Assembly: GCF_963921235.1 (NCBI RefSeq)
Contig: NC_086097.1
Coordinates: forward strand, 97,528,001-97,592,000
Direction of reading: 5' to 3'
DNA: 64,000 bases
Source: Mobula hypostoma
Taxonomy: Eukaryota
Of this stretch, positions 1 through 64,000 are shown one piece after another (within the stretch, counting starts at the first letter, position 1; every line of letters starts with the position of its first letter). The notes under the pieces are model-generated. The model was not told the origin of the DNA. It searched no databases and saw nothing but the letters and a program-made list of their open reading frames with translations. The position numbers and the translations under genes are program-made.

Positions 1-29
1 GGCCCAAACCCCTCTCTCTTACCTTCACC

Positions 30-620
30 TCTGTCATGCTGGAAACATCAGTACCCCAGAACACTGAGCTGCCAGTCCTGCCCATCACTCAATTGCTTTT
101 CTGTAATTGTTCTAATATCACAATCCCATGTGCCAATCCTTCCTTTGGTCATCTGCCTTTACTGTGAGGCTTCTTGCATTAATGTATATATAGTTTTGTC
201 CAATAGAACTGTTCTCCCTTGCCTATTGGCCTTTCTTTGTTTCATCTTTCTCATTTTATATAACATTATTTTGGGTTCAAGCCCCTGTACCAGACTAGCA
301 TAAACTGTCCTGAGTAACATGAGCAAAACTCTCTAAGAATATTGGTCCCCCTCCGGTTCAGGTGCAACGGTCCCTCTTGTACAGATCACTTCTTCCCTAG
401 AGGAAATCCTAATGGTCCAAGTAGCTGTAAGCCTCCCACCTGCACCAGCTCTGCAGCCATACATTTATTTGACTTATCCATCTATTGTGCACAGCTCAGG
501 AAGTAATCCTGAGATTACAACCCAAGGGATCCTGTTCTCCAACTCCTTATATTCAGTTCACAGAACTCATCTCTCTTCCTCTGATGTTGTTGGTACCAAT
601 ATGATGCATAACCTCTTTCA
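30..620 (-). mobile_element. Old CR1-clade LINE fragment (ORF1 esterase end / ORF2 start)
   Basis: Reverse complement resembles the CR1 copies at 38160-38800 and 52310-52900; degenerate, bounds approximate. Confidence 0.55.
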
Positions 621-3600
621 ATAATTAAAATCATTAATATACCAAGAGGCTACAACGAGATCTATGTAGAGATCACGAAAACAACGTAGAGATACACTGA
701 TAGGAGGGTTGTTACCATGATGCAATGAGAATTTTAAACCCTTAGTGTTACCACCCAGAAAGCCATACAAGTCAGCAAGCATTGGATTGACAGGATGGGA
801 TGGGATGCAATGCAAGTTAGGATATACGTTTTCCATTGTTTTGGAACAACTCAAGTCTATGTTGGGTCAATAGTGTAGGCTGGTCAGAACATTAGGATAA
901 TAAGCAATTGATCAGGATTTCAGTAGCAGATAATACGAGCATTATGGTTTTGAGAGATATTAGAGAAACTTCAAAACAGATAACACTGGTAAGGAATCTA
1001 TGATCTAAAACTCAGACCAGAATGAAATATATCATGAAGTTACTCAGGCCACTGCCTCGGAGTAGGAGTGTCCCATTTCAAACCAGCAGTCCCACAGAAA
1101 AGTGATCTCACCCTGTGAAGTTCCACTGAAAAGGGTCAGTCAATGTGGATTTATCAGCACGACCTCTCTTGGTAAAAAATGCATGAGTTATCAACCTCCT
1201 TTCAGTGCATCTCCACAACCCAACTTGTGAAAAAGAAACTAACCAGCATTCTGTGACTTATTTCAATACCTACTTGTAGATTCCAACATGGAAAACAAAT
1301 GTAATTAAAACAAAAAAGAAGTGAATGCCTTTTGAGGACTGAGAGATAAGTACAAAGAGGCGATTCCAGAATAGGACTTTGGCAGCTAAGCATTATGAAC
1401 TGGGCAAGAGGCCAGAATAAGGGGAAGACTGATAGCTCAGGAGGATGTAAGGAAAAAGTTAAATGTGATTCCTCCTTGCTAAAATAAAGTGGAAGTCTGT
1501 AGACAAAGTGCTGTTAGTTTGGGGTGTGATTGTTTTGAGAAAATACAAGAGAATCAATCCACAGCAATGATTTGAGACAGTTCAGAGACTACAAGTCTAT
1601 AGCCATAACAGTGGAAGATGGTGAAAAACATGTTTTTCATGGGAAGGTGAGGTAATTATGCATATCCAGGTACCAAATGCACAGAAAAGTACCAGTGTAA
1701 GGGGCTTTGAAGGGTATAAAGGGGCACCTTCTTGGTGCAGGGGAAGAGAGTTTTGTCCCAGGCTAGATCTCCAGTGTTCAGATAGAGTACTCTATGTCGG
1801 GAGAGTCAGACTTAGACTTACACAGAGGGGGAGAGGGAGAGACTGCATGAAAGTCTGTTGGCATTCCACAGTTTAGCTCATTTGCAGGACAATAAATATT
1901 ATTTTGATTTCTGTACTGCTACTACTTACTGCTTTTGAGATTTGTTTTTCTTTCTGTATTGCATTTGTGCTAGTTCTAATAAAGTGTTTTCTTGTGGCCC
2001 TGAACACCTGTGTTGACACCTTTTGTTTGCAAATCCCTGAGCTGAATAAGGAAAGAACATGTAGCATATTGTAAAATAATTATTGTTTACGAAGGATATA
2101 GAGTTGGAGGAGATTGCATAGCTAGAGAGCTTCCAAGTCATATTGTGTCTTGAAAACAAAAATGCTAAGATGCCAACTTAGATCCACTATCGTTATTTGA
2201 CAAGGATTGATGGAATGGGACACAGAGAGCAGGATTCAGGATGACCTCGTTCTAGATGTCTACACGAGGTAGAAAACAGGTTGGCTGAGAGTACATCAAA
2301 ACAGGAATACGATTTGAGATAGGGAACAAATTATGATGGTTTCAGTCTTCCCAGTATCTGGAAGAATTGCTACTATTCTTGTAACTAAATGCCTGCATAC
2401 AATCTGGCAATTTAGGAGCCACAGTACTGTACAACAGTCTGACACAGATACTGTATATACAGCTATGGTGCCTAAAACCTTTGCACTGTACTATATTCGT
2501 CAATGTGGAGCGGAGACTGAGTTTGTAAATCTGGCAGGAGCAAAGGTTGCTGTGAATAGCCAGCGTGGAGCACCATGGGAGGGGCGTGGGATATGTGGCA
2601 GAGTAGTACCGGGGTGGAGGGTGGTGTGGGTATGGGCACACCCAGACCTGAAATACCAGGCAAGGTCACTTGATTCCAAATAATTGATTTATTGATCATT
2701 AAAGAATGTCTCTCTGGTGATTCCCACTCCCTTCCTCTTTTCCCAACCATGATTCCCCTCTCCCTGTCCCCTCCCATTCTCAGTCCACAATACAGACCCA
2801 TATCAAAATCAGGTTTATCATCACTCATTTGTGGCATGAAATTTGCTGGGTTCATTTGTGGCAGCAGCACAGTGCCATACATAAAAATACTACAGTAGGG
2901 TGCAAAACTTTCAAGCACCCTAACTATATATGTATACATGCCCAAGACTTTTGCACAGTACCGTATGAAGAGATCAAAAAAGGTGATAATGAGGTACAGC
3001 TAGCTCCTTACATTTTGGAAATTAGCATCTTCATCTCGAGTTCGCATCTTCGATAAATCTATAAATATAATCAGCATTCAATAACCAAAATTCCTAAAGA
3101 AACTTGGTTTCCTAGAAATAAACCAAAAGTAACCCTAAGAAAACATTTCAGTGATGAGAATTTGGAATGCACTGTTAGAAATGCTATCAACGCTCTCGCC
3201 AAATTATTCAAAACTTAATTCTGGCATTCAAAATTGGCTATCTATCTGAAAGGAAAAGAACTTGGATAGCTATGAGATGCCAGGAGAACGGGAACAGGCT
3301 GGAACTGAGTCAATGGGACGAGTAGCCTCTTTATGTAAATAAATCATTTAAGGAATCACAGTGAGTTGCTTTATGTAGAACAACACACTGTGATTCCTTA
3401 AATCACTTATTGTAATTTGATCTGTAATTTGTTCAATTTGAAACATGGTTACCATGACTCTGTGGTCAGTTCACTTTGTTTAAATTACTCACTTCACGGC
3501 ATGTGCTCAGTTCAGAATCATTATGTTACCAAGCTTCACAAGGACTAGACTTATCTTTATCAAATTGTTAGCACCTTTGCTCACCTTCCTGGAGTGACAA

Positions 3601-3709
3601 ATGTGTATGTGGAATGGACAAGGATAACTGCCATTAATTGTACAGCCCAGAAACAGACCAATGTCATGCCAACCATGATTCTTCTCCATAAAACTGTAAA
3701 TATATGATA

Positions 3710-4790
3710 AAGCAACACACATCAATGTTGCTGGTGAACACAGCATCTCTAGGAAGAGGTACAGTCGACGTTTCGGGCCGAGACCCTTCGTCAGGACTAA
3801 CTGAAGGAAGAGCTAGTAAGAGATTTGAAAGTTGGAGAGGGAGGGGGAGATCCAGAATGATAGGAGAAGACAGGAGGGGGAGGGATGGAGCCAAGAGCTG
3901 GACAGGTGATTGGCAAAAGGGATATGAGAGGATCATGGGACAGGAGGCCCAAGGACAAGGCAAAGGGGGAAATGGGAAAGAGGTATAGTCAGAGGGACAG
4001 AGGGAGAAAAAGGAGAGAGAAAGAAAGAATGTGTGTATATAAATAAATAACGGATGGGGTACGAGGGGGAGGTGGGGCATTAGCGGAAGTTTCAGAAGTC
4101 AATGTTCATGCCATCAGGTTGGAGGCTACCCAGACAGAATATAAGGTGTTGTTCCTCCAACCTGAGTGTAGCTTCATCTTTACAGTAGAGGAGACCGTGG
4201 ACAGACATATCAGAATGGGAATGGGATGTGGAATTAAAATGTGTGGCCACTGGGAGATCCTGCTTTCTCTGGCAGACAGAGCATACGTGCTCAGCAAAAC
4301 GATCTCCCAGTCTGCTTCAGGTCTCGCCAATATATAGCAGGCCACATCGAGAGCACTGGACGCAGTATATCACCCCAGCCGACTCACAGGTGAAGTGTCG
4401 CCTCACCTGGAAGGACTGTCTGGGGCCCTGAATGGTGGTAAGGGAGGAAGTGTAAGGGCATGTGTAGCACTTGTTCCGCTTACAAGGATAAGTGCCGGGA
4501 GGGAGATCGGTGGGGAGGGATGGGGGGGACGAATGGACAAGGGATCCCTGCGGAATGCAGAGAGCGGGGGAGGGAAAGATGTGCTTAGTGGTGGGATCCC
4601 ATTGGAGGTGGCGGAAGTTACGGAGAATAATATGTTGGACCCGGAGGCTGGTGGGGTGGTAGGTGAGGACCAGGGGAACCCTATTCCTAGTGGGGTGGCG
4701 GGAGGATGGTGTGACAGTAGATGTGCGTGAAATGCGGGAGATGCGTTTGAGAGCAGAGTTGATGTGAAGAAAGGAAAGCCCCTTCCTTTA
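3710..4790 (-). mobile_element. Penelope-like retroelement, 5'-truncated 3' end (GIY-YIG remnant plus pLTR)
   Basis: Nearly identical to 56038-57150, which encodes GVIYCVRCSRCGLLYIGETRRRL. Confidence 0.88.
3763..3798 (-). ncRNA. Minimal type I hammerhead ribozyme motif in Penelope pLTR
   Basis: Minus strand reads AGTC-CTGACGA-AGGGTCTCGGCCC-GAAA-CGTC-GACT. Confidence 0.75.
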
Positions 4791-5199
4791 AGTCTAATTG
4801 TGTAAATCAAGAGTTTTCCTGTACCTTGTCTCTTTGATATTTCAGAATGGGGTTCCAGCCCAGCCGATTCTACGTTTCAGTTTTCCCTGTGTCACGACAG
4901 TCTGTCAACAGCGCTGTATCTCCGAATAAAAAGGAACATGGTGTCATCGAACAGAGGAGTTTATTTAATAAATTCGCTTCTTGCTCTTTACCAACTACCA
5001 CGCTTACACTCCAGTTCTGTGACTTCCTTGGCACAGGAGGGCTACTGGGATATGTAGTTCAGGAAAGATAGAATTCTAGGTTAATTTACAAAGTAAACTA
5101 CAATTATTTAACCCGTAAATTACAGCTGATGTGGAACATAAGCACGCTGGAATTCCTCTTAAGTCTTCTAACAAGGAACTCTATAGTATTTCGGGTTGT

Positions 5200-5640
5200 T
5201 TTACAGCACTCAGGCGATGTAATTCGGGAGGGTGAACTGCGGAGCGGGGTTGCTAACAGGGGAGACAGTGCGGACAAACTGAAGCCCAAGCCGGGAGGTG
5301 GGAGCCCCTCAGCCGCCCGAAACTCCGCCCGGTCGGTGCAATGCGCCACGGCCACGTCGGCAGCGCCCTCTGGCCGCCGGAAGACCGAGGTGTGCCCACC
5401 AGCCGGAGGCGGAAGTGACGGCGCGCTATGTGACTGAGAGGTGGCTGCCGTGCGCTGTGGGCAGTGATGATGTCTGGCCCAGCTGGAGGGTCCAGTTGGA
5501 TTTACGTTCTACTGCTCGGCGCTTTCCGAGTCGGTATCGCCGCCGAGGTGTCAAAATGGAGTATATCTGTTACCGAGGTAGGGCAGCGAGACGTCGGAGA
5601 ACCTGCGCAAGATACGGGAGAGGCAGGGACAGACGCTTGG
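5200..5640 (+). promoter_or_regulatory. CpG-rich TATA-less promoter / first-exon region of TMEM87A
   Basis: Locally CpG-dense; GC box CTCCGCCC near 5322, ETS core CCGGAAG near 5377, ETS-CRE composite CGGAAGTGACG at 5410-5420, all just upstream of ATG 5467. Confidence 0.75.
5467..5577 (+). CDS. TMEM87A: TMEM87A exon 1 (signal peptide; MMSGPAGGSSWIYVLLLGAFRVGIAAEVSKWSISVTE)
   Basis: ATG in CpG island, hydrophobic leader, SKW motif as in mammalian TMEM87A (DRSKWHI), donor GAG|gtaggg, phase 0. Confidence 0.85.
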
Positions 5641-5683
5641 AGGAGAGACTGGCAAAGTGGGAAGGGCTGTTGGCGGGGTAGGT

Positions 5684-6060
5684 GGGGAGGGTGGGAGGGT
5701 CTGTAGGGGAGGAGAGATGAGCGCAGGGAGGCAGCTGCGTGAAGGGGAGGTTGGGAGGGTCTGTAGGGGAGGAGAGATGAGCGCAGGGAGGCAGCTGCGT
5801 GAAGGGGAGGTTGGGAGGGTCTGTAGGGGAGGAGAGATGAGCGCGGGGAGGCAGCTGCGTGAAGGGGAGGGTGGGAGGGTCTGTAGGGGAGGAGAGATGA
5901 GCGCAGGGAGGCAGCTGTGTGAAGGGGAGGGTGGGAGGGTCTGTCGGGGAGGAGAGGTGAGCGCAGGGAGGCAGCTGTGTGAAGGGGAGGGTGGGAGGGT
6001 CTGTCGGGAAGGAGAGATGAGTGCACGGAGGCGTGGGGGGTTGCTGCGTGAAGGGGAGAT
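5684..6060 (+). repeat. G-rich 60-bp minisatellite, about 6 copies
   Basis: Unit CTGTAGGGGAGGAGAGATGAGCGCAGGGAGGCAGCTGCGTGAAGGGGAGGKTGGGAGGGT repeats in register from 5701 to about 6020. Confidence 0.95.
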
Positions 6061-6589
6061 TGAGGAGGTGAGAGCTGGGAGGTGTGGGGTGTGTTGCTGC
6101 GTGAAGGTTGGGAGGGGTGCGTGTGTTGTGGGGGGGAGGAACTAGAGTGTGAGATTGAATTTTGATGGGAGGTATTGAAGAAAGGTAAGATGTAAAAAGG
6201 GAGTGGGAGAATCCGGAGAGGGGTGTTGTGCGACTCTTAGGATGTGCTGAGAGTGTGGAGATAGAGAAAGATAAAGAATAAAGAGGAATTAGGAGAAAGA
6301 TGCAAATGGAAAGTGAGAAAGGGTTGCAGTCGGTGGAGGTGGAAACATTGAAATCCCATTTCCAATTGGACTTTTGGTAAAGTTGGAATTCAAAGAGTCT
6401 TAGCTATCTTTTGTAAGTCACTGAAAGCTGGCATGCAGGTGTAGCAAGTGATTTGAAGGGTTAATGCTATGTTGGCTTGTAATACAAAAGGATTTAAGTA
6501 TGGAAGTGAAAATGCGACTGTAATTATATTTATGTCCAGTTTGATGTATTGAAGTAGAAAGGAAGCAAATGTGAATCCTCCAAATATGG

Positions 6590-7093
6590 TCAGACCAATG
6601 CCTTAGAAAGCATCAGCATTACATCTTTGCTTTTTATATGTCTACTCTTCAAATGAATACAACATTGAATTTGTCTTCACTCAGCCTGCTGGGGAATCCT
6701 GCACGAGGACTCTGCACCTCTAATTTCTGAATTTGCTCCTGCTTAAAAAATAGTCTACTCTTTTATTCCTTCTACCAGGGTGCATGATCATACACTTCCT
6801 TACACAGTATTCCGTCTGCTCTTTTTGTCTGTTCTCTCAAACTGTCTGAGTGCTTCTGTAGACTCCCTGCTTCCTCAGTATTCCCTGGCCCTCTGCTGAT
6901 TTCTGTAACATCCACAAATTTAGCCCAAAAGCCATCAATTCCTTCATTCAGATCATTAACATATAATGTGAAAAGAAGCAAACACAACCCCTACCCCTGA
7001 GGAACACTACTAGTCAGTGCAGCCAATCAGAACGGGCCCATTTATTTCCACTCTTTGCCTTCTATCAGTCAGCCAATCTTCTGTCCATGCTAG
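6590..7093 (-). mobile_element. CR1 RT fragment interrupted by the Gypsy element (resumes at 14129-~14220)
   Basis: LLFTLYVNDLNEGIDGFWAKFVD motif; the sequence ccatgctag|...|ctggtatctatctgtaataccatggg is continuous across the LTR element. Confidence 0.8.
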
Positions 7094-7505
7094 TGTAACA
7101 CTTGGGGCTATCGACTCACGTTTGTCTAGGGGAAACCCTGTCCGCCCGCCAAACCGTGTCTCACGTTTGCGTAGATGCTGTGTAATGCACCCCGGTACAA
7201 ACTCACACATACAGCTAGAATAACAAGACTTCTGTTGGTTAGTTCTTCCGTTATCTATAGTTATAACCCAAACATTTCAGCTACAAAGATCAATTAGCAT
7301 TACAGAGAAGCCATTTTATTATTAGCAGTTAACAGTTACAATTACAGTTAATATCACTGAGAACCCTACATGTTTCCCCCACCGAATTTAGTCATGCCCT
7401 CATGACGTTCAGATAATTCGCCAACCCTTCCTGCAAAGCACAGAGCCCAATCCAAGTGCAGAAAGCAGTGACATGACTGCCCAAAACAGTAGAGATCACC
7501 AGGCA

Positions 7506-10500
7506 CTACTTAGGCCAACCTCTCTGGGGGGTGGGGGGGAGGTTCCTAATCCTCTGAGACCTCCATACCCCCTCTTCAAGCTCCTCCGGCTCAGACATGA
7601 CTGGAGACACTTCGGGGCTACCTGGCGAAACCTCCTGCGATCTGTCACTCAAACCCCTCTGCAACTCGGAGCCCCCTGTCTCGGGTTCAGGCCCCACCTC
7701 CTCTCCTCCTGAGTCCTGCTGCCCTCCCTGTTGCCCACCAACAGCCCCGCTCACCTCACCAGATGCAGTGGGAGAAGGGCCTGGAGTTTCTTCCTCCGTC
7801 ACGGGGAAGTTAACGAATGGCAGCACGTACCACTCATCCGAGTCACCACCCTCCGAATCAGTATTTCTTTCCACGGCTGGGCCCGGCCCCGTCTCTTTCA
7901 CGATGGGCTCTTCCCTCACCCCGCGCTTCCGCAGAGTCCTCGTATTAGGCGTAGTCTCCAATTCAGGCTCTTGGTCTACCTGTAGGGGCAATAGGTGGTT
8001 CCAGTGAAGTATCTTGACAGGCCCCTTCCCCTCCTCGGGCCTCACCCGGAAAACCGGTAGGTTTGGCATCTGACTCTCCACCACATAGGGTGTGGCCGCC
8101 CAGCGGTCAGCCAACTTGTGCTTTCCAGGTAGTCCCAAATTCCTTATGAGGACTTGGTCTTCGGGCAGGAGTTGGGAGAACTTCACAGAGGTCAATGGGC
8201 AACCTTGCCTCGCGCCCAGACATCAGATAATAGGGCGAATACCCAGTAGCCTCATTGCGTGTACATTTGTAACAGATGCCCAATATGTTGACGCCACCTG
8301 CTCTTTTTACTGATCTCCAGAGTCCCGAGCATGTCTAGCAAAGTCCGATTAAACCTCTCAGGCTGGGGATCGCCCTGCGGATGATAGGGCATGGTCTCGA
8401 TTTCTCAACTCCCAACATGCCCAGTAACTCATAGATGAGCTTACTCTCAAAATCCCGTCCCTGGTCACTATGTATCCGCCGGGGAAAGCCATAATGCGTG
8501 AAATACTTCTCCCATAACACCTTTGCCACTGTTGTCGCCCTCTGGTCCTTGGTAGGAAAAGCCTGAGCTTATCTAGTTTGGTGGTCTGTGTTGCTGGCAT
8601 TGGGTTCTATGGACAGAAAATCCATACACACCAGGTCCAGGGGCCCTGCACTCTGAAGGTGGGACAAAGGAGCGGCCTACACAGGCAGTGTCTTCCGGCG
8701 TATGCAGCCAATGCACGACTTGCAGTACTCGTCAACCTCCGACTTTATTCGGGGCCAGTAAAACCGGTCTTTGAGCAATCCATAGGTCTTTTCCACCCCT
8801 AAAGGTCCAGAATCATCGTGCAGTGACTTCAACGCAATCTTCCGACACTTCTCAGGCAGGGCCAACTGCCAACACCGAGGTTGGTCCGGGGGCGACATTA
8901 CCCGGTATAGAATTTGGTTCCTCAACTTCAACCGAAGCCATTCCCTGAGTAAGGGAGGCATCGAAATGTGTTTCGACTTCTCTGCCCACTCCATATCCCC
9001 CTTCTCCACCACGTACCAAATGGTGCCAATGCCTGGGTCATCTCACTGAGCAGCTGCCATGTCCCCTGGACTCAATTCCAGCAGCTGTTTGGTCTTCAGA
9101 GCAGTCAGCTCACAGTAAACTGGGGGTAGGGCATTGTCAGAAGCCCCCAAAGGGGATCCGGCCTCCCCTTTTCCTCGGCCTTCACGGTGATAGCAAACTG
9201 ACACATAGCCTTCACCCCAGGGGTAGGAATACTTTCCCACTCCTCGTCCCTCTCCAGTTCCTCATGCATAGTCATAGTCATACTTTATTGATCCTGGGGG
9301 AAATTGATTTTCGTTACAGTTGCACCATAAATAATTAAATAGTAATATGTAAATTATGCATGGAACTAAGTCCAGGACCAGCCTATTAACTCAGGGTGTT
9401 TGACCCTCCAAGGGAGGAGTTGTAAAGTTTGATGGCCACAGGCAGGAATGACTTCCTATGACGCTCTGTGTTGCGGTGGAATGAGTCTCTGGCTGAATGT
9501 ACTGCTGTGCCCAACCAGTACATTATGTAGTGGATGGGAGACATTGTCCAAGATGGCATGCAACTTGGACAGCATCCTCTTTTCAGACACCACTGTCAGA
9601 GAGTCCAGTTCCATCCCCACAACATCACTGGCCTTATGAATGAGTTTGTTGATTCTGTTGGTGTCTGCAACCCTCAGCCTGCTTCCCCAGCACACATGCA
9701 CTGGCCACCACAGACTCGTAGAACATCCTCAGCATCGTCCGGCAGATGTTAAGGACCTCAGTCTCCTCAGGAAATAGAGACGGCTCTGACCCTTCTTGTA
9801 GACAGCCTCAGTGTTCTTTGCATCCATCGGGACAAAGCGTCCGCATCGATTTTTTGGCTCCCTGGCCGGTACTTCAGGCTGAAATCATATACCGACAATT
9901 CCGCCAACCACCAATGACCTGTAGCATCCAGTTTCGCCAAGGTCAGGATATAGGTAAGCGGGTTGTGTCCGTCCTCACCTCAGACTTGACTCTGTAGAGA
10001 TAATCATTCAGTTTATCCACCACCGCCCATTTCAACGCCAGGAACTCCAACTTGTGGGTGGGATAGTTTCTCTCTGAGGGCGACAAACTCCGGCTGACAA
10101 ACGCTACAGGCCTCAACCCAGTGCCCTGATCCTGATACAGGACAGCCCCAATCCCTCTCGGCTGGCATCGGTGTGTAGTACATAGGACAATCAGTGGTTC
10201 GCAAAAACCTGCACCAGTGCCTGGGTCAGCAACTTTTCCAGCGATTTAAAAGCCTCCTCACATGTTGCATCCCAGCTCTGTCCAAAGGTCTCCAACCTCC
10301 CGTCCCCTGTCCCCTTTTCCCTTTCTTCCCCAAGGGAGGGTAACCACGCAGAAGCTGGTTCAAGGGGTGACTCACTTTGGCGTAGCCCTTCACAAATCTC
10401 AGATAATAACCACAGAACCCCAGGAACAAGCGCAGAGTGCTCACAGTCTGGGGCCTCAGCCATGTGGTCACTGCTTCTATCTTAGCTGGGTCTGTAGCTA

Positions 10501-12100
10501 CTCCATCTCACAAGATTATGTGCCCAACATAGCTAACAGACATCTTGCAGAACTGGCACTTGTCCAGGGAGAGTTTTAACCCTTCCTCCTTCAGTCAGCT
10601 TAGCACCTTCAGTAGTCTCGCTTTGTGTTCTTCCAAGGTGGATCCAAATGCTATCAAGTCATCCAAATACACCAACACTTTGAGCAAATTCATATCCTTC
10701 ACCACCTTCTGTGTCCTTCTGGAAAGTGGCAGGGGCTCCCAATATGCCCTGGGGCATCCTTTCAAACTGGAAAATCCCAGAGGGCATATAAAGGCCATCT
10801 TCTCTTCGTTGGCCTCACTCATTGGGATCTGGTAGTATCCACTCCTCAAATCCAGCACACTAAGCCACTTTGCCCCACTCAGGCCAGCGCGTCTTCGACC
10901 TTCGGTACCGTATACTGGTCAGGGTGGTGCGCCGGTTCAGGGTCCTGTGGTCCACGCACATGCGTACTTTGCGGTTCTTCTTCCGGGCCACTACTATTGG
11001 GGACGCATAAGGGCTTCAGGATTCCAAGGTGATCCCAGCTTCCTTCAACTGACTCAAGTGCTGCCGCACATCTTCCGCATCTGCAAGGGCCAGTGGCCGC
11101 AACTTGTCTCTAAACGGGGTGTCCTCAGTCACCCGGATGGTGTGGCGAGTGCTCTTGGAACAACCCACATCAAACTCGCCAAGGGAAAAAACATCTTCCA
11201 GCTTCAACATCATCTCCACCAACCTTTGCTTCCAACCTGGTGGCACAGGCGAGTCCCCAAAGTTAAAGGCCTCAGCAGTCAGCTTTCCTCTGTTTTCCAA
11301 TCGTTCCCCCCCACCAGACAGGCCTCACGGGGGGTGCTCGACATTACCATCACCGGGAGCAAATGAGCCAGAGGCACCCCTCTGTGAAAGGTGATTTTTC
11401 TCTTCGTGGTGTTCCTGACAACCACTGCCATCCTGTTCACCTGTACCACCAAGGGCCTCTGCACTTCGGGCCTCACCAGCATCCCAGACGGAAATCGCGA
11501 CTCCCCCTCGAGGTCTTCTGGGGCGTCCACTAAAAGGGCCTTGCCATCAGGCACTCAAGGAAATCTGGGGGTTCCCATCACTCTCGCCACTTTCCCGGAT
11601 CTCATTACCTTGGGCTTCGACTGGTGCACCACACAGTTCCTCGTTTAAATTCAGTATCCGACCCAGGGTGGCTCTGCACTTCTCAAAAGCAGCCGGAAAC
11701 ATTGGGTGCACAGCCCAGGTCTCAAAAGTTCTCATCCGCCCTCTCCTGACAGGTCCCCCATGAGCCTCCACACCACAGGGGTGTTGGTCCCCACCAGAAT
11801 TGACGCACCACCCATCTCAACCGGTTCCGGACAAACCAGCACTAACGTCTCCAGAACTTCAGACATCCCACCTTGGCTTCTGAAAACTCCAGCCTCACAG
11901 ACAAATACCTGTCATACGGATAATCACCAGCACTGACACCCCAAATCTCCAGTGCACTGAATGGGGTCAAGGGCAAATGCTTTAAATACTGGTTGTAAAA
12001 CGAACAGTATAGTAATGTGACCTGCGACTCCGTATCGAGTATGGCTTTAGCATAGATTCCCTCTATCCGTACCGACACGCTGGATCTGGGTCCCACTAAT
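7506..12100 (-). pseudogene. Gypsy pol remnant (protease, RT, RNase H, integrase), frameshifted
   Basis: AILDTESQVT (protease), LDLRSGYYQIPM and YLDDL (RT), LHDDSG..FYWP..YCKSCIGC and IHSDQGRDFES (integrase) in broken ORFs. Confidence 0.9.
9268..9820 (-). mobile_element. Rex1/Babar-like LINE 3' fragment nested in Gypsy pol
   Basis: CWGSRLRVADTNRINKLIHKASDVVG..ILDNVSHPLH motif; short tandem (catagt) tail next to a minus-strand AATAAA near 9283. Confidence 0.75.
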
Positions 12101-12187
12101 CCTTCTGGAATCGGATTTTTTTTTCTTTCGGGGGTTCCTTAGTACATCGCTAGGGACGTGTTCCCCCAGAGACACCAGGCTGTTCCC

Positions 12188-13450
12188 TCACTGGGTCTCC
12201 TCTAAGTTTCCCGACACCTCTCCCTGCTTGGATGCCTGAGGACTCGCCCTCCGAGGGGCTCCCTGCTGCTCACATTCCCGCCGGAAGTAGCCCTCTTCCC
12301 CACAGTTATAGCACCCGCTACCAGCCACCCCTCCTCTCGCAGCCCTCTGTGTTGTCCGTCCCCCGGGGGGGGGGGGTACCTTCCCTACCGACCCCTCAGT
12401 TCTCAGCTCCACCACCACCTCTTTTATCAATTTCCAGGTGGAGCCGGCTCTGCCCATTTCCCCACCAGGGGCTGCAACTGAGGATTTCACCCCACTGATA
12501 AGAGTCCTCCCTTGACCTAACGAGTTCTCATCCCCCCTCGCGTGTCTGATCAGCTGAACGAACGTCAGAGGGGGGTGCATTTTATAGGACTGCCGGAGAC
12601 TCCAAGCAATCTTGTCCTCAGCCTGGGCACCTCTAGTTAACTGATCCGTCCTTAACTGATCCATCTGTTCAGCCCGAATGACCCCCCCCCCCCGGCGCCG
12701 CAGCCCCCCAAGCCGTCTCTCTAGCCAAAAAAGGTACGCGGAGATCTTCTCACCCTTCTCCTGACGCATGTTTTGAAACTCCCCGAGGAGCTCCCGGTCA
12801 ACCCAAAAGCACTTTCCAAAGCCTGCAGGTAGTCATTCAGAGTGACCGAAGGCTGGTTAACCTTTACGTCTCACACTACCCCAGCCGCCACTCACTTAAC
12901 AACTGCGACATTTGCTCTACCCATGTCTCATAATCCTCTTCACCTTCGGGGATGGGTGTTATCCCCGAGAAAATTCTTATCTTCTGGAGGGGCCCCTCTA
13001 TCCTTCTCACGAGGGAGGTAATTGCAGATGCCAACTCGGAACTCTCTCCTTTCGCTGGGGAATGGGAACTAACCAAATTTTCAAAATCTGACCACACCTT
13101 CCCTTCATCCCTCAGTACCAAGAGAATTTGTTCCCTAAGATCCCCACCCTCATCTGCTGGTGACTCAGCTTACTGAACTCTGGCCCCCCCCCCTGACAAT
13201 TTGCAAGATCCATGGTCCCGCCTCCCCTGGGACGCCAATCTCCTCCGGCAACTTTGCTCCTGTCTGTACCTGCCTCAAAATCAAAGTTTCACGATACAAT
13301 TTCCACTTTGCCAACCGCTTTAACCGTACTCAAACCTCGAAGTAACACATCATCCAATACATACACTGGTCTCCACCCCCCAAACACGCACGCCTTGCTC
13401 ACTGGCACGCTCACAGCTGCATACCATCGCCGAAATGCAGCGGCTGCCAT
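12188..13450 (-). pseudogene. Gypsy gag remnant, PNMA/Ma-like capsid with zinc knuckle
   Basis: IRIFSGITPIPEGEEDYETWVEQ, QEKGEKISAYLFWLE and CYNCGEEGYFRREC (CCHC with H>Y); several frameshifts. Confidence 0.85.
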
Positions 13451-13498
13451 CACCACTCTACTTTAAACAGTGTGGTCACACAGCATCCACAGAGTACA

Positions 13499-13516
13499 AT
13501 CCCGGACGAGCCCCCA
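13499..13516 (-). other. Primer-binding site complementary to tRNA-Pro 3' end
   Basis: Minus strand TGGGGGCTCGTCCGGGAT, 4 nt inside the 5' LTR. Confidence 0.9.
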
Positions 13517-13805
13517 CAAATGTAATGCTCAGGGCTATCAACTCAAGTTTGTCTAGGGGAAACCCCGTCCGCTCGCCAAACCATGTCTCACGTTTGCGTA
13601 GATGCTGTGTAATGCACCCCAGTACAAACTCACACATACAGAGAGAATAACAAGACTTCCATTGGTTAGTTCCTCTGTTATCTATTGTTATAACCCAAAT
13701 ATTTCAGCTACAAAGAACATTACCTCATCAGTTAAAATTACAGAGAAGCCATCTTATTATTAGCAGTTAACAGTTGCCATTACAGTTAATATTACTCAGA
13801 ACCCT

Positions 13806-14119
13806 GTGTTGGCGCGTGGCCAAGTGGTTAAGGCATTTGTCTAGTGATCTGAAGGTGGCTAGTTTGAGCCTTGGCTGAGGCCGCGTGTTATGTCCTCGAG
13901 CAAGGCACTTAACCACACATTGCTCTGCGACGACACTGGTGCCAAGCTGTATGGGTGCTAATGCCCTTCCCTTGGACAGCATTGGTGGCGTGGAGAGGGG
14001 AGACTTGCAGCATGGGCAACTGCCAGTCTTCCATACAACCTTGCCCAGGCCTGCGCCCTGGAAACCTTCCAAGGCGCAAATCCATAGCCTCATGAGACTA
14101 ACAGATGCCTGAAACTGAT
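13806..14119 (+). mobile_element. tRNA-derived SINE inserted in the end of the Gypsy LTR
   Basis: A-box TGGCCAAGTGG and B-box-like GTTTGAGCC; TSD AACCCT at 13800-13805 and 14120-14125; sister copy at 20779-21085. Confidence 0.85.
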
Positions 14120-14221
14120 AACCCTACACTGGTATCTATCTGTAATACCATGGGCTTTTACCTCATTTTGCAACCTCATTTGTCAAAGGCCATTTGAAAA
14201 TCCAAGTAAATAACATCCCAA

Positions 14222-15370
14222 AAGACCATAAGATTATAAGATATAGGAGCAGAACTAGGCTATTTGGCCCATTGAGACTGCTGCACCATTACATCATGGC
14301 TGATCTATTTTCCCTCTCAGTCCTAATCTCCTGCCTTCCCCCTGTGTACCTTCATACCCTGACCAATCGAAAATCTGTCAAACTCTGCCTGAAATATACA
14401 TAAAGATTTGGCCTCTACAGCTGCCTGTGGCAACAAATTCCACAGATTCACCACTAGCTAAAGAAATTCCTCCTCATCTCCATTCTAAAAGGATGCCTCT
14501 CTGTTCTGAGGCTGAATCCTCTGGTCTTTGATTCTCCCACCATAGGAAACATCTTCTCCACATCCACTTTATCAAGGCCTTTCACCATTCGTTAGGATTC
14601 AATTAGGTTGCCTCTCCCCCCACCATTCCTCTGAGTTCCAGTGAGTACAGGTCCAGAGCCATCAAACACTCTTCATATGACAAGCCATTGAATCCTAGAA
14701 TCATTTTTGTGAACCTTCTTTGAACCCTCTGTAGTTTCATCACATCCTTTGCAAGATAAGGGGCCCCAAAACTGCTCAGAGTACTCAAGTGAGGCCTCAC
14801 CAGCGCTTCATGAAGTCTCAACATTACATCCTTGCTTTTATATTCCAGCCCTCTTGAAATGAACATTAACATTGCATTTGCCTTCCTCACCACAGACTCA
14901 ACCTGCAAGTTAACCTTTAGGGAATCCTGCACAAGGACCCCCAAGTCCTTTTGTGCCTCACAGATTTTTATTTTCTCTCCATTTAGAAAATGATCAACCC
15001 TTTCATTTCTTCTACCAAATTGCATGACCATACACTTCCTGACACTGCATTTCATCTACAACTTCGCCCATTCTCCAAATTTAAGTCCTTCTGTAGCCTC
15101 TCTACTGCCTCAAATCTAGCTGCCCTTCCACCTACAGTATCTTCATATCGTCTGCAAACTTTGCAACAAAGCTATTAATTCCATCATCCAAATGATTGAC
15201 GTATAATGTATAAAGAATTGGCCCCAACACAGATTCACGTGGAACACCACTAGTTAGTGGCAGCCAACCAGAAAAGGCTCCCTTTGCCTCCTGCCAATCA
15301 GCCACTGCTTAATCCATGCTGGAATTTTTCCCGTAATACCATGGGCTCGTAGCTTGTTAAGCAGCCTCTG
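14222..15370 (-). mobile_element. CR1 LINE 3' fragment
   Basis: KCMVMQFGRRN..KDLGVLV..LVRPHL..LQRVQRRFTKMI motifs; short tandem tail near 14222-14245. Confidence 0.88.
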
Positions 15371-15454
15371 ACTCTCCTTTGCCTATCCTAATTGAAACTT
15401 CCTCAGAGAATTCCACTGACACATAACAGATGGGTTGGTGGGCGATTCAATAAT

Positions 15455-15760
15455 TAGGGTGGCGCAGGAGCACAGGAGTTGGTATAACACGATAACAGCG
15501 GCAACAATCGACGATTGGGATCCAGTTATCGCCACTGTCTGCAAGGAGTTTATACATTCTCCCCATGTCTGTGTGGGTTTTCTCCAGGTGCTGTGATTTC
15601 CGCTCACATTCCAAAGACACACAGAGTGGGGTTAGTAAGTTGTGGGCATCCTATGTTGGTGCTGGAAGCATTAGACACTTGTGGGCTGCTCAAGCACTTG
15701 TTCAGACTGTGTTGGTCACTGATGTACATGTTACACTTCACTATGTTTCGATGTACATGT
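15455..15760 (+). mobile_element. V-SINE (HE1-like) copy; further copies near 18100-18220(-), 30810-30920(-), 34470-34730(+), 46870-47040(-), 55625-55900(+)
   Basis: Central domain TTCTCCCCATGTCTGTGTGGGTTTTCTCCAGGTGCT...CCAAAGAC recurs in these copies. Confidence 0.7.
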
Positions 15761-16379
15761 GACATTGTACATCCAGTGGCCACTGTATTAGATGCTATTG
15801 ACAGTGTGCACTAGCTATTGAAGCTTGGATGCACTAAAGAAGATGATCCATTGCATCACTCACAGCAGTTAAGTTAACATGTGAACTCTCAGAATACTTT
15901 GCTGCAGGAAAAATATATCCAGCCTATCCATTTGTATCATTCAAACCCTCCACGTGAACTAAGCACAGCAAAGTTATGAATTTTTTTCACTCTCTCCAGT
16001 CAACTCCCAACTTACTTACCGTGTTGTGCTCTGAACTACACACAATACTCCAAACACAGCTAACCAATGTTTTATACAAGTGTCACATGATGTCTGAATT
16101 CCTGCACCTCTCCACTGGCAGATAACTGCCTACTTGTACCTCCAGATCCTTGCTATTTACTATCCTGCCCCAAATTAACTTTGCAATTTACACGTCAAAT
16201 TCTATCTGCCACTCCCTTGCCCATTTTCCCAGCTCCTCTATATCCTGTTGTAACTGTAGACACGTTATTCACTGTTAACTCCACCACCAGTTTTTTTTAA
16301 ATCATCTTCAAACTTGCTAATTGTGCCATCTGCATGCTCATCCAAATCATTAATACTATATATATGTGTACAGTGTATA

Positions 16380-17438
16380 CAGTGGGATGCTAAAGTTTGG
16401 GCACCCCTAGTCAAAATTTCTGTTACTGTGGATAGCTAAGCGAGTAAAAGATGAACTGATTTCCAAAAGGCATAAAGTTAAAAATGACACGTTTCTTTAA
16501 TATTTTAAGCATGAAAATGTTTTTTATTTCCATCTTTTACAGTTTCAAAATAACAAAAAAGGAAAAGGGCCCAAAGCAAAAGTTTGGGCACCCTGCATGG
16601 CAGTACTTAGTAACAACCCCTTTGGCAAATATCACAGCTTGTAAACGCTTTTTGTAGCCAGCTAAGAGTCTTTCAATTCTTGTTTGGGGGATTTTCACCC
16701 ATTCTTCCTTGCAAAAGGCTTCTAGTTCTGTGAGATTCTTGGGCTGTCTTGCATGCACTGCTCTTTTGAGGTCTATCCACAGATTCTCAATGATGTTTAG
16801 GTCAGGGGACTGTGAGGGCCATGGCAAAACCTTCAGCTTGCGCCTCTTGAGGTAGTCCATTGTGGATTTTGAGGTGTGTTTAGATTCATTATCCTGTTGT
16901 GGAAGCCATCTTCTTTTCATCTTCAGCTTTTTTACAGACGGTGCGATGTTTGCTTCCAGAATTTGATGGTATTTAATTGAATTCATTCTTCCCTCTACCA
17001 GTGAAATGTTCCCCGTGCCACTGGCTGCAACACAAGCCCAAAGCATGATTGATTCACCCCTGTGCTTAACAGTTGGAGAGGGGTTCTTTTCATGAAATTC
17101 TGCACCCTTTTTTCTCCAAACATGCCTTTGCTCATTGTGGCCAAAAAGTTCTATTCAAGAGGTTCAAAGGAACATCTAAACAAGCCTGATGCATTTTGGA
17201 AACAAGTCCTGTGGACTGATGCAGTTAAAATAGAACCTTTTGGCCACAATGAGCAAAGGCATGTTTGGAGAAAAAAGGGTGCAGAATTTCATGAAAAGAA
17301 CCCCTCTCCAACTGTTAAGCATGGGGGTGGATCAATCATGCTTTGGGCTTGTGTTGCAGCCAGAATCAGTTCATTTTTTACTTAGCTATTCACAGTAACA
17401 GAAATTTTGACCGGGGTGACCAAACTTTTGCATGCCAC

Positions 17439-17440
<2 letters not shown>
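16380..17440 (-). mobile_element. Tc1-like transposon, internally deleted and partly inverted
   Basis: TA|CAGTGG...CCACTG|TA ends; transposase C-terminus QQDNESKH..SPDLNIIENLW at 16537-17046; same family as 26134-27749. Confidence 0.92.
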
Positions 17441-17479
<39 letters not shown>

Positions 17480-17566
17480 ATATATGTATGTATATGTATA
17501 TATGTGTGTGTGTGTGTGTGTATGTGTGTATATATGTGTGTGTGTGTGTATATATATGTGTATAAA

Positions 17567-17597
<31 letters not shown>

Positions 17598-17613
17598 TTG
17601 TTTATGTATATAT
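17441..17613. repeat. (TG)n/(TA)n compound microsatellite
   Basis: Direct read; it starts at the TA target of the Tc1 element. Confidence 0.97.
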
Positions 17614-18814
17614 GATAAACAACAGTGAAGCCTGTACCAGTCTTTGGGGCACACCACTGGTCACAGGCCTTCGGACTGAGTGACAGTTCCCAACTACGAT
17701 CCTCTGTCTCCTTTTTTTTATTTCTAGTTTCTACCCATAAAGCCTGACTGAAATCCTGTCTTGGTACTGAGGTGATGTTATCCTGAATCAGTGATGCAAG
17801 CAACCCCCTTTCTTACGTATGCCTCTGGTATGCCAGAAACACCTTAGAACTTTGAGCCTTTTCTGTTGTCCACAATATTTAAATTTTTTTTGCAAATTAT
17901 GTTTTATTGCCTTAAACTATTCTTTTTAAGATGAAGAATGAAGCCATTTAGCTCATCAGGTTAATTTCATTCCCAGCAGTCCCATACCCTTCTAATTTCT
18001 CTGTAGCCCTACAACTCATACTCTGACTTGACAGTCATTTCCCCTCTTGCTGCTCATGTAAACTCAAGATAATTTATTGTTGTCAGTTAACCTATCTTAT
18101 CCCTAGGATGTAGGAGAAAGCAGGGGCACCCTGAGGATTCCCACGTGGTTGTGGGAAGAAAGTGTGAACCCCACACCGAGGTCAGGATGAAATCCTGTTT
18201 CCTGAAGCTGTGAGGTTCCCATTGGCCATGGACCAGTGTGATTAAGCAAGGGGTCTATGGACCCCAGGTTGGGAACCCCTGCCTGGAGTTCACCATCCCA
18301 TCCCATCCCTAGAAATATTTTACTTCTATTATTTTTCTTCATAATTTAGGGCTTATTTGACTGTAACTATAATTTTAAAGTGTGCAAAGAATTCTCAGAT
18401 GTATAGTGCAAAACAGGGAGGTCCATTGCACCATTCCTAGTTTTTATACCAAGCTGAACTTTTCTCATCAAAGGACATGAGAGACCTGAAATATAGTGGT
18501 TATTGATTCCATGGATACTATCTGGTCTGCTCACTACAGCCAACATTTTACTTTTATTTCTGATGTACCCTATCATTGTTCGGAGACCAATATTACTTAA
18601 TTATGGGCCAGCCCTCCTGCATCTGAAACAGATGGTTGTGGGTCCAAGTATAGATCAAAAATCTTGAGCATGCAAATTTGGCTGATGCTCCAGTAAAGGA
18701 CTGAAGGAGAGCGACATTATCAGAGATAACATAATTTGCATAAGACATTAAATAGTGGCACAGTTTTTTTGGATTTTTTATGTAAAAGATCCATTGGTCT
18801 TATTTTAAAAAAAG

Positions 18815-19375
18815 GAGTCCTGGAGGTCCTGCTTTTCATCTTTCTACTTAACTCCTTAATTCCTTTTCCTACTATGTAATTGGTAGTAATATGTACCACG
18901 ACTTCTGGCTGCTCACTCCACCCCCCGCTCCCTTTAGAATGCTTGGACCCAATCCGAGACATCCCTGATCCCGGTATCTGGGAGGCAAGATACCATCCAG
19001 GTGTCTCTTACACATTCACAGAATCTCCTGTCTGCTTCTCTAACTATGGAATCCCCCCCATCCCCCTCTGAACCTCAGAACTAGACTCAGTGACAGAGAC
19101 CTGGTCGCCGTGGCTTCCCCTGGTAGGTTGTTACCCCACCCTACAGTATCCAGAGTGGTGTACCTATTATTGGGGGGATACAGCCATGGGGGTACTTTGC
19201 ATTGGGTGCCTCTTCCCTTTCCCTCTCCTGACAGTCACCCAGGTACCTGCCTCCAACAATTTAGGGGTAACTATCTCCCTGTAGTTCCTATCTGTCACTT
19301 CCTCATTCTCCCATATGAGCCGAAGGTCATTAAGCTGCAACTCCAGTTCTTAACATGGTCTGTAAAAAGTTTCTG
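18815..19375 (-). mobile_element. CR1 ORF1 (SGNH esterase) fragment
   Basis: EQPEVVVHITTN motif (GxND block) in ORF 18720-18962. Confidence 0.7.
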
Positions 19376-20778
19376 AGGGCAAGATAATAGTGCCATTACA
19401 TGCAGTACTATGCAAAACTCTTAGGCATGTACTTGTAGCTAGGGTGCCTGAGACATTTGTACAGTTAATATTTGTTTGTTTGTGTGTGTGTGTTTATTTA
19501 TTTATTTAGTTTTTAAAAAGTATATTTTTTTATATGGTGCTAAATTGTTTGAAACTTTCCAAGCTTGAAACCTTCCACAATCAAGTTGCCAACATTTGAA
19601 AAAGTCTTGTCCGATGGATTCTTGTCAATGATCAAACTGTAGGACAGTCTATGTAAAGCACAATTTTCTGACATTAGCTGTAAGATTAACCCATTCCTAA
19701 CTTAACTCAGGTCATTAGCTTAGTTTGACACAACATGTTGGACTAAAGGGGGCCTGTTCCTGTGCTGAATTAATCTATGTAGTCTGAACTCAAGTCAACT
19801 CTCATAATGTGAACTAATATCCTGTAATCCTCCTATTTGATCAATCTCTTAAAGAATCACTGGTAATGAAGTGAAAAGCTCAAGTCTCTTAGTTTTCTAC
19901 GTATTGCTGTCCTTTCATATAAAAGACATTAACTTGTGTTTCAACTCTGTATTCTCTGTAAAGTTTGATTTACCCAGTCTTCCATTCAAAATGATAATAT
20001 TGCCAAAGAACCCATTTTTAAAAAAGACTGTCGTATACCCTATGTGCAAACGAATTTTGCAAACAATAAAAATAAATAATGTTCAGAACTGAAGTTCACA
20101 AAAGTGACTCCTCTTCAGTCATGAAGCCAGTCATCGCTGCGCCGATCCAGGAGCCCGTTATTTGCAGGCCACGCCTCAGTTCAGCGCAGCAGCGAGTAAA
20201 CCTCACTGAGCAACAAGCTGAACCCTGCATCATCCCTTGCCTCCAGCCCCGACACCCTGACCTTTTCAGTCTGGTCTAGCACTTAAATTGGCCAAACCCA
20301 ACTTTTCCAATTCAGCTGAGTGCTTAAATTAGTCAAACCTATGATTGTCTTTGCATATTCTTAAGCAAAATAGTATAATTTTCTGTTAAAGCTGAGTTTC
20401 ATGTGAATAAAGCTAAGTTTAATGGAATAGCAAGCACAGCTCGAGCCAAAGTACAGATTAAGTTTAATACATTTAATAAACTGGGACATTAAGCATAATT
20501 ATTTCTGTTATTTAAATGCAAGTTTCACATATTGAAAAAAGCTACATAAACGCACCGTGGCCCATAATTGTTTGACCACTTTCGTAGTACAATCCCCACC
20601 ATTTGTAGATGTTTTGCCATGTCACTGTGATTTGTATGGCTTTGACAATAACCAGTATAACATAGAATTAAAAATTACCCGACAGGTCAGGCAGCATCTC
20701 TGTGAAAAGCGAAGTAATGTTTTGGGTTGATTATCCTTCATTAGAAAATTTTATGACCTTTCATCGCTGATATATTAA

Positions 20779-21085
20779 GGCATCTGTTAGTCTTGCGAGA
20801 CCATGGATCTGCGCCTGGAAAGTCTTCACTCTCCAGGGCACAGGCCTGGGCAAAGTTGTATGGAAGACCAGCAGTTGCCCATGCTGCAAGTCTCCCCTCT
20901 CCACGACACCGATGTTGTCCAAGGGAAGGGCATTAGGACCCATACAGCTTGGCACCAATGTCATCGCGGAGCAATGTGTGATTAAATGCATTGCTCAAAG
21001 ACACAACACGTTGCCTCGGCTGGGGCTCGAACTCACGACCTTTAGGTCGCTAGTCCAATGCCTTAACCACTTGGCCACGTGCCCA
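20779..21085 (-). mobile_element. tRNA-derived SINE, same family as 13806-14119
   Basis: Reverse complement aligns along its length with 13806-14110. Confidence 0.88.
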
Positions 21086-22328
21086 CTCACTGAGATAGTC
21101 TCCCAGATAAATTAAATGATTGAGTCAGTCTTCAAAAGAATGCCTTTCTTCCATTGAGTTTGACCATCAGGTTTGATGTCTCCCACACTGACTGTAGCAG
21201 GGAGAGAGATTAATTCCATTCTTCTGTAAGCATCAGTTTTCTGCTCAGAAGTTGGTCATAGCAGTTAACTGGAGAGACCCCTTCTTGTACACCTAAAGCT
21301 TACTGTTGTATAATCTTTTTCTTAGATTCATGACGTACCATTCAGCCCATTGAATCTATGTTGGTTCTCAGAGCATTAATGTTATTCTTGTTTTTCCTCA
21401 CATTTACTTTCAAGTTGGTGCCTCATTCCATGATACAAATCCCCTGTGTAAAATATGAGGGATCACTGACCCCAGAAGCTTTGACTACTATTGTATGTCA
21501 TTTCCATGTATATTTTGACACAGCTGCCCATGCATTTAGGAAATTAACTTACCACATTGAAAATTTCAATTTTCAGCATTCAGTATTTCCTCATGTTTAC
21601 TCAAAGAAACAGAAACACACTAGTCAATATTCTTGGCAATACTTCTGTTGATATAGGCACTTTGTTTCATAATGGCAGCATTACACTACATAACTGAGTC
21701 TTGTATTGATGTGTATATCCCATTCTGTAACTTTTGGATGGCTAGCTTTTAGAAATTGTTTTAAACTAACAAGTCATTACTCTGAAAATCACTCGACGTG
21801 AGATGTGTGTTCTAGTCCATCTACCATTGTAGTATTTTTAAACCTAATTGCACTTATCAAATTTACAACCCATTACTAATTTGTTGTGGTCCTGTTTCTT
21901 CATGTCTGTCAGACTGGAACACTTTCCATTCTTTCCATGGCTGACATTTGGGTCAACTGGTGATCATCCTATTGCATTCTACCTTTTCAGAAATGCCTAA
22001 TGTGACGTTCCAACAATGAGTGAGAAAGTTTTGAATATGATGTTTATCTACTAAAAGCAGGGTTGTTGATGGGTGAAATATGTTGCAGATACTGATGAAG
22101 TCAGAATTGGAGGAACTAGGAGTTGGGGAGAAAGGGTTGTAAGTGGCAAATCTAGAAGTTTGACTTAAAAGAATCCATAATGCTGTAATGAACAAGAATT
22201 ATAAAACATGGATCCGTGCATTTCTAGAATAATACTGAACCAAGGTAATTTTTATATTCACGTTTGGTTTAAGAGGGTTTTCCTTGCACTTAATCACAGG
22301 GCATTAACCTCCCTTTTTGTTTCTCCAG

Positions 22329-22389
22329 CTTGTTTCTAATCATACCTTCAGGAAGACTCTTTTCAATGATACTACAATTTCCTTACACT
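22329..22389 (+). CDS. TMEM87A: TMEM87A exon 2 (LVSNHTFRKTLFNDTTISLH)
   Basis: ttctccag| acceptor, |gtaagt donor, 61 nt; resembles the FGKILFRNTTIFLK segment of the GOLD domain. Confidence 0.9.
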
Positions 22390-23098
22390 GTAAGTAATAG
22401 TTTTTGGAATGTGTATAAAAATAGTAATGGGAACCATAAGGGATTAGGAATGTGTTAAGTGTTTTCAAGGGGGAAATAACTGCTATGTAGCCTTCTTCAC
22501 AGTATTACTATGTAAGCTGATGGATAATTAATCAGCAAGTAGATGGAAACAGCTCCATGAACACATATTTTGTGATGGTTGGAGCCATTCGCATATTTTA
22601 GTAGTTCACGTTTTTGCCACTACCTTCCCGCAAAATAGTTGAAGATCTATGTTGGGCGTATGTTGGGATTCCTACCCTCACAGAAGTAATATCTCAGTCA
22701 GGTTGATTCCCTCCGCTTAGTACCCAGAATTAAAAAGAGTATTTATACATTGACTGTGAATCTAGCCAAGTTGTCTCAGTAAGGTTACAACACAGATGTA
22801 TCCAACAGTGTGAAAAAATTACAAGATTTCTCTTGCCCACATAAAAAAGCAGGACAAGTGTATTCCAGCTAATTCTTTGGCTTTGAGCTTCCGTAAGGAA
22901 CGAAGTATCAATTAGTGCCTTCCAGTGGATAACTGTGAAGTGTTTCTGAAATTTCTTCGTTTATTTCAGATTTTTTTTTACATTTTTTACACAACATTTA
23001 GGTCGTACACTGTTTGCCAGGAACCATTGGGTAAAAATATCTAAAAGCATCACATGATGTTCACAAACTAATGTTCATTCTTGTGTTCTTGCATGTAG

Positions 23099-23193
23099 TT
23101 TACAGTGAAAAAGAATGTGATTCTTCGCTGTCTTTTAATATCTCCTGGTACCTCAGGTATTCACATTGCTACAATGAAGTGTTCAACATGCCA
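23099..23193 (+). CDS. TMEM87A: TMEM87A exon 3 (FYSEKECDSSLSFNISWYLRYSHCYNEVFNMP)
   Basis: tgtag| ... |gtaagt, 95 nt, phase-compatible with exon 2; matches the CD..NITWYLK..CYNE motif. Confidence 0.92.
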
Positions 23194-24679
23194 GTAAGTC
23201 CTGCTTGCTATAATTTGAATGAGAAAATATTTCATGAAAACAAGAAGTGCTAGGCAATATGAGGCAATATGCATTGAGAAATAATGCTTAACATTTCAAG
23301 TTGATTTTTCATTTGTTTTGGAGAAAGTTAGCTGCCAAGGTTTATCAAGGGAAATAAGTACTGATCATGAGATCTAATGGAAAGGCAATGGGAATGGTCA
23401 CATTGCTGTCATCATAATTAAATAGTAATCAAAGACCATCTATTTCAACATTGTCCAATGGGGTCTCTTGCCTGCTTCAGACCATGTGTGACTCTAGTCA
23501 CCGCAGTGTGATTGAATCAACTTGCCCAAACACACCCAGTACGATGAGTTTTATATTGTAAGGTTCTTTTCATGAGCTCCTGGGACTTTCTTGAATTGAC
23601 ATGGATGGTGTGGATTGGAATGACCTAGTCATAGACTTGTTACACCAAAATAACAAACCCTTTGGCCCAACTTGACCACTGCAATTCAAGTTGCCTACCT
23701 GAACTAGTCCTATTTGTCTCCTTTTGGCCCATATGCCTCTAAACATTTCCTATCCTTGTACCTAACTAAATTCTCTTTTAAACTTTGGAATTGTATTCAC
23801 CTGCCATAGCCTCGGCAATTCATTCCATATACCCTCTTACAAACTTGCCCTTAAGGTCCCTTTATGCATTTCCCCTGTCTCCTTAAGCCTCTTCCTTTAG
23901 TTTTAGACTCCTGCTCTGGGGGAAAAGACCTTGTGTGTGTCCCTCATGATTTTATGCACTTCCATAAGGTCTCGCAGTCTCTTCCTCTTCAAGGAAGAGA
24001 CAGTATCAAGTTTGTCCCTATGACTTAAGCCCTCTAGTCCTTGTGAAAGTCCTGCTTTATCTGGCAGGTACTCTTCTCATGGTGATGCACGACACTTATG
24101 TTAAATGGGACAGAGCCATTAAAAAGAATGTGACATTGGTAGAAGAATCGGGGAGAACTGGATTTGGGGAAAATTACTTTCACTCAGAGGGTGTTGTATT
24201 TTGGAAAGAGATGTTGGAATACACTGCCTGAAAGGGTCGTACAGGTAGAAACACAGGCCATGTTTAAGCATTATGTGGATGTGTATTTAATAGATGAAAG
24301 GATGTACTGCTGCCATTTCTTGCATTTCATGTTTGTACTAAGATTTGCAGAGCAGGTCTCTCTTGCCTGTCCTGCTTGCCCACCATCCCTCTTTGTCTTG
24401 CCGAGGGATCAATAGGAAGCAGCCCTCTGGCATAGCTGGTAACCATGTTCATTGTCCTAAATACCATCAGAGAGATGAAGTTTAAAAACTGCGCACAAAA
24501 TGCTTCAGTATTGCACCTTTTGTCATACTTGGTTCAGCTTTAGTACTTTGTAATCTGAATCATTAGTTTGCATTCCTTCACCATTGCTACCCTTTGCAAG
24601 CTTAATCCACGTTTGCATATTTTCTAACCATCTCTTCTTTGAATCACTGAAATGTTTTGATTATTTAATTGTCTTGTAG

Positions 24680-24796
24680 GATGAGCAGAATAATGTATAC
24701 TTTGAAAGTAACAGAGAAATCAATCCAGGATGGTCTGGAAGCTATGCTCAAAATCACTTCATTGTTGAGAACTGCACAGAGCTCTTTAAGCCACAG
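24680..24796 (+). CDS. TMEM87A: TMEM87A exon 4 (DEQNNVYFESNREINPGWSGSYAQNHFIVENCTELFKPQ)
   Basis: cttgtag| ... CAG|gtac, 117 nt open; ends like human NCSELFKTQ. Confidence 0.88.
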
Positions 24797-24919
24797 GTAC
24801 GATGAAACCTTTGTTGCCTGGGGACTGATTGTGTAGAAAACTGTCGTAGTCATGGAATCCAACAGCACCAAAACAGGTCCTCTGGTCCACTACATCCACG
24901 ATGACTGTTTTGCCCATGT

Positions 24920-25340
24920 CATCATCATCCTCGTCATGTGTCATGTCATATCACATGGGCGATCTGTCTTTTCATCTGTTGTTCTTACTCTTTTCTCTAT
25001 CCATGACTATGATTGTTCTTGGCAATTTTTTCCATAGAAGTGGTTCACCATTGCCTTCTTCTGGGCAGTGTCTTTACAAGATGGGTGACCCCAGCCATTA
25101 AGAATACTCTTCAGAGATTGTCTGCCCAGTGTCAGTGGTTGCATAACCAGGACTGGCGATAGACACCAGCTGCTCATATGACCATTCACCACGTGCTCCC
25201 ACGGCTTCACATGACCCTGAATAGAGGGTGGGGGGCTAAGCAAGTGCTACACTTTGCCCAAGGGTGACCTGCAGGCTAGCAGAGGGAAGGAGCACCTTAC
25301 ACCTCCTTTGGTAGAGAGGCATCGCCACCTGCCACCTCAA
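24920..25340. repeat. Interspersed ~350-bp repeat family (SINE-like); also 31745-32110 and, inverted, 32935-33280
   Basis: Shared GCAGTGTCTTTACAAG..GGTGACCCCAGCCATT..TACTCTTCAG blocks; class not determined. Confidence 0.7.
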
Positions 25341-25642
25341 CACTAACACTAACTATATTTGAAATAATTATTTTTTTAATTGTGCCACTGATCATGTAGA
25401 ATTACAGAGAACGGCAAGTTGTATAACATGCGCAGGAATATTGTCTGAATTGTGGGGGGGAGGGGTTGGATTTGGTACGTGAGTATTCTGTATGTATTGG
25501 GAGAGTGATGAAGTGTGAACTGCAGTTTGTGAGGGGGCATCAAGTTATGAGAGATGGTTGGTGAAGGGGTGACACAGTGGGGGTTTTTGAGCACAGGATG
25601 TTCAGTCGTTTACAAAGTTATAACACTACTATCCTTTCTCAG

Positions 25643-25693
25643 ACCTACAACCCATCTTTGATCCAGGTGAAGAAATTGGAGCCTCTGAAAGGG
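25643..25693 (+). CDS. TMEM87A: TMEM87A exon 5 (TYNPSLIQVKKLEPLKG)
   Basis: cctttctcag| ... GGG|gtgagt, 51 nt, phase 0-0; weak similarity to the human TFSGDFMHRLPLLGE segment. Confidence 0.7.
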
Positions 25694-26133
25694 GTGAGTG
25701 CGCCTTGGGGTTAGATGTTTGTTCTGGTTAAAAATGGACTGGTTAATGCAAACTGTTAAAATGTGGGGAAAGTAATATTTTTTAAACTCAGTAATCACAC
25801 AGGTTAAAAGCTAAATCATGTCTTTTTAAAACTTGAGATAAATGCTGATAGTAGATTCTGGGATTTAACAGCAACATGCTTTAGATTCAGTTTACCTGTT
25901 GAACTGTTTTTCCTCAGGTTCACTGTTTTAAACATCTAATTTCTAATTAGCTTCAGTCACGTGAATTTGTGTGACCATAAGACACTTTACCATGCTCAGA
26001 ACAAACTTATTTTTAAATAGTGCTGGTTGTGTGTGTTTGTGTTCAAAAAGCAATAGGTTCCGTTTAGTGTCAGAGAAATGTATACAATATACATCCTGAA
26101 ATTCTTCTTCTTCAGCAATTTTTGTCACTGATA

Positions 26134-27749
26134 CAGTGGCATGCAAAAGTTTGGGCACCCCAGTCAAAAATTCTGTTACTGTGAATAGCCGAGCAAGTAA
26201 AAGATGACCTGATTTCCAAAAGGCATAAAGTTAAAGATGACACATTTCTTTAATATTTTAAGCAAAATTACTTCTTTATTTCCATCTTTTACAATTTCAA
26301 AATAACAAAAAAGGAAAAGGGCCCAAAACAAAAGTTTGGGCATCCTGCATGGTCAGTACTTAATATTACCCCCTTTGGCAAGTATCACAGCTTGTAAACG
26401 CTTTCTGTAGTCAGCTAAGAATCTTTCAATTCTTATTTGGGGGATTTTTGCCCATTCTTCCTTGCAAAGGGCATCTACTTCTGAGAGATTCTTGAGCCGT
26501 CTTGCATGCACTGCCCTTTTGAGGTCTATCCACAGGTTCTCAATGATGTTTAGGTCAGGGGACTGTGAGGGCCATGGCAAAACCTTCAGTCTGCGCCTCT
26601 TCAGGTAGTCCATTGTGGATTTTGAGATGTGTTTAGGATCATTATCCTGTTGTAGAAGCCATCCTCTTTTCATCTTCAGCTTTTTTACCGACGGTGTGAT
26701 GTTTGCTTCCAGAATTTGCTGGTATTTAATTGAATTCATTCTTCCCTCTACCAGTGAAATGTTCCCCGTGCTACTGGCTGCAACACAAGCCCAAAGCATG
26801 ATTGATCCACCCCCATGCTTAAGTTGGAGAGGTGTTCTTTTCATGAAATTCTGTACCCTTTTTTCTCCAAACATAACTTTGCTCATTGTGGCCAAAAATT
26901 TCTATTTTAACTTCATCAGTCCACAGGACTTGTTTCCAAAATGCATCAGGCTTGTTTAGATGTTCCTTTGCAAACTTCTGATGCTGAATTTTATGGTGAA
27001 GACACAGGAAAGGTTTTCTTCTGATGACTCTTCCAGAAGGTCATATTTGTGCAGGTGTCACTGCACAGTAGAACAGTGCACCACCACTCCAGAGTCTGCT
27101 AAATCTTCCTGAAGGTCTTTTGCAGTCAAATGGGGGTTTTGATTTGCCTTTCTAACAATCCTATGAGTAGTTATCTCGAAAGCTTTCTTGGTCTTCAAGA
27201 CCTCAGCTTGACCTCCACCATCCCTGTTAACTGCCATTTCTTAATTACATTACAAACTGAGGAAACAGCTACCTGAAACCACTGTGCTGTCTTCTTATAG
27301 CTTTCTCCTGCTTTGTGGGCATCATTTATTTTAATTTTCAGAGTGCTAGGCAGCTGCTCAGAGGAGCCCATGGCTGCTGATTGTTGGGACAAGGTTTGAG
27401 GAGTCAGGGTGTTTATAAAGCTTTGAAATTTGCATCACCTGGTCTTTCCCAATAATGACTGTGAACAAGCCATAGCCCTAACAAGCTAATTAAGGTCTGA
27501 GACCTTGGTAAAAGTTATGAGAGCTCAAATCTCTTGGGGTGCCCAAACTTTTGCATGGTGCTCCTTTCCTTTTTTTCCACTCTAAAATTGTACAAAACAA
27601 CAATAATACACTAATCTTGCTTAAAATGTTGAAAAGAATGTTTCATTTTTAACCTTATGACTTTTGGAGATCAGTTCATCTTCTACTCACTTAACTATTC
27701 ACCGTAACAGAAATTTTGGCTGAGGTGCCCAACCTTTTGCATGCCACTG
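26134..27749 (-). mobile_element. Full-length (1.6 kb) IR/DR-type Tc1 transposon with inactivated transposase (about 27371-26353)
   Basis: TA TSD; ~210-bp TIRs with internal repeats AAGTTTGGGCA; MGSSEQLPSTLK N-terminus; QQDNDPKH..SPDLNIIE catalytic region; stop at 27195 and frameshifts. Confidence 0.95.
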
Positions 27750-28084
27750 TAGTTGGTGAGAAATAAACAGTAAAACAATTCGGAACTGTTTTGCTCACTG
27801 TGGTTTGAAGCATTTAGACTTGGAGATTCCAGAAACAGCCAAGAGTGAAAATGAAATGATTTCATTATTGTAAGAAGTTAGGAACTACCAAGAACTTGAT
27901 CAACAATCATCTTGAATGTTACAATAAAAAAAAGATTTGGAGATGCAATCGTCAATAGCATTGTATGAAGGCAGTCCATTATGTACACTAGGTATCTACG
28001 CTGATTTTGTTCATTTACACTCAATCAAAAGGACAGGGCAGCATACACTGGATGAATTCCACATTGATAACTATTAGGAACTAA

Positions 28085-28242
28085 TGCACACAAAATGCTG
28101 GAGGATCCTGATGATGGATCTCAGCCCAAAACGTAGACTTGTTTACTCTTTTCCATTGATGCTACCTGGCCTGCCGAGCTCCTCCAGCATATTGTGTATG
28201 TTGCTTGGATTTCCAGCATCTGCAGATTTTCTCTTGTTTGTG
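28085..28242 (+). mobile_element. Minimal Penelope pLTR insertion with inverted head
   Basis: TSD ATTAGGAACTAA at 28073-28084 and 28243-28254; degenerate hammerhead core; head TGCACACAAAATGCTGGAGG is the inverse of the tail region. Confidence 0.8.
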
Positions 28243-28887
28243 ATTAGGAACTAAAACACAGTTTTAAAGTACTTTAGTAGTATTGAGTTTTGTATTTTGT
28301 TTAAATACATAATTTATTACTCGTGTTAGTTAATTAGTTTGTGTTTTTAACTATATCCATGAAACCTCAACTAATTGAGGCAGCTGCTTAATTGGGCCAA
28401 AATTGGGCTTAATTGTCCCAATTAGCCGGAATCCACAGTGCCTGTTCTTTAGACACTGTCTTGGGCAGCACCACATTTGGGGCTGTCTCCTCAACGCAAG
28501 TCAAATTTGGGTTTGTCTTCAGCATGGATACCTATAAATAAATTTCACAAATCCCAAGCACAAGAAGGGATATCTAATAGCTCAATCAAATTAATTTTTG
28601 GAAAGCAAGAAATTTAGTATCAATTCTGATCGGTATTCTTGGGTTAATAAGGAGCAAGTGGGGTAATGCGGGGGAGGAGAGATCCCTAGAACAGAAACAA
28701 TATAGCTGAACACTTAGATAACAGGCCAAAACAGGATGACTAAAGGGTTTGGACTAAAAAATTGTGTTGAGTAGGATCGCAGAGTTTTAAATCAGGACAG
28801 GGATGTGTAGGTTCAGAAGAGAAAGAACAAGGTTAAAGTAAATTGGCTGAGAATAAAAATTTCAAATGCCTTTCTTTCTGTTTCCAG

Positions 28888-28965
28888 AATCTAATAAATA
28901 CACAAGAAAATGACAAAGACAATAGGACAGTAGCAACTGTTGCATCTCCTGTCCTTGGACATGAG
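28888..28965 (+). CDS. TMEM87A: TMEM87A exon 6 (NLINTQENDKDNRTVATVASPVLGHE)
   Basis: Strong pyrimidine tract tttctttctgtttccag|, donor GAG|gtgagc, 78 nt, phase 0-0; falls in the variable luminal region. Confidence 0.75.
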
Positions 28966-29149
28966 GTGAGCGCAGCTGAATTATGCATTTCACTTACTTG
29001 CTTTGGGCATTATTTCTTAAAGGAGATGTTTGAAAATATTTCTCTCAGCTAACTTCTGGCTATACAAGGATACATCTCTTCCATGATGCTTCTGAGGCCT
29101 GGGTGCTCTTTTGATATTTTGGCTTATTCCCTGCTTTTCAAAAAACCTT

Positions 29150-30240
29150 GGACTACCTTGCATCCTACAACCTAGAACAGATTCCTGCGGAAACCACTGG
29201 TCACTGTCATTAAGGCAGAATATGCTCAGTCTACGACCATCCTCTGTCTGCTATGAGCAGGTCAATTCTATATCCACACAGCCAGGTTTTCCTTGATCTC
29301 ATGTATCCTGATTTTCTGAAAAAGCCTACCATGGGAAATGTTATCAAGCACCTTACTAAAATCCATTTACGCTACATCTTTTGCCCTACTTTCATCAGTG
29401 TGCTTTGTCACATCTTCCCAGTCAGGCTTGTGAGGCATGATCGACCCCTCACAAAGCCATGCTGACTATCCCTAATCAGACCATGCTTTTTCAAATGCTC
29501 ATAAATTTCTGTCTCTAAGAATCTCTAGTAATTTGTCCACCACTGAATTAAAACTCACTGATCTATCAATCCGATGGATATCTCTTTCTTGAACAAATAA
29601 ATAACATTTGTTACTCTCCAAATATCTGGTACTACCCCTGGTGTCAGTGAGGATACAAAGATCATCGCCAAAAGCTCAGCAATCTCTTCCCTTGCTTCCC
29701 GTAATAACCTGGGTTATGTCATGTCTGGACCTGGGGATTTACCTATTCCAATGTTTTTCAGAAGTTCCAGCAGATTCTCTTTCTTAATGTTGACATGTTC
29801 TAGCATATCAGCCTGTTGTACACTGTCCTCACAAACGTCAAGGTCCCACTCATTGGTGAATACTAAAGCAAAATATTCATTAAAGATCTTTCCTGACTCC
29901 AGGCGTACATTTCCTTTTCTAACCCTGTTTGGTGTTATCCCCGCTCTAGTCATTCTGCTGTTCTTCACACTTTTTTTAAAGACATCTTGGGATTTCCCTT
30001 AATCCTACTTGCCAAAGCTTTCTCAGTCCTCTTCAAGTCCATTCTTCAGCTCCTTCCTGGCTACTTTGTGACTTTCTAGTGCCCTGTCTGGTCCTTGCTT
30101 CCTAAACTTTACGTAGCTTCTTTCTTCCTCTTGACTAGATGTTCCACAGTTCATGTCAACCATGGTTCCTTCACCCAACTACCCTTTCCCTGCTTCAGTG
30201 AGACAAACCCATCCAGAAACCCAAGCAAGCACTCCCTAAA
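29150..30240 (-). mobile_element. CR1 ORF2 fragment, degenerate
   Basis: IFNEYFALVFT..KSPGPD motif. Confidence 0.8.
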
Positions 30241-30244
30241 CATT

Positions 30245-31320
30245 GCACCCCAATTGCCCCGATACATTTGTTAGGATTCTCTGTGATTTCACTTCAGCCT
30301 TCAATACCATCTTCCCTGAGCTTCTGCAAGAGCAACTCTTCAATCTTAACTTGCTGTGTCCCACCTCCAGGTGGATCACAAACTTCTCTGACAGGAGACA
30401 GTATGCAACACTGGCAAACACATCAGCACAGCCCAGTCAGTCAGCCCTGGTGCACCAGAGTTGTGTTCACTCCCCTCTCCTATTTTCTCTATGCACTAAT
30501 GACTATTGTCTCCAGTGATCCATCAGTTAAACCGATAGAGTTTGCGGACAACACCACTGTCACAGGGTTAATCACCAGAGGCAACTAATCCAAGTACCAC
30601 CAGGAGGTAAACAAGCTGGTGCCCTGGTGCAATCACGACACTTGGTGCTGAATGCCCTCAAAACAGGAGGTACAGAAAAAGAAAATGCCTCCTCTGCACC
30701 CTCTCACTCATCAACTTCCAGGACATTATTTCACAGGACCATGTGAGAGAACAATATCTTTATTTATTTATTGAGATACAGCGTGGAATAGGGCCTTTTG
30801 AGCCGCGTCACCCAGAGAAAACCTACACATTCCATAGGGAGGACATACAGACTCCTTACAGATGACATTGGAATTGAACTCTGAACTCCAACGCCCTGAG
30901 CTGTAATAGCATCGTGCCCCGTCTGATCCTTGCTTCCTACTGTCGTGCCCCATTTACAAAAAGGCTTGGCAAAGGACGTACTTGCAGCAGTTGGTAAAAT
31001 ACTATCTTCCCCAGAACATTCTGGTGCAATTCCACACTGCTGTCATAGAGAGCACCCTCACACCAGCCATCACTGTCTGGTTTGGTGCAACAGCCTCTCA
31101 CAATATATGAAAACTAAATTAAACTGTCAAGACAACAGAAAAAGCCATTGCATCTAGTCTACTGTCACTTCCAGACAGAGAATCAGGCAGGAAAAATCAT
31201 TACAAATATTACCTGCTGAACAAACTGCCTTTTCTGAAAGCACTCTAGGCTTATTAAATCAAAAACTTTATGCCATTTTAAAAGTCTCTTCCCCCAGGTA
31301 GTTATTCTGATCAACCATTC
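30245..31320 (+). mobile_element. Rex1/Babar-like RT fragment, degenerate, with a nested SINE piece
   Basis: FVRILCDFTSAFNTI, SPLLFSLCTND and EFADNTTVTGLI motifs. Confidence 0.75.
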
Positions 31321-31558
31321 CAGTTGGCCTTCTCCCCGTCCCCCTCTATCTGTCACCTTTGTTACTGCACTGTAAACCAATTTTATAATGCTATTTATAT
31401 TGTAAGTACCTGTAGTATTTATGTATGTACCTTGTACGTATGTGTACTTATAACTTCATATAATTCTTTATTCTGTGTGATTTTTGAATGTTGTTTTCTT
31501 GTTTTTGTAGAGCCAACACAACAGAGCAATTTCCTAATGCATGTAAATATTATCATCA

Positions 31559-31729
31559 AAGTTGCTGGTGAACTCTTACTAACTCTTCCTTCAGTTAGTC
31601 CTGACGAAGGGTCTCGGCCTGAAACGTCGACTGTACCTCTTCCTAGAGATGCTGCCTGGCCTGCTGCGTTCACCAGCAACTTCGATGTGTGTTGCTTGAA
31701 TTTCCAGCATCTGCAGAATTCCTGTTGTT
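31559..31729 (+). mobile_element. Minimal Penelope pLTR insertion with inverted head
   Basis: TSD TAAATATTATCATCA at 31544-31558 and 31730-31744; body nearly identical to 58180-58332. Confidence 0.88.
31597..31632 (+). ncRNA. Minimal type I hammerhead ribozyme motif, sense to TMEM87A pre-mRNA
   Basis: AGTC-CTGACGA-AGGGTCTCGGCCT-GAAA-CGTC-GACT; helix I AGTC/GACT; GUC cleavage triplet. Confidence 0.75.
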
Positions 31730-33494
31730 TAAATATTATCATCATCATTATGAGCTGTGTCACATGATGTGGGATTAAGGTGTCCATGACCACATTATCA
31801 TTGGCAAATGTTTCTACAGAAGTGGTTTGCTATTGCCTTCTTCTGGGCAGTACCTTTACAAGGCAGGTGACCCCAGCCATTATCAATACTCTTCAGTGAT
31901 TGTCTGCCTGGTGACAGTGGTTGAATAACCAGGATTTGTGATGTGCAACAGTTGTTCATACGACCATCCACCACCTGCTCCCATGGCTTCATGTGACCCT
32001 GATCAGGGGACTAAGCAGGTGCTACACTTTGCCCAACGGTGACCCGCGGGGTAGCGGAGAGAAGGAATGCCTTCTACCTCCTTTAGCAGAGACACATCTG
32101 CACCCTGTCACCCAATGGCGAATTAAGTTGATTCTTACGTCTACATTTCTGCTGAGCATTTCACTGAGTACATCTGTTCCCAATTGTGCTCCCATTTCCT
32201 GCCTAATAACATTATAATTCCCACTCTCCCAATTAAATACTTTCTGTCCATTCCTATCCCTGTCCAAAGCTAGGGTAAAGGTCAGCGAGTTGTGATTCAT
32301 TGTCTCCAAAATGGTCACCCACTGAGAGAGCTGATGCTGTCTGGGTTTATTGCCTAGTACCAGATGCAGTCTATCCTTTCCTCTAGTCAGTCTGTCTATA
32401 TAGGGTGTCAAGAACCTGTTCTGAACACATCTAACAAATTCCACCCCATCCAACCCTTTGGCATTAAGGAGCTACCAATCAATAAAAGAAAAGATGAAGT
32501 CACCCATGGCAGCACCCCTGTTATTTTCACCTTTCCGAAATCTGCCTCCCAATTGTCTCTGTTGCTATTGGAGGTCTTCTATTTTATTATGTTGTAACTT
32601 AATTTAGAATGGAGCCTGACAACAAACACTTTTGCTATAGACTGCTATTTGGACTTGCATCAAAAAGGAAAGAAGAGTTTAGTTGCCAAACAAACTAAGA
32701 GCACCAGTAGCATGTTGGAACATATTGTATGACCCAACAAGGAAAAGACGTCAATTGCAGATGTGTTTTTTTTCCATTGTCCTTCTGAACAAAACTTTCA
32801 TGTTTGCAGCTTTGTCCAATGTGAATGTAATCCAGGTTGTATGATGAAACAGCAGTAGCAAGTAGCAGCCTCAGGAGGAATGATCCTACCAATAGCTTCA
32901 ACCTGCCCTTTCTTCCGTACGGGTAGGCAGAGTGGAGGTGTGCCTTTACCAAAGGAGGTGTGAGGTGCTCCTTCCCTCTGCTAGCCTGCAGGTCACCCCT
33001 GGGCAAAGTGTAGCACCTGCTGAGCCACCCCCCACCCCGACCAGGATCACGTGAAGCTGTGGGAGGAGGTGGTGGATGATTATGAACAGTTGTTGCATAT
33101 CACAAGTCCTGGTTATGGGACCACTAACACCAGGCAGACACTCTCTGAAGAGTGTTGATAATGGGTCATGGGTCTTGTAAAGACACTGCCACAAGTTTTG
33201 TTGAAACATTTGCCAAGAACACTGATGGTCATGAAAAGACCATGATCGGCCACGTCATACAACATGGCACATAATGATGATTTCTTCCACAGGAATGCAC
33301 TAACTAGTAGAAATGAAAAAAAGTCATAATTATTCCGTTATCAGTAAAGGTGCAAACATTTTTTTTGTGTATTCCCCAAAAGAAAAGTTTTTTTTTCTCT
33401 GTTTTAGATAATGATAGTATCACTTCAGGAATCTATTTCAATCCATTTTAGTTTTATGTTATAATTTCTTAGCTTGTTTGTTTTACTTAAAAAG

Positions 33495-33699
33495 GTTCCT
33501 GGCATATTTAGAAGTTGGGAAGATGGACCATATTTGTTCATAATTAAAATCAAAGCATTGCAGACAAAGAATCAAGAAAGCAATAAAGACATCAAATCCA
33601 CAGGAAAAGCAACTGTTCCAGTGACGAATGATGCCAAGGTCAAGCCAAAGGCGAAAAGGGAGGTTGAAGCAGCAAAACAGGCCGGGTTGTCACTCACAA
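33495..33699 (+). CDS. TMEM87A: TMEM87A exon 7 (VPGIFRSWEDGPYLFIIKIK...KAKREVEAAKQAGLSLT)
   Basis: aaag| acceptor, A|gtatgt donor, 205 nt; SWEDGPYLFII matches human TWQDAPYIFIV. Confidence 0.85.
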
Positions 33700-34313
33700 G
33701 TATGTTCTTATTCATTTGGGTGTGTGCATTTGAATTATACTGTCCTCTCCTCTTTCATGTCAAACTGAATTGGAAATGTCTTGCAATGGGAATAATGACA
33801 ATCCACGTTAAAATGAGTTTCATGGTATATTTAACAGTGCTCAATGTTCTTGGGATACTCTGTATTTCATACACTTCATAACCTGTTATGAAAAATATAG
33901 TGAGCCTCAGCTTCCGTTGGAAATTGAATGTTGACTGTTGGACAAAACACTTAGCTCTTCAAATCATTCAGTGAGAGCTGTGCTAGTTATCATTGGTTTC
34001 TAGTTAGACATTTCATTGTAGACTTAAAAGGTAGAAATGGAAATTGTGAAGCAAAATATTCATTGAGGTCAGTGAATGTCTGAGTGAGTGACGTAGCTGG
34101 ACAAAAGCCCGTAATAGAATGGGTCCATATCTGTGTGTATGTACAATATTATTGTTCCAAGTAACATTTTGCCTAATAAAAATCAATGTTGATATTATTG
34201 AGTAATAAAAATATTAATGTCAGTGTTATTGAAGAAATGAATTTGAATGAGGGAATTAAGTGGGTTTTTGGGTTTGGATTTAGTGCATTCTAAATGTCTT
34301 TTATCCTTTGCAG

Positions 34314-34375
34314 TGGTTGTTGAAATGAAAGGACAAAATGAGTACATCTCCCCAGCAGACTGGCCTCTCATGATG
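34314..34375 (+). CDS. TMEM87A: TMEM87A exon 8 (MVVEMKGQNEYISPADWPLMM)
   Basis: tttgcag| ... |gtaagt, 62 nt; matches VEVKGPYEYL..DYPLMI. Confidence 0.93.
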
Positions 34376-34764
34376 GTAAGTACTACAGTTAAAATATTTG
34401 CGGAGCATGTATCACCCCAGTTACTGCAGATTCAATGTATCCTCCCTTGGACGGTGCGACATTAGCTAGCTGTTAGCATGCCACTATTACAACTCAGAGT
34501 GTTGGAGATCAGAGTTCAATGCCGACATCCTCTGTAAGGAGCTTGTATGTTCTCCAGGTGGAATATGTGGGTTTCCTCCAGGTTCTCCAGTTTCCTCCCG
34601 CAGTCCAAGGCGTACTGGTTAGTAGGTTAATTGGGCGTTGTAAATTGCCCTGTGATGAGGCTAGGTTTAAATCATTGGATTACTGGTAGTGCCGCTCAAA
34701 GGACTGGAAAGACCTATTCCAGGCTGTACCTCTTTTCAAAATAATTGGAAAAAAAATAAATTGT

Positions 34765-35162
34765 TTTCTGGGCAAAAGTCTAGGCACCCTAGATCTCCAC
34801 AGAGCTCTGATCTCAACATCATCGAGGCTTTCTAGGAATACCTGAAGAGACAGAAGCAAGTGATACGACCAAAGTATTCAGAAGAACTGTGCCAAGTTCT
34901 CCAAGGTGCTTGGAACAACTTACCAGCTGTTTTTCATTAAAAAAAAACAACTGCACGACAGTGTATCTAAGAGAACTAGTGCAGTTTTAAAGGCAAAGGG
35001 TAGTCACACCAAATATTGATTTGACTTAGTTTTTACCGTTAACTGATCTTTGTAGTACATTTTTTGATATTTAGAAACTTTTCATTACATTATTTTTGAA
35101 AATATCTTAGCTTTACAGATTTTTTTTTTACATCTGCCTTAGAAATTTGCATGGTACTGTAG
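34765..35162 (+). mobile_element. Tc1-like 3' remnant
   Basis: Degenerate SPDLNIIE-coding stretch near 34800, AAGGGTAGTCACACCAAATATTGA end, terminal GTACTG|TA. Confidence 0.65.
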
Positions 35163-35544
35163 TCCCACCACAGTCCAGAACATCAGATCACATCACTTGC
35201 TGACTTTTTACCTAGTGGTAACGTCTTTAATGACTGCTAGATGGAAAGTCATATCAGTGCTGACAAAGTGTGTTCCTCCAGGCTGGAGGTTGTGTTCAGC
35301 TCCCAGATGGTGTCAGCATTAAGGCACCGCAAACCATGATCCCCCTTACCCCGCCCACCCAAACTCTTCTTTTACAGCAAGATGGGCAAAGCCTGACACC
35401 TACATTCCCTTTATTCTCCAGCGATCTAGGAATAAAAGTTTGCTCATGGCAAACTTTCCTATTGCTTGTTTTATGAACAATATATTTTTTACCCTACACT
35501 TTGAATTTAATTTAATTCAAACTCAGGAAGTTGTTTAGATCAAC

Positions 35545-36005
35545 TTGCACAAAATCCTAGAGGAACTCAACAATTCAGTCAGCATCTCTGGAGGGAAATG
35601 AACATGTTTTGGACCGAGCCACTTTGTCAGTGCTGGAAAGGAAGAGGGCATGATAAAGGAAGGGAGAGGAGCAGGTGTTAGGTGAGTTCAGATGAGAGGC
35701 GTGAGGTGGGTAGCTGAGATGGAATGGTGTGAGAAGCTAGGAGGTGATCATTGGAAGAGACAAAGGGCTGAAAAAGGGAATCTGATAGCAGAGGACAGTA
35801 GACTTCGGAATAAAGGGAAGAAGGTAGGCAGCCAGTGGGAGGTATTGTGCAGGTTATGAGGCAGAGAGGTATAGAGAAGGGGTGAGGGTCTACCACAGTG
35901 AGGGAAAACAAAGGGATGGGATAAAGGAAAATGAAAGAGGCTACTGAAAGTCAGAAAAATCAATGTTGATGACATGTTGGAGACTACCAAAACAGAATGT
36001 GAAGT
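35545..36005 (-). mobile_element. Old Penelope-like 3' fragment
   Basis: Degenerate match to the pLTR head (gcacaaaat..gaggaactca..agcatctctgga) and to the GIY-YIG end at 35945-36000. Confidence 0.6.
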
Positions 36006-36195
36006 GGAAACTGGTGTAAAGTTTAAAATTCAAAACATTTCACGTCTAGTACGTCCCTGAGCCAAGTCTGATCAAAAGATCTCAATCTTTGGCTGGTTGA
36101 CATAAATGTATAGAATGGCACTGCAGCTGGGAGGTAAACTGATTGGTGGTAGTATGGATGTTGGCGTAAGGTCTTTTTTCCTTCCTTTCTGCCAG

Positions 36196-36379
36196 TTTTT
36201 TATGGTGATGTGTATTGTCTACGTGCTGTTTGGAGCGCTGTGGCTTTTTTGGTCTGCTTGCTACTGGAGGGACCTGTTGCGCATCCAGTTCTGGATTGGT
36301 GCAGTCATCTTCCTGGGAATGTTGGAGAAGGCAGTCTTTTACGCAGAGTATCAGAATATCCGCTACAAGGGCGAGTCAG
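36196..36379 (+). CDS. TMEM87A: TMEM87A exon 9 (TM1-TM2; [61 protein letters not shown])
   Basis: Near-identical to mammalian TMEM87[13 protein letters not shown] and NIRYKGES favour A over TMEM87B; gccag| ... G|gtaagg. Confidence 0.97.
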
Positions 36380-37724
36380 GTAAGGGATCTTGATAACCTG
36401 TCCTTTGTACAAAGTTTCCAATTCATCTCGTAACCATTCTATAATACTGCTTGCCAGATGAATGAAATGTTATAGCTTTAGCCAGGCTTTGGCGCAAGGG
36501 CAGTAAGCAGCGTTATTTCTAATTTGCTTTATGCCTGATATATGTGGAGCTGCCCTCTCCCTTTTTCACCCTCTTCCTTCTCTGTTACTCACTGCATCTC
36601 AGCACCCCTAGCTAATGGAACAGAATATTGCTGGATGGATGTGTGAATGGTGTTAAGGCAGTACAGGAGGTGGGAGTCAGTCGAAACTGCGTTTGCCCAT
36701 TTTCATGTTGCACCTGCACTCATCGGTGTGCAGTAATGGTCTTGAATGAATGAGCTGATTCTGTCAATGTTCAAGGATGTAATGGGAATGAGTATAGCTG
36801 GGCTGGGAGGGTAGAGATGGTAGTGAAAGGAGGGGGCTGGATCACAATGTTTTTCTCCCAACATTCCAAAGCATGAGAAACATCAATAGTGGAGCTGGAA
36901 GACTAAAGCCCACAAAGTAATTAAGCTTCCCTCTTTGTTTCACCAGCAAGTACACGTGTGAATAGCAAGAGACATTTACTCCCTGTATTCTTCCCACTTT
37001 GGTTTGGCGTTTCAGTCCCATACCGAAAGGCAGCTGGTATCTGTACTTTGACCACAAAATTTAATGTTCCCTTTGCTTAATAGATTTTTCTCTGCACCTG
37101 TTAGGATTGAAAAGGCCCAACCTAATCCTTGCAGTGCTCATGATCAGAGCTTTTTCCAACTATTTGAAATAATTTTAAATCTGATGACGAGGCAGATAGA
37201 TGAACATCGTCCTCTTGCCATTATCCGCCTGTTTATGACACTGCCGTTCACTTAAGGAAACATCAATCCACTAGTTTGTGCCACATGGAACAGCGATTCC
37301 TGAAGGAATCTTCTTGAACAGTATTGACAAAATGATTTGCATTATTTTCTTAAAAGAAGCACAGTACAACATGCTGGAGTTACATTGAGCACACTATGTC
37401 TCAATTGTCAGAGGCCATTAGAATGTTGATTATAGTCTTGACGTTCTATACCTGTCTGCTGAGCTGTGTCAACTGACCATCTGGGACTCTCTCATTTCAA
37501 CTCTGAGGGGAAATGCTTTGCCTTGGCGTGAGTGGGTCAGTGGAAAATGTTGAATTAAGGTCTTCTGATATGCAGTGCTGCCACACTTAGTTTCAACATT
37601 GATGTAGTTCAATTGTCCTGCATTTGTAGTTTGCAATGAATGAAGACTTACAACAGTTCATTCTTCTGCTGAAGTTAGTTAGTCTTGTATAACCACTATT
37701 GTTTTTTCTTTAAAATGTGTTTAG

Positions 37725-37824
37725 TGCAAGGAGCAGTGATTTTTGCAGAATTACTCTCAGCGCTGAAGCGTTCCTTGGCTCGTGTTCTGGTTATTATAGT
37801 CAGTCTTGGCTATGGAATTGTGAA
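37725..37824 (+). CDS. TMEM87A: TMEM87A exon 10 ([34 protein letters not shown])
   Basis: tttag| ... AA|gtaagt, 100 nt, conserved SLGYGIVK motif. Confidence 0.96.
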
Positions 37825-38957
37825 GTAAGTATGAACAGTAACAATAGCATGTACTAAATCTCAGTTGCAGTCATATCTCACAAGCTAAGCTGATTAACAT
37901 GATGCATTGAATTAAGTACCTCTTTTGAGGTAATTCTTATAATCCTTTGGAAAGCAATTGGGGAAGTACTGCAATTCTTTATTAAGGAAACTATCAGAGC
38001 ACACGAAATTGGATTGAGCAGAGTAGTTATCGATTTCTGAAAGCGAAATTACGTTTGGTAAATTGGATTTTTTTTGAGGTTGTGCAGTAAAGAGTAGGTT
38101 GAACCAGTTGATGTGATGTATTTAGACTTTTGCAAAGTTTTGATAAGGAGCCACTTGAGAGTCAGGGATGTCTTGGATCAGGCCCACAGTATTCTAAAGG
38201 GAAGAGGTGAACAGCCGGAAGTTGAAGTACATAATGGTACCCATAACATGGATAGGAAAAGGGAGAGGTCCTGAAGAGAGAATATAGGGAGTTAGGTAGA
38301 ATCTCTGGATTGCTGCCTGTGCCACACATCAGTGAGGGTAAGAATAGGGTGATTTGGCAGTTGAATGTGTGGCTGAGGAGTTGGTGCTGGAGGCAGAATT
38401 TCAGATTTCTGGATCATTGGGATCGCTTCTGGGGAAGGTAAGACCTGTAGAAAAGAACAAAATTATCCTTGTGGATAGGCAGGGGATTGGAACCCCAGTG
38501 ATGGGGCTGAAGATGGAGAAGTTGGTGTACAATTAGATGCAGTGTGTAGTGAGATTGATGAAGGATAGGCAGATGATAGAGCAATATTGCAGTCAGTGGG
38601 ATGAGTTGAAGTATAACGTGGGGGCAAAATCGAAAAGGGTGAGGAATACAGGACTGAAGCTGTTATATGTGAAAACACATAATATCAATAAAGTAGATCA
38701 TCTTGTGTTTGGAGATTTGCAGATATGTTGTGGGCATTACTGAGTTGTGGCTGAAAGAAGGTCATGGTAGGGAGCTTAACATCAAAGGATACATATTGTA
38801 TCAGAAGTAGACAGGTAGGCAGAGGGGGTGGGGTGACTGGTTAAAAACTGAAGTCAAATCCTTAGAAAGAGATGACATAGGATTGTCATCCTTGATGTAG
38901 GACCCTTGTAGGTAGAGTTAAGAAACTGTATGGGCAAAGAGACCCTGATGGGATTAT

Positions 38958-39138
38958 GCACACAAAATGCTAGAGAAACTCAGCAGGTCAGCAGCATGTA
39001 TGGAAAAGAGTACCTCTGAAGGGCCACGGCCCGAAATGTCGACTGTACTCTTTTCCATAGATGTTGCCTGGCCTGAGTTTCTCCAGTATTTTGTTTTTAG
39101 TGCTTGGACTTCCAGGATTTGCAGATTTTCTCTTGTTT
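38958..39138 (+). mobile_element. Short Penelope pLTR insertion with inverted head
   Basis: Imperfect TSD CTGATGGGATTAT (38945-38957) / CTGATGGGAGTTAT (39139-39152). Confidence 0.72.
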
Positions 39139-39237
39139 CTGATGGGAGTTATATACGGGCGTCCAAATAGTAGCCAAGATGTGGGGTACCAATTACAACA
39201 GGAAATAGAAAATGCATGTAAAAAAAGGTAATTTACT

Positions 39238-41443
39238 TCCGGTAGAGCTCATGGAGTGAAGTCGTGTTCTTGACTCGCTCCATTATCTCTGAGTTTTTCT
39301 TCTTATGATCAGCTATATTTTAAATAACCATTAAGGCATCAACTTTTACAATATTTTGAAATAAATTGGGCTCTTTGATAATCGGATGCGTTTAAGGTCA
39401 GCTATGTCTAAGAATGGATAAAACGTGAAGGACAGCAAACCTCCGGTTAGACCGAAAGGTACCAATTTTCCTCCGACTGAACCACCGGTGACTTTGAAAG
39501 CTATATCGGAGCTAATTCAAAGGGAAATTTCAACCTCTATTACGGAACTGATTCGTGAGGAAATTTCAATTAATTTCCAGAAAATTGCCGATTCAATCGA
39601 TAAGATACAAATATGTATTACGGAACATCAGTCGGCTATATCTGATCTTCAAAAATCCACGCAACAAAGTGAGTTTAAGATGGAGAAAATCGAAGAAACA
39701 ATTAATGTAATGAAGAAGAAACTTGACTTTCTGACCTTTAAAAACTCTGACTTAGAATCCAGAATGCGACGGCAGAATCTTCGAATGATTGGGGTGCGTG
39801 AAGCTGTTGAATCTGATAACCCTATGAAGTATTTTTCTCAACTTTTAAAAGATGCATTTCCTACTGTATTTCCTGACCAACCACCGTTATTGGATCGTGT
39901 TCACAGAGTTCCATCACACTCGCTTAGGTCAGATAAACCTCGACGTGTCATCTTACGTTTTCATTACTTTCAAGACAAGGAGAAACCGTTTCGTTTCGTT
40001 CGATCTAAAGGTTATATTGATTTTTTGGATCTTAAGTTCCGATTCGTGGAGGATTTCAGTAAACCAATTCGGGATCAATGGGTTCATTATAGATCTGTGA
40101 TGTCGGAACTCTACAAGATGGATTTAAAACCAGCGCTGCTTTACCCAGCACGTCTAAGGATTCGTACGTTGGATGGAGCCCTCCGTTTTTTTGAATCTCC
40201 ATCGGATGCCCAGAGTTATCTGGATCAATTTTCACCTTCAGCATCTTAATCGTAATTTTTAACTATCTCCGTTTGATCGGAGGTTGTGAATTTGTCAGTC
40301 TTAATTTTTTTTTGCCTTATATGGGCAGAAAAGTTTAGTTTTGATTATTTAATATGGTTGCTAAACTTTCTTTCTATCTGCGTCATTTCTTTCTTTTTCC
40401 CAGGGGATTCTGGGTGGTTATTTCCTCACTGTCATCTCACAGTATTTCCTTTGAGGCCTTAAATTTTGTAGTTTTTTAATCTACTTTGTTTCGTAGGTTT
40501 TCATAACTAGTTTATGTTAATAGTCTTTTTTTGTTTTGTTTACTCATAGGATCTGGGGTTTGTTGCGGTTTTTTTTATATTTTCTGGCTTTTTCTCTGTT
40601 ATATTAAGTGTTTGTTTTAATTGAGTTACCTTTTTTTATTCTTTTACTGTTTTATAATTAGCTGATCTTTTTTATATTTACACTTTTTTTAGGGAGAGTA
40701 TACCGGAAGTCATGGGGGTAGTTTTAGTGCTTGCTTCTTTCTGGCTTGTCTGCGTTAGATTTAGCCTTGGGGTCATCGGGTGGGGGTGGTGGGAGGGGCT
40801 TCACGTTTTAGTTTCTTTCTTCTCGGGCTAACTACACTATTGAAGTATTGGTTGCGTTCTTCTTCCCGGTATCTCTTATTTGTTCTGTTCCCTTTCCGGG
40901 TTCATGGGTCGAGCCTATCGTCAATCCTCCTTGTTGCGGGTTGACTTTAGGGTTTATGGAGTCTATTATTAATTTTGTCTCCTGGAATACTAATGGTCTT
41001 AATCATCCTATTAAAAGGAAAAAAGTTTTTAAAGTGTTCCGGAGACTTAAAGCACAAATTTTATTTTTACAAGAGACCCATGTGCAGAGGGGGGACAGAC
41101 TACATTTTTTTAAATTCTGGAAGGGAGAGGTCGGGATTGAGGACGTGATTTTAAGTTCTTTAACTCTGTTTGGTTCCAAGTTAGCCCATTGCTTTGCTTT
41201 TAGTTAGTTGCACGGTGGGTTTTTTTTTGGGGGGGGGGGGTTTTCCTTTTCTCTATTGATATATATATATAAAAGTTAGTATACTATTATGTTACCTTGG
41301 TACGTTATGTTTAAACTACATTGTTTGTATCATTTTTTTTGTATTAACATCTCCTGTAATTTTATTATATTCTAACAGTGTATTAGTGCCTATATGGCTT
41401 ACATTTTGTATACTTATTCAATAAAAAGATTTAAAAAGAAAGG
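39238..41443 (+). mobile_element. L1-clade element with ORF1, ORF2 start and 3' UTR; most of ORF2 absent
   Basis: 17-bp TSD AAAAAAGGTAATTTACT at 39221-39237 and 41444-41460; ORF2 start MESIINFVSWNTNGLN..LFLQETH at 40957; AATAAA and A-rich tail near 41420. Confidence 0.9.
39386..40249 (+). pseudogene. L1 ORF1p (coiled coil, RRM, CTD) with one early stop
   Basis: ATG at 39386/39404, in-frame TAA at 39419-39421, then about 275 open codons with RRQNLRMIGV, LDRVHR, VEDFS and LLYPARLRI. Confidence 0.85.
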
Positions 41444-44400
41444 AAAAAAGGTAATTTACTATAGTCATGGGGGATTTCAATTTGCAGGTAGACTGGAAAA
41501 ATCAGGTTGGTACTGGATACCAAGAGAATTTGCAGAATGCCTATGAGATAGCTTTTTAGAGTAGCTTGTGGTTGAGCCCACTAGGGGAAAGGCAATTCTG
41601 GGTTAGGCATTGTATAATGAAACAGATTTGGTTAGGGAGTTTAAGGTAAAGGAACCCTTAGGAAGCAGTGATCATAACATGACATACTTCACCCTACAGT
41701 TTGAGAAGGAGAAGCTGAAGTCAGATGTATCAGTATTCCAGTGGAGTAAAGGGAATTACAGAAGCATGAGAGAGGGGCTGGCCAAAATTGTTGATTGGAA
41801 GGGGACACCAGCAGGGATGACAGCAGAACAGCAGTGGCTGGAGTTTCTGGGAGCAATTTGGAAGCTTCAGGATGGATACATCCCAAAGAAGTCATAGTCT
41901 TCTAAAGGGAGGATGACACAACTGTGGCTGTCAAGGGAAGTCAAAGACAGCATAAAAGCAAAAAAGAGGGCATATAATACAGCAAAAGTCAGGGAAGTTA
42001 GAAGGTTGGGAAGCTTTTTAAAAACCAACAGAGGGCAACTAAAAAAGCCGTAAGGAGAGAGAAGATGAAGTATGAAGGTAAGCTAGCCAATAATGAGGAT
42101 ATAAAAAGTTTTTCAGATATGTATGTATATGTGTGTGTGTGTATGTAAAAGAGAGGTGAGAGAGGATATTGGACTGCTGGAAAATGGCACTGTTGAGGTA
42201 GTAATGGGGAGCAAAGAAATGGTGGATGAACCTCGTAAGTATTTTGTGTCAGTCTTGGGTGTGGAAGACATTAGCAGTATACCAGAAGTTTGAGTGTCAG
42301 GCGGAAGTGTGTGCAGTTGCTCATACTAAGGAGAAGAAAGGGTGTTTGGGAAGAAGAAAGATCTGAAGGTACATAAGTCAACTGCACCAGATGGACTACA
42401 CCCCAGGGTTCTGAAAGAGGTAGCTGATCTGATTATCTGGCGGTGACTAGTGGCGTTCCGCAGGGGTCAGTGTTGGCGTTGCTTCGTTTTACATTATATG
42501 TCAATGATTTGGATGATGAAATTGATGGCTTGTGGCCAAGTTTGCGGACGAAGCAAAAATAGGTGGAAGGGCAGTTAGTGTTGAGGAAGCAGGGCATCTG
42601 CAGAAGGACCTAGACGGATTAAGAGAATAGGCAAAGAAATGGCAGATGGAATATAGTATAGGGAGGTGTATGGTCATGCACGTTGATTGAAGGAATAAAG
42701 GTGTAGACTATTTTCTAATCAGGGAGAAAATTCAGAAATCAGAAGTAGGAAGGAACTTCTGAGTCCTCTTGCAGGATTCCCTAAAAGTAAACTTGCATGT
42801 TGAGTTGCTGGTAAGGAAGGAAACATTCATTTCGAGAGGGCTAGAATATAGAAGCAAGGATGTAATTCTGAGACTTTATAAGGCATTGGCCAGACCGCAG
42901 TTGGAATATTGTGAGCAGTTTTTGGTCCCTTATTTAAGAAAAGATGTCATGGTATTAGAGAGGGTCCAGAGAAGATTCACAGGAATGATTCCAGGAATGA
43001 AAGGGTTAACAGATAAGCAGTGTTTGATTGCTCTGTGCCAGTACACATGGGAGTTTAGAAGAGTGAAGAGAGAGTTCATTGAAACATATCAAATATTGAG
43101 AGGCCTAAATAGAGTGGATGTGCAGAGGATATTTCCTATAGAGGGGGAGTCTTGGACCAGAAGGCATAATTTCAGAATACAGGGACATCCATTTAGAACA
43201 AAGAGGAGGCAATTCATTAGCCAGAGGTTAGTGAATTCATTCCAGAATTCATTGCCACAGGCTGCTGTGTCATTGGGCAGAGGTTGGTGTTCCTGATTAG
43301 TCAGGGTGTCAAAGGTTACGGGAGAAGGAAGGAGAATTGGGTTGAGAGGGATAATATATCAACCATGATTGAATGGTGGAGCAGACTAGTTGGGCGAATG
43401 GCCTAATACTTCTATGTCTCATGATCTTGTTAAACACAACCTTTTTTTTTCACTATGGTATCAATTGAATTTAATCAATGAACAACAAAGAAAGGAATTG
43501 TCTTTTTCATGTTGGGAGACTGTAGGGATTGGTACTGGATCAGCATCAGTCTTAATAATTTGGATGTTGGAACGTTTAACAGCAAACTTGGATGTCTTTA
43601 TTGTTCATGTAAGATATATTAAGTTTGCTAATGATTCAAAGCTGCTGGAATATGTTAGAGATGCAGAGCCTTTAAGAAGATCAGGATATGACATGGTGGA
43701 TGGGATTACAGATCTTCCATGATCTTAGTGAATGGCAGAGTAGCTCAGTGGGTCACGTGACCTAGTCCTGCTCCTTTTCAGTATGTTCTTCTGTAAAGGG
43801 TGGGGGGGGGCCAGTAGAACAGCATTATTATCTTTAAATGGTGAATATTGATTCAAGAAATGTGGGCTTTGTAGGCTGAACCAGTATTTGATTCCCATCC
43901 ACCATGCCTTTATGTTCATATTTGTAGGGGCCTGGGAGTCCCTGATCTTGAATCACCACAAATTAACATGCAGGTTCATGAAGCAATAAGGCAGTGTAAG
44001 ATTATTTTGGCCTTCATTGCAGGAGAAAATGAGAACAAGAGTAAAGATGTATTATTTCAATTATATAGGGCTCTGATGAGACCCCATCTGGAGTGTTGTC
44101 TAGTAATTCTGGTCTCCGTACCCAAGGAAAGACATTTTTAAAATGGAGGGAGTGCAGCAAATATTTACCAGATGAATTACTGGATTTGTTGTAAGAGAAG
44201 AGATGTAGCTGAATGGCCTCATAACTTCAGTTTGGAGGAATGTTTCGTAGTAACGTATACGTTTCGTAGTAACACATACGTTTGTAAAATTATAGGGTTT
44301 GACACGATGAGTTTGTTGGCAACTAGGGGGTCCAACCTCAGAAATAAAAGGATTACCAATCAGAATTGAGATAAGATGGTGGTGAATTTTTGGAGACTCA

Positions 44401-45445
44401 CTTGCTGAGTATATCCAATGTGAAATGTAACCACCAGAGTACAAAGGAGGCTGATGTTCCCTATGTTCAAACCAGACTAAGGGGCCAAATACCCTATCCT
44501 TACTTCCACTTCGTTATGTTGTTAAAGATGGTAGTATGCTTAAGGGAAGAGAGGGAATAGAAACTGCTGTCTGCAAGGAAACTAGTAGAGAATGTAACTC
44601 ACTGTGCAAACTTAATATTTCAGGAACACAGTTCTCTGATTACTAAAATGTTTAATTTTGTTCTCTTCCAAAAACTTTTTGTCAGAGTTGAGGACTACCC
44701 TAGGGTTAGCAGGTACTAGGGCAGGCTTGACTCCATGCTGCCTCCCAGGACCCTGGGTTATTACTGCTTCCCTCTGCTATCCCCAAGTCTGATTTTAGCA
44801 CATTGCTCAAAGGGGGAGGGCAAGATTAGGCAATGCTGCCACCTCTGGAGCGAGGAGGTATATGGAGGGAATTGCAGAGATTAGATAGCTGATGAATGTC
44901 TGTCTCAGATATAGTTAGAACACGGAACAGTACAACACAGGAATAGGCCTTTCAGTCTATAATGTAATGTCTGTGCTGAGCATGATGCTAAATTAAACTA
45001 AATTTCTTTTGCTTGTACATAATTACAAATATTCCTCAATTCCCTACATGTTCCTGCATATTTCCAGCCTTTTAAATGTCACCAAAGTATCTGCTTCCAC
45101 CATTCTCTCCCCCCTCCCTCCCACCCCCAAAGCAAGCCATTGCAGGCACCTACCCATTTTCTTTATAAACAAAAACACCTTGCTCTACGCACCTCCATTA
45201 AATTTCTGCCTCTAATTGCTGGAGGAAGCCCACTTCATAGAGGTTCATTGGATTAGGGAAGATGATGTATTTGAAACCAGGGTAATTCTTTGACAGAGTG
45301 GGGCTATTGAATCCTGGTATAAGTTCATCGGTACTTCATGTTTCTGTAGGCACTCATGACTTTATTCAGCAATGTTTTAAGATTTTTGTGGCGCTCTTTG
45401 GTCTGCATAACAAATCACATAACTGTAACCTCTTCTTTGTTCTAG

Positions 45446-45539
45446 GCCTCGTTTGGGAGCTATGCTGCACAGGGTCATTGGTGTCGGCATCCTGTATTTA
45501 ATTTTCTCAGCAATAGAAGGCAATCTTCGAGTTACTGAA
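45446..45539 (+). CDS. TMEM87A: TMEM87A exon 11 ([31 protein letters not shown])
   Basis: ttctag| ... GAA|gtaagt (U2 donor), 94 nt, ends in phase 0. Confidence 0.95.
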
Positions 45540-46059
45540 GTAAGTAGCAGAAGTTCAAGGAGCTAGCCCATTGAGAGAAGATACCACAGGTTCTGCTGAA
45601 GTGTGTTAAACTATTTTCCTTATCCAAAAGAACAATCATTGATTTAATTTTTCAGTGTTCTTGGTTACTCTTGTCTGTGTGATAACTTCATTATTACTGT
45701 TGTTAGGCCCTCTGAGCCAATTGCTCAGTTTTCTCTCAGACGTTGCTAAATCAGAGATTACTAAGCAATGTCCTCACCAGGCACTATGCTGTGTGTGTTC
45801 TTTTAATATTTGCAGCATTGCACTTGCTGTGCAAATCAAACATCTGGGTGATTGGGGTTTTTTAAGTCAATTTTGCCCTCAGTTGCTTTATTAGTAACCC
45901 GTATGATGTGATGTAGGATGGCAACCATAGAGACATATAGAATGGAAACAAGCTGTTCAGCATACCAAGTACACGTTGACCAGCAGCCACCCACTTACAG
46001 TAATCCTCCATCATGATAGTTCAAAGATTTGGATAAGGGTATTGATAGGAGCGACAGAT

Positions 46060-46676
46060 CATAAACACAAGATTCTGCTGATACTGAAAATCCAGAGCAA
46101 CACACACAAAATGCTGGAGGGGCTCAGCAGGTCAGGCAGCATCCGTGAAGATGAATAAACAGTCAACGTTTCGGGTCGAGACCCTTCCTCGGGGCTGGAA
46201 AGAAAGGGGGAAGACATCAGAATAAAAAGGTGGGGGGAGAAGAGGGATAGTTAGACGGTGATTGGTGAAACCAGGCGCATGGGAATGTAACAAAACAGGG
46301 CGGGTTTTAGTTAAACTGAGAAAGAGTAGAGGTGAAGTGTACCTACCAACATGGAATGATAGACCCAAAGGCCAGTTTGTCATGTTTTGACCAGCAATAT
46401 AGTGTTCAGTAGATCCCTGATGGTGAAGATTCGACATTCATTCCACTACAGCTTATCTTTCCCAGCCACCTGGCTTCACCTATCGCCTTCTAACTGTACT
46501 CCGTCCCTCCTCTTCTCCCCCCCCCCCCACTCCACCGCACCTTTTTAATCTGATGTCTCTTCCACCCCTTCCTTTCCAATCCTAATGAAGGGTCTCAGCT
46601 TGAAACGTTGACTGTTTATTCATCCCCATAGATGCTGCCTTACCTGCTGAGTTCCTCCAGCATTTTGTGTGTGTTG
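46060..46676. mobile_element. Inverted Penelope pLTR pair enclosing a captured copy of local intron sequence
   Basis: Minus-strand pLTR at about 46060-46280, plus-strand pLTR at about 46450-46676, both with mutated hammerhead cores; the middle (46289-46446) is the reverse complement of 47325-47482. Confidence 0.8.
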
Positions 46677-47282
46677 GTTAGGAGAGATTTAGATGGACAT
46701 GGTCCAAACGTGACCAAATGGGGTAGGTTGGGAAGGGTAACTTGGGCCAAAAGGCCTGTTCCCATGTTGTATTATTCTGACTCTGTATTAATCTAATTTT
46801 TTAAATCTATCTACGTTCTCATCAGTCCCTTTCCACCCCCTCTCCTATAGATTCTATACGATAGGAAAATTTAAGCGGCCAAATGATGAACCAACCCACA
46901 TTTTTAAGATGTGGGAATAAACTAAAGAAACCAGCTGAAACCCGATCAGTCAGAAGCACACAGACAACACTGGAGGTCAAGAATGAACCTGGGTCTCTGG
47001 TGCTAAGAGGTTTTGGCTCTCCCAGCTGTGCCACTGTGACAGAAGGAAAACAGGGTCCTCACCAACCCATTTACACTCATCCCAATTTCTGTTTTTACTC
47101 TTGTCTATATTCCCACCCTGGTGATTCTGCAACTCTCACACTAGGGGCAAATTACAGCAGTCAGTTAACCTACCAGCTTGTGCCTTTGCAACACAGGAAG
47201 AAACTGGTGCATCAGGGGGATACCTGTGGAGTCACTCACAGTGTATACAAGCTGTGCCCTGAACTTTAGCAAGCGCTCATGT

Positions 47283-47333
47283 TTCCCTGACTGAGAATCA
47301 AACACGAGCTGCAGTGGTGAGGATGTGGAATAA
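47283..47333 (-). pseudogene. Decayed tRNA-Glu-like 3' half (or tRNA-derived SINE head)
   Basis: Minus strand ATTCCACATCCTCACCACTGCAGCTCGTGTTTGATTCTCAGTCAGGGAA resembles the vertebrate tRNA-Glu(CTC) 3' portion. Confidence 0.5.
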
Positions 47334-47492
47334 GTGTTGCATCCTCACCATCAGCGATCTACTGAACACTTTATTGCTGGTCAAAAAATGACAAACTGGC
47401 CTTTGGGTCCATCATTCCATGTTGGTAGGTACACTTCACTTCTAATCTTTCTCAGTTTAACTAAAATTGGCCCTGTTTTGTTCCTGATTTAG

Positions 47493-47564
47493 GCCCCACT
47501 TGTTACCTTGGCTCTTATAGGGAACATCAGCCTTTCAATCATCGACTCATGTATACTCTGGTGG
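47493..47564 (+). CDS. TMEM87A: TMEM87A alternative exon 12a (APLVTLALIGNISLSIIDSCILWW)
   Basis: tttag| acceptor, 72 nt open hydrophobic frame homologous to exon 12b, followed by U12 donor ATATCCTTT at 47565-47573. Confidence 0.85.
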
Positions 47565-48871
47565 ATATCCTTTATATTATACTCAAATATATTGGCTTTT
47601 CTTTTTGTTACATTGATTCTTCTCTTTAAACCCAGTTGTGATTTGCACCCACATGGGAGAAAATCGGTGCTATTGAGTTCTGTTGTTCTTATCCATTTAT
47701 TTTCTATTTGCAATTGGCTGCTAATTAAAGCAGTGAATAGCTGCAGTAAATAAACTGGAAAGACCTAAATTGGATTATTAGTTAATCTAATTGTGGTAGG
47801 ATTTTTAGAATAGGTTTTAGTGCTAGAAGGTTTGAAAATGTTTGAGTTCTGATCCTTATTTGATTTGTTGGGGTACGTGATCAGGTTCTCTTGAGTTTCT
47901 TTCCACGGCTGAATCTTGCCTCATTTACCACATGAATCCTAAACACTTGGATGAGGCAGCAGAAGCCAATTACATCTGTAGAACCATTATCCTGCTAGCT
48001 TCAGGAGAAACATGGAAGCATGTTACGAAGCTGAATGAAGCACTTGAATCTCAAATCACTGTAGATGACGGAAACCTAAAAGAGTCAACATTTTGGAAGG
48101 GGAAAGTTTGTCAGAAATGGAAAGGAGAAAATGCAGGGTAGTTTCAAGATTGACAGAGATAGGACAAAAGGAATATTCTGATGCAATGAGTGATTGAAAT
48201 TAGAGCTATAAGGCATTTCGTCTTGAGGAAGAAAGCTCGGATTGTTGCAGCAGGGTGCGGGTTAGACATTTGCTGTCAGTGGCTGTCGAATTATGAATTC
48301 TGCCAATAAAGGATGGAAAGTCTGATGGAAGCTACAAAGCTCTTGACTAACTGCTTATTTTCTGGAATGCTGGTGGAAAATAAATGAAAGACGTTGACAA
48401 ATCCTGATCTTTAATACACTTGAGAGCAGAAACAAAATGGGTACAGTTTCTGCTGACTGGTGAGTTGGTATCTGCCATATAAACAGCTGTTGAATCTGTG
48501 ATTCCATGGGCTGGCTTTCTGATTCTGATTCTAAATGGATGTTGGCCATATTCAACGGAACACGGTTTCCATTGCGGAGTAGTCTGTGTTATGTGATGTT
48601 CGCTTTGCTGCCTGTGAGAATCATGATTTAAAATCAATTTTAATTACTTCAACCCAAATTGTCCATCACCAGTAAAATAGAAACACTTGGATGTCAATGC
48701 GTTGAAGTTAATTGTAGACCCAAGCTAATACAATGATTCTCACAGTTCAGTCAACACATCCCACTGCTGCTTCATTATGAATTCCTAATGAAACTGGAAG
48801 TCATTATTTTCTTTCTCTCTCTTTCTTTCTTTCTCTATTTCACCTGATGCTATCCTTTCCTTCTTTTTCAG

Positions 48872-48940
48872 GAGAATTTCGACCTGGCCCTTCTGGCTTT
48901 TATCCCTCTGGCTGTTCTCGACACTGCTCTCTGCTGGTGG
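48872..48940 (+). CDS. TMEM87A: TMEM87A alternative exon 12b (ENFDLALLAFIPLAVLDTALCWW)
   Basis: ttctttttcag| acceptor, 69 nt, matches human AQTDLASLAFIPLAFLDTALCWW; U12 donor ATATCCTTT at 48941-48949. Confidence 0.95.
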
Positions 48941-50315
48941 ATATCCTTTCGGGATCTGTTTTTTTTCCAGCAAAAAGGATTTTCTGACCTGTTTTCTATT
49001 TATTCCTTGATCAAGAATGGAATATTTTGACAAAATCTGCTTTCTAAGCATATAGTTTATAAACCCTTGGATTTAATCTTTCCCTTTTTTTTGTTTTGGA
49101 AGTGGCTATGAAATTGGGGTTAATCCATCCGAATTTGGGTTTAGTAGTAGAATAGTTTCACAAGTGTACTTAACAAAAGATCTAGTTTGTATATGTGGTT
49201 TGAGAAGGATTTGGCAAAATGATTACGTTCTCAGTCACAACTCTGGAGTATCACAACCCAACCCAACCATGGCAAATAATCCAGGCTTTAAGCCTGAGGG
49301 CATAAATTTTGTAATGTCCAACACTAATCTAATGCATGTAGATGATTTCAGTTAGCCTAATTGGACAAGTTACAGAGACCTTGCCATACTTCAGCAACCA
49401 TGTTCACTGAGTGAAGTCAGCTTTTGCAAGAATCTGTTCAGCATTGAGCGGGGAACAATGTCATTTGGGAGATGAATGCACCGTACATACAGTAGATGTG
49501 ATGGTGTTTAGCAGTCACTATCACGACCTGAAATTTGGGAATTGGTTTATTGTTGTCACATGTATTAAGGTACAGTGAAAAGGTTGTACAGATCAAATCA
49601 TTACACAGTGCATTGAGGTAAAACAATAGCACATTGCAGAATAACATGCAATAGCTGCCTAGAAAGTGCTGTGCAGTGAGATGAGAAGGTGCAAGACCAT
49701 AATAAGATAGACTGTGAGGTCAAGAATCCATCTTGTCTTACTAGAGAACTATTCGATAGTCTTACAATACCAGCATAGAAGTTGTCCTTGAGCCTGGTGG
49801 TACATGCTTTCAAGCTTTTATATGTTCTGCCTGATAGGATGCGGGGGGGTGGGGGGGGAGGCGGGATGGTGGAGAAGAGAGAATGTCTGGGGTGAGTGGA
49901 GTCTTTGATTATGCTGGCTTCCTTACAGAGGCAGCGAGGAGTGTCGCTTATGGTTCCTGTGATGTGCTGAGTTGTATCTGCAACTCAGTGCAATTTCTTC
50001 ACAGGTAGAGCAATTACCATGCCAAGCCCTGATGCATCTGGATAGGATGCTTTCTATGGTCCATTGACAAAAATTGGTAAGGATCAACGAGGATTTGCTG
50101 AATTTCTTTATCCTCCTGAGGATCTAGAGGCTTTGGTAGGCTTTCATGACTCTGGACAGTTTTTGTTTGGAAATCAAGTTGAGCAAGGTGATGCACAATT
50201 GCTGTTGTACTGTTCTTTAACCTTAGACCTGATTTATATCTCTGAATTTATTTCCATGTGTGACACACTTGATGCTCCATTTTATGTTCCATCTGTTTTC
50301 TTTAACCATTGACAC
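48941..50315 (+). other. U12-type (minor spliceosome) AT-AC intron; 47565-50315 when exon 12a is used
   Basis: 5' ATATCCTTT; branch site TTCTTTAAC at 50298-50306 (one mismatch to TTCCTTAAC); terminal AC at 50314-50315; joining restores [13 protein letters not shown]. Confidence 0.93.
49530..50150 (-). mobile_element. Old Rex1/L2-like LINE 3' remnant
   Basis: KACTTRLKDNFY motif and degenerate RT C-terminal sequence. Confidence 0.55.
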
Positions 50316-50424
50316 ATTTTTATCAGCTTGACCCAAACAATGAAGATGTTAAAACTGAGAAGGAATGTTGTGAAGCTGTCCTTATACAGACATTTCACGA
50401 ACACACTTATCTTCGCTGTCATAG
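50316..50424 (+). CDS. TMEM87A: TMEM87A exon 13 ([36 protein letters not shown])
   Basis: Near-identical to human; AC acceptor, G|gtaagt donor, 109 nt. Confidence 0.95.
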
Positions 50425-50759
50425 GTAAGTTTAAAAATTGCTCATGCTTGGTGTTTCTGGGTGGCCTAACTACACACTATCGAACCACTAAATCTCTCAT
50501 TTTAGGGTATCTCCGGCATGGACTGACTAGTTGAATAGAAAGAGCTACACCAGTGAAACATAGGTTATGTCAGTCGAGGTATCAAGACTTGGCTGCCAGT
50601 TGTGAGGGCAAGGGCAATTTGCTCACTGATGGGACAGTTCTAGGGCATTTGCAAGTAGGAAGAAAAAGATGCAATTGCAAGTTAGCTGAGAAGGTTAGGA
50701 AGTTTTGGGGTCAGGTTTAAGAAGCTTAAAGATAGATGAACATGGCAAGTAAAATATAT

Positions 50760-51646
50760 TGTTACGTACCCCGTAACTGGGTTGCCAAACCAGCAGAAAT
50801 GGACCACTCAGTTGGAGTCTGGATTACTGGAACTAAGAAAGTTTTATTAAAGAAATAAGCAACACAGTACTCTAATAGTAAGGATATAAATGCAACAGGT
50901 TAGCAATGAATAAACACACATGTACACAGAACTAAGATAATAGGGTCAATCAGCTCTATCGCAGTCTAGGGGTAAAATGTTCAATCACAAGTGACAGAGT
51001 TCAGTTTAGTTCAGTTCACAGTAATCACCGTCGTGCCGTTGGAGAGAGAGCGAATGCTGATATTCAAATTGGATTCAACAGACCTTTGATATTCCTCGCA
51101 GTTAGCTTTTGGGCGAGCCCTTTGTAATGTCTTCTGAGGTCGCCGACTGTGACCCCTCCGTTTCGGATACGATCGTTCTTCAGCGGTGAACCCGGCACCC
51201 AGGCAAGGGCGGACACACACCAGGTCCCCGCCGACCGTATCTTTCCACCCTGTGAGTCTATGGCGGGTCCCGCGACCAGACCTCCGAAACTCCCACCGAC
51301 TTGGGGGGGGGGCGCACCGCTTCCAGGGTCTCGTTACCTCGTGGTGTCGTGTGTGGTGTCTTAGCGAACCTGCCCCTTTTTATCCCCCTGCTGGGGTATC
51401 GCCTGTCCATCACACTTCAAACAGTTCAGGGTTCAAAAGGAGCCGGTCTTGACAATACTCAGACGGGTGTCTCCTTCCGTTAAACTCTCTCGTCTCTTCA
51501 TTAACATTTCCAAATGCTGCTCCATTGTCTTACTTATCTCTCTCTCCTGAAGACAGGTGGCAGATCAACTGTTGATCCCACTGGTGCTAGCACAGGACAG
51601 TTAACATCTTAGTCTATGTGTACTTTCGTAACCCTCTTTCGTCACA
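50760..51646 (-). mobile_element. Probable solo LTR (887 bp)
   Basis: TGTTACG...CGTCACA termini; 4-bp flanks ATAT/GTAT; CpG-rich interior; minus-strand GATAAAAA at 51377-51384 and AATAAA at 50843-50848. Confidence 0.7.
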
Positions 51647-52309
51647 GTATGTACAAAAGCCTGACTTGTGAACAGTCTGTGTATGCAATGAGCACCTGGA
51701 AGTCAGCTGCTTCAGGCAGCTTCTGACATCTCGAACTTGGTTCGCAGCCCATTTCTGACTAATGAACTATATTGGCTATGCACACAATGTGCTGGAGGAG
51801 CTCAGCAGGTCAGGCAGCAGCTGTGGATGGGAATGAACAGTTGACATTTCAGGCTGAGACTCTTCATTGGGTTACAAAAAGGTTCACAGAAATGGAACCC
51901 TGTCATAACCTGGTGGTAATGTGGTATTGGATGTCTTACTCAACATTGGTGCTAAGGTAAATGGATTAAACTTGTCTGATGAGGTGATAAATCAAATACA
52001 TTTTCTTAGTTATGTAGAATTGGCACCACAGTTGTACATAATATCCTCTGTTCCACCAGTGTTAGGAAGCTGAAAATCTGCAAAAGTAGCCAAGAGCAAA
52101 AATACTAACTGGCAAATAGTTGATAGATGCAAACATAATTTCTAAAGAAACTGTTTAAATTTCAACAGCATAGGAGCATTCCCCAAAAATGAAGTGGTTA
52201 AAGATTCACAAAATGTTAAACTACATCTTTTTCTTCCTCCATAGATGCTGCCCAGCCTACTGAGTATTTTCAGCAATTTCTGTTTTTCATTTCAGATTTC
52301 CAGGTGGCA

Positions 52310-55300
52310 CAGTAGGTAGGAAGCTGAAAAGCAGGACCTCTAGGGTAGTAATCTCAGGATTGCTGTCTGTGCCACGTGCTAGCGAGTGCAAGAATAGCAT
52401 GATAAGACGTATTAATGTGTGGCTGAGGGACTGGTGTAGGGGGCAGGGCTTCAGATTCCTGGATCATTGGGGCCTCTACTGGGGGAGGTACAATCTGTAC
52501 AAAAAGGGCGGGTTACACCTAAACCCAAAGGGGTCCAATATCCTAGTGGGCACATTTAATAGAGCTGTTAGGGCGTGTTTAAACTAATTTGGCCGGGGGA
52601 TGAGAACTGGAGTGATAGGGTTGAGGAAGGGAAAAACAGAAATAAATCAAAGGTAGCATGCAACAGAGATAATAAAAAGAACAGGCAGGAGATGAGGCTT
52701 AATCATAGCCAGTGGGATGAGTTACAGGGCAATAGAGGCATGGTGCAGTTAAAACAGAAAGCAACAAATACTGGACTGAGAGTGTTGTATTTGAATGCAC
52801 GAAGCATAAGGAATAAAATGGACGATCTTGAAATTCAGCTACAGATTAGCAAATATGACATTGTGGCCAACTCTGAAACTTGGCTAAAGGATGGCTGCCA
52901 TTGGGAGCTGAATGTCCAAGGATATACGGTGTATCAGAAAAATAGGTTAGTAGTTAGAAGGGGTGGTGTGGCTCTGTGTATAAGAAATAATATTAAATCA
53001 TTAGAAAAAGATGACATGGGATTGGAAGGTGTAGAGTCTCTAAGGGTTGAGCGAAGAAATGGCAAGGGTAAAAGGACCCCTAATGGCAGTTGTATACAGG
53101 CCTCCAAACAGCAGCCGGGATGTAGATTACAAATTACAGCAGGAGATAGAAAAGGCGTGTCAGAAAGGCAATGTCATGATAATCGTTGGGGATTTTAACA
53201 GAAAGTGGATTGGGAAAACCAGGTCAGTACTGGACCTCAGGAGAGAGAATTTGTAGAATGGCTATGGGATGGCTTTTTAGAACAGATTATTGAGCCCAAG
53301 AGGGGATCGGCTGTGCTGGATTGTGTGTTGTGCAATGATCTGGAGGTGATAAGAGAGCTTAAGGTAAAGAACCCTTAGGGAACAGTGATCACAATATGAT
53401 CAGGTTCACATTGAAATTTGAGAGGGAAAAACTAAAATCTAATGTGTCGGTATTTCAGTGGAATAAAGGAAATTGCAATGGCATGAGAGGGGAACTGACC
53501 GAAGTTGACTGGAAAGGGACATTTGCAGGAAGGACAGCAGAACAGCAATGGCTGGAGTTTCTGTGAAAAATGAGGGAACTTCAAGACAGATATATTCCAA
53601 GTAGGAAAAAATTTTCAAAGGGAAGAAGGACACTACCATGGCTGACGAGTGAAGTCAAAGCCGAAGTAAAAGCAAAAGGGAGGGCATACAAGGAAGCCAG
53701 AGCTAGTGGGAAGATAGAGGATTGGGATGCTTTTAAAAACTTGCAGAAGGAGACTCAGAAGGTCATTAGGAAGGAAAAGATGAATTATGAAAGGAAGCTG
53801 GCAACTAATATCAAAGAAGATACTAAAAGCTTTAAGTACGTAAAAGGTCGAGGATAGGACCAATACAAAGTTATGCTGGAGATATTGTAATGAGAGATGG
53901 AGAGATGCAGAGATGGCAGAGGAACGGATTGCATATTTTGCATCAGTCTTCACAGTAGAAGACGTCTGCAGTATACAGGACATTCAAGGGTGTCAGGGAA
54001 GTGAAGATTGTGCAGTGAAAATTACGACTGAGGAGGTGCTCAGGAAACTTAATGGTCTGAAGGTGGATAAATCTCCTGGACCTAATGGAATTCACCCTCG
54101 GATTCTGAAGGAAGTAGCTGGAGAGATTACGGAGGCATTAATGATGATCTTTCAAAATGGATAGATTCTGGCATTGTAGCAGATGACTGGAAAATTGCAA
54201 ATGTCGCTCCGCTATTTAAGAAGGGTGGGAGGCAACAGAAAGGAAACTATAGACCTGTTAGCTTGACATCAGTGGTTGGAAAATTGTTGGAATTGATTGT
54301 TAAGGATGAAATTACAGAGTACCTGGAGACACATGACAAGATAGGCCAAAACCAGCATGGTTTCCTGAAAGGAAAATCCTGCCTGACAAACAATTCTTTG
54401 AGGAAATTACAAGCAGGGTAGACAAAGGAGATGTAGTGGGCGTGGTGTACTTGGATTTTCAGAAGGCCTTTGACAAGGTGCCGCATGTGAGGCTGTTTAG
54501 CAAGATAAGAGCCTATGGAATTACAGGGAAGTTACTAGCGTGGGTGGAGAATTGATTGGTCGGCAAAAAACAGAGAGTGGGAATAAAGGGATCCTATTCT
54601 GGCTGGCTGCCGGTTACCAGTGGAGTTCCACAGGGGTTGGTGTTGGGACCACTGCTTTTTACAATGTAGGTCAATGATTTGGACAATGGGATTAATGGAT
54701 TTGTGGCTAAATTTGCCCATGATACAAAGATAGGTGGAGGAACAGGTAGTGTTGAGGGAACAGAGAGCCTACAGAGAGACTTAGATAGTTTCGGGGAATG
54801 AGGGAAGAAATGGCAAATGAAATACAATGTTGGAAAGTGTATAGTCATGCACTTTGATGGAAGAAATAAATGGGCAGACTATTATTTAGATGGGGAGAGA
54901 ATTCAAACTACAGAGATACAAAAGGACTTGGGAGTCCTTGTGCAGGATACCCTAAAGATTAACCTCCAGTTTAGTCAGTTGCGAAGAAGGCAAATACAAG
55001 GTTGGCATTTATTTCTAGAGATATAGAATATAAGAGCAGGGATGTGATGTTGAGGATCTATAAGGCACTCGTGAGACCACGCGGAGTATTGTGTGCAGTT
55101 TTGGGCTCCTTATTTTAGAAAGGATATATTGACATTGGAAAGGGTTTAGAGAATATTCACAAGAATGATTCCAGGAATGAAAGGGTTACAGTATGAGGAA
55201 CATCTAGAAGCTCTTGGGCTGTATTCCCTGGAGGGGGGATCTCATAGAAACATTCCGAATGTTAAAAGGCCTGAACAGATTAGATATGGCAAAGTTATTT

Positions 55301-55620
55301 CCCGTGGTAGGGGATTCTAGGACAAGAGGGCATGACTTAAGGAATAAAGGACGTCCATTTAGAGCAGAGATACGGAGAAATTACTTTAGTTAGAGGGTGG
55401 TAAATCTGTGGAATTTGTTGCCAAAGTGGCTGTGGAGGCGAAGTCTTTGGGTGCATTTAAGGCAGAGATAGATAGGTTCTTGATTAGCCAGGCATCAAAG
55501 GGTACGGGGTGAAGGCAGGGGAGTGGGGATGACTGGAAGAATTGGATCAGCCCATGATTGAATGGCGGAGCAGTCTCAATGGGCCGAATGGCCAACTACT
55601 CCTATTTCTGATGGTCTTAT
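52310..55620 (+). mobile_element. CR1 LINE, ORF1 esterase end plus whole degenerate ORF2 (APE endonuclease and RT)
   Basis: GLHLNPKG; LYLNARSIRNK..SETWL; VYRPPNS..GDFN; KSPGPNGIHPRILKE; RT motifs with stops. Confidence 0.92.
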
Positions 55621-56099
55621 CGTAGTATAATCGTTAGTACAACACTTTACAGTACAGGTGACCTGGGTTCAATTCCCTCCGCTGCCTATAAGGAATTGTA
55701 TGTTCTCCTGTGAAAGCATGGGTTTTCTCCGGGTGCTCTGGTTTCCTCCCACAGCCCAAAGACATACCGGTTGGTAGGTTAATTGGTCATTGTAAATTGT
55801 CCTGTGATTGGGCTAGGATTAAATCAGGGGATTGCTGGGTAGTGTGGCTCAAAAGTCCTGAAGGGCTACTTTTATACTCTATCTCAATAAATAAAATAAA
55901 GCATCTACAACTTTGTTTTGGGTTATGGGCTGACTTCATCTGAGTAAATGAATCCTATTGCAGAATATGCCACTGGTGTTGCTGATTTACTTAAGAATGG
56001 CATGGTACAAACTGAAAGAGGATTGGATATATTACTGCAACACACATCAAAGTTGCTGGTGAATGCAGCAGGCCAGGCAGCATCTCTAGGAAGAGGTGC

Positions 56100-56135
56100 A
56101 GTCGACGTTTCAGGCCGAGACCCTTCGTCAGGACT
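56100..56135 (-). ncRNA. Minimal type I hammerhead ribozyme motif
   Basis: Minus strand AGTC-CTGACGA-AGGGTCTCGGCCT-GAAA-CGTC-GACT. Confidence 0.75.
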
Positions 56136-58200
56136 AACTGAAGGAAGAGTGAGTAAGGGATTTGAAAGTGGGAGGGGGAGGGGGAGATCCAAAATGATAG
56201 GAGAAGACAGGAGGGGGAGGGATGGAGCCAAGAGCTGGACAGGTGATAGGCAAAAGGGATACGAGAGGATCATGGGACAGGAGGTCCGGGGAGAAAGACA
56301 AGTGGGGGGGGAACCAGAGGATGGGCAAGGGGTATATTCAGAGGGACAGAGGGAGAAAAAGGAGAGTGAGAGAAAGAATGTGTGTATAAAAATAAGTAAC
56401 AGATGGGTTACAAGGGGGAGGTGGGGCATTAGCGGAAGTTTGAGAAGTCGATGTTCATGCCATCAGGTTGGAGGCTACCCAGACGGAATATAAGGTGTTG
56501 TTCCTCCAACCTGAGTGTGGCTTCATCTTTACAGTAGAGGAGGCCGTGGATAGACATGTCAGAATGGGAATGGGATGTGGAATTAAAATGTGTGGCCACT
56601 GGGAGATCCTGCTTTCTCTGGCGGACAGAGCGTAGGTGTTCAGCAAAGCGGTCTCCCAGTCTGCGTCGGGTCTCGCCAATATATAAAAGGCCACATCGGG
56701 AGCACCGGACGCAGTATATCACCCCAGCCAACTCACAGGTGAAGTGTTGCCTCACCTGGAAGGACTGTTTGGGGCCCTGAATGGTGGTAAGGGAGGAAGT
56801 GTAAGGGCATGTGTAGCACTTGTTCCGCTTACACGGATAAGTGTCAGGAGGGAGATCAGTGGGGAGGGATGGGGGGGACGAATGGACAAGGGAGTTGCGT
56901 AGGGAGCGATCCCTGCAGAATGCAGGGGGGGGGAGGGAAAGATGTGCTTAGTGGTGGGATCCCGTTGGAGGTGGCAGAAGTTACGGAGAATAATATGTTG
57001 GACCTGGAGGCTGGTGGGGTGGTAGGTGAGGACCAGGGGAACCCTATTCCTAGTGGGGTGGCGGGAGGATAGAGTGAGAGCAGATGTTCGTGAAGTGGGG
57101 GAGATGCGTTTAAGAACAGAGTTGATAGTGGAGGAAGGGAAGTCCCTTTCTTTTAAAAAAAGGAAGACATCTCCCTCGTCCTAGAATGAAAAGCCTCATC
57201 CTGAGAGCAGATGCGGCGGAGACGGAGGAATTGCGAGAAGGGGATGGCGTTTTTGCAAGAGACAGGGTGAGAAGAGGAATAGTCCAGATCGCTGTGAGAG
57301 TCAGTAGGCTTATAGTAGACATCAGTGGATAAGCTGTCTCCAGAGACAGAGACAGAAAGATCTAGAAAGGGGAGGGAGGTGTCGGAAAAGGACCAGGTAA
57401 ACTTGAGGGCAGGGTGAAAGTTGGAGGCAAAGTTAATAAAGTCAACGAGCTCTGCATGCGTGCTGGAAGCAGAGCCAATGCAGTCGTTGATGTAGCGAAG
57501 GAAAAGTGGGGGACAGATACCAGAATAGGCTCAGAACAGATTGTTCACAAAGCCAACGAAAAGGCAGGCATAGCTAGGACCCATACGGGTACCCATAGCT
57601 ACACCTTTAGTTTGGAGGAAGTGGGAGGAGCCAAAGGAGAAATTATTAAGAGTAAGGACTAATTCCGCTAGACGGAGCAGAGTGGTGGTAGAGGGGAACT
57701 GATTAGGTCTGGAATCCAAAAATTATTAAGAGTAAGGACTAATTAAAAACACTCAGGTTGGAGGAACAACACCTTATCTTCCGTCTGGGTAGCCTCCAAC
57801 CTGATGGCATGAACATCACACTCAGGTTGGAGGAACAACGCCTTATATTCCGTCTGGGTAGCCTCCAACCTGATGGCATGAACATCGACTTCTCTAACTT
57901 CTGCTAATGCCCCACCTCCCCCTCGTACCCCATCTGTTACTTAATTTTATACACACATTCTTTCTCTCACTCTCCTTTTTCTCCCTCTGTCCCTCTGAAT
58001 ATACCCCTTGCCCATCCTCTGGGTGCCCCCCCCCCCGTCTTTCTTCCCGGACCTCCTGTCCCATGATCCTCTCGTATCCCTTTTGCCAATCACCTGTCCA
58101 GCTCTTGGCTCCATCCCTCCCCCTCCTGTCTTCTCCTATCATTTTGGATCTCCCCCTCCCCCTCCAACTTTCAAATCCCTTACTCACTCTTCCTTCAGTT

Positions 58201-58236
58201 AGTCCTGACGAAGGGTCTCGGCCTGAAACATCGACT
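58201..58236 (+). ncRNA. Hammerhead motif with G>A change (GAAACATC; ACGT palindrome lost)
   Basis: AGTC-CTGACGA-AGGGTCTCGGCCT-GAAA-CATC-GACT. Confidence 0.6.
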
Positions 58237-58508
58237 GCACCTCTTCCTAGAGATGCTGCCTGGCCTGCTGCGTTCACCAGCAACTTTTATGTGTGTTGCT
58301 TGAATTTCCAGCATCTGCAGAATTCCTGTTGTTTGGATATATTACTGATTCCTTTTCAGTTCTATTCACATTAAAAATTAACTCTGTAATCCATTCCCGT
58401 TTCTAAGGAGATGCTTGTAAAAAGATTTTGCTAGGTAGATATTGGGGCAGGATGTCCTCTTGAAGAATACTTTGTTGATTTATGATGTTCACAATTCCTT
58501 TTCTACAG

Positions 58509-58567
58509 CATCAATATTTTTCATCATTTGGACAACAAAGAAGTTCCGGCTTGCAGACTGTCAATCG
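58509..58567 (+). CDS. TMEM87A: TMEM87A exon 14 (ASIFFIIWTTKKFRLADCQS)
   Basis: ttctacag| ... TCG|gtaagt, 59 nt. Confidence 0.95.
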
Positions 58568-58777
58568 GTAAGTTCTATAAACTGTTGTGTATGGACTTCA
58601 TGTAGAATGGTTCTGACACTCCTGTCTTGTGCCATTTTCCTTGAAGGTGCCATCTCCCAATAACTTGGAACAAAATCCTGAGTCGATTCTTTTTATCTCA
58701 TTTACACCCACCTGAGACAGTTCAGCTACGCACTCTTATCACGAGAGAAGAAAAACTACTTATCCTGGAATTGGAGG

Positions 58778-60535
58778 GCATAGAAATATAGAAAACCTAC
58801 AGCACAGTACAGGCCTTTTGGCCCACAAAGCTGTGCCGAACATGTCTTCACCGTAGAACTACCTAGGCTTACCCATAGCCCTCTATTTTGCTAAGCTCCA
58901 TGTATCCATCCAGGAGTCTCTTAAAAGACCCTATTATTTCTGCCTCCACCACCACCGCTGGCAGCCCATTCCACGCACTCACCACTCTGCATAAAAAAGC
59001 TTACCCCTGACATCTCCTCTGTACCTACTTCCAAGCACCTTAAAACTATGCCGTCTCGTGCTAGCCATTTCAGCCCTGGGGAAGAAGCCTCTGTCTATCC
59101 ACACAATCAATGCCTCTGATTATCTTGTACACCTCTGTCAGGTCACCTCTCATCCTCCGTCGCTCCAGGGAGAAAAGGCTGAGTTCACTCAACCTATTCT
59201 CATAAGGCATGCTCCCCAATGCAGGCAACATTCTTGTAAATCTCTTCTGCACCCTTTCTATGGTTTCCACATCCTTCCCGTAGTGAGGCGACCAGAATTG
59301 AACACAGTACTCCAGGTGGGGTCTCACCAGGGTCCTATATAGCTGCGACATTACCTCTCAGCTCTTAAACTCAATCCCACGATTGATGAAGGTGAACGCA
59401 CAGTATGCCTTCTTAACTACAGAGTCAACCTGCATAGCAGCTTTGAGTGTCCTATAGACTTGGACCCCAAGATCCTTCTGATCCTCCATACTACCAAGAG
59501 TCTTGCCATTAATGCTATATTCTGCCATCATATTTGACCTACCAAAATGAACTACCTCACACTTATCTGGGTTGAACTTCATCTGCCACTTCTCAGCCCA
59601 GTTTTGTATCCTATCAATGTCCCGCTGTAACCTCCAACAGCCCTCCACACTATCCACAACACCCCCAACCTTTGTGTCATCAGCAAATTTACTAACCCAT
59701 CCCTCCACTTCCTTGTCCAGGTCACTTATAAAAATCACAAAGAGTAGGGGTCCCAGAACAGATCTCTGAGGCACACCACTGGTCACCAGCCTCCATGCAG
59801 AATATGACCCGTCTACAACCACTCTTTACCTTCTGTAGGCAAGCCAGTTCTGGATCCACAAAGCAATGTTCCCTTAGATCCCATGCCTTCTTACTTTCTC
59901 AATAAGCCTTGTGTGGGGTACTTATGAAATGCCTTGCTGAAATCCATATACACTACATCTACTGCTCTACCTTCATCAATGTGTTTCGTCATATCCTCAA
60001 AAAATTCAACCAGGCTCATAAGGCATGACCTGTCTTTGACAAAGCCATTCTGACTATTCCTAATCATATTATACCTCTCCAAATGTTCATAAATACTGCC
60101 TCTCAGGATCTTCTCCATCAACTTACCAACCACTGAAGTAGGACTCACTGGTCTTTAATTTCCTGGGCTATCCCTACTCCCTTTCTTGAATAAGGAAACA
60201 AGATCTACAACCCTCCAATCCTCCGGAACCTCTCCTGTCCACATTGATGATGCAAAGATTATCGCCAGAGGCACAGTAATCTCCTCCCTCACTTCCCACA
60301 ATAGCCTGGGGTACATCCCGTCTGGTCCCGGTGACTTATCCAACTTAATGCTTTCCAAAAGCTCCAGCACATCCTCTTCCTTAATATCTACATGCTTAAG
60401 CTTTTCAGTTTGCTGCAAATCATCCCTACAATCGCCAAGATCCTTTTCTGTAGTGAATACTGAAGCAAAGTTTTAAGTACCTCTGCCATCTCCTCCGGTT
60501 CCGTACACACTTTTCCACTGTCACACTTGATTGGC
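58778..60535 (-). mobile_element. CR1 LINE 3' fragment (RT)
   Basis: VYMDFSKAF, SGVPQRSVLGPLLF, KFADDTK and [15 protein letters not shown] motifs. Confidence 0.93.
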
Positions 60536-61775
60536 ATCTTTATTCTAGCTACTGGTGTTGATGCCAAGTCCCCAACGTTGTTTGTTGTTACCCTTTATGC
60601 TCTGTATACGTCCCATCACTTCAAAAACTGTTCAGTTACGAAGAGGTTACTTTTCTATGGTGCTGCTCAGCTTTTGGAAAGGACATCAAAATTCTAGCAT
60701 TCCTAAAAACTGGAGTATTCTTTGCTTTGCATCTTCAGTTTAAAATTATAGTTTGCCGGTTATTAATCATGGATGCATTGTTAATTATTTCCAGACCAGT
60801 TAACTTCTTACCCTGTCCTGGTTTGGTCCCATTAAGCCTTCCATTGATTAGACATGGAAGAGGATTAATATCTGTGAATTTTGGCAGACTTAATTCATGG
60901 TTCATTTGAAAACATTTTCTGTAAGTGATCAGTTATGGGATGAAAAGTTTTGGCTTTTAAATTTGGTTTTCTTTTTCAGTAACAGATATCCAAAGTTACA
61001 GGATTAAAGATAATGGTAAAGTCGTTGCCCTACTTCACTAACAGTGCCCTTTGTGGTTCTACCGCAAGAATGTCTCACACCTGTCCATCAAAGGCTTGTG
61101 TGCTGTCAGCTCTTGTCAATCAGGGCAGCATTTGTGTCCCTGCAACTGGTCACAATAAACACGAGTTCAAAAATGAGCAAAATCTGAGGCAGAATCTCTC
61201 TTAGTGTATTGCATAACCACAACGCATTCAACATCATCTAAGCTAATTCAGTCAACCAACCTTCTGCAAGTAAACATACTCCTTTTCGACTCATTTTAGC
61301 GATTTTCTTTTGGAGATTGGAGTAACTTGTGGAAAACCCCAGCTACTCCCAGTCCCTCTCCCTTGAGGTTGAGATATGAAATGAAGGTTATGGTTGGTGT
61401 TTGGGTGTTGCTATGCAATTACATTTGAAACATATTACTAGAAAAAACTTTGTATTTAACCTTCAACCTTAACCCACTTTTACAGGGGCACTCCTTAATC
61501 AAAGCAGTGTGTTAAGAGGAGTACACTGCTGATGGAATCATCCCCAGGATGTTATTTGGTTCTACTTATCTAATGAAGGAATTTCATTCTTGAGAAAAGT
61601 TTTTGTTAGCAAAATTTTGTAGTTCAATCAAACTGGACAAAATGTATTAAAGGTATCTTGCTGGTTTGTATTATGCCCACTCAATCAATAAATACAATCA
61701 TGTGTTGAGGACAGATAGTATAGAAACCCAAAGAGCAAAAATTGAAGCGGGCACTTATTTTCTATGTTCCTGTAG

Positions 61776-61879
61776 GACTGGAGAGAACGGTGGATAGATG
61801 ATGCATTCTGGCGATTGCTCTTTTCTGTCATCCTGTTGGTCATCATCATCTTGTGGAGGCCATCAGCAAACAACCAAAG
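61776..61879 (+). CDS. TMEM87A: TMEM87A exon 15 ([35 protein letters not shown]); gene continues beyond window
   Basis: cctgtag| ... AG|gtttga, 104 nt, family signature [10 protein letters not shown]. Confidence 0.96.
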
Positions 61880-62374
61880 GTTTGAGTGTCATTTTTGGCA
61901 ATCCTTTTCCGGGTGCTTTTGCTCAAGCTGAGGAATAACAATATTGAGAGTACAGGTGGCACATGGTACGTAAGAGTGGGTGAATTGCGGCTGGTGTAAG
62001 TGGGCACAGCTTGTGCCAACACATAACTTAAGAGGTGGAGTATTGCCAAAGTACAGAAGAAAAACTCAACTGGAGAATTATCACCTCTTGTCTGTTGCCA
62101 ACAGCTGGTTATAAAATGATATAGGCAGAAATGTGTGTAACAGAATGTTATTTTCTTTCAGTGGGAAATCAGAAAATTTGATAATTTCATTAGGTTAATA
62201 GCTCATTGCTTGGCCAGCTGAAACTTGGCCTGTTGAAAATTCTTTCCTTCACTCGTTATAAAATGTGGGCTATGGAAACTGAGGAAATATTGATTACCTG
62301 TTTGCAAGTGTGTGTGTGTGTGTGTGTTGCACCAACAAATACAAAGTGCATATCCCCACTTGCGCAGAATTGCA

Positions 62375-63310
62375 GGAGAACGTAGAACAGTACAGCACAG
62401 GAACAAGCCCTTTGGCTCACGATATCTATTCCAACCATGATGCCAATTTAACTAGTCCCAGCTGCCTGCTTTTCACGTCCTACTTTAGATTATCTCTTGG
62501 CTCATAAAAATCGCTATCATATCTGCTTCCAACTCATCCCCAGCAGAGAGCTCCAGGCAACTATCACTGTTTTTTTTTTAAAAAAAACCTTGCCTCACAA
62601 ATCTCTTAAATTGTCCCCCTCACCTTAAAACTGCCCTCCAGTGTTTAACATTTTCATGGTGTCAGAAGGACTGACTACTTATGCTATCAGTGCCTTTCAT
62701 ATACTATTAGATTTCTCCTCAGCCACTCACATTCCAGAGGGTACAATCTGAGACTGTTCAGTCTCCCCTTGTAGTTATACTCTAATGCAGGCACGATCCT
62801 GGTGAACCTCCCCATCCTTCCTATAACGCAGCATCCAGAACTGCATACAGTACTCCAAATGTGGCCTAACCAAAGCTTTATACAATTGCATCATGACTTC
62901 TGAACTTTAAAATCAGCAGCCCAGTTGATGAAAGCAACTGCCATCTTTACCACCAGATTTGCTTGCATTGTCACTTTCATGGAGCTATGGGTTTGCATCC
63001 CAAGATCCCTTTGTACATAAATGGTCCAAAAAGTCATGCCATTTATTGTGCCCTTACGTGTGACTTCCTAAAGTGCAGCGCTTAACGTGTAAAAGATAGA
63101 ACAGTACAGTTCTGGACAGGCCATTCAGCCCATAATGTTGTGCCAATCTTGATGCCAATTTATACTAAATATCCTCTTTGTGTTTCACCATATCCCTCCA
63201 TTCCCTTCATATTACCTTGTCTGTCTAAAAACCTCAAACTCCACCAAACTGCCTGCTTCCACCACTATCCCTGGTAACATGTTCTAATCACCTACCACTC
63301 TCTGCAGAGC
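62375..63310 (-). mobile_element. Old CR1 3' fragments
   Basis: Degenerate similarity to 58780-59500 (agaacagtacagcacagg tail; ccagaactgcatacagtactcc). Confidence 0.65.
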
Positions 63311-63644
63311 ACAACTTGCCCTCGTGTCACTTTTATTTGACATTTTTACGCTGGGGACCGAGCATTAACCCATAAATTTTGTATTTTATAGTTAAAGTGA
63401 CAAATTTGTTGCAGCTGTTGAGTGTTTATTTAGTAGGTGGGGCACATTGTGCCGAATAAAGCAAGTTTTGTTGGGTACATTGCTATTTTATTTATCTTGT
63501 AATTACAGATAGCTTTAAGCTGCAACTCTTCTATGTATAAAGACAGTAAATGTGAGTGGTAAATTTGGTAATACTGATGTGTAAGAGTGGTCTGAATTTA
63601 AAAATTTGTTCCAGTGTATGGCTAAATACTGTTGCAGAGGTCTA

Positions 63645-64000
63645 ATAAAACATTGAAACATAGAAAATAGGTGCAGGAGTAGGCCATTCGGCCCTTCGAG
63701 CCTACACTGCCATTCGGTATGATCATGGCTGATCATCCAACTCAGAACCCTGTATCTGCCTTCTCTCCATACCCCCTGATCCCTTTAGCCACAAGGGCCA
63801 TATCTAACTCCCTCTTAAGTATAGCTAATGAACTGGCCCAACTGTTTCCTGTGGCAGAGAATTCCACAGATTCACCACTCTCTGTGTGAAGAAGTTTTTC
63901 CTCATCTTGGTCCTAAAAGGCTTCCCCTTTATCCTTAAACTGTGACCCCTCGTTCTGGACTTCCCCAACATCGGGAACAATCTTCCTGCATCTAGCCTGT
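63645..64000 (-). mobile_element. CR1 3' end, running out of the window
   Basis: (aaacatag)-type tail followed by a 3' UTR related to 14222-14600 and, inverted, 55300-55620. Confidence 0.8.

Follow-up and report, generated by a model that had tools for sequence, protein, structure and literature searches.

The TMEM87A gene of the ray Mobula hypostoma carries two tandem homologous exons, 12a and 12b, that are very probably spliced on an either-or basis through mixed U2- and U12-type sites. The donor of exon 11 is of the major (U2) type; exons 12a and 12b each have a major-type acceptor in front and a minor-type (U12, AT-AC) donor behind; and the sole minor-type branch site and AC acceptor precede exon 13. 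As a major donor would not pair with a minor acceptor, exon 11 could not skip both alternatives, and as a minor donor would not pair with a major acceptor, 12a could not be joined to 12b. Given this incompatibility between the sites of the two spliceosomes, each mature mRNA should hold exactly one of 12a and 12b, and spliceosome incompatibility would be the enforcer of exclusivity. The lock matters because double inclusion (141 nt) or double skipping would stay in frame and escape nonsense-mediated decay.

The TMEM87A locus and its splice sites

The window, i.e., the whole 64-kb stretch of DNA analysed, was searched by tblastn with skate TMEM87A. The exons could be mapped one by one from position 5467 to 61883 on the plus strand, with per-exon identities of up to 100%. 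With the Pristis orthologue as query, four solved human TMEM87A sequences of the Protein Data Bank are matched at an E value of about 1e-195, and the Pfam families precomputed for the relatives are PF06814 and PF21901. The other two TMEM87 paralogues are found on contigs C2 and C40 in a whole-genome protein search. Judged by homology, the locus is a TMEM87A orthologue (a GOLD-domain seven-transmembrane protein of the GOST family), nearer A than the other paralogues.

All features described below are on the plus strand. Exon 11 (45446-45539) is constitutive, encodes the end of TM4, ends in ACTGAA and translates into a sequence with 85% tblastn identity to skate TMEM87A. Its last codon, GAA, is followed by a U2-type donor, gtaagt (45540-45545). 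The U2-type acceptor region of exon 12a (47433-47492) has a tttaac branch-like word, a moderate pyrimidine tract and an AG (...tgatttag). Exon 12a (47493-47564; 72 nt, 24 codons) is the alternative exon of the a type and encodes the TM4-TM5 loop together with the luminal half of TM5. Its last bases are CTCTGGTGG, followed by the U12-type AT-AC donor ATATCCTTT at 47565-47573, and its peptide, APLVTLALIGNISLSIIDSCILWW, is free of proline, as had been read from the DNA at the outset for the helix. Exon 12b (48872-48940; 69 nt, 23 codons), the alternative exon of the b type, is seen in the sequence, in its translation and in an RNA contig. It lies behind a U2-type acceptor (48801-48871) that consists of a long pyrimidine tract and CAG, and its last bases, TGCTGGTGG, are followed by the same U12-type AT-AC donor, ATATCCTTT, at 48941-48949. 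The peptide, ENFDLALLAFIPLAVLDTALCWW, displays an IPLAVLD motif. The two exons are tandem homologues, both beginning and finishing on codon boundaries; in a manual alignment their peptides have 8 identical residues, and both end in D-x-x-x-x-WW. The coordinates, lengths, homology and splice motifs given for the pair by the sequence-only reading are right to the base.

Exon 13 (50316-50424), which is constitutive, has 97% tblastn identity to skate TMEM87A, encodes the cytosolic half of TM5 and the start of TM6, and is followed by a gtaag donor. The region immediately in front of it (50299-50315) holds the U12 branch site TCTTTAAC at 50299-50306 and the AC acceptor at 50314-50315, detected by inspection of the sequence and a motif scan. 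TCTTTAAC has one mismatch to the consensus TCCTTAAC, with 9 nt between the end of the motif and the end of the intron. It is the only correctly placed U12 branch word, and the AC acceptor there is likewise single, as had been claimed. The last 200 nt of the intron that precedes 12a hold no U12 branch word, and none lies near the 12b acceptor; the nearest TCCTTRAC-like word (at most 1 mismatch) lies 201 nt before the 12a acceptor. The interval between 12a and 12b, which runs for 1307 nt from AT to AG, had been described as without a branch site near its end, and the nearest word of this type, under the same threshold, is indeed 927 nt from that end.

With both strands of the 64-kb window counted, there are 7 copies of the word ATATCCTT vs 2.98 expected, a number that is equalled in 3 of 100 shuffles. 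The count by itself is not significant. The placement is beyond chance: of the three plus-strand matches, two coincide with the in-frame ends of the two homologous exons. The Mobula hypostoma genome repeats this layout of exons and splice sites in two paralogous genes.

RNA contigs and the choice between 12a and 12b

Logan contigs of four public runs (X1, X2, X6 and X7) were used as RNA evidence; the exons are covered in X1, X2 and X7 and not in X6. The runs are presumed to be RNA, and their cDNA content rests on the exact intron-free joints. Spliced contigs in these three runs read either 11-12a-13 or 11-12b-13, with exact AT..AC joints. As examples, one 124-nt contig (29 + 72 + 23) consists of exon 11, 12a and exon 13, and one 121-nt contig of exon 11, 12b and exon 13. 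The joint from 47564 to 50316 has depths of 86.3 (X1), 143.7 (X2) and 40.1 (X7), and the joint from 48940 to 50316 has depths of 88, 62 and 104.5, respectively. For X2 and X7 the listed joints include those of exon 11 with 47493 and with 48874; neither is among the joints listed for X1. Exons 12a and 12b are both used in RNA, and the expectations that 12a would be included and that a transcript would use exactly one of the pair agree with these contigs. Neither a 12a-12b joint nor an 11-13 joint is found among the 15 joints listed of 193; contigs drop rare variants, so rare products are possible. As for processed retrocopies, which would mimic spliced joints, the whole-genome protein search gave only three multi-exon loci, in a strict first pass from which weak matches may escape.

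Exon 12a could be thought a decaying or noise-level pseudo-exon, with functional protein coming from 12b alone. Exon 12b is the form that invertebrates share and is far better conserved, with 23 of 23 residues the same in this ray and in sharks and a score of 82 against amphioxus; the b form is the only one among the four solved TMEM87A sequences of the searched Protein Data Bank copy; and the 12a acceptor is the weaker of the two, with a pyrimidine content at -43 to -4 of 65% vs 85% for 12b. However, the 12a frame is open over all 24 codons, with 96% identity to the Pristis exon, and a-type exons are found in sharks, teleosts, frogs, lizards, birds, mammals and lampreys. In addition, of the three runs with cover, X1 and X2 have 12a contigs about as deep as, or deeper than, those of 12b. 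The pseudo-exon explanation is already contradicted by the present data and hardly deserves credence.

The depth ratio of 12a to 12b is about 1:1 in X1, 2.3:1 in X2 and 1:2.6 in X7, although contig mean depths are a poor measure of such ratios. X2 and X7 are runs of the same organism and study, and the difference between them is a point in favour of a second explanation, in which exclusivity comes mainly from regulated competition (exon-definition factors, RNA structure) and the U12 donors were merely inherited with the duplicated exon. In the portion of their review that deals with TMEM87, Akinyi and Frilander (PMC8329584) likewise describe a competition of the U2 acceptor of the distal exon with the U12 donor of the proximal exon, the tissue factors being given as unknown, and in the ray a unique 158-nt inverted repeat adjoins the 12a acceptor. 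Regulation can pick the exon, but it leaves unexplained why a product with both, or with neither, is never seen. Since double inclusion and double skipping would be in frame, no decay filter would hide such products. All three paralogues also retain these types of donor and acceptor, a pattern consistent with selection for the lock. Regulated competition as the main source of exclusivity is accordingly judged improbable. Under the U2/U12 lock, the choice of 12a or 12b may still be regulated by tissue, and minor spliceosome diseases would be expected to hit both forms of all TMEM87 genes.

The inverted duplication has arms at 46289-46446 and 47325-47482 that are 91% complementary. The right arm stops 10 nt short of the 12a acceptor AG, with the likely branch region inside it. 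In a search of the 3.48-Gb genome the two arms were the only matches, and no comparable inverted repeat was found next to the a exon of either paralogue. Should a duplex form in the pre-mRNA, it could mask the 12a acceptor or, by looping out about 1.2 kb, draw exon 11 towards 12a. There is a slim chance that the ray tunes the 12a/12b choice by such a locus-specific RNA duplex, on top of the inherited U12 lock. Contig depth in the bin 47259-47427, which overlaps the right arm, is 0 in all four runs.

Conservation and age of the exon pair

Annotated TMEM87A genes with the two exon types exist in sharks, skates, frogs, lizards and birds, and the a type is annotated in mammals too. The a-type exon is present in all of the best 120 of 803 protein matches, and both types occur inside 7 of the 9 vertebrate TMEM87A clusters examined. 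A further 110 of 111 matches are of the a type (the remaining one is without the anchor); these are mostly from mammals, with birds, reptiles and amphibians also represented, and include the curated mouse isoform 1. A protein query for the a exon, consisting of the window's reading over 40 codons from 47493 (the exon and 16 intron codons), matched two batoid proteins only. The lamprey TMEM87 isoforms, which form one gene cluster, comprise 12 of the a type and 3 of the b type; for most of these 15, the automatic NCBI name of the gene switches between 87B-like and 87A-like with the exon that is included. Deep conservation had been put forward as the new point of the sequence-only reading in case the arrangement was already reported. 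The conservation is real, but it is directly visible in public annotation.

The ray has the a-then-b order with the U12 lock in each of its three TMEM87 paralogues, every one of them with an a and a b copy of its own. In the two other paralogues a U2 donor is followed by AG, the a exon and ATATCC, then by AG, the b exon and ATATCC, then by TCCTTAAC or TTCCTTGAC, and finally by AC. The b copy of the ray TMEM87B is a remnant that has two in-frame stops, both TGA.

Exon 12a had also been described as TMEM87B-like. This is correct in that 12a is an a-type exon and the reference TMEM87B isoform uses that type, but it is not a likeness to the B gene, each paralogue having both a and b. Gene conversion, or a closer kinship of 12a to B, was considered and rejected, as the likeness is one of exon type and not of gene. 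In comparisons with the ray A-a exon, the scores are 46 for ray B-a, 59 for ray C-a and 47 for ray A-b.

Outside vertebrates the a type was not found: among the 121 of 150 listed representatives that have an exon-13 anchor, non-vertebrates are of the b type or too diverged to call. In invertebrates, for 21 of the 22 members of the 10 clusters examined, all 21 are of the b type, which is a weak negative, the protein models having their isoforms collapsed. Because the lock is present in all three paralogues and both exon types are present in lampreys, the design is probably older than the vertebrate genome duplications. Sequence comparison moderately favours an origin of the a exon and the lock in the vertebrate stem, before the duplications that gave the three paralogues, with the b exon as the ancestral metazoan form. 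With an early origin, TMEM87 would count among the older conserved cases in which the minor spliceosome serves as a splicing lock.

Published precedents and the swapped protein segment

It had been cautioned that a similar arrangement might already be reported for mammals, and this is the case (PMC6717393, PMC8329584, PMC5740500, at least in the portions available). The TMEM87 either-or exon pair is already published for the mouse genes, and the window is a further orthologue of a known case. Olthof 2019 (PMC6717393) describes mouse Tmem87b exons 11/11a and Tmem87a, and Akinyi and Frilander 2021 (PMC8329584) review both TMEM87 genes beside MAPK8/9, with a scheme. As described in the relevant portions of these papers, mouse Tmem87a and Tmem87b are like the ray gene in family and in the intron concerned, in alternatives that are never joined to each other, and in tissue-dependent usage. 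Both exons of mouse Tmem87b are 72 bp, whereas the ray gene, an A paralogue from a cartilaginous fish, has one of 72 nt and one of 69 nt. The distal exon is treated as ‘cryptic’ in both papers; in the portions available, neither a homology between it and the proximal exon, nor its age, nor the part of the protein that it encodes is taken up. According to Olthof 2019, Tmem87b is not a Nova2 CLIP target.

The supplement of Hatje 2017 (PMC5740500) contains a human TMEM87B pair as mutually exclusive exon cluster 1748. Like the pair in the ray, it has a proline-free a type (‘annotated constitutive’) and an IPL/LPL b type (‘MXE candidate in intronic region’); the peptides given for the two continue into ISF, a read-through of ATATCC. 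TMEM87A has 0 occurrences in the supplements searched, the pair there being that of TMEM87B, and the main text, in the portion available, gives five cases of U2/U12 incompatibility among 629 clusters. Another precedent is exons 6a/6b of MAPK8/MAPK9 (JNK), from Chang et al. 2007 as described in PMC8329584. There too, two U2 acceptors and two U12 donors are interlocked, with one exon per transcript and a neuron-enriched choice; unlike TMEM87, these are unrelated kinase genes, and the choice is regulated by Nova (PMC8329584). A search for literature on the evolution of the TMEM87 exon pair found nothing beyond Olthof 2019, Akinyi and Frilander 2021 and Hatje 2017. The present analysis adds the lock in three paralogues, the b-only invertebrate models, the placement in TM5, and the stops in the ray TMEM87B b copy.

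With respect to this placement, helix 5 in the AlphaFold model of the Pristis orthologue comprises residues 363-398, and exon a corresponds to residues 360-383. The human b exon maps to A355-W377, and Kang 2024, in the portion available, puts D371, C375 and W376 in TM5 of human TMEM87A. The swapped piece is thus modelled as the TM4-TM5 loop plus the luminal half of TM5, and the original guess of a TM5 swap was right. In human TMEM87A the lateral TM5/TM6 opening is flanked by the swapped segment, which touches a bound phospholipid and includes an aspartate (human D371) and neighbours that hold the phospholipid at that opening. An exchange of the exons may alter the cavity or the lipid gate. The human isoforms tested in the channel study (PMC11239671) include no TM5 variant in the portion available, and the main text of the TMEM87A structure paper (PMC9711517) does not contain ‘isoform’, ‘splice’ or ‘TM5’. 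The a form, which in mouse is the curated isoform 1, may represent a distinct functional state that bears on the dispute over TMEM87A as a channel vs a cargo receptor.

Splice signals around exons 12a and 12b

A tblastn search with the skate TMEM87A protein places collinear exons of TMEM87A on the plus strand from 5467 to 61883, and the gene extends past the window end. The sequence from 45300 to 50600 matches every one of the coordinates and signals that a sequence-only reading had assigned to exons 11 to 13. Exon 11 (45446-45539) ends in ...GTTACTGAA, with the major-type (U2) donor gtaagt directly after it. Exon 12a (47493-47564, 72 nt) follows ...cctgatttag and encodes APLVTLALIGNISLSIIDSCILWW; exon 12b (48872-48940, 69 nt) encodes ENFDLALLAFIPLAVLDTALCWW and has a long pyrimidine tract with cag in front of it. 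Both run into ATATCCTTT. Exon 13 (50316-50424), on the plus strand like the others, is preceded by ...ttttctttaaccattgacAC.

A scan for the U12 branch word TCCTTRAC, with up to one mismatch, located TCTTTAAC 9 nt upstream of the end of the intron before exon 13. No such word is present within 201 nt of the 12a acceptor, or within 927 nt of the 12b acceptor, where the 1307-nt interval between 12a and 12b ends. This interval runs from AT to AG and is a hybrid, as had been proposed. The motif ATATCCTT has only three plus-strand matches in the 64-kb window, and seven on both strands against 2.98 expected (at least seven in 3 of 100 shuffles). The count itself is unremarkable, but the position of two matches exactly at the in-frame ends of 12a and 12b is not.

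All junctions from exon 11 through 12a or 12b to exon 13 fall on codon boundaries, and therefore inclusion of both alternative exons (141 nt) or of neither would preserve the frame. Given the mix of U2 and U12 signals, exon 11 could be linked to exon 13 only through either 12a or 12b. Such a lock would be needed because frame-based quality control would spare both double inclusion and double skipping.

RNA joints and published precedent

Four public sequencing runs, whose "RNA?" label is a guess, were analyzed as Logan contigs over 45400-50450. Exact intron-free joints were found in three of the four, X1 (organism A) and X2 and X7 (organism B), and X6 does not cover the exons of this region. 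The joint 47564 to 50316, with AT..AC ends, has depths of 86.3, 143.7 and 40.1 in X1, X2 and X7. The joint 48940 to 50316, also AT..AC, has depths of 88, 62 and 104.5 in the same order. X2 and X7 also contain exon 11 joints to 47493 and to 48874, with depths equal to those of the downstream joints. Single contigs of 124 nt and 121 nt each carry one alternative exon between exons 11 and 13, the former consisting of 29 nt of exon 11, the 72 nt of 12a and 23 nt of exon 13. Depth is about 0-12 in intron bins outside repeat-rich stretches, compared with 23-162 reached in exon bins. Among the 15 joints listed (of 193), none links 12a to 12b or exon 11 to exon 13, in keeping with the proposal of one exon per transcript, though Logan contigs lose rare variants and rare products of either kind may escape.

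The depth of 12a in these contigs and its conservation contradict the idea of a dead exon; its closest relatives are batoid RefSeq models (Pristis pectinata isoform X2, 96% identity; Amblyraja radiata isoform X1, 88%). The 12a:12b ratio is about 2.3:1 in X2 and 1:2.6 in X7, runs of the same coded organism and study, with contig mean depth being a poor measure; this shift hints at regulated exon choice.

Two differences were seen between the window and organism B transcripts. At 45538 the last codon of exon 11 is GAA (Glu) in the window and GGA (Gly) in the transcripts, and at 48873 the first codon of exon 12b is GAG and GGG, respectively. Exon 11 ends in Gly (RVTG) in the elasmobranch and tetrapod TMEM87A proteins examined, so the window Glu would be a lineage-specific or allelic change.

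The sequence-only reading allowed that the arrangement might already be reported for mammals, and a U2/U12-locked exon pair is indeed already known, published for mouse and human TMEM87 genes. In mouse Tmem87b the minor intron follows exon 11 and contains a "cryptic" exon 11a; these two exons, both 72 bp, are described as never joined together and are termed mutually exclusive, with RT-PCR confirmation, and the 11a form is predominant in cortex (Olthof et al. 2019, PMC6717393). The same paper places Tmem87a among genes with this upstream-exon skipping. Akinyi and Frilander (2021, PMC8329584) group "TMEM87a and TMEM87b" with MAPK8/9, as genes in which interlocked U2/U12 sites make exons mutually exclusive. 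Hatje et al. (2017, PMC5740500) list in their supplement a human TMEM87B cluster that pairs a b-type candidate in an intron with an "annotated constitutive" exon free of proline, and the main text counts five cases of U2/U12 incompatibility among 629 clusters. TMEM87A does not occur in those supplements, which include the human MXE tables. No published account of how the pair evolved came up in a literature search. This analysis adds evidence on the age of the pair, from the three paralogues and from lampreys; it also points to b as the ancestral form and places the swap in the lipid-binding half of TM5.

Paralogues and ancestry of the exon pair

The window's own 3.48-Gb assembly contains two further TMEM87 genes, one TMEM87B-like (contig C2) and one of a third group (contig C40). 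The latter resembles fish zgc:162698 and, judging by the names returned, is not annotated as such in mammals. Both share the window's exon order and signals: a U2 donor after exon 11; AG, a 72-nt a exon, then ATATCCTT(C/T); AG, the b exon, then ATATCCT(T/A); and TCCTTAAC or TTCCTTGAC, a few bases, AC and exon 13. From this identity of order and signals, the a-then-b U2/U12 design appears to predate the separation of the three genes. Exclusivity from regulation alone does not explain the retention of donor and acceptor types in all three. Regulation surely decides which exon is used, and the published U2/U12 explanation is supported as the best one for the TMEM87A pair.

The C40 gene (about 1.057-1.083 Mb; loci L009, L011, L014 and L015 of G000, the window's assembly) has intact a (72 nt) and b (69 nt) exons, and its b exon donor is ATATCCTAC. 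In the C2 gene the a exon is intact (L013, 2487-2558). The b exon (L013, 1390-1461, minus strand) translates as ERKSDFSS*SISPLVLLDIGLYW*, its frame interrupted by two TGA codons, and retains its ...aacag acceptor and ATATCCTTT donor; the exon may be decaying, or it may be a "poison" exon that carries stops.

Annotation across vertebrates includes both exon types. A search with the region of the Pristis isoform around the exon gave 803 matches, and all 120 listed carry the a type (sharks, rays, about 100 teleosts, frogs, Anolis and birds). Of nine 90%-identity clusters examined, seven hold both a and b isoforms (skates, Mustelus, Chiloscyllium, lamnid sharks, a tree frog, Anolis and birds), and only the a type was seen in the Pristis and salmonid clusters. 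The ray b exon is identical to that of Chiloscyllium and lamnid sharks at 23 of 23 residues, and the a exon differs at several positions. When a bird a-type isoform served as the query of a second search, 120 of 141 matches were listed; of the 111 new proteins among these, 110 are a type and one lacks the anchor. The a-type rows listed include echidna, koala, a New World monkey and the curated mouse "isoform 1" of TMEM87A. Human, ape and Old World monkey are not among the 120 a-type TMEM87A rows listed, and the a exon may or may not remain in use in catarrhines.

In lampreys, 15 isoforms from three species form one gene cluster, with 12 of a type (EQNSVNVLYSDIALAFIDSCVIYW) and three of b type (GQEFDLDLLAAIPLAVLDTALCWW). 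The deep conservation that had been suggested thus extends over jawed vertebrates and lampreys, and over three paralogues in the ray. NCBI automatic names of the lamprey a-type forms are mostly "87B-like" and those of b-type forms mostly "87A-like", with exceptions. This explains the earlier impression that 12a resembles TMEM87B; the likeness is present, but it follows exon type.

An exhaustive library search listed 150 representatives, 121 of them with the exon-13 anchor, and the non-vertebrates among these are b type or too diverged to call. In ten invertebrate clusters, 21 of 22 members were examined (including a brachiopod, priapulid, spider, coral, prawns, starfish and four amphioxus models, two of them RefSeq isoforms), and all 21 have an IPLAVLD-type b exon. 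The absence of an a-type exon from these 21 is weak evidence, as isoforms are collapsed in the libraries and the comparison covered protein models. In BLOSUM62 scores the b and invertebrate exons form a tight group (ray b against amphioxus 82, against lamprey b 102), and the a exons are only loosely grouped (46-68). These comparisons are most simply read with b as the ancestral form; a would be a faster-evolving copy from the vertebrate stem.

In Mustelus asterias RefSeq isoforms X2 and X4 (P0314, P0316) the terminal WW of the a and b exons is replaced by CH. This could come from the use of another donor lying a few bases further upstream, or from faulty modelling around the AT-AC intron. Several deposited gene models (P0125, P0139, P0193, P0228 and others) run through the U12 donor, with WW followed by ISF, ISC or ISS and then by intron-derived residues; the electric-eel model P0139 has both exons in tandem. 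Evidently the AT-AC introns of TMEM87 mislead gene predictors.

The swapped segment and the intron before 12a

The AlphaFold model of the Pristis a-type protein (mean pLDDT 74.8; 81-95 around the exon) has seven helices, the fifth at residues 363-398; the exon covers 360-383, which agrees with the proposed swap of TM5. All four TMEM87A sequences in the Protein Data Bank (8HSI, 8CTJ, 8HTT and 8KB4) are b type. In human TMEM87A the b exon aligns to A355-W377, and Kang et al. (2024, PMC11239671) assign D371, C375 and W376 to TM5. In the human protein this stretch lies along the lateral TM5/TM6 opening and touches a bound phospholipid; the same H5/H6 slot is described by Hoel et al. (2022, PMC9711517). 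The choice between a and b thus swaps the lipid-binding half of TM5. The aspartate and final tryptophan are retained in both types; in the a type the IPLA proline is missing, and a polar residue (N, D, E or S) stands a few positions ahead of it. We infer that the swap alters the lateral gate or lipid site. The human isoforms described in Kang et al. (PMC11239671) do not appear to include a TM5 variant.

The intron before 12a holds a 158-nt inverted repeat, 91% complementary, with arms at 46289-46446 and 47325-47482, 878 nt apart. The right arm stops 10 nt upstream of the 12a acceptor AG and spans the likely branch region, and the arms are paired in the minimum-energy fold. Searching the whole genome gave these two arms and nothing else, and the repeat therefore does not resemble a dispersed transposon; no counterpart is present in the C2 and C40 paralogues. 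A second inverted pair (46091-46209 and 46565-46683; 119 nt, 83% complementary) belongs to a very high-copy element. In each of the four runs, contigs of this element climb to depths of tens to hundreds of thousands; the pair is therefore probably two insertions, opposite in orientation, of a SINE-like repeat.

Follow-up and report, generated by a model that had tools for sequence, protein, structure and literature searches.

An inverted copy of a TMEM87A splice acceptor region enclosed in an old Penelope-like insertion in Mobula hypostoma

The TMEM87A exon pair and its use

The analyzed window is a stretch of 64,000 nt from Mobula hypostoma (contig NC_086097.1, positions 97,528,001 to 97,592,000). 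The host gene at the locus is TMEM87A, and the exon from 50316 on matches human TMEM87A 378-409 (E 9e-14). The gene parts are listed below, in which the exon number 12 is the label of a sequence-only reading that preceded this analysis.

45446..45539, plus strand: TMEM87A exon upstream of the pair, with GT donor (AG/GTAAGT ends, open frame; weak Pfam GOST_TM match, E 0.049)
47493..47564, plus strand: exon 12a, 72 nt, with U2-type AG acceptor, then the U12 donor ATATCCTTT at 47565 (spliced joint in runs X9, X19, and X10)
48872..48940, plus strand: exon 12b, 69 nt, with U2-type AG acceptor, then the U12 donor ATATCCTTT at 48941
50298..50315, plus strand: U12 branch point TTCTTTAAC and AC acceptor, common to 12a and 12b (AT..AC joint)
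50316..50424, plus strand: downstream TMEM87A exon (human TMEM87A 378-409; Pfam GOST_TM, E 1.2e-10; contig in X19)

Each exon of the pair carries a U2 acceptor and a U12 donor, and a single U12 branch point and acceptor is shared. The motifs ATATCCTTT and TTCTTTAAC are taken to be U12 donor and branch point from their consensus. A second U12-like branch motif TTCTTTAAC was seen at 50213-50221, 85 nt upstream of the used one, and is followed by AGAC. Exon 12b matches human TMEM87A residues 357-377 and has contigs in X19 and X10. Exon 12a gave no match in PDB and Pfam. In four relatives, exon 12a showed substitutions only, with no indel or stop listed. The acceptor of 12a is weaker than that of 12b, i.e., 13 vs 16 pyrimidines of 17. 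No Rfam family matched 45400-50500 with an E value of up to 1.

U2/U12 interlocked mutually exclusive exons have already been described for TMEM87a/b and MAPK8/9 (PMC8329584, PMC6717393, consulted in part). The pair found here resembles them, i.e., two U2 acceptors, two U12 donors, one U12 acceptor, and both exons used. Unlike the TMEM87 pairs described in the consulted parts, it belongs to a fish-type vertebrate, and 12a is taken as the ortholog of the upstream exon of the mouse by position only. According to the consulted part of PMC6071210, exon exclusivity follows, without RNA structure, from a U12 donor that faces a U2 acceptor. Because the U12 donor faces a U2 acceptor here as well, the choice between 12a and 12b is either-or, and therefore no RNA selector is needed for their exclusivity.

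Seven runs were guessed to be RNA, and the contigs of four of them were aligned to 45400-50450. The spliced joint from 47564 to 50316 (AT..AC) was found in X9 and X19 of M. hypostoma and in X10 of a close relative, organism B. As the spliced joints show, these three runs contain RNA. Contigs with spliced 12a were present in two of the three M. hypostoma runs and in the one run of the close relative, and X13 covers no exon. In X10, the exon 45446-45539 was joined to 12a and to 12b. Both exons are used, and no joint between 12a and 12b was among the joints listed. In the intron after 12b, a single A>G difference was seen at 49386 in one X9 contig (depth 4.9), which may be an allele, an error, or editing.

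The contig depth of 12a vs 12b was 17.2 vs 34.5 in X19 (12a share 0.33), 143.7 vs 62 in X10 (0.70), and 86.3 vs approximately 88 in X9 (0.50, with the 12b value back-calculated from the bin mean). Exon 12a accounts for about a third to two thirds of the summed depth, which indicates substantial use and not an exact ratio, as expression is poorly reflected by contig depth.

The inverted host copy and the Penelope-like insertion

By blastn inside the window, 46289-46446 is a gapless reverse complement of 47325-47482 (14 mismatches in 158 positions, 91.1% identity, E 2.8e-58), and 878 nt lie between the arms. Coordinates and mismatch count agree with the sequence-only reading, with the correction that the copy runs on. 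It extends 7 nt more, to 46453, past an 11-nt gap between two GTGG repeats, and this last part corresponds to 47307-47313. Identical letters are found at this junction in organism D, a relative described below. The full copy 46289-46453 is 165 nt, from the 176-nt template 47307-47482. The template arm ends 10 nt upstream of the exon starting at 47493. It holds CTAAT (47442-47446) and TTAAC (47457-47461), which are candidate branch points by motif alone, and most of the pyrimidine tract, just as had been described before. G-U pairs make up 5 of the 14 copy/template mismatches, as expected by chance (P 0.42), i.e., these mismatches are not enriched in G-U.

The 3.48-Gb genome was searched for the arm, with very common words skipped. 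Both of the two candidates were the two arms themselves, so the objection that the arm belongs to a high-copy repeat did not apply. A TIR transposon over 46289-47482 was considered and rejected, i.e., it would have two copies only, one end within the Penelope pair, and the other end at the splice acceptor.

In the template, a small hairpin of about 15 bp was noticed at 47313-47350. The copy skips 11 nt of the 5' arm of this hairpin and ends just past it, as if the copying polymerase had slipped and stopped there. The local fold of 47300-47500 was not stronger than that of shuffled sequence (z -0.93).

The copy sits centrally in a single head-to-head Penelope-like insertion, in which the 3' ends of the arms point outward. 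The parts of the insertion and the template are as follows, where C to F are relatives described below.

46044..46054, no strand: left copy of the target-site duplication, 11 nt, decayed (9/11 match to 46677-46687)
46057..46290, minus strand: left Penelope-like terminal-repeat arm, 3' end outward, with extra tail (outer end approximate, 46055-46072)
46289..46453, minus strand: inverted host copy with 11-nt gap (template 47307-47482; junctions also in organisms D and F)
46453..46676, plus strand: right Penelope-like arm, 3' end outward, without tail (same element end base as the left arm)
46677..46687, no strand: right copy of the target-site duplication (pairs with 46044-46054)
47307..47482, plus strand: host template, 3' portion of the intron, including most of the pyrimidine tract (by sequence; present in C, E, and F, and in D from 47364 on)

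The flanks of the copy are a high-copy repeat with 3340 candidates in the genome. Of these, 40 were scored, and the 39 besides the query were 81-85% alike. The arm repeat was matched at all 29 other loci compared. The earlier proposal that the copy lies between two inverted halves of Penelope pLTRs was thus borne out, with the right arm now ending at approximately 46676. Over 104 nt, the left arm shares 73% identity (E 1e-6) with the tail of a GIY-YIG ORF at 56432-56947. This ORF passes the Pfam GIY-YIG cut-off and represents a related subfamily, not that of the focal arms. The focal Penelope copy consists of terminal repeats only.

Both arms are inverted and 5'-truncated, and the extra tail is found on the left arm only. 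They end at the identical element base, with a microhomology to the copy of 2 nt on the left and 1 nt on the right. The arms differ from each other at 27 of 188 gap-free columns (14%). The 11-nt target duplication is the best of three lengths tried, and its 9/11 match is equalled by 0.4% of random pairs (1% at 12 nt, 4% at 14 nt). The insert is single-copy, has a nearby match, and shows 1-2 nt of microhomology at the seams, as is found in locally templated insertions.

Some other elements were noticed. Stretches like a decayed minimal hammerhead core are present in both arms (46165-46196 and 46580-46610), with no match in Rfam. The likeness is to the motif CTGATGA...GAAA, which is altered in both arms. 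A younger head-to-head Penelope insertion lies at 56027-58340, with a remnant of a GIY-YIG ORF and arms 96% alike. Further palindromes in the window are 17021-17363 and 38962-39094. At 16377-17155 and 26131-26906, copies 92% alike carry Tc1/mariner-like transposase frames, a family suggested by their motifs.

The background of such structures was surveyed in 1.8 Mb from nine hand-picked regions plus the window; repeats make up about half of the sampled genome. The survey held 447 Penelope segments, with 82 head-to-head pairs (3 in the window, and some in one region being segmental duplicates) and 32 tail-to-tail pairs. A local copy as spacer was found in the focal pair only, and in 0 of the 79 head-to-head pairs outside the window. 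Inverted hits were filtered for arms of 50-600 nt, 100-5000 nt apart, and at least 85% alike. One of seven non-repeat inverted hits (58 bp, 83%) was below this filter and was left out of the genome search. Six other inverted hits passed, and five were searched genome-wide. Three of the hits have two copies, i.e., 152 bp, 89% alike, 746 nt apart; 162 bp, 90%, 890 nt; and 64 bp, 95%, 494 nt. The fourth true case is a local duplication of an old repeat (188 bp, 97%, 600 nt). The remaining two were one dispersed repeat and one element that is Tc1-like by look.

The four true local inverted duplications are C2:59131519-59132559, C5:117050450-117051659, C22:79194574-79195195, and C22:79133541-79134515. 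Their arms measure 64-188 bp, are 89-97% alike, and lie 494-890 nt from each other. The ends are sharp, no Penelope arm adjoins, and all four come from the first 1.0 Mb of the survey. The rate is 2.2 per Mb (95% interval 0.6-5.7), i.e., some 2,000-20,000 per genome and approximately 0.0002-0.002 per splice acceptor. Chance hits on some acceptors are expected. U2/U12 pairs are few and a hit on one is improbable, but it was noticed post hoc. As arm length and spacing are near those of the focal case, one repair or replication process may have made them.

Age, drift, and predicted folding of the copy

Contigs of four relatives (C, D, E, and F, with one run each), i.e., four of the five other organisms listed, were aligned to 47270-47600. 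Organism F has a 42-nt piece of the copy that includes the left Penelope junction. In organism D, a contig spans the right Penelope junction and includes 126 nt or more of the copy. Because copy junctions are present in both, the copy predates the splits from D and F. No copy piece was found in C and E, whose contigs stop short of the insertion site. In run X10 of organism B, the bin of the copy is covered, and the contig enters the right arm by approximately 26 nt, which is under the 31-nt bridging threshold; the copy is likely present in B. Judged from these junctions, the insertion and the copy are old and were kept in at least three lineages (M. hypostoma as A, D, and F).

Over 47364-47450, the copies of M. 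hypostoma and D differ at 8-10 of 87 nt and the templates at 4-7 of 87; these are ranges with 2-4 differences per contig unlisted and 31 nt compared by eye from a loose contig end. By this comparison, drift in the copy is no slower than in the template, without sign of constraint. The CTAAT motif is mismatched by the copy at 47445 in M. hypostoma and at 47442 and 47444 in D, and no change of the motif is listed in the templates of the four relatives. In D and E, a further insertion, later than the copy, interrupts the template and has an overlap of 5 nt (47364-47368). One end of this insertion resembles a shark-type LINE/SINE tail.

At 47407 and 47434, the copy equals the template within D and within M. 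hypostoma, yet the lineages differ (two of the four template differences). The chance of this co-variation is approximately 0.005-0.014, assuming a parallel-change rate of 0.03-0.05. At 47391, the M. hypostoma template matches both copies, and the four other templates differ. The pattern at the three sites is likely gene conversion between the inverted arms, which are 0.9 kb apart. One short conversion tract per lineage would be the simplest account of the co-varying sites. Sites 47407 and 47434 may also be compensatory.

The sequence-only reading had claimed that the two arms can form a long pre-mRNA duplex that could mask the 12a splice signals. Such a duplex, with 148 pairs possible, would cover these signals. 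Folds were predicted with no proteins and no pseudoknots. The predicted duplex energies were -250.7 kcal/mol for copy and template and -287.5 kcal/mol for the two Penelope arms, and the two duplexes cross. The lowest-energy fold of 46051-47600 has 179 nt paired between the arms and 0 nt paired between copy and host. With the copy-template duplex imposed, the fold energy, 569 kcal/mol in size, worsens by 5.3 kcal/mol, a difference well within the model error. Nascent folds to 46700, 47300, 47400, and 47500 had 171-179 arm pairs and 0 copy pairs in all. When the left arm was removed in silico, the copy-template duplex became the best fold with 149 pairs.

In these predictions, the Penelope arm hairpin would be complete approximately 640 nt before the template is transcribed and would trap the copy in its loop. 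Winding a strand 14 turns round a closed loop would not be easy. This competing Penelope-Penelope hairpin had been overlooked, and the masking claim is poorly supported, as the best fold and all nascent folds favor the hairpin. In the contigs of four runs, 0 A>G or T>C differences in the arms were among the rows listed, at a cover of 0-4 in the copy bin and with 47259-47427 uncovered. The depths of 12a exclude a strong masking of this exon. A partial bias toward 12b may be present and is compatible with the depths, which all come from copy-bearing or likely copy-bearing species.

Origin of the copy and its meaning

We hold with moderate confidence that the locus is an old head-to-head Penelope-like insertion enclosing a 165-nt host copy, which was likely patched in during arm joining and likely has little effect on splicing. 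Both cut target ends would have primed reverse transcription, and both cDNAs would have stopped at the same element base. One cDNA end would have caught host sequence approximately 1 kb away via 2 nt of microhomology. The template would have been the plus strand, either as DNA or as the pre-mRNA of the gene itself. After 176 nt were copied, with an 11-nt slip at the small template hairpin, the product would have been joined to the other end. In the pre-mRNA, the Penelope arms would pair first with the copy held in the loop, so the 12a signals would be mostly free. The anatomy, the single copy, the age beyond the split from two distant relatives, and the continued splicing of 12a were observed at the locus. 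The copy is likely a harmless by-product, i.e., a passenger, and not a splicing switch.

It was proposed before that the Penelope reverse transcriptase switched template onto nearby host sequence. The outline of this proposal stands, as single-copy host DNA lies at the arm junction within one target duplication; the copy may have been made by the reverse transcriptase during insertion or by later repair. The absence of a local copy in all 79 other pairs and the four inverted duplications away from Penelope arms count against a Penelope-driven origin. Such a duplication can therefore arise without Penelope.

In the strongest competing account, to which we give a real but clearly lower probability, the Penelope palindrome came first, its center broke later, and ordinary DNA repair added an inverted patch from approximately 1 kb away; the outcome would be equally neutral. 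The same four cases in 1.8 Mb show that this route exists, and the absence of a local copy from all 79 other head-to-head pairs fits it. The Penelope arms also diverge more (27/188, 14%) than copy and template (14/158, 9%), but this age gap is within noise because the template is partly constrained and maybe converted. The two arms stop at one and the same base without loss, an outcome that the repair of a break need not produce. A center of 5 nt or less is seen in 5 of 38 alignable short-gap pairs, and the copy already abuts the Penelope arm in both relatives showing it. That the pairing of the inverted arms is by chance, between copies of a dispersed repeat, or that the structure is an assembly artefact is extremely improbable. 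About half of the sampled genome is repeat, and two of the six other inverted hits were a Tc1-like element and a dispersed repeat; however, the genome search returned only the two focal arms, these diverge by 9%, and the same junctions occur in independent runs of D and F.

As for function, the earlier claim of a transposon-made selector biasing the choice toward 12b is not upheld, i.e., U2/U12 interlocking suffices, 12a is spliced where the copy is present, and the copy shows no sign of constraint. A modified form, which we consider unlikely, is that in some transcripts, when the Penelope hairpin is opened by helicase, editing, or fast elongation, the branch point and pyrimidine tract of 12a are bound by the copy, which shifts the ratio to 12b. 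The 148-pair duplex is within 5.3 kcal/mol of the best fold and is the best fold without the left arm. The copy is old, was kept in A, D, and F, and co-varies with the template at two sites, and 12a has the weaker acceptor. Inverted Alu pairs are reported to change splicing (PMC2533698, PMC10901737, in the parts consulted). However, all nascent folds have the Penelope hairpin forming first, and 12a holds about a third to two thirds of the depth in three runs. The copy drifts at the template rate or faster and mismatches CTAAT in both species seen, the template is split in D and E, and the co-variation fits one short conversion tract. In the consulted parts of PMC8329584 and PMC6071210, exclusivity is obtained without a selector.

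More improbable still is a two-state RNA switch made by one Penelope insertion, in which arm-arm pairing frees 12a and copy-host pairing hides its branch point. On this reading, the two folds are mutually exclusive and near-equal in energy, the ancient U2/U12 choice in a gene for a Golgi channel would be tuned when the Penelope hairpin is edited or unwound, and the co-varying sites would be compensatory.

The preferred reading, a neutral patch made during arm joining, has parallels in known systems. In Adineta vaga, endonuclease-bearing Penelope elements were described with pLTRs in inverted orientation, a tail on one side, a target duplication, and host DNA caught between the pLTRs (PMC3846280; also PMC8969392). 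As far as these partly consulted sources tell, the rotifer head-to-head insertions share with the focal one the inverted 5'-truncated arms, the tail on one arm, the single target duplication, and unique host DNA between the arms. Unlike them, the captured DNA is local (approximately 1 kb away in the same intron), inverted, and not a spreading cargo, whereas the rotifer spacers are given there without a named local source. Templated genomic insertions and local inversions occur at LINE-1 junctions, for which template switching of the reverse transcriptase or end joining was proposed (PMC11702581, in its consulted part). The focal copy is likewise a short genomic stretch inserted at a retrotransposon junction. 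In contrast to those patches, which come from human L1 in cell models, it is a germline-fixed Penelope event.

Like the inverted Alu pairs (PMC2533698; TBXT, PMC10901737), the focal arms form a transposon-made intronic inverted repeat near an alternative exon that could pair. In the consulted parts of these papers, the effects were demonstrated by editing or mutants, and the focal case is known from sequence and predicted folds. Unlike inverted Alu and the docking and selector structures in the consulted part of PMC6071210, the partner of the copy is the acceptor region of the exon itself, and a competing hairpin shields the copy. A literature search, with most subscription journals outside it, found no report of a local copy that Penelope had captured across a splice acceptor.

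The locus is an example of a retroelement junction patched with neighboring host DNA. In addition, it documents the TMEM87A U2/U12 exon pair, backed by RNA, in a fish-type vertebrate. If the two-state switch were true, retroelements could create an antisense element against a gene's own splice site in one event. It would then also give a handle on what chooses between U2/U12 interlocked exons, whose regulators are still unknown according to the consulted part of PMC8329584.
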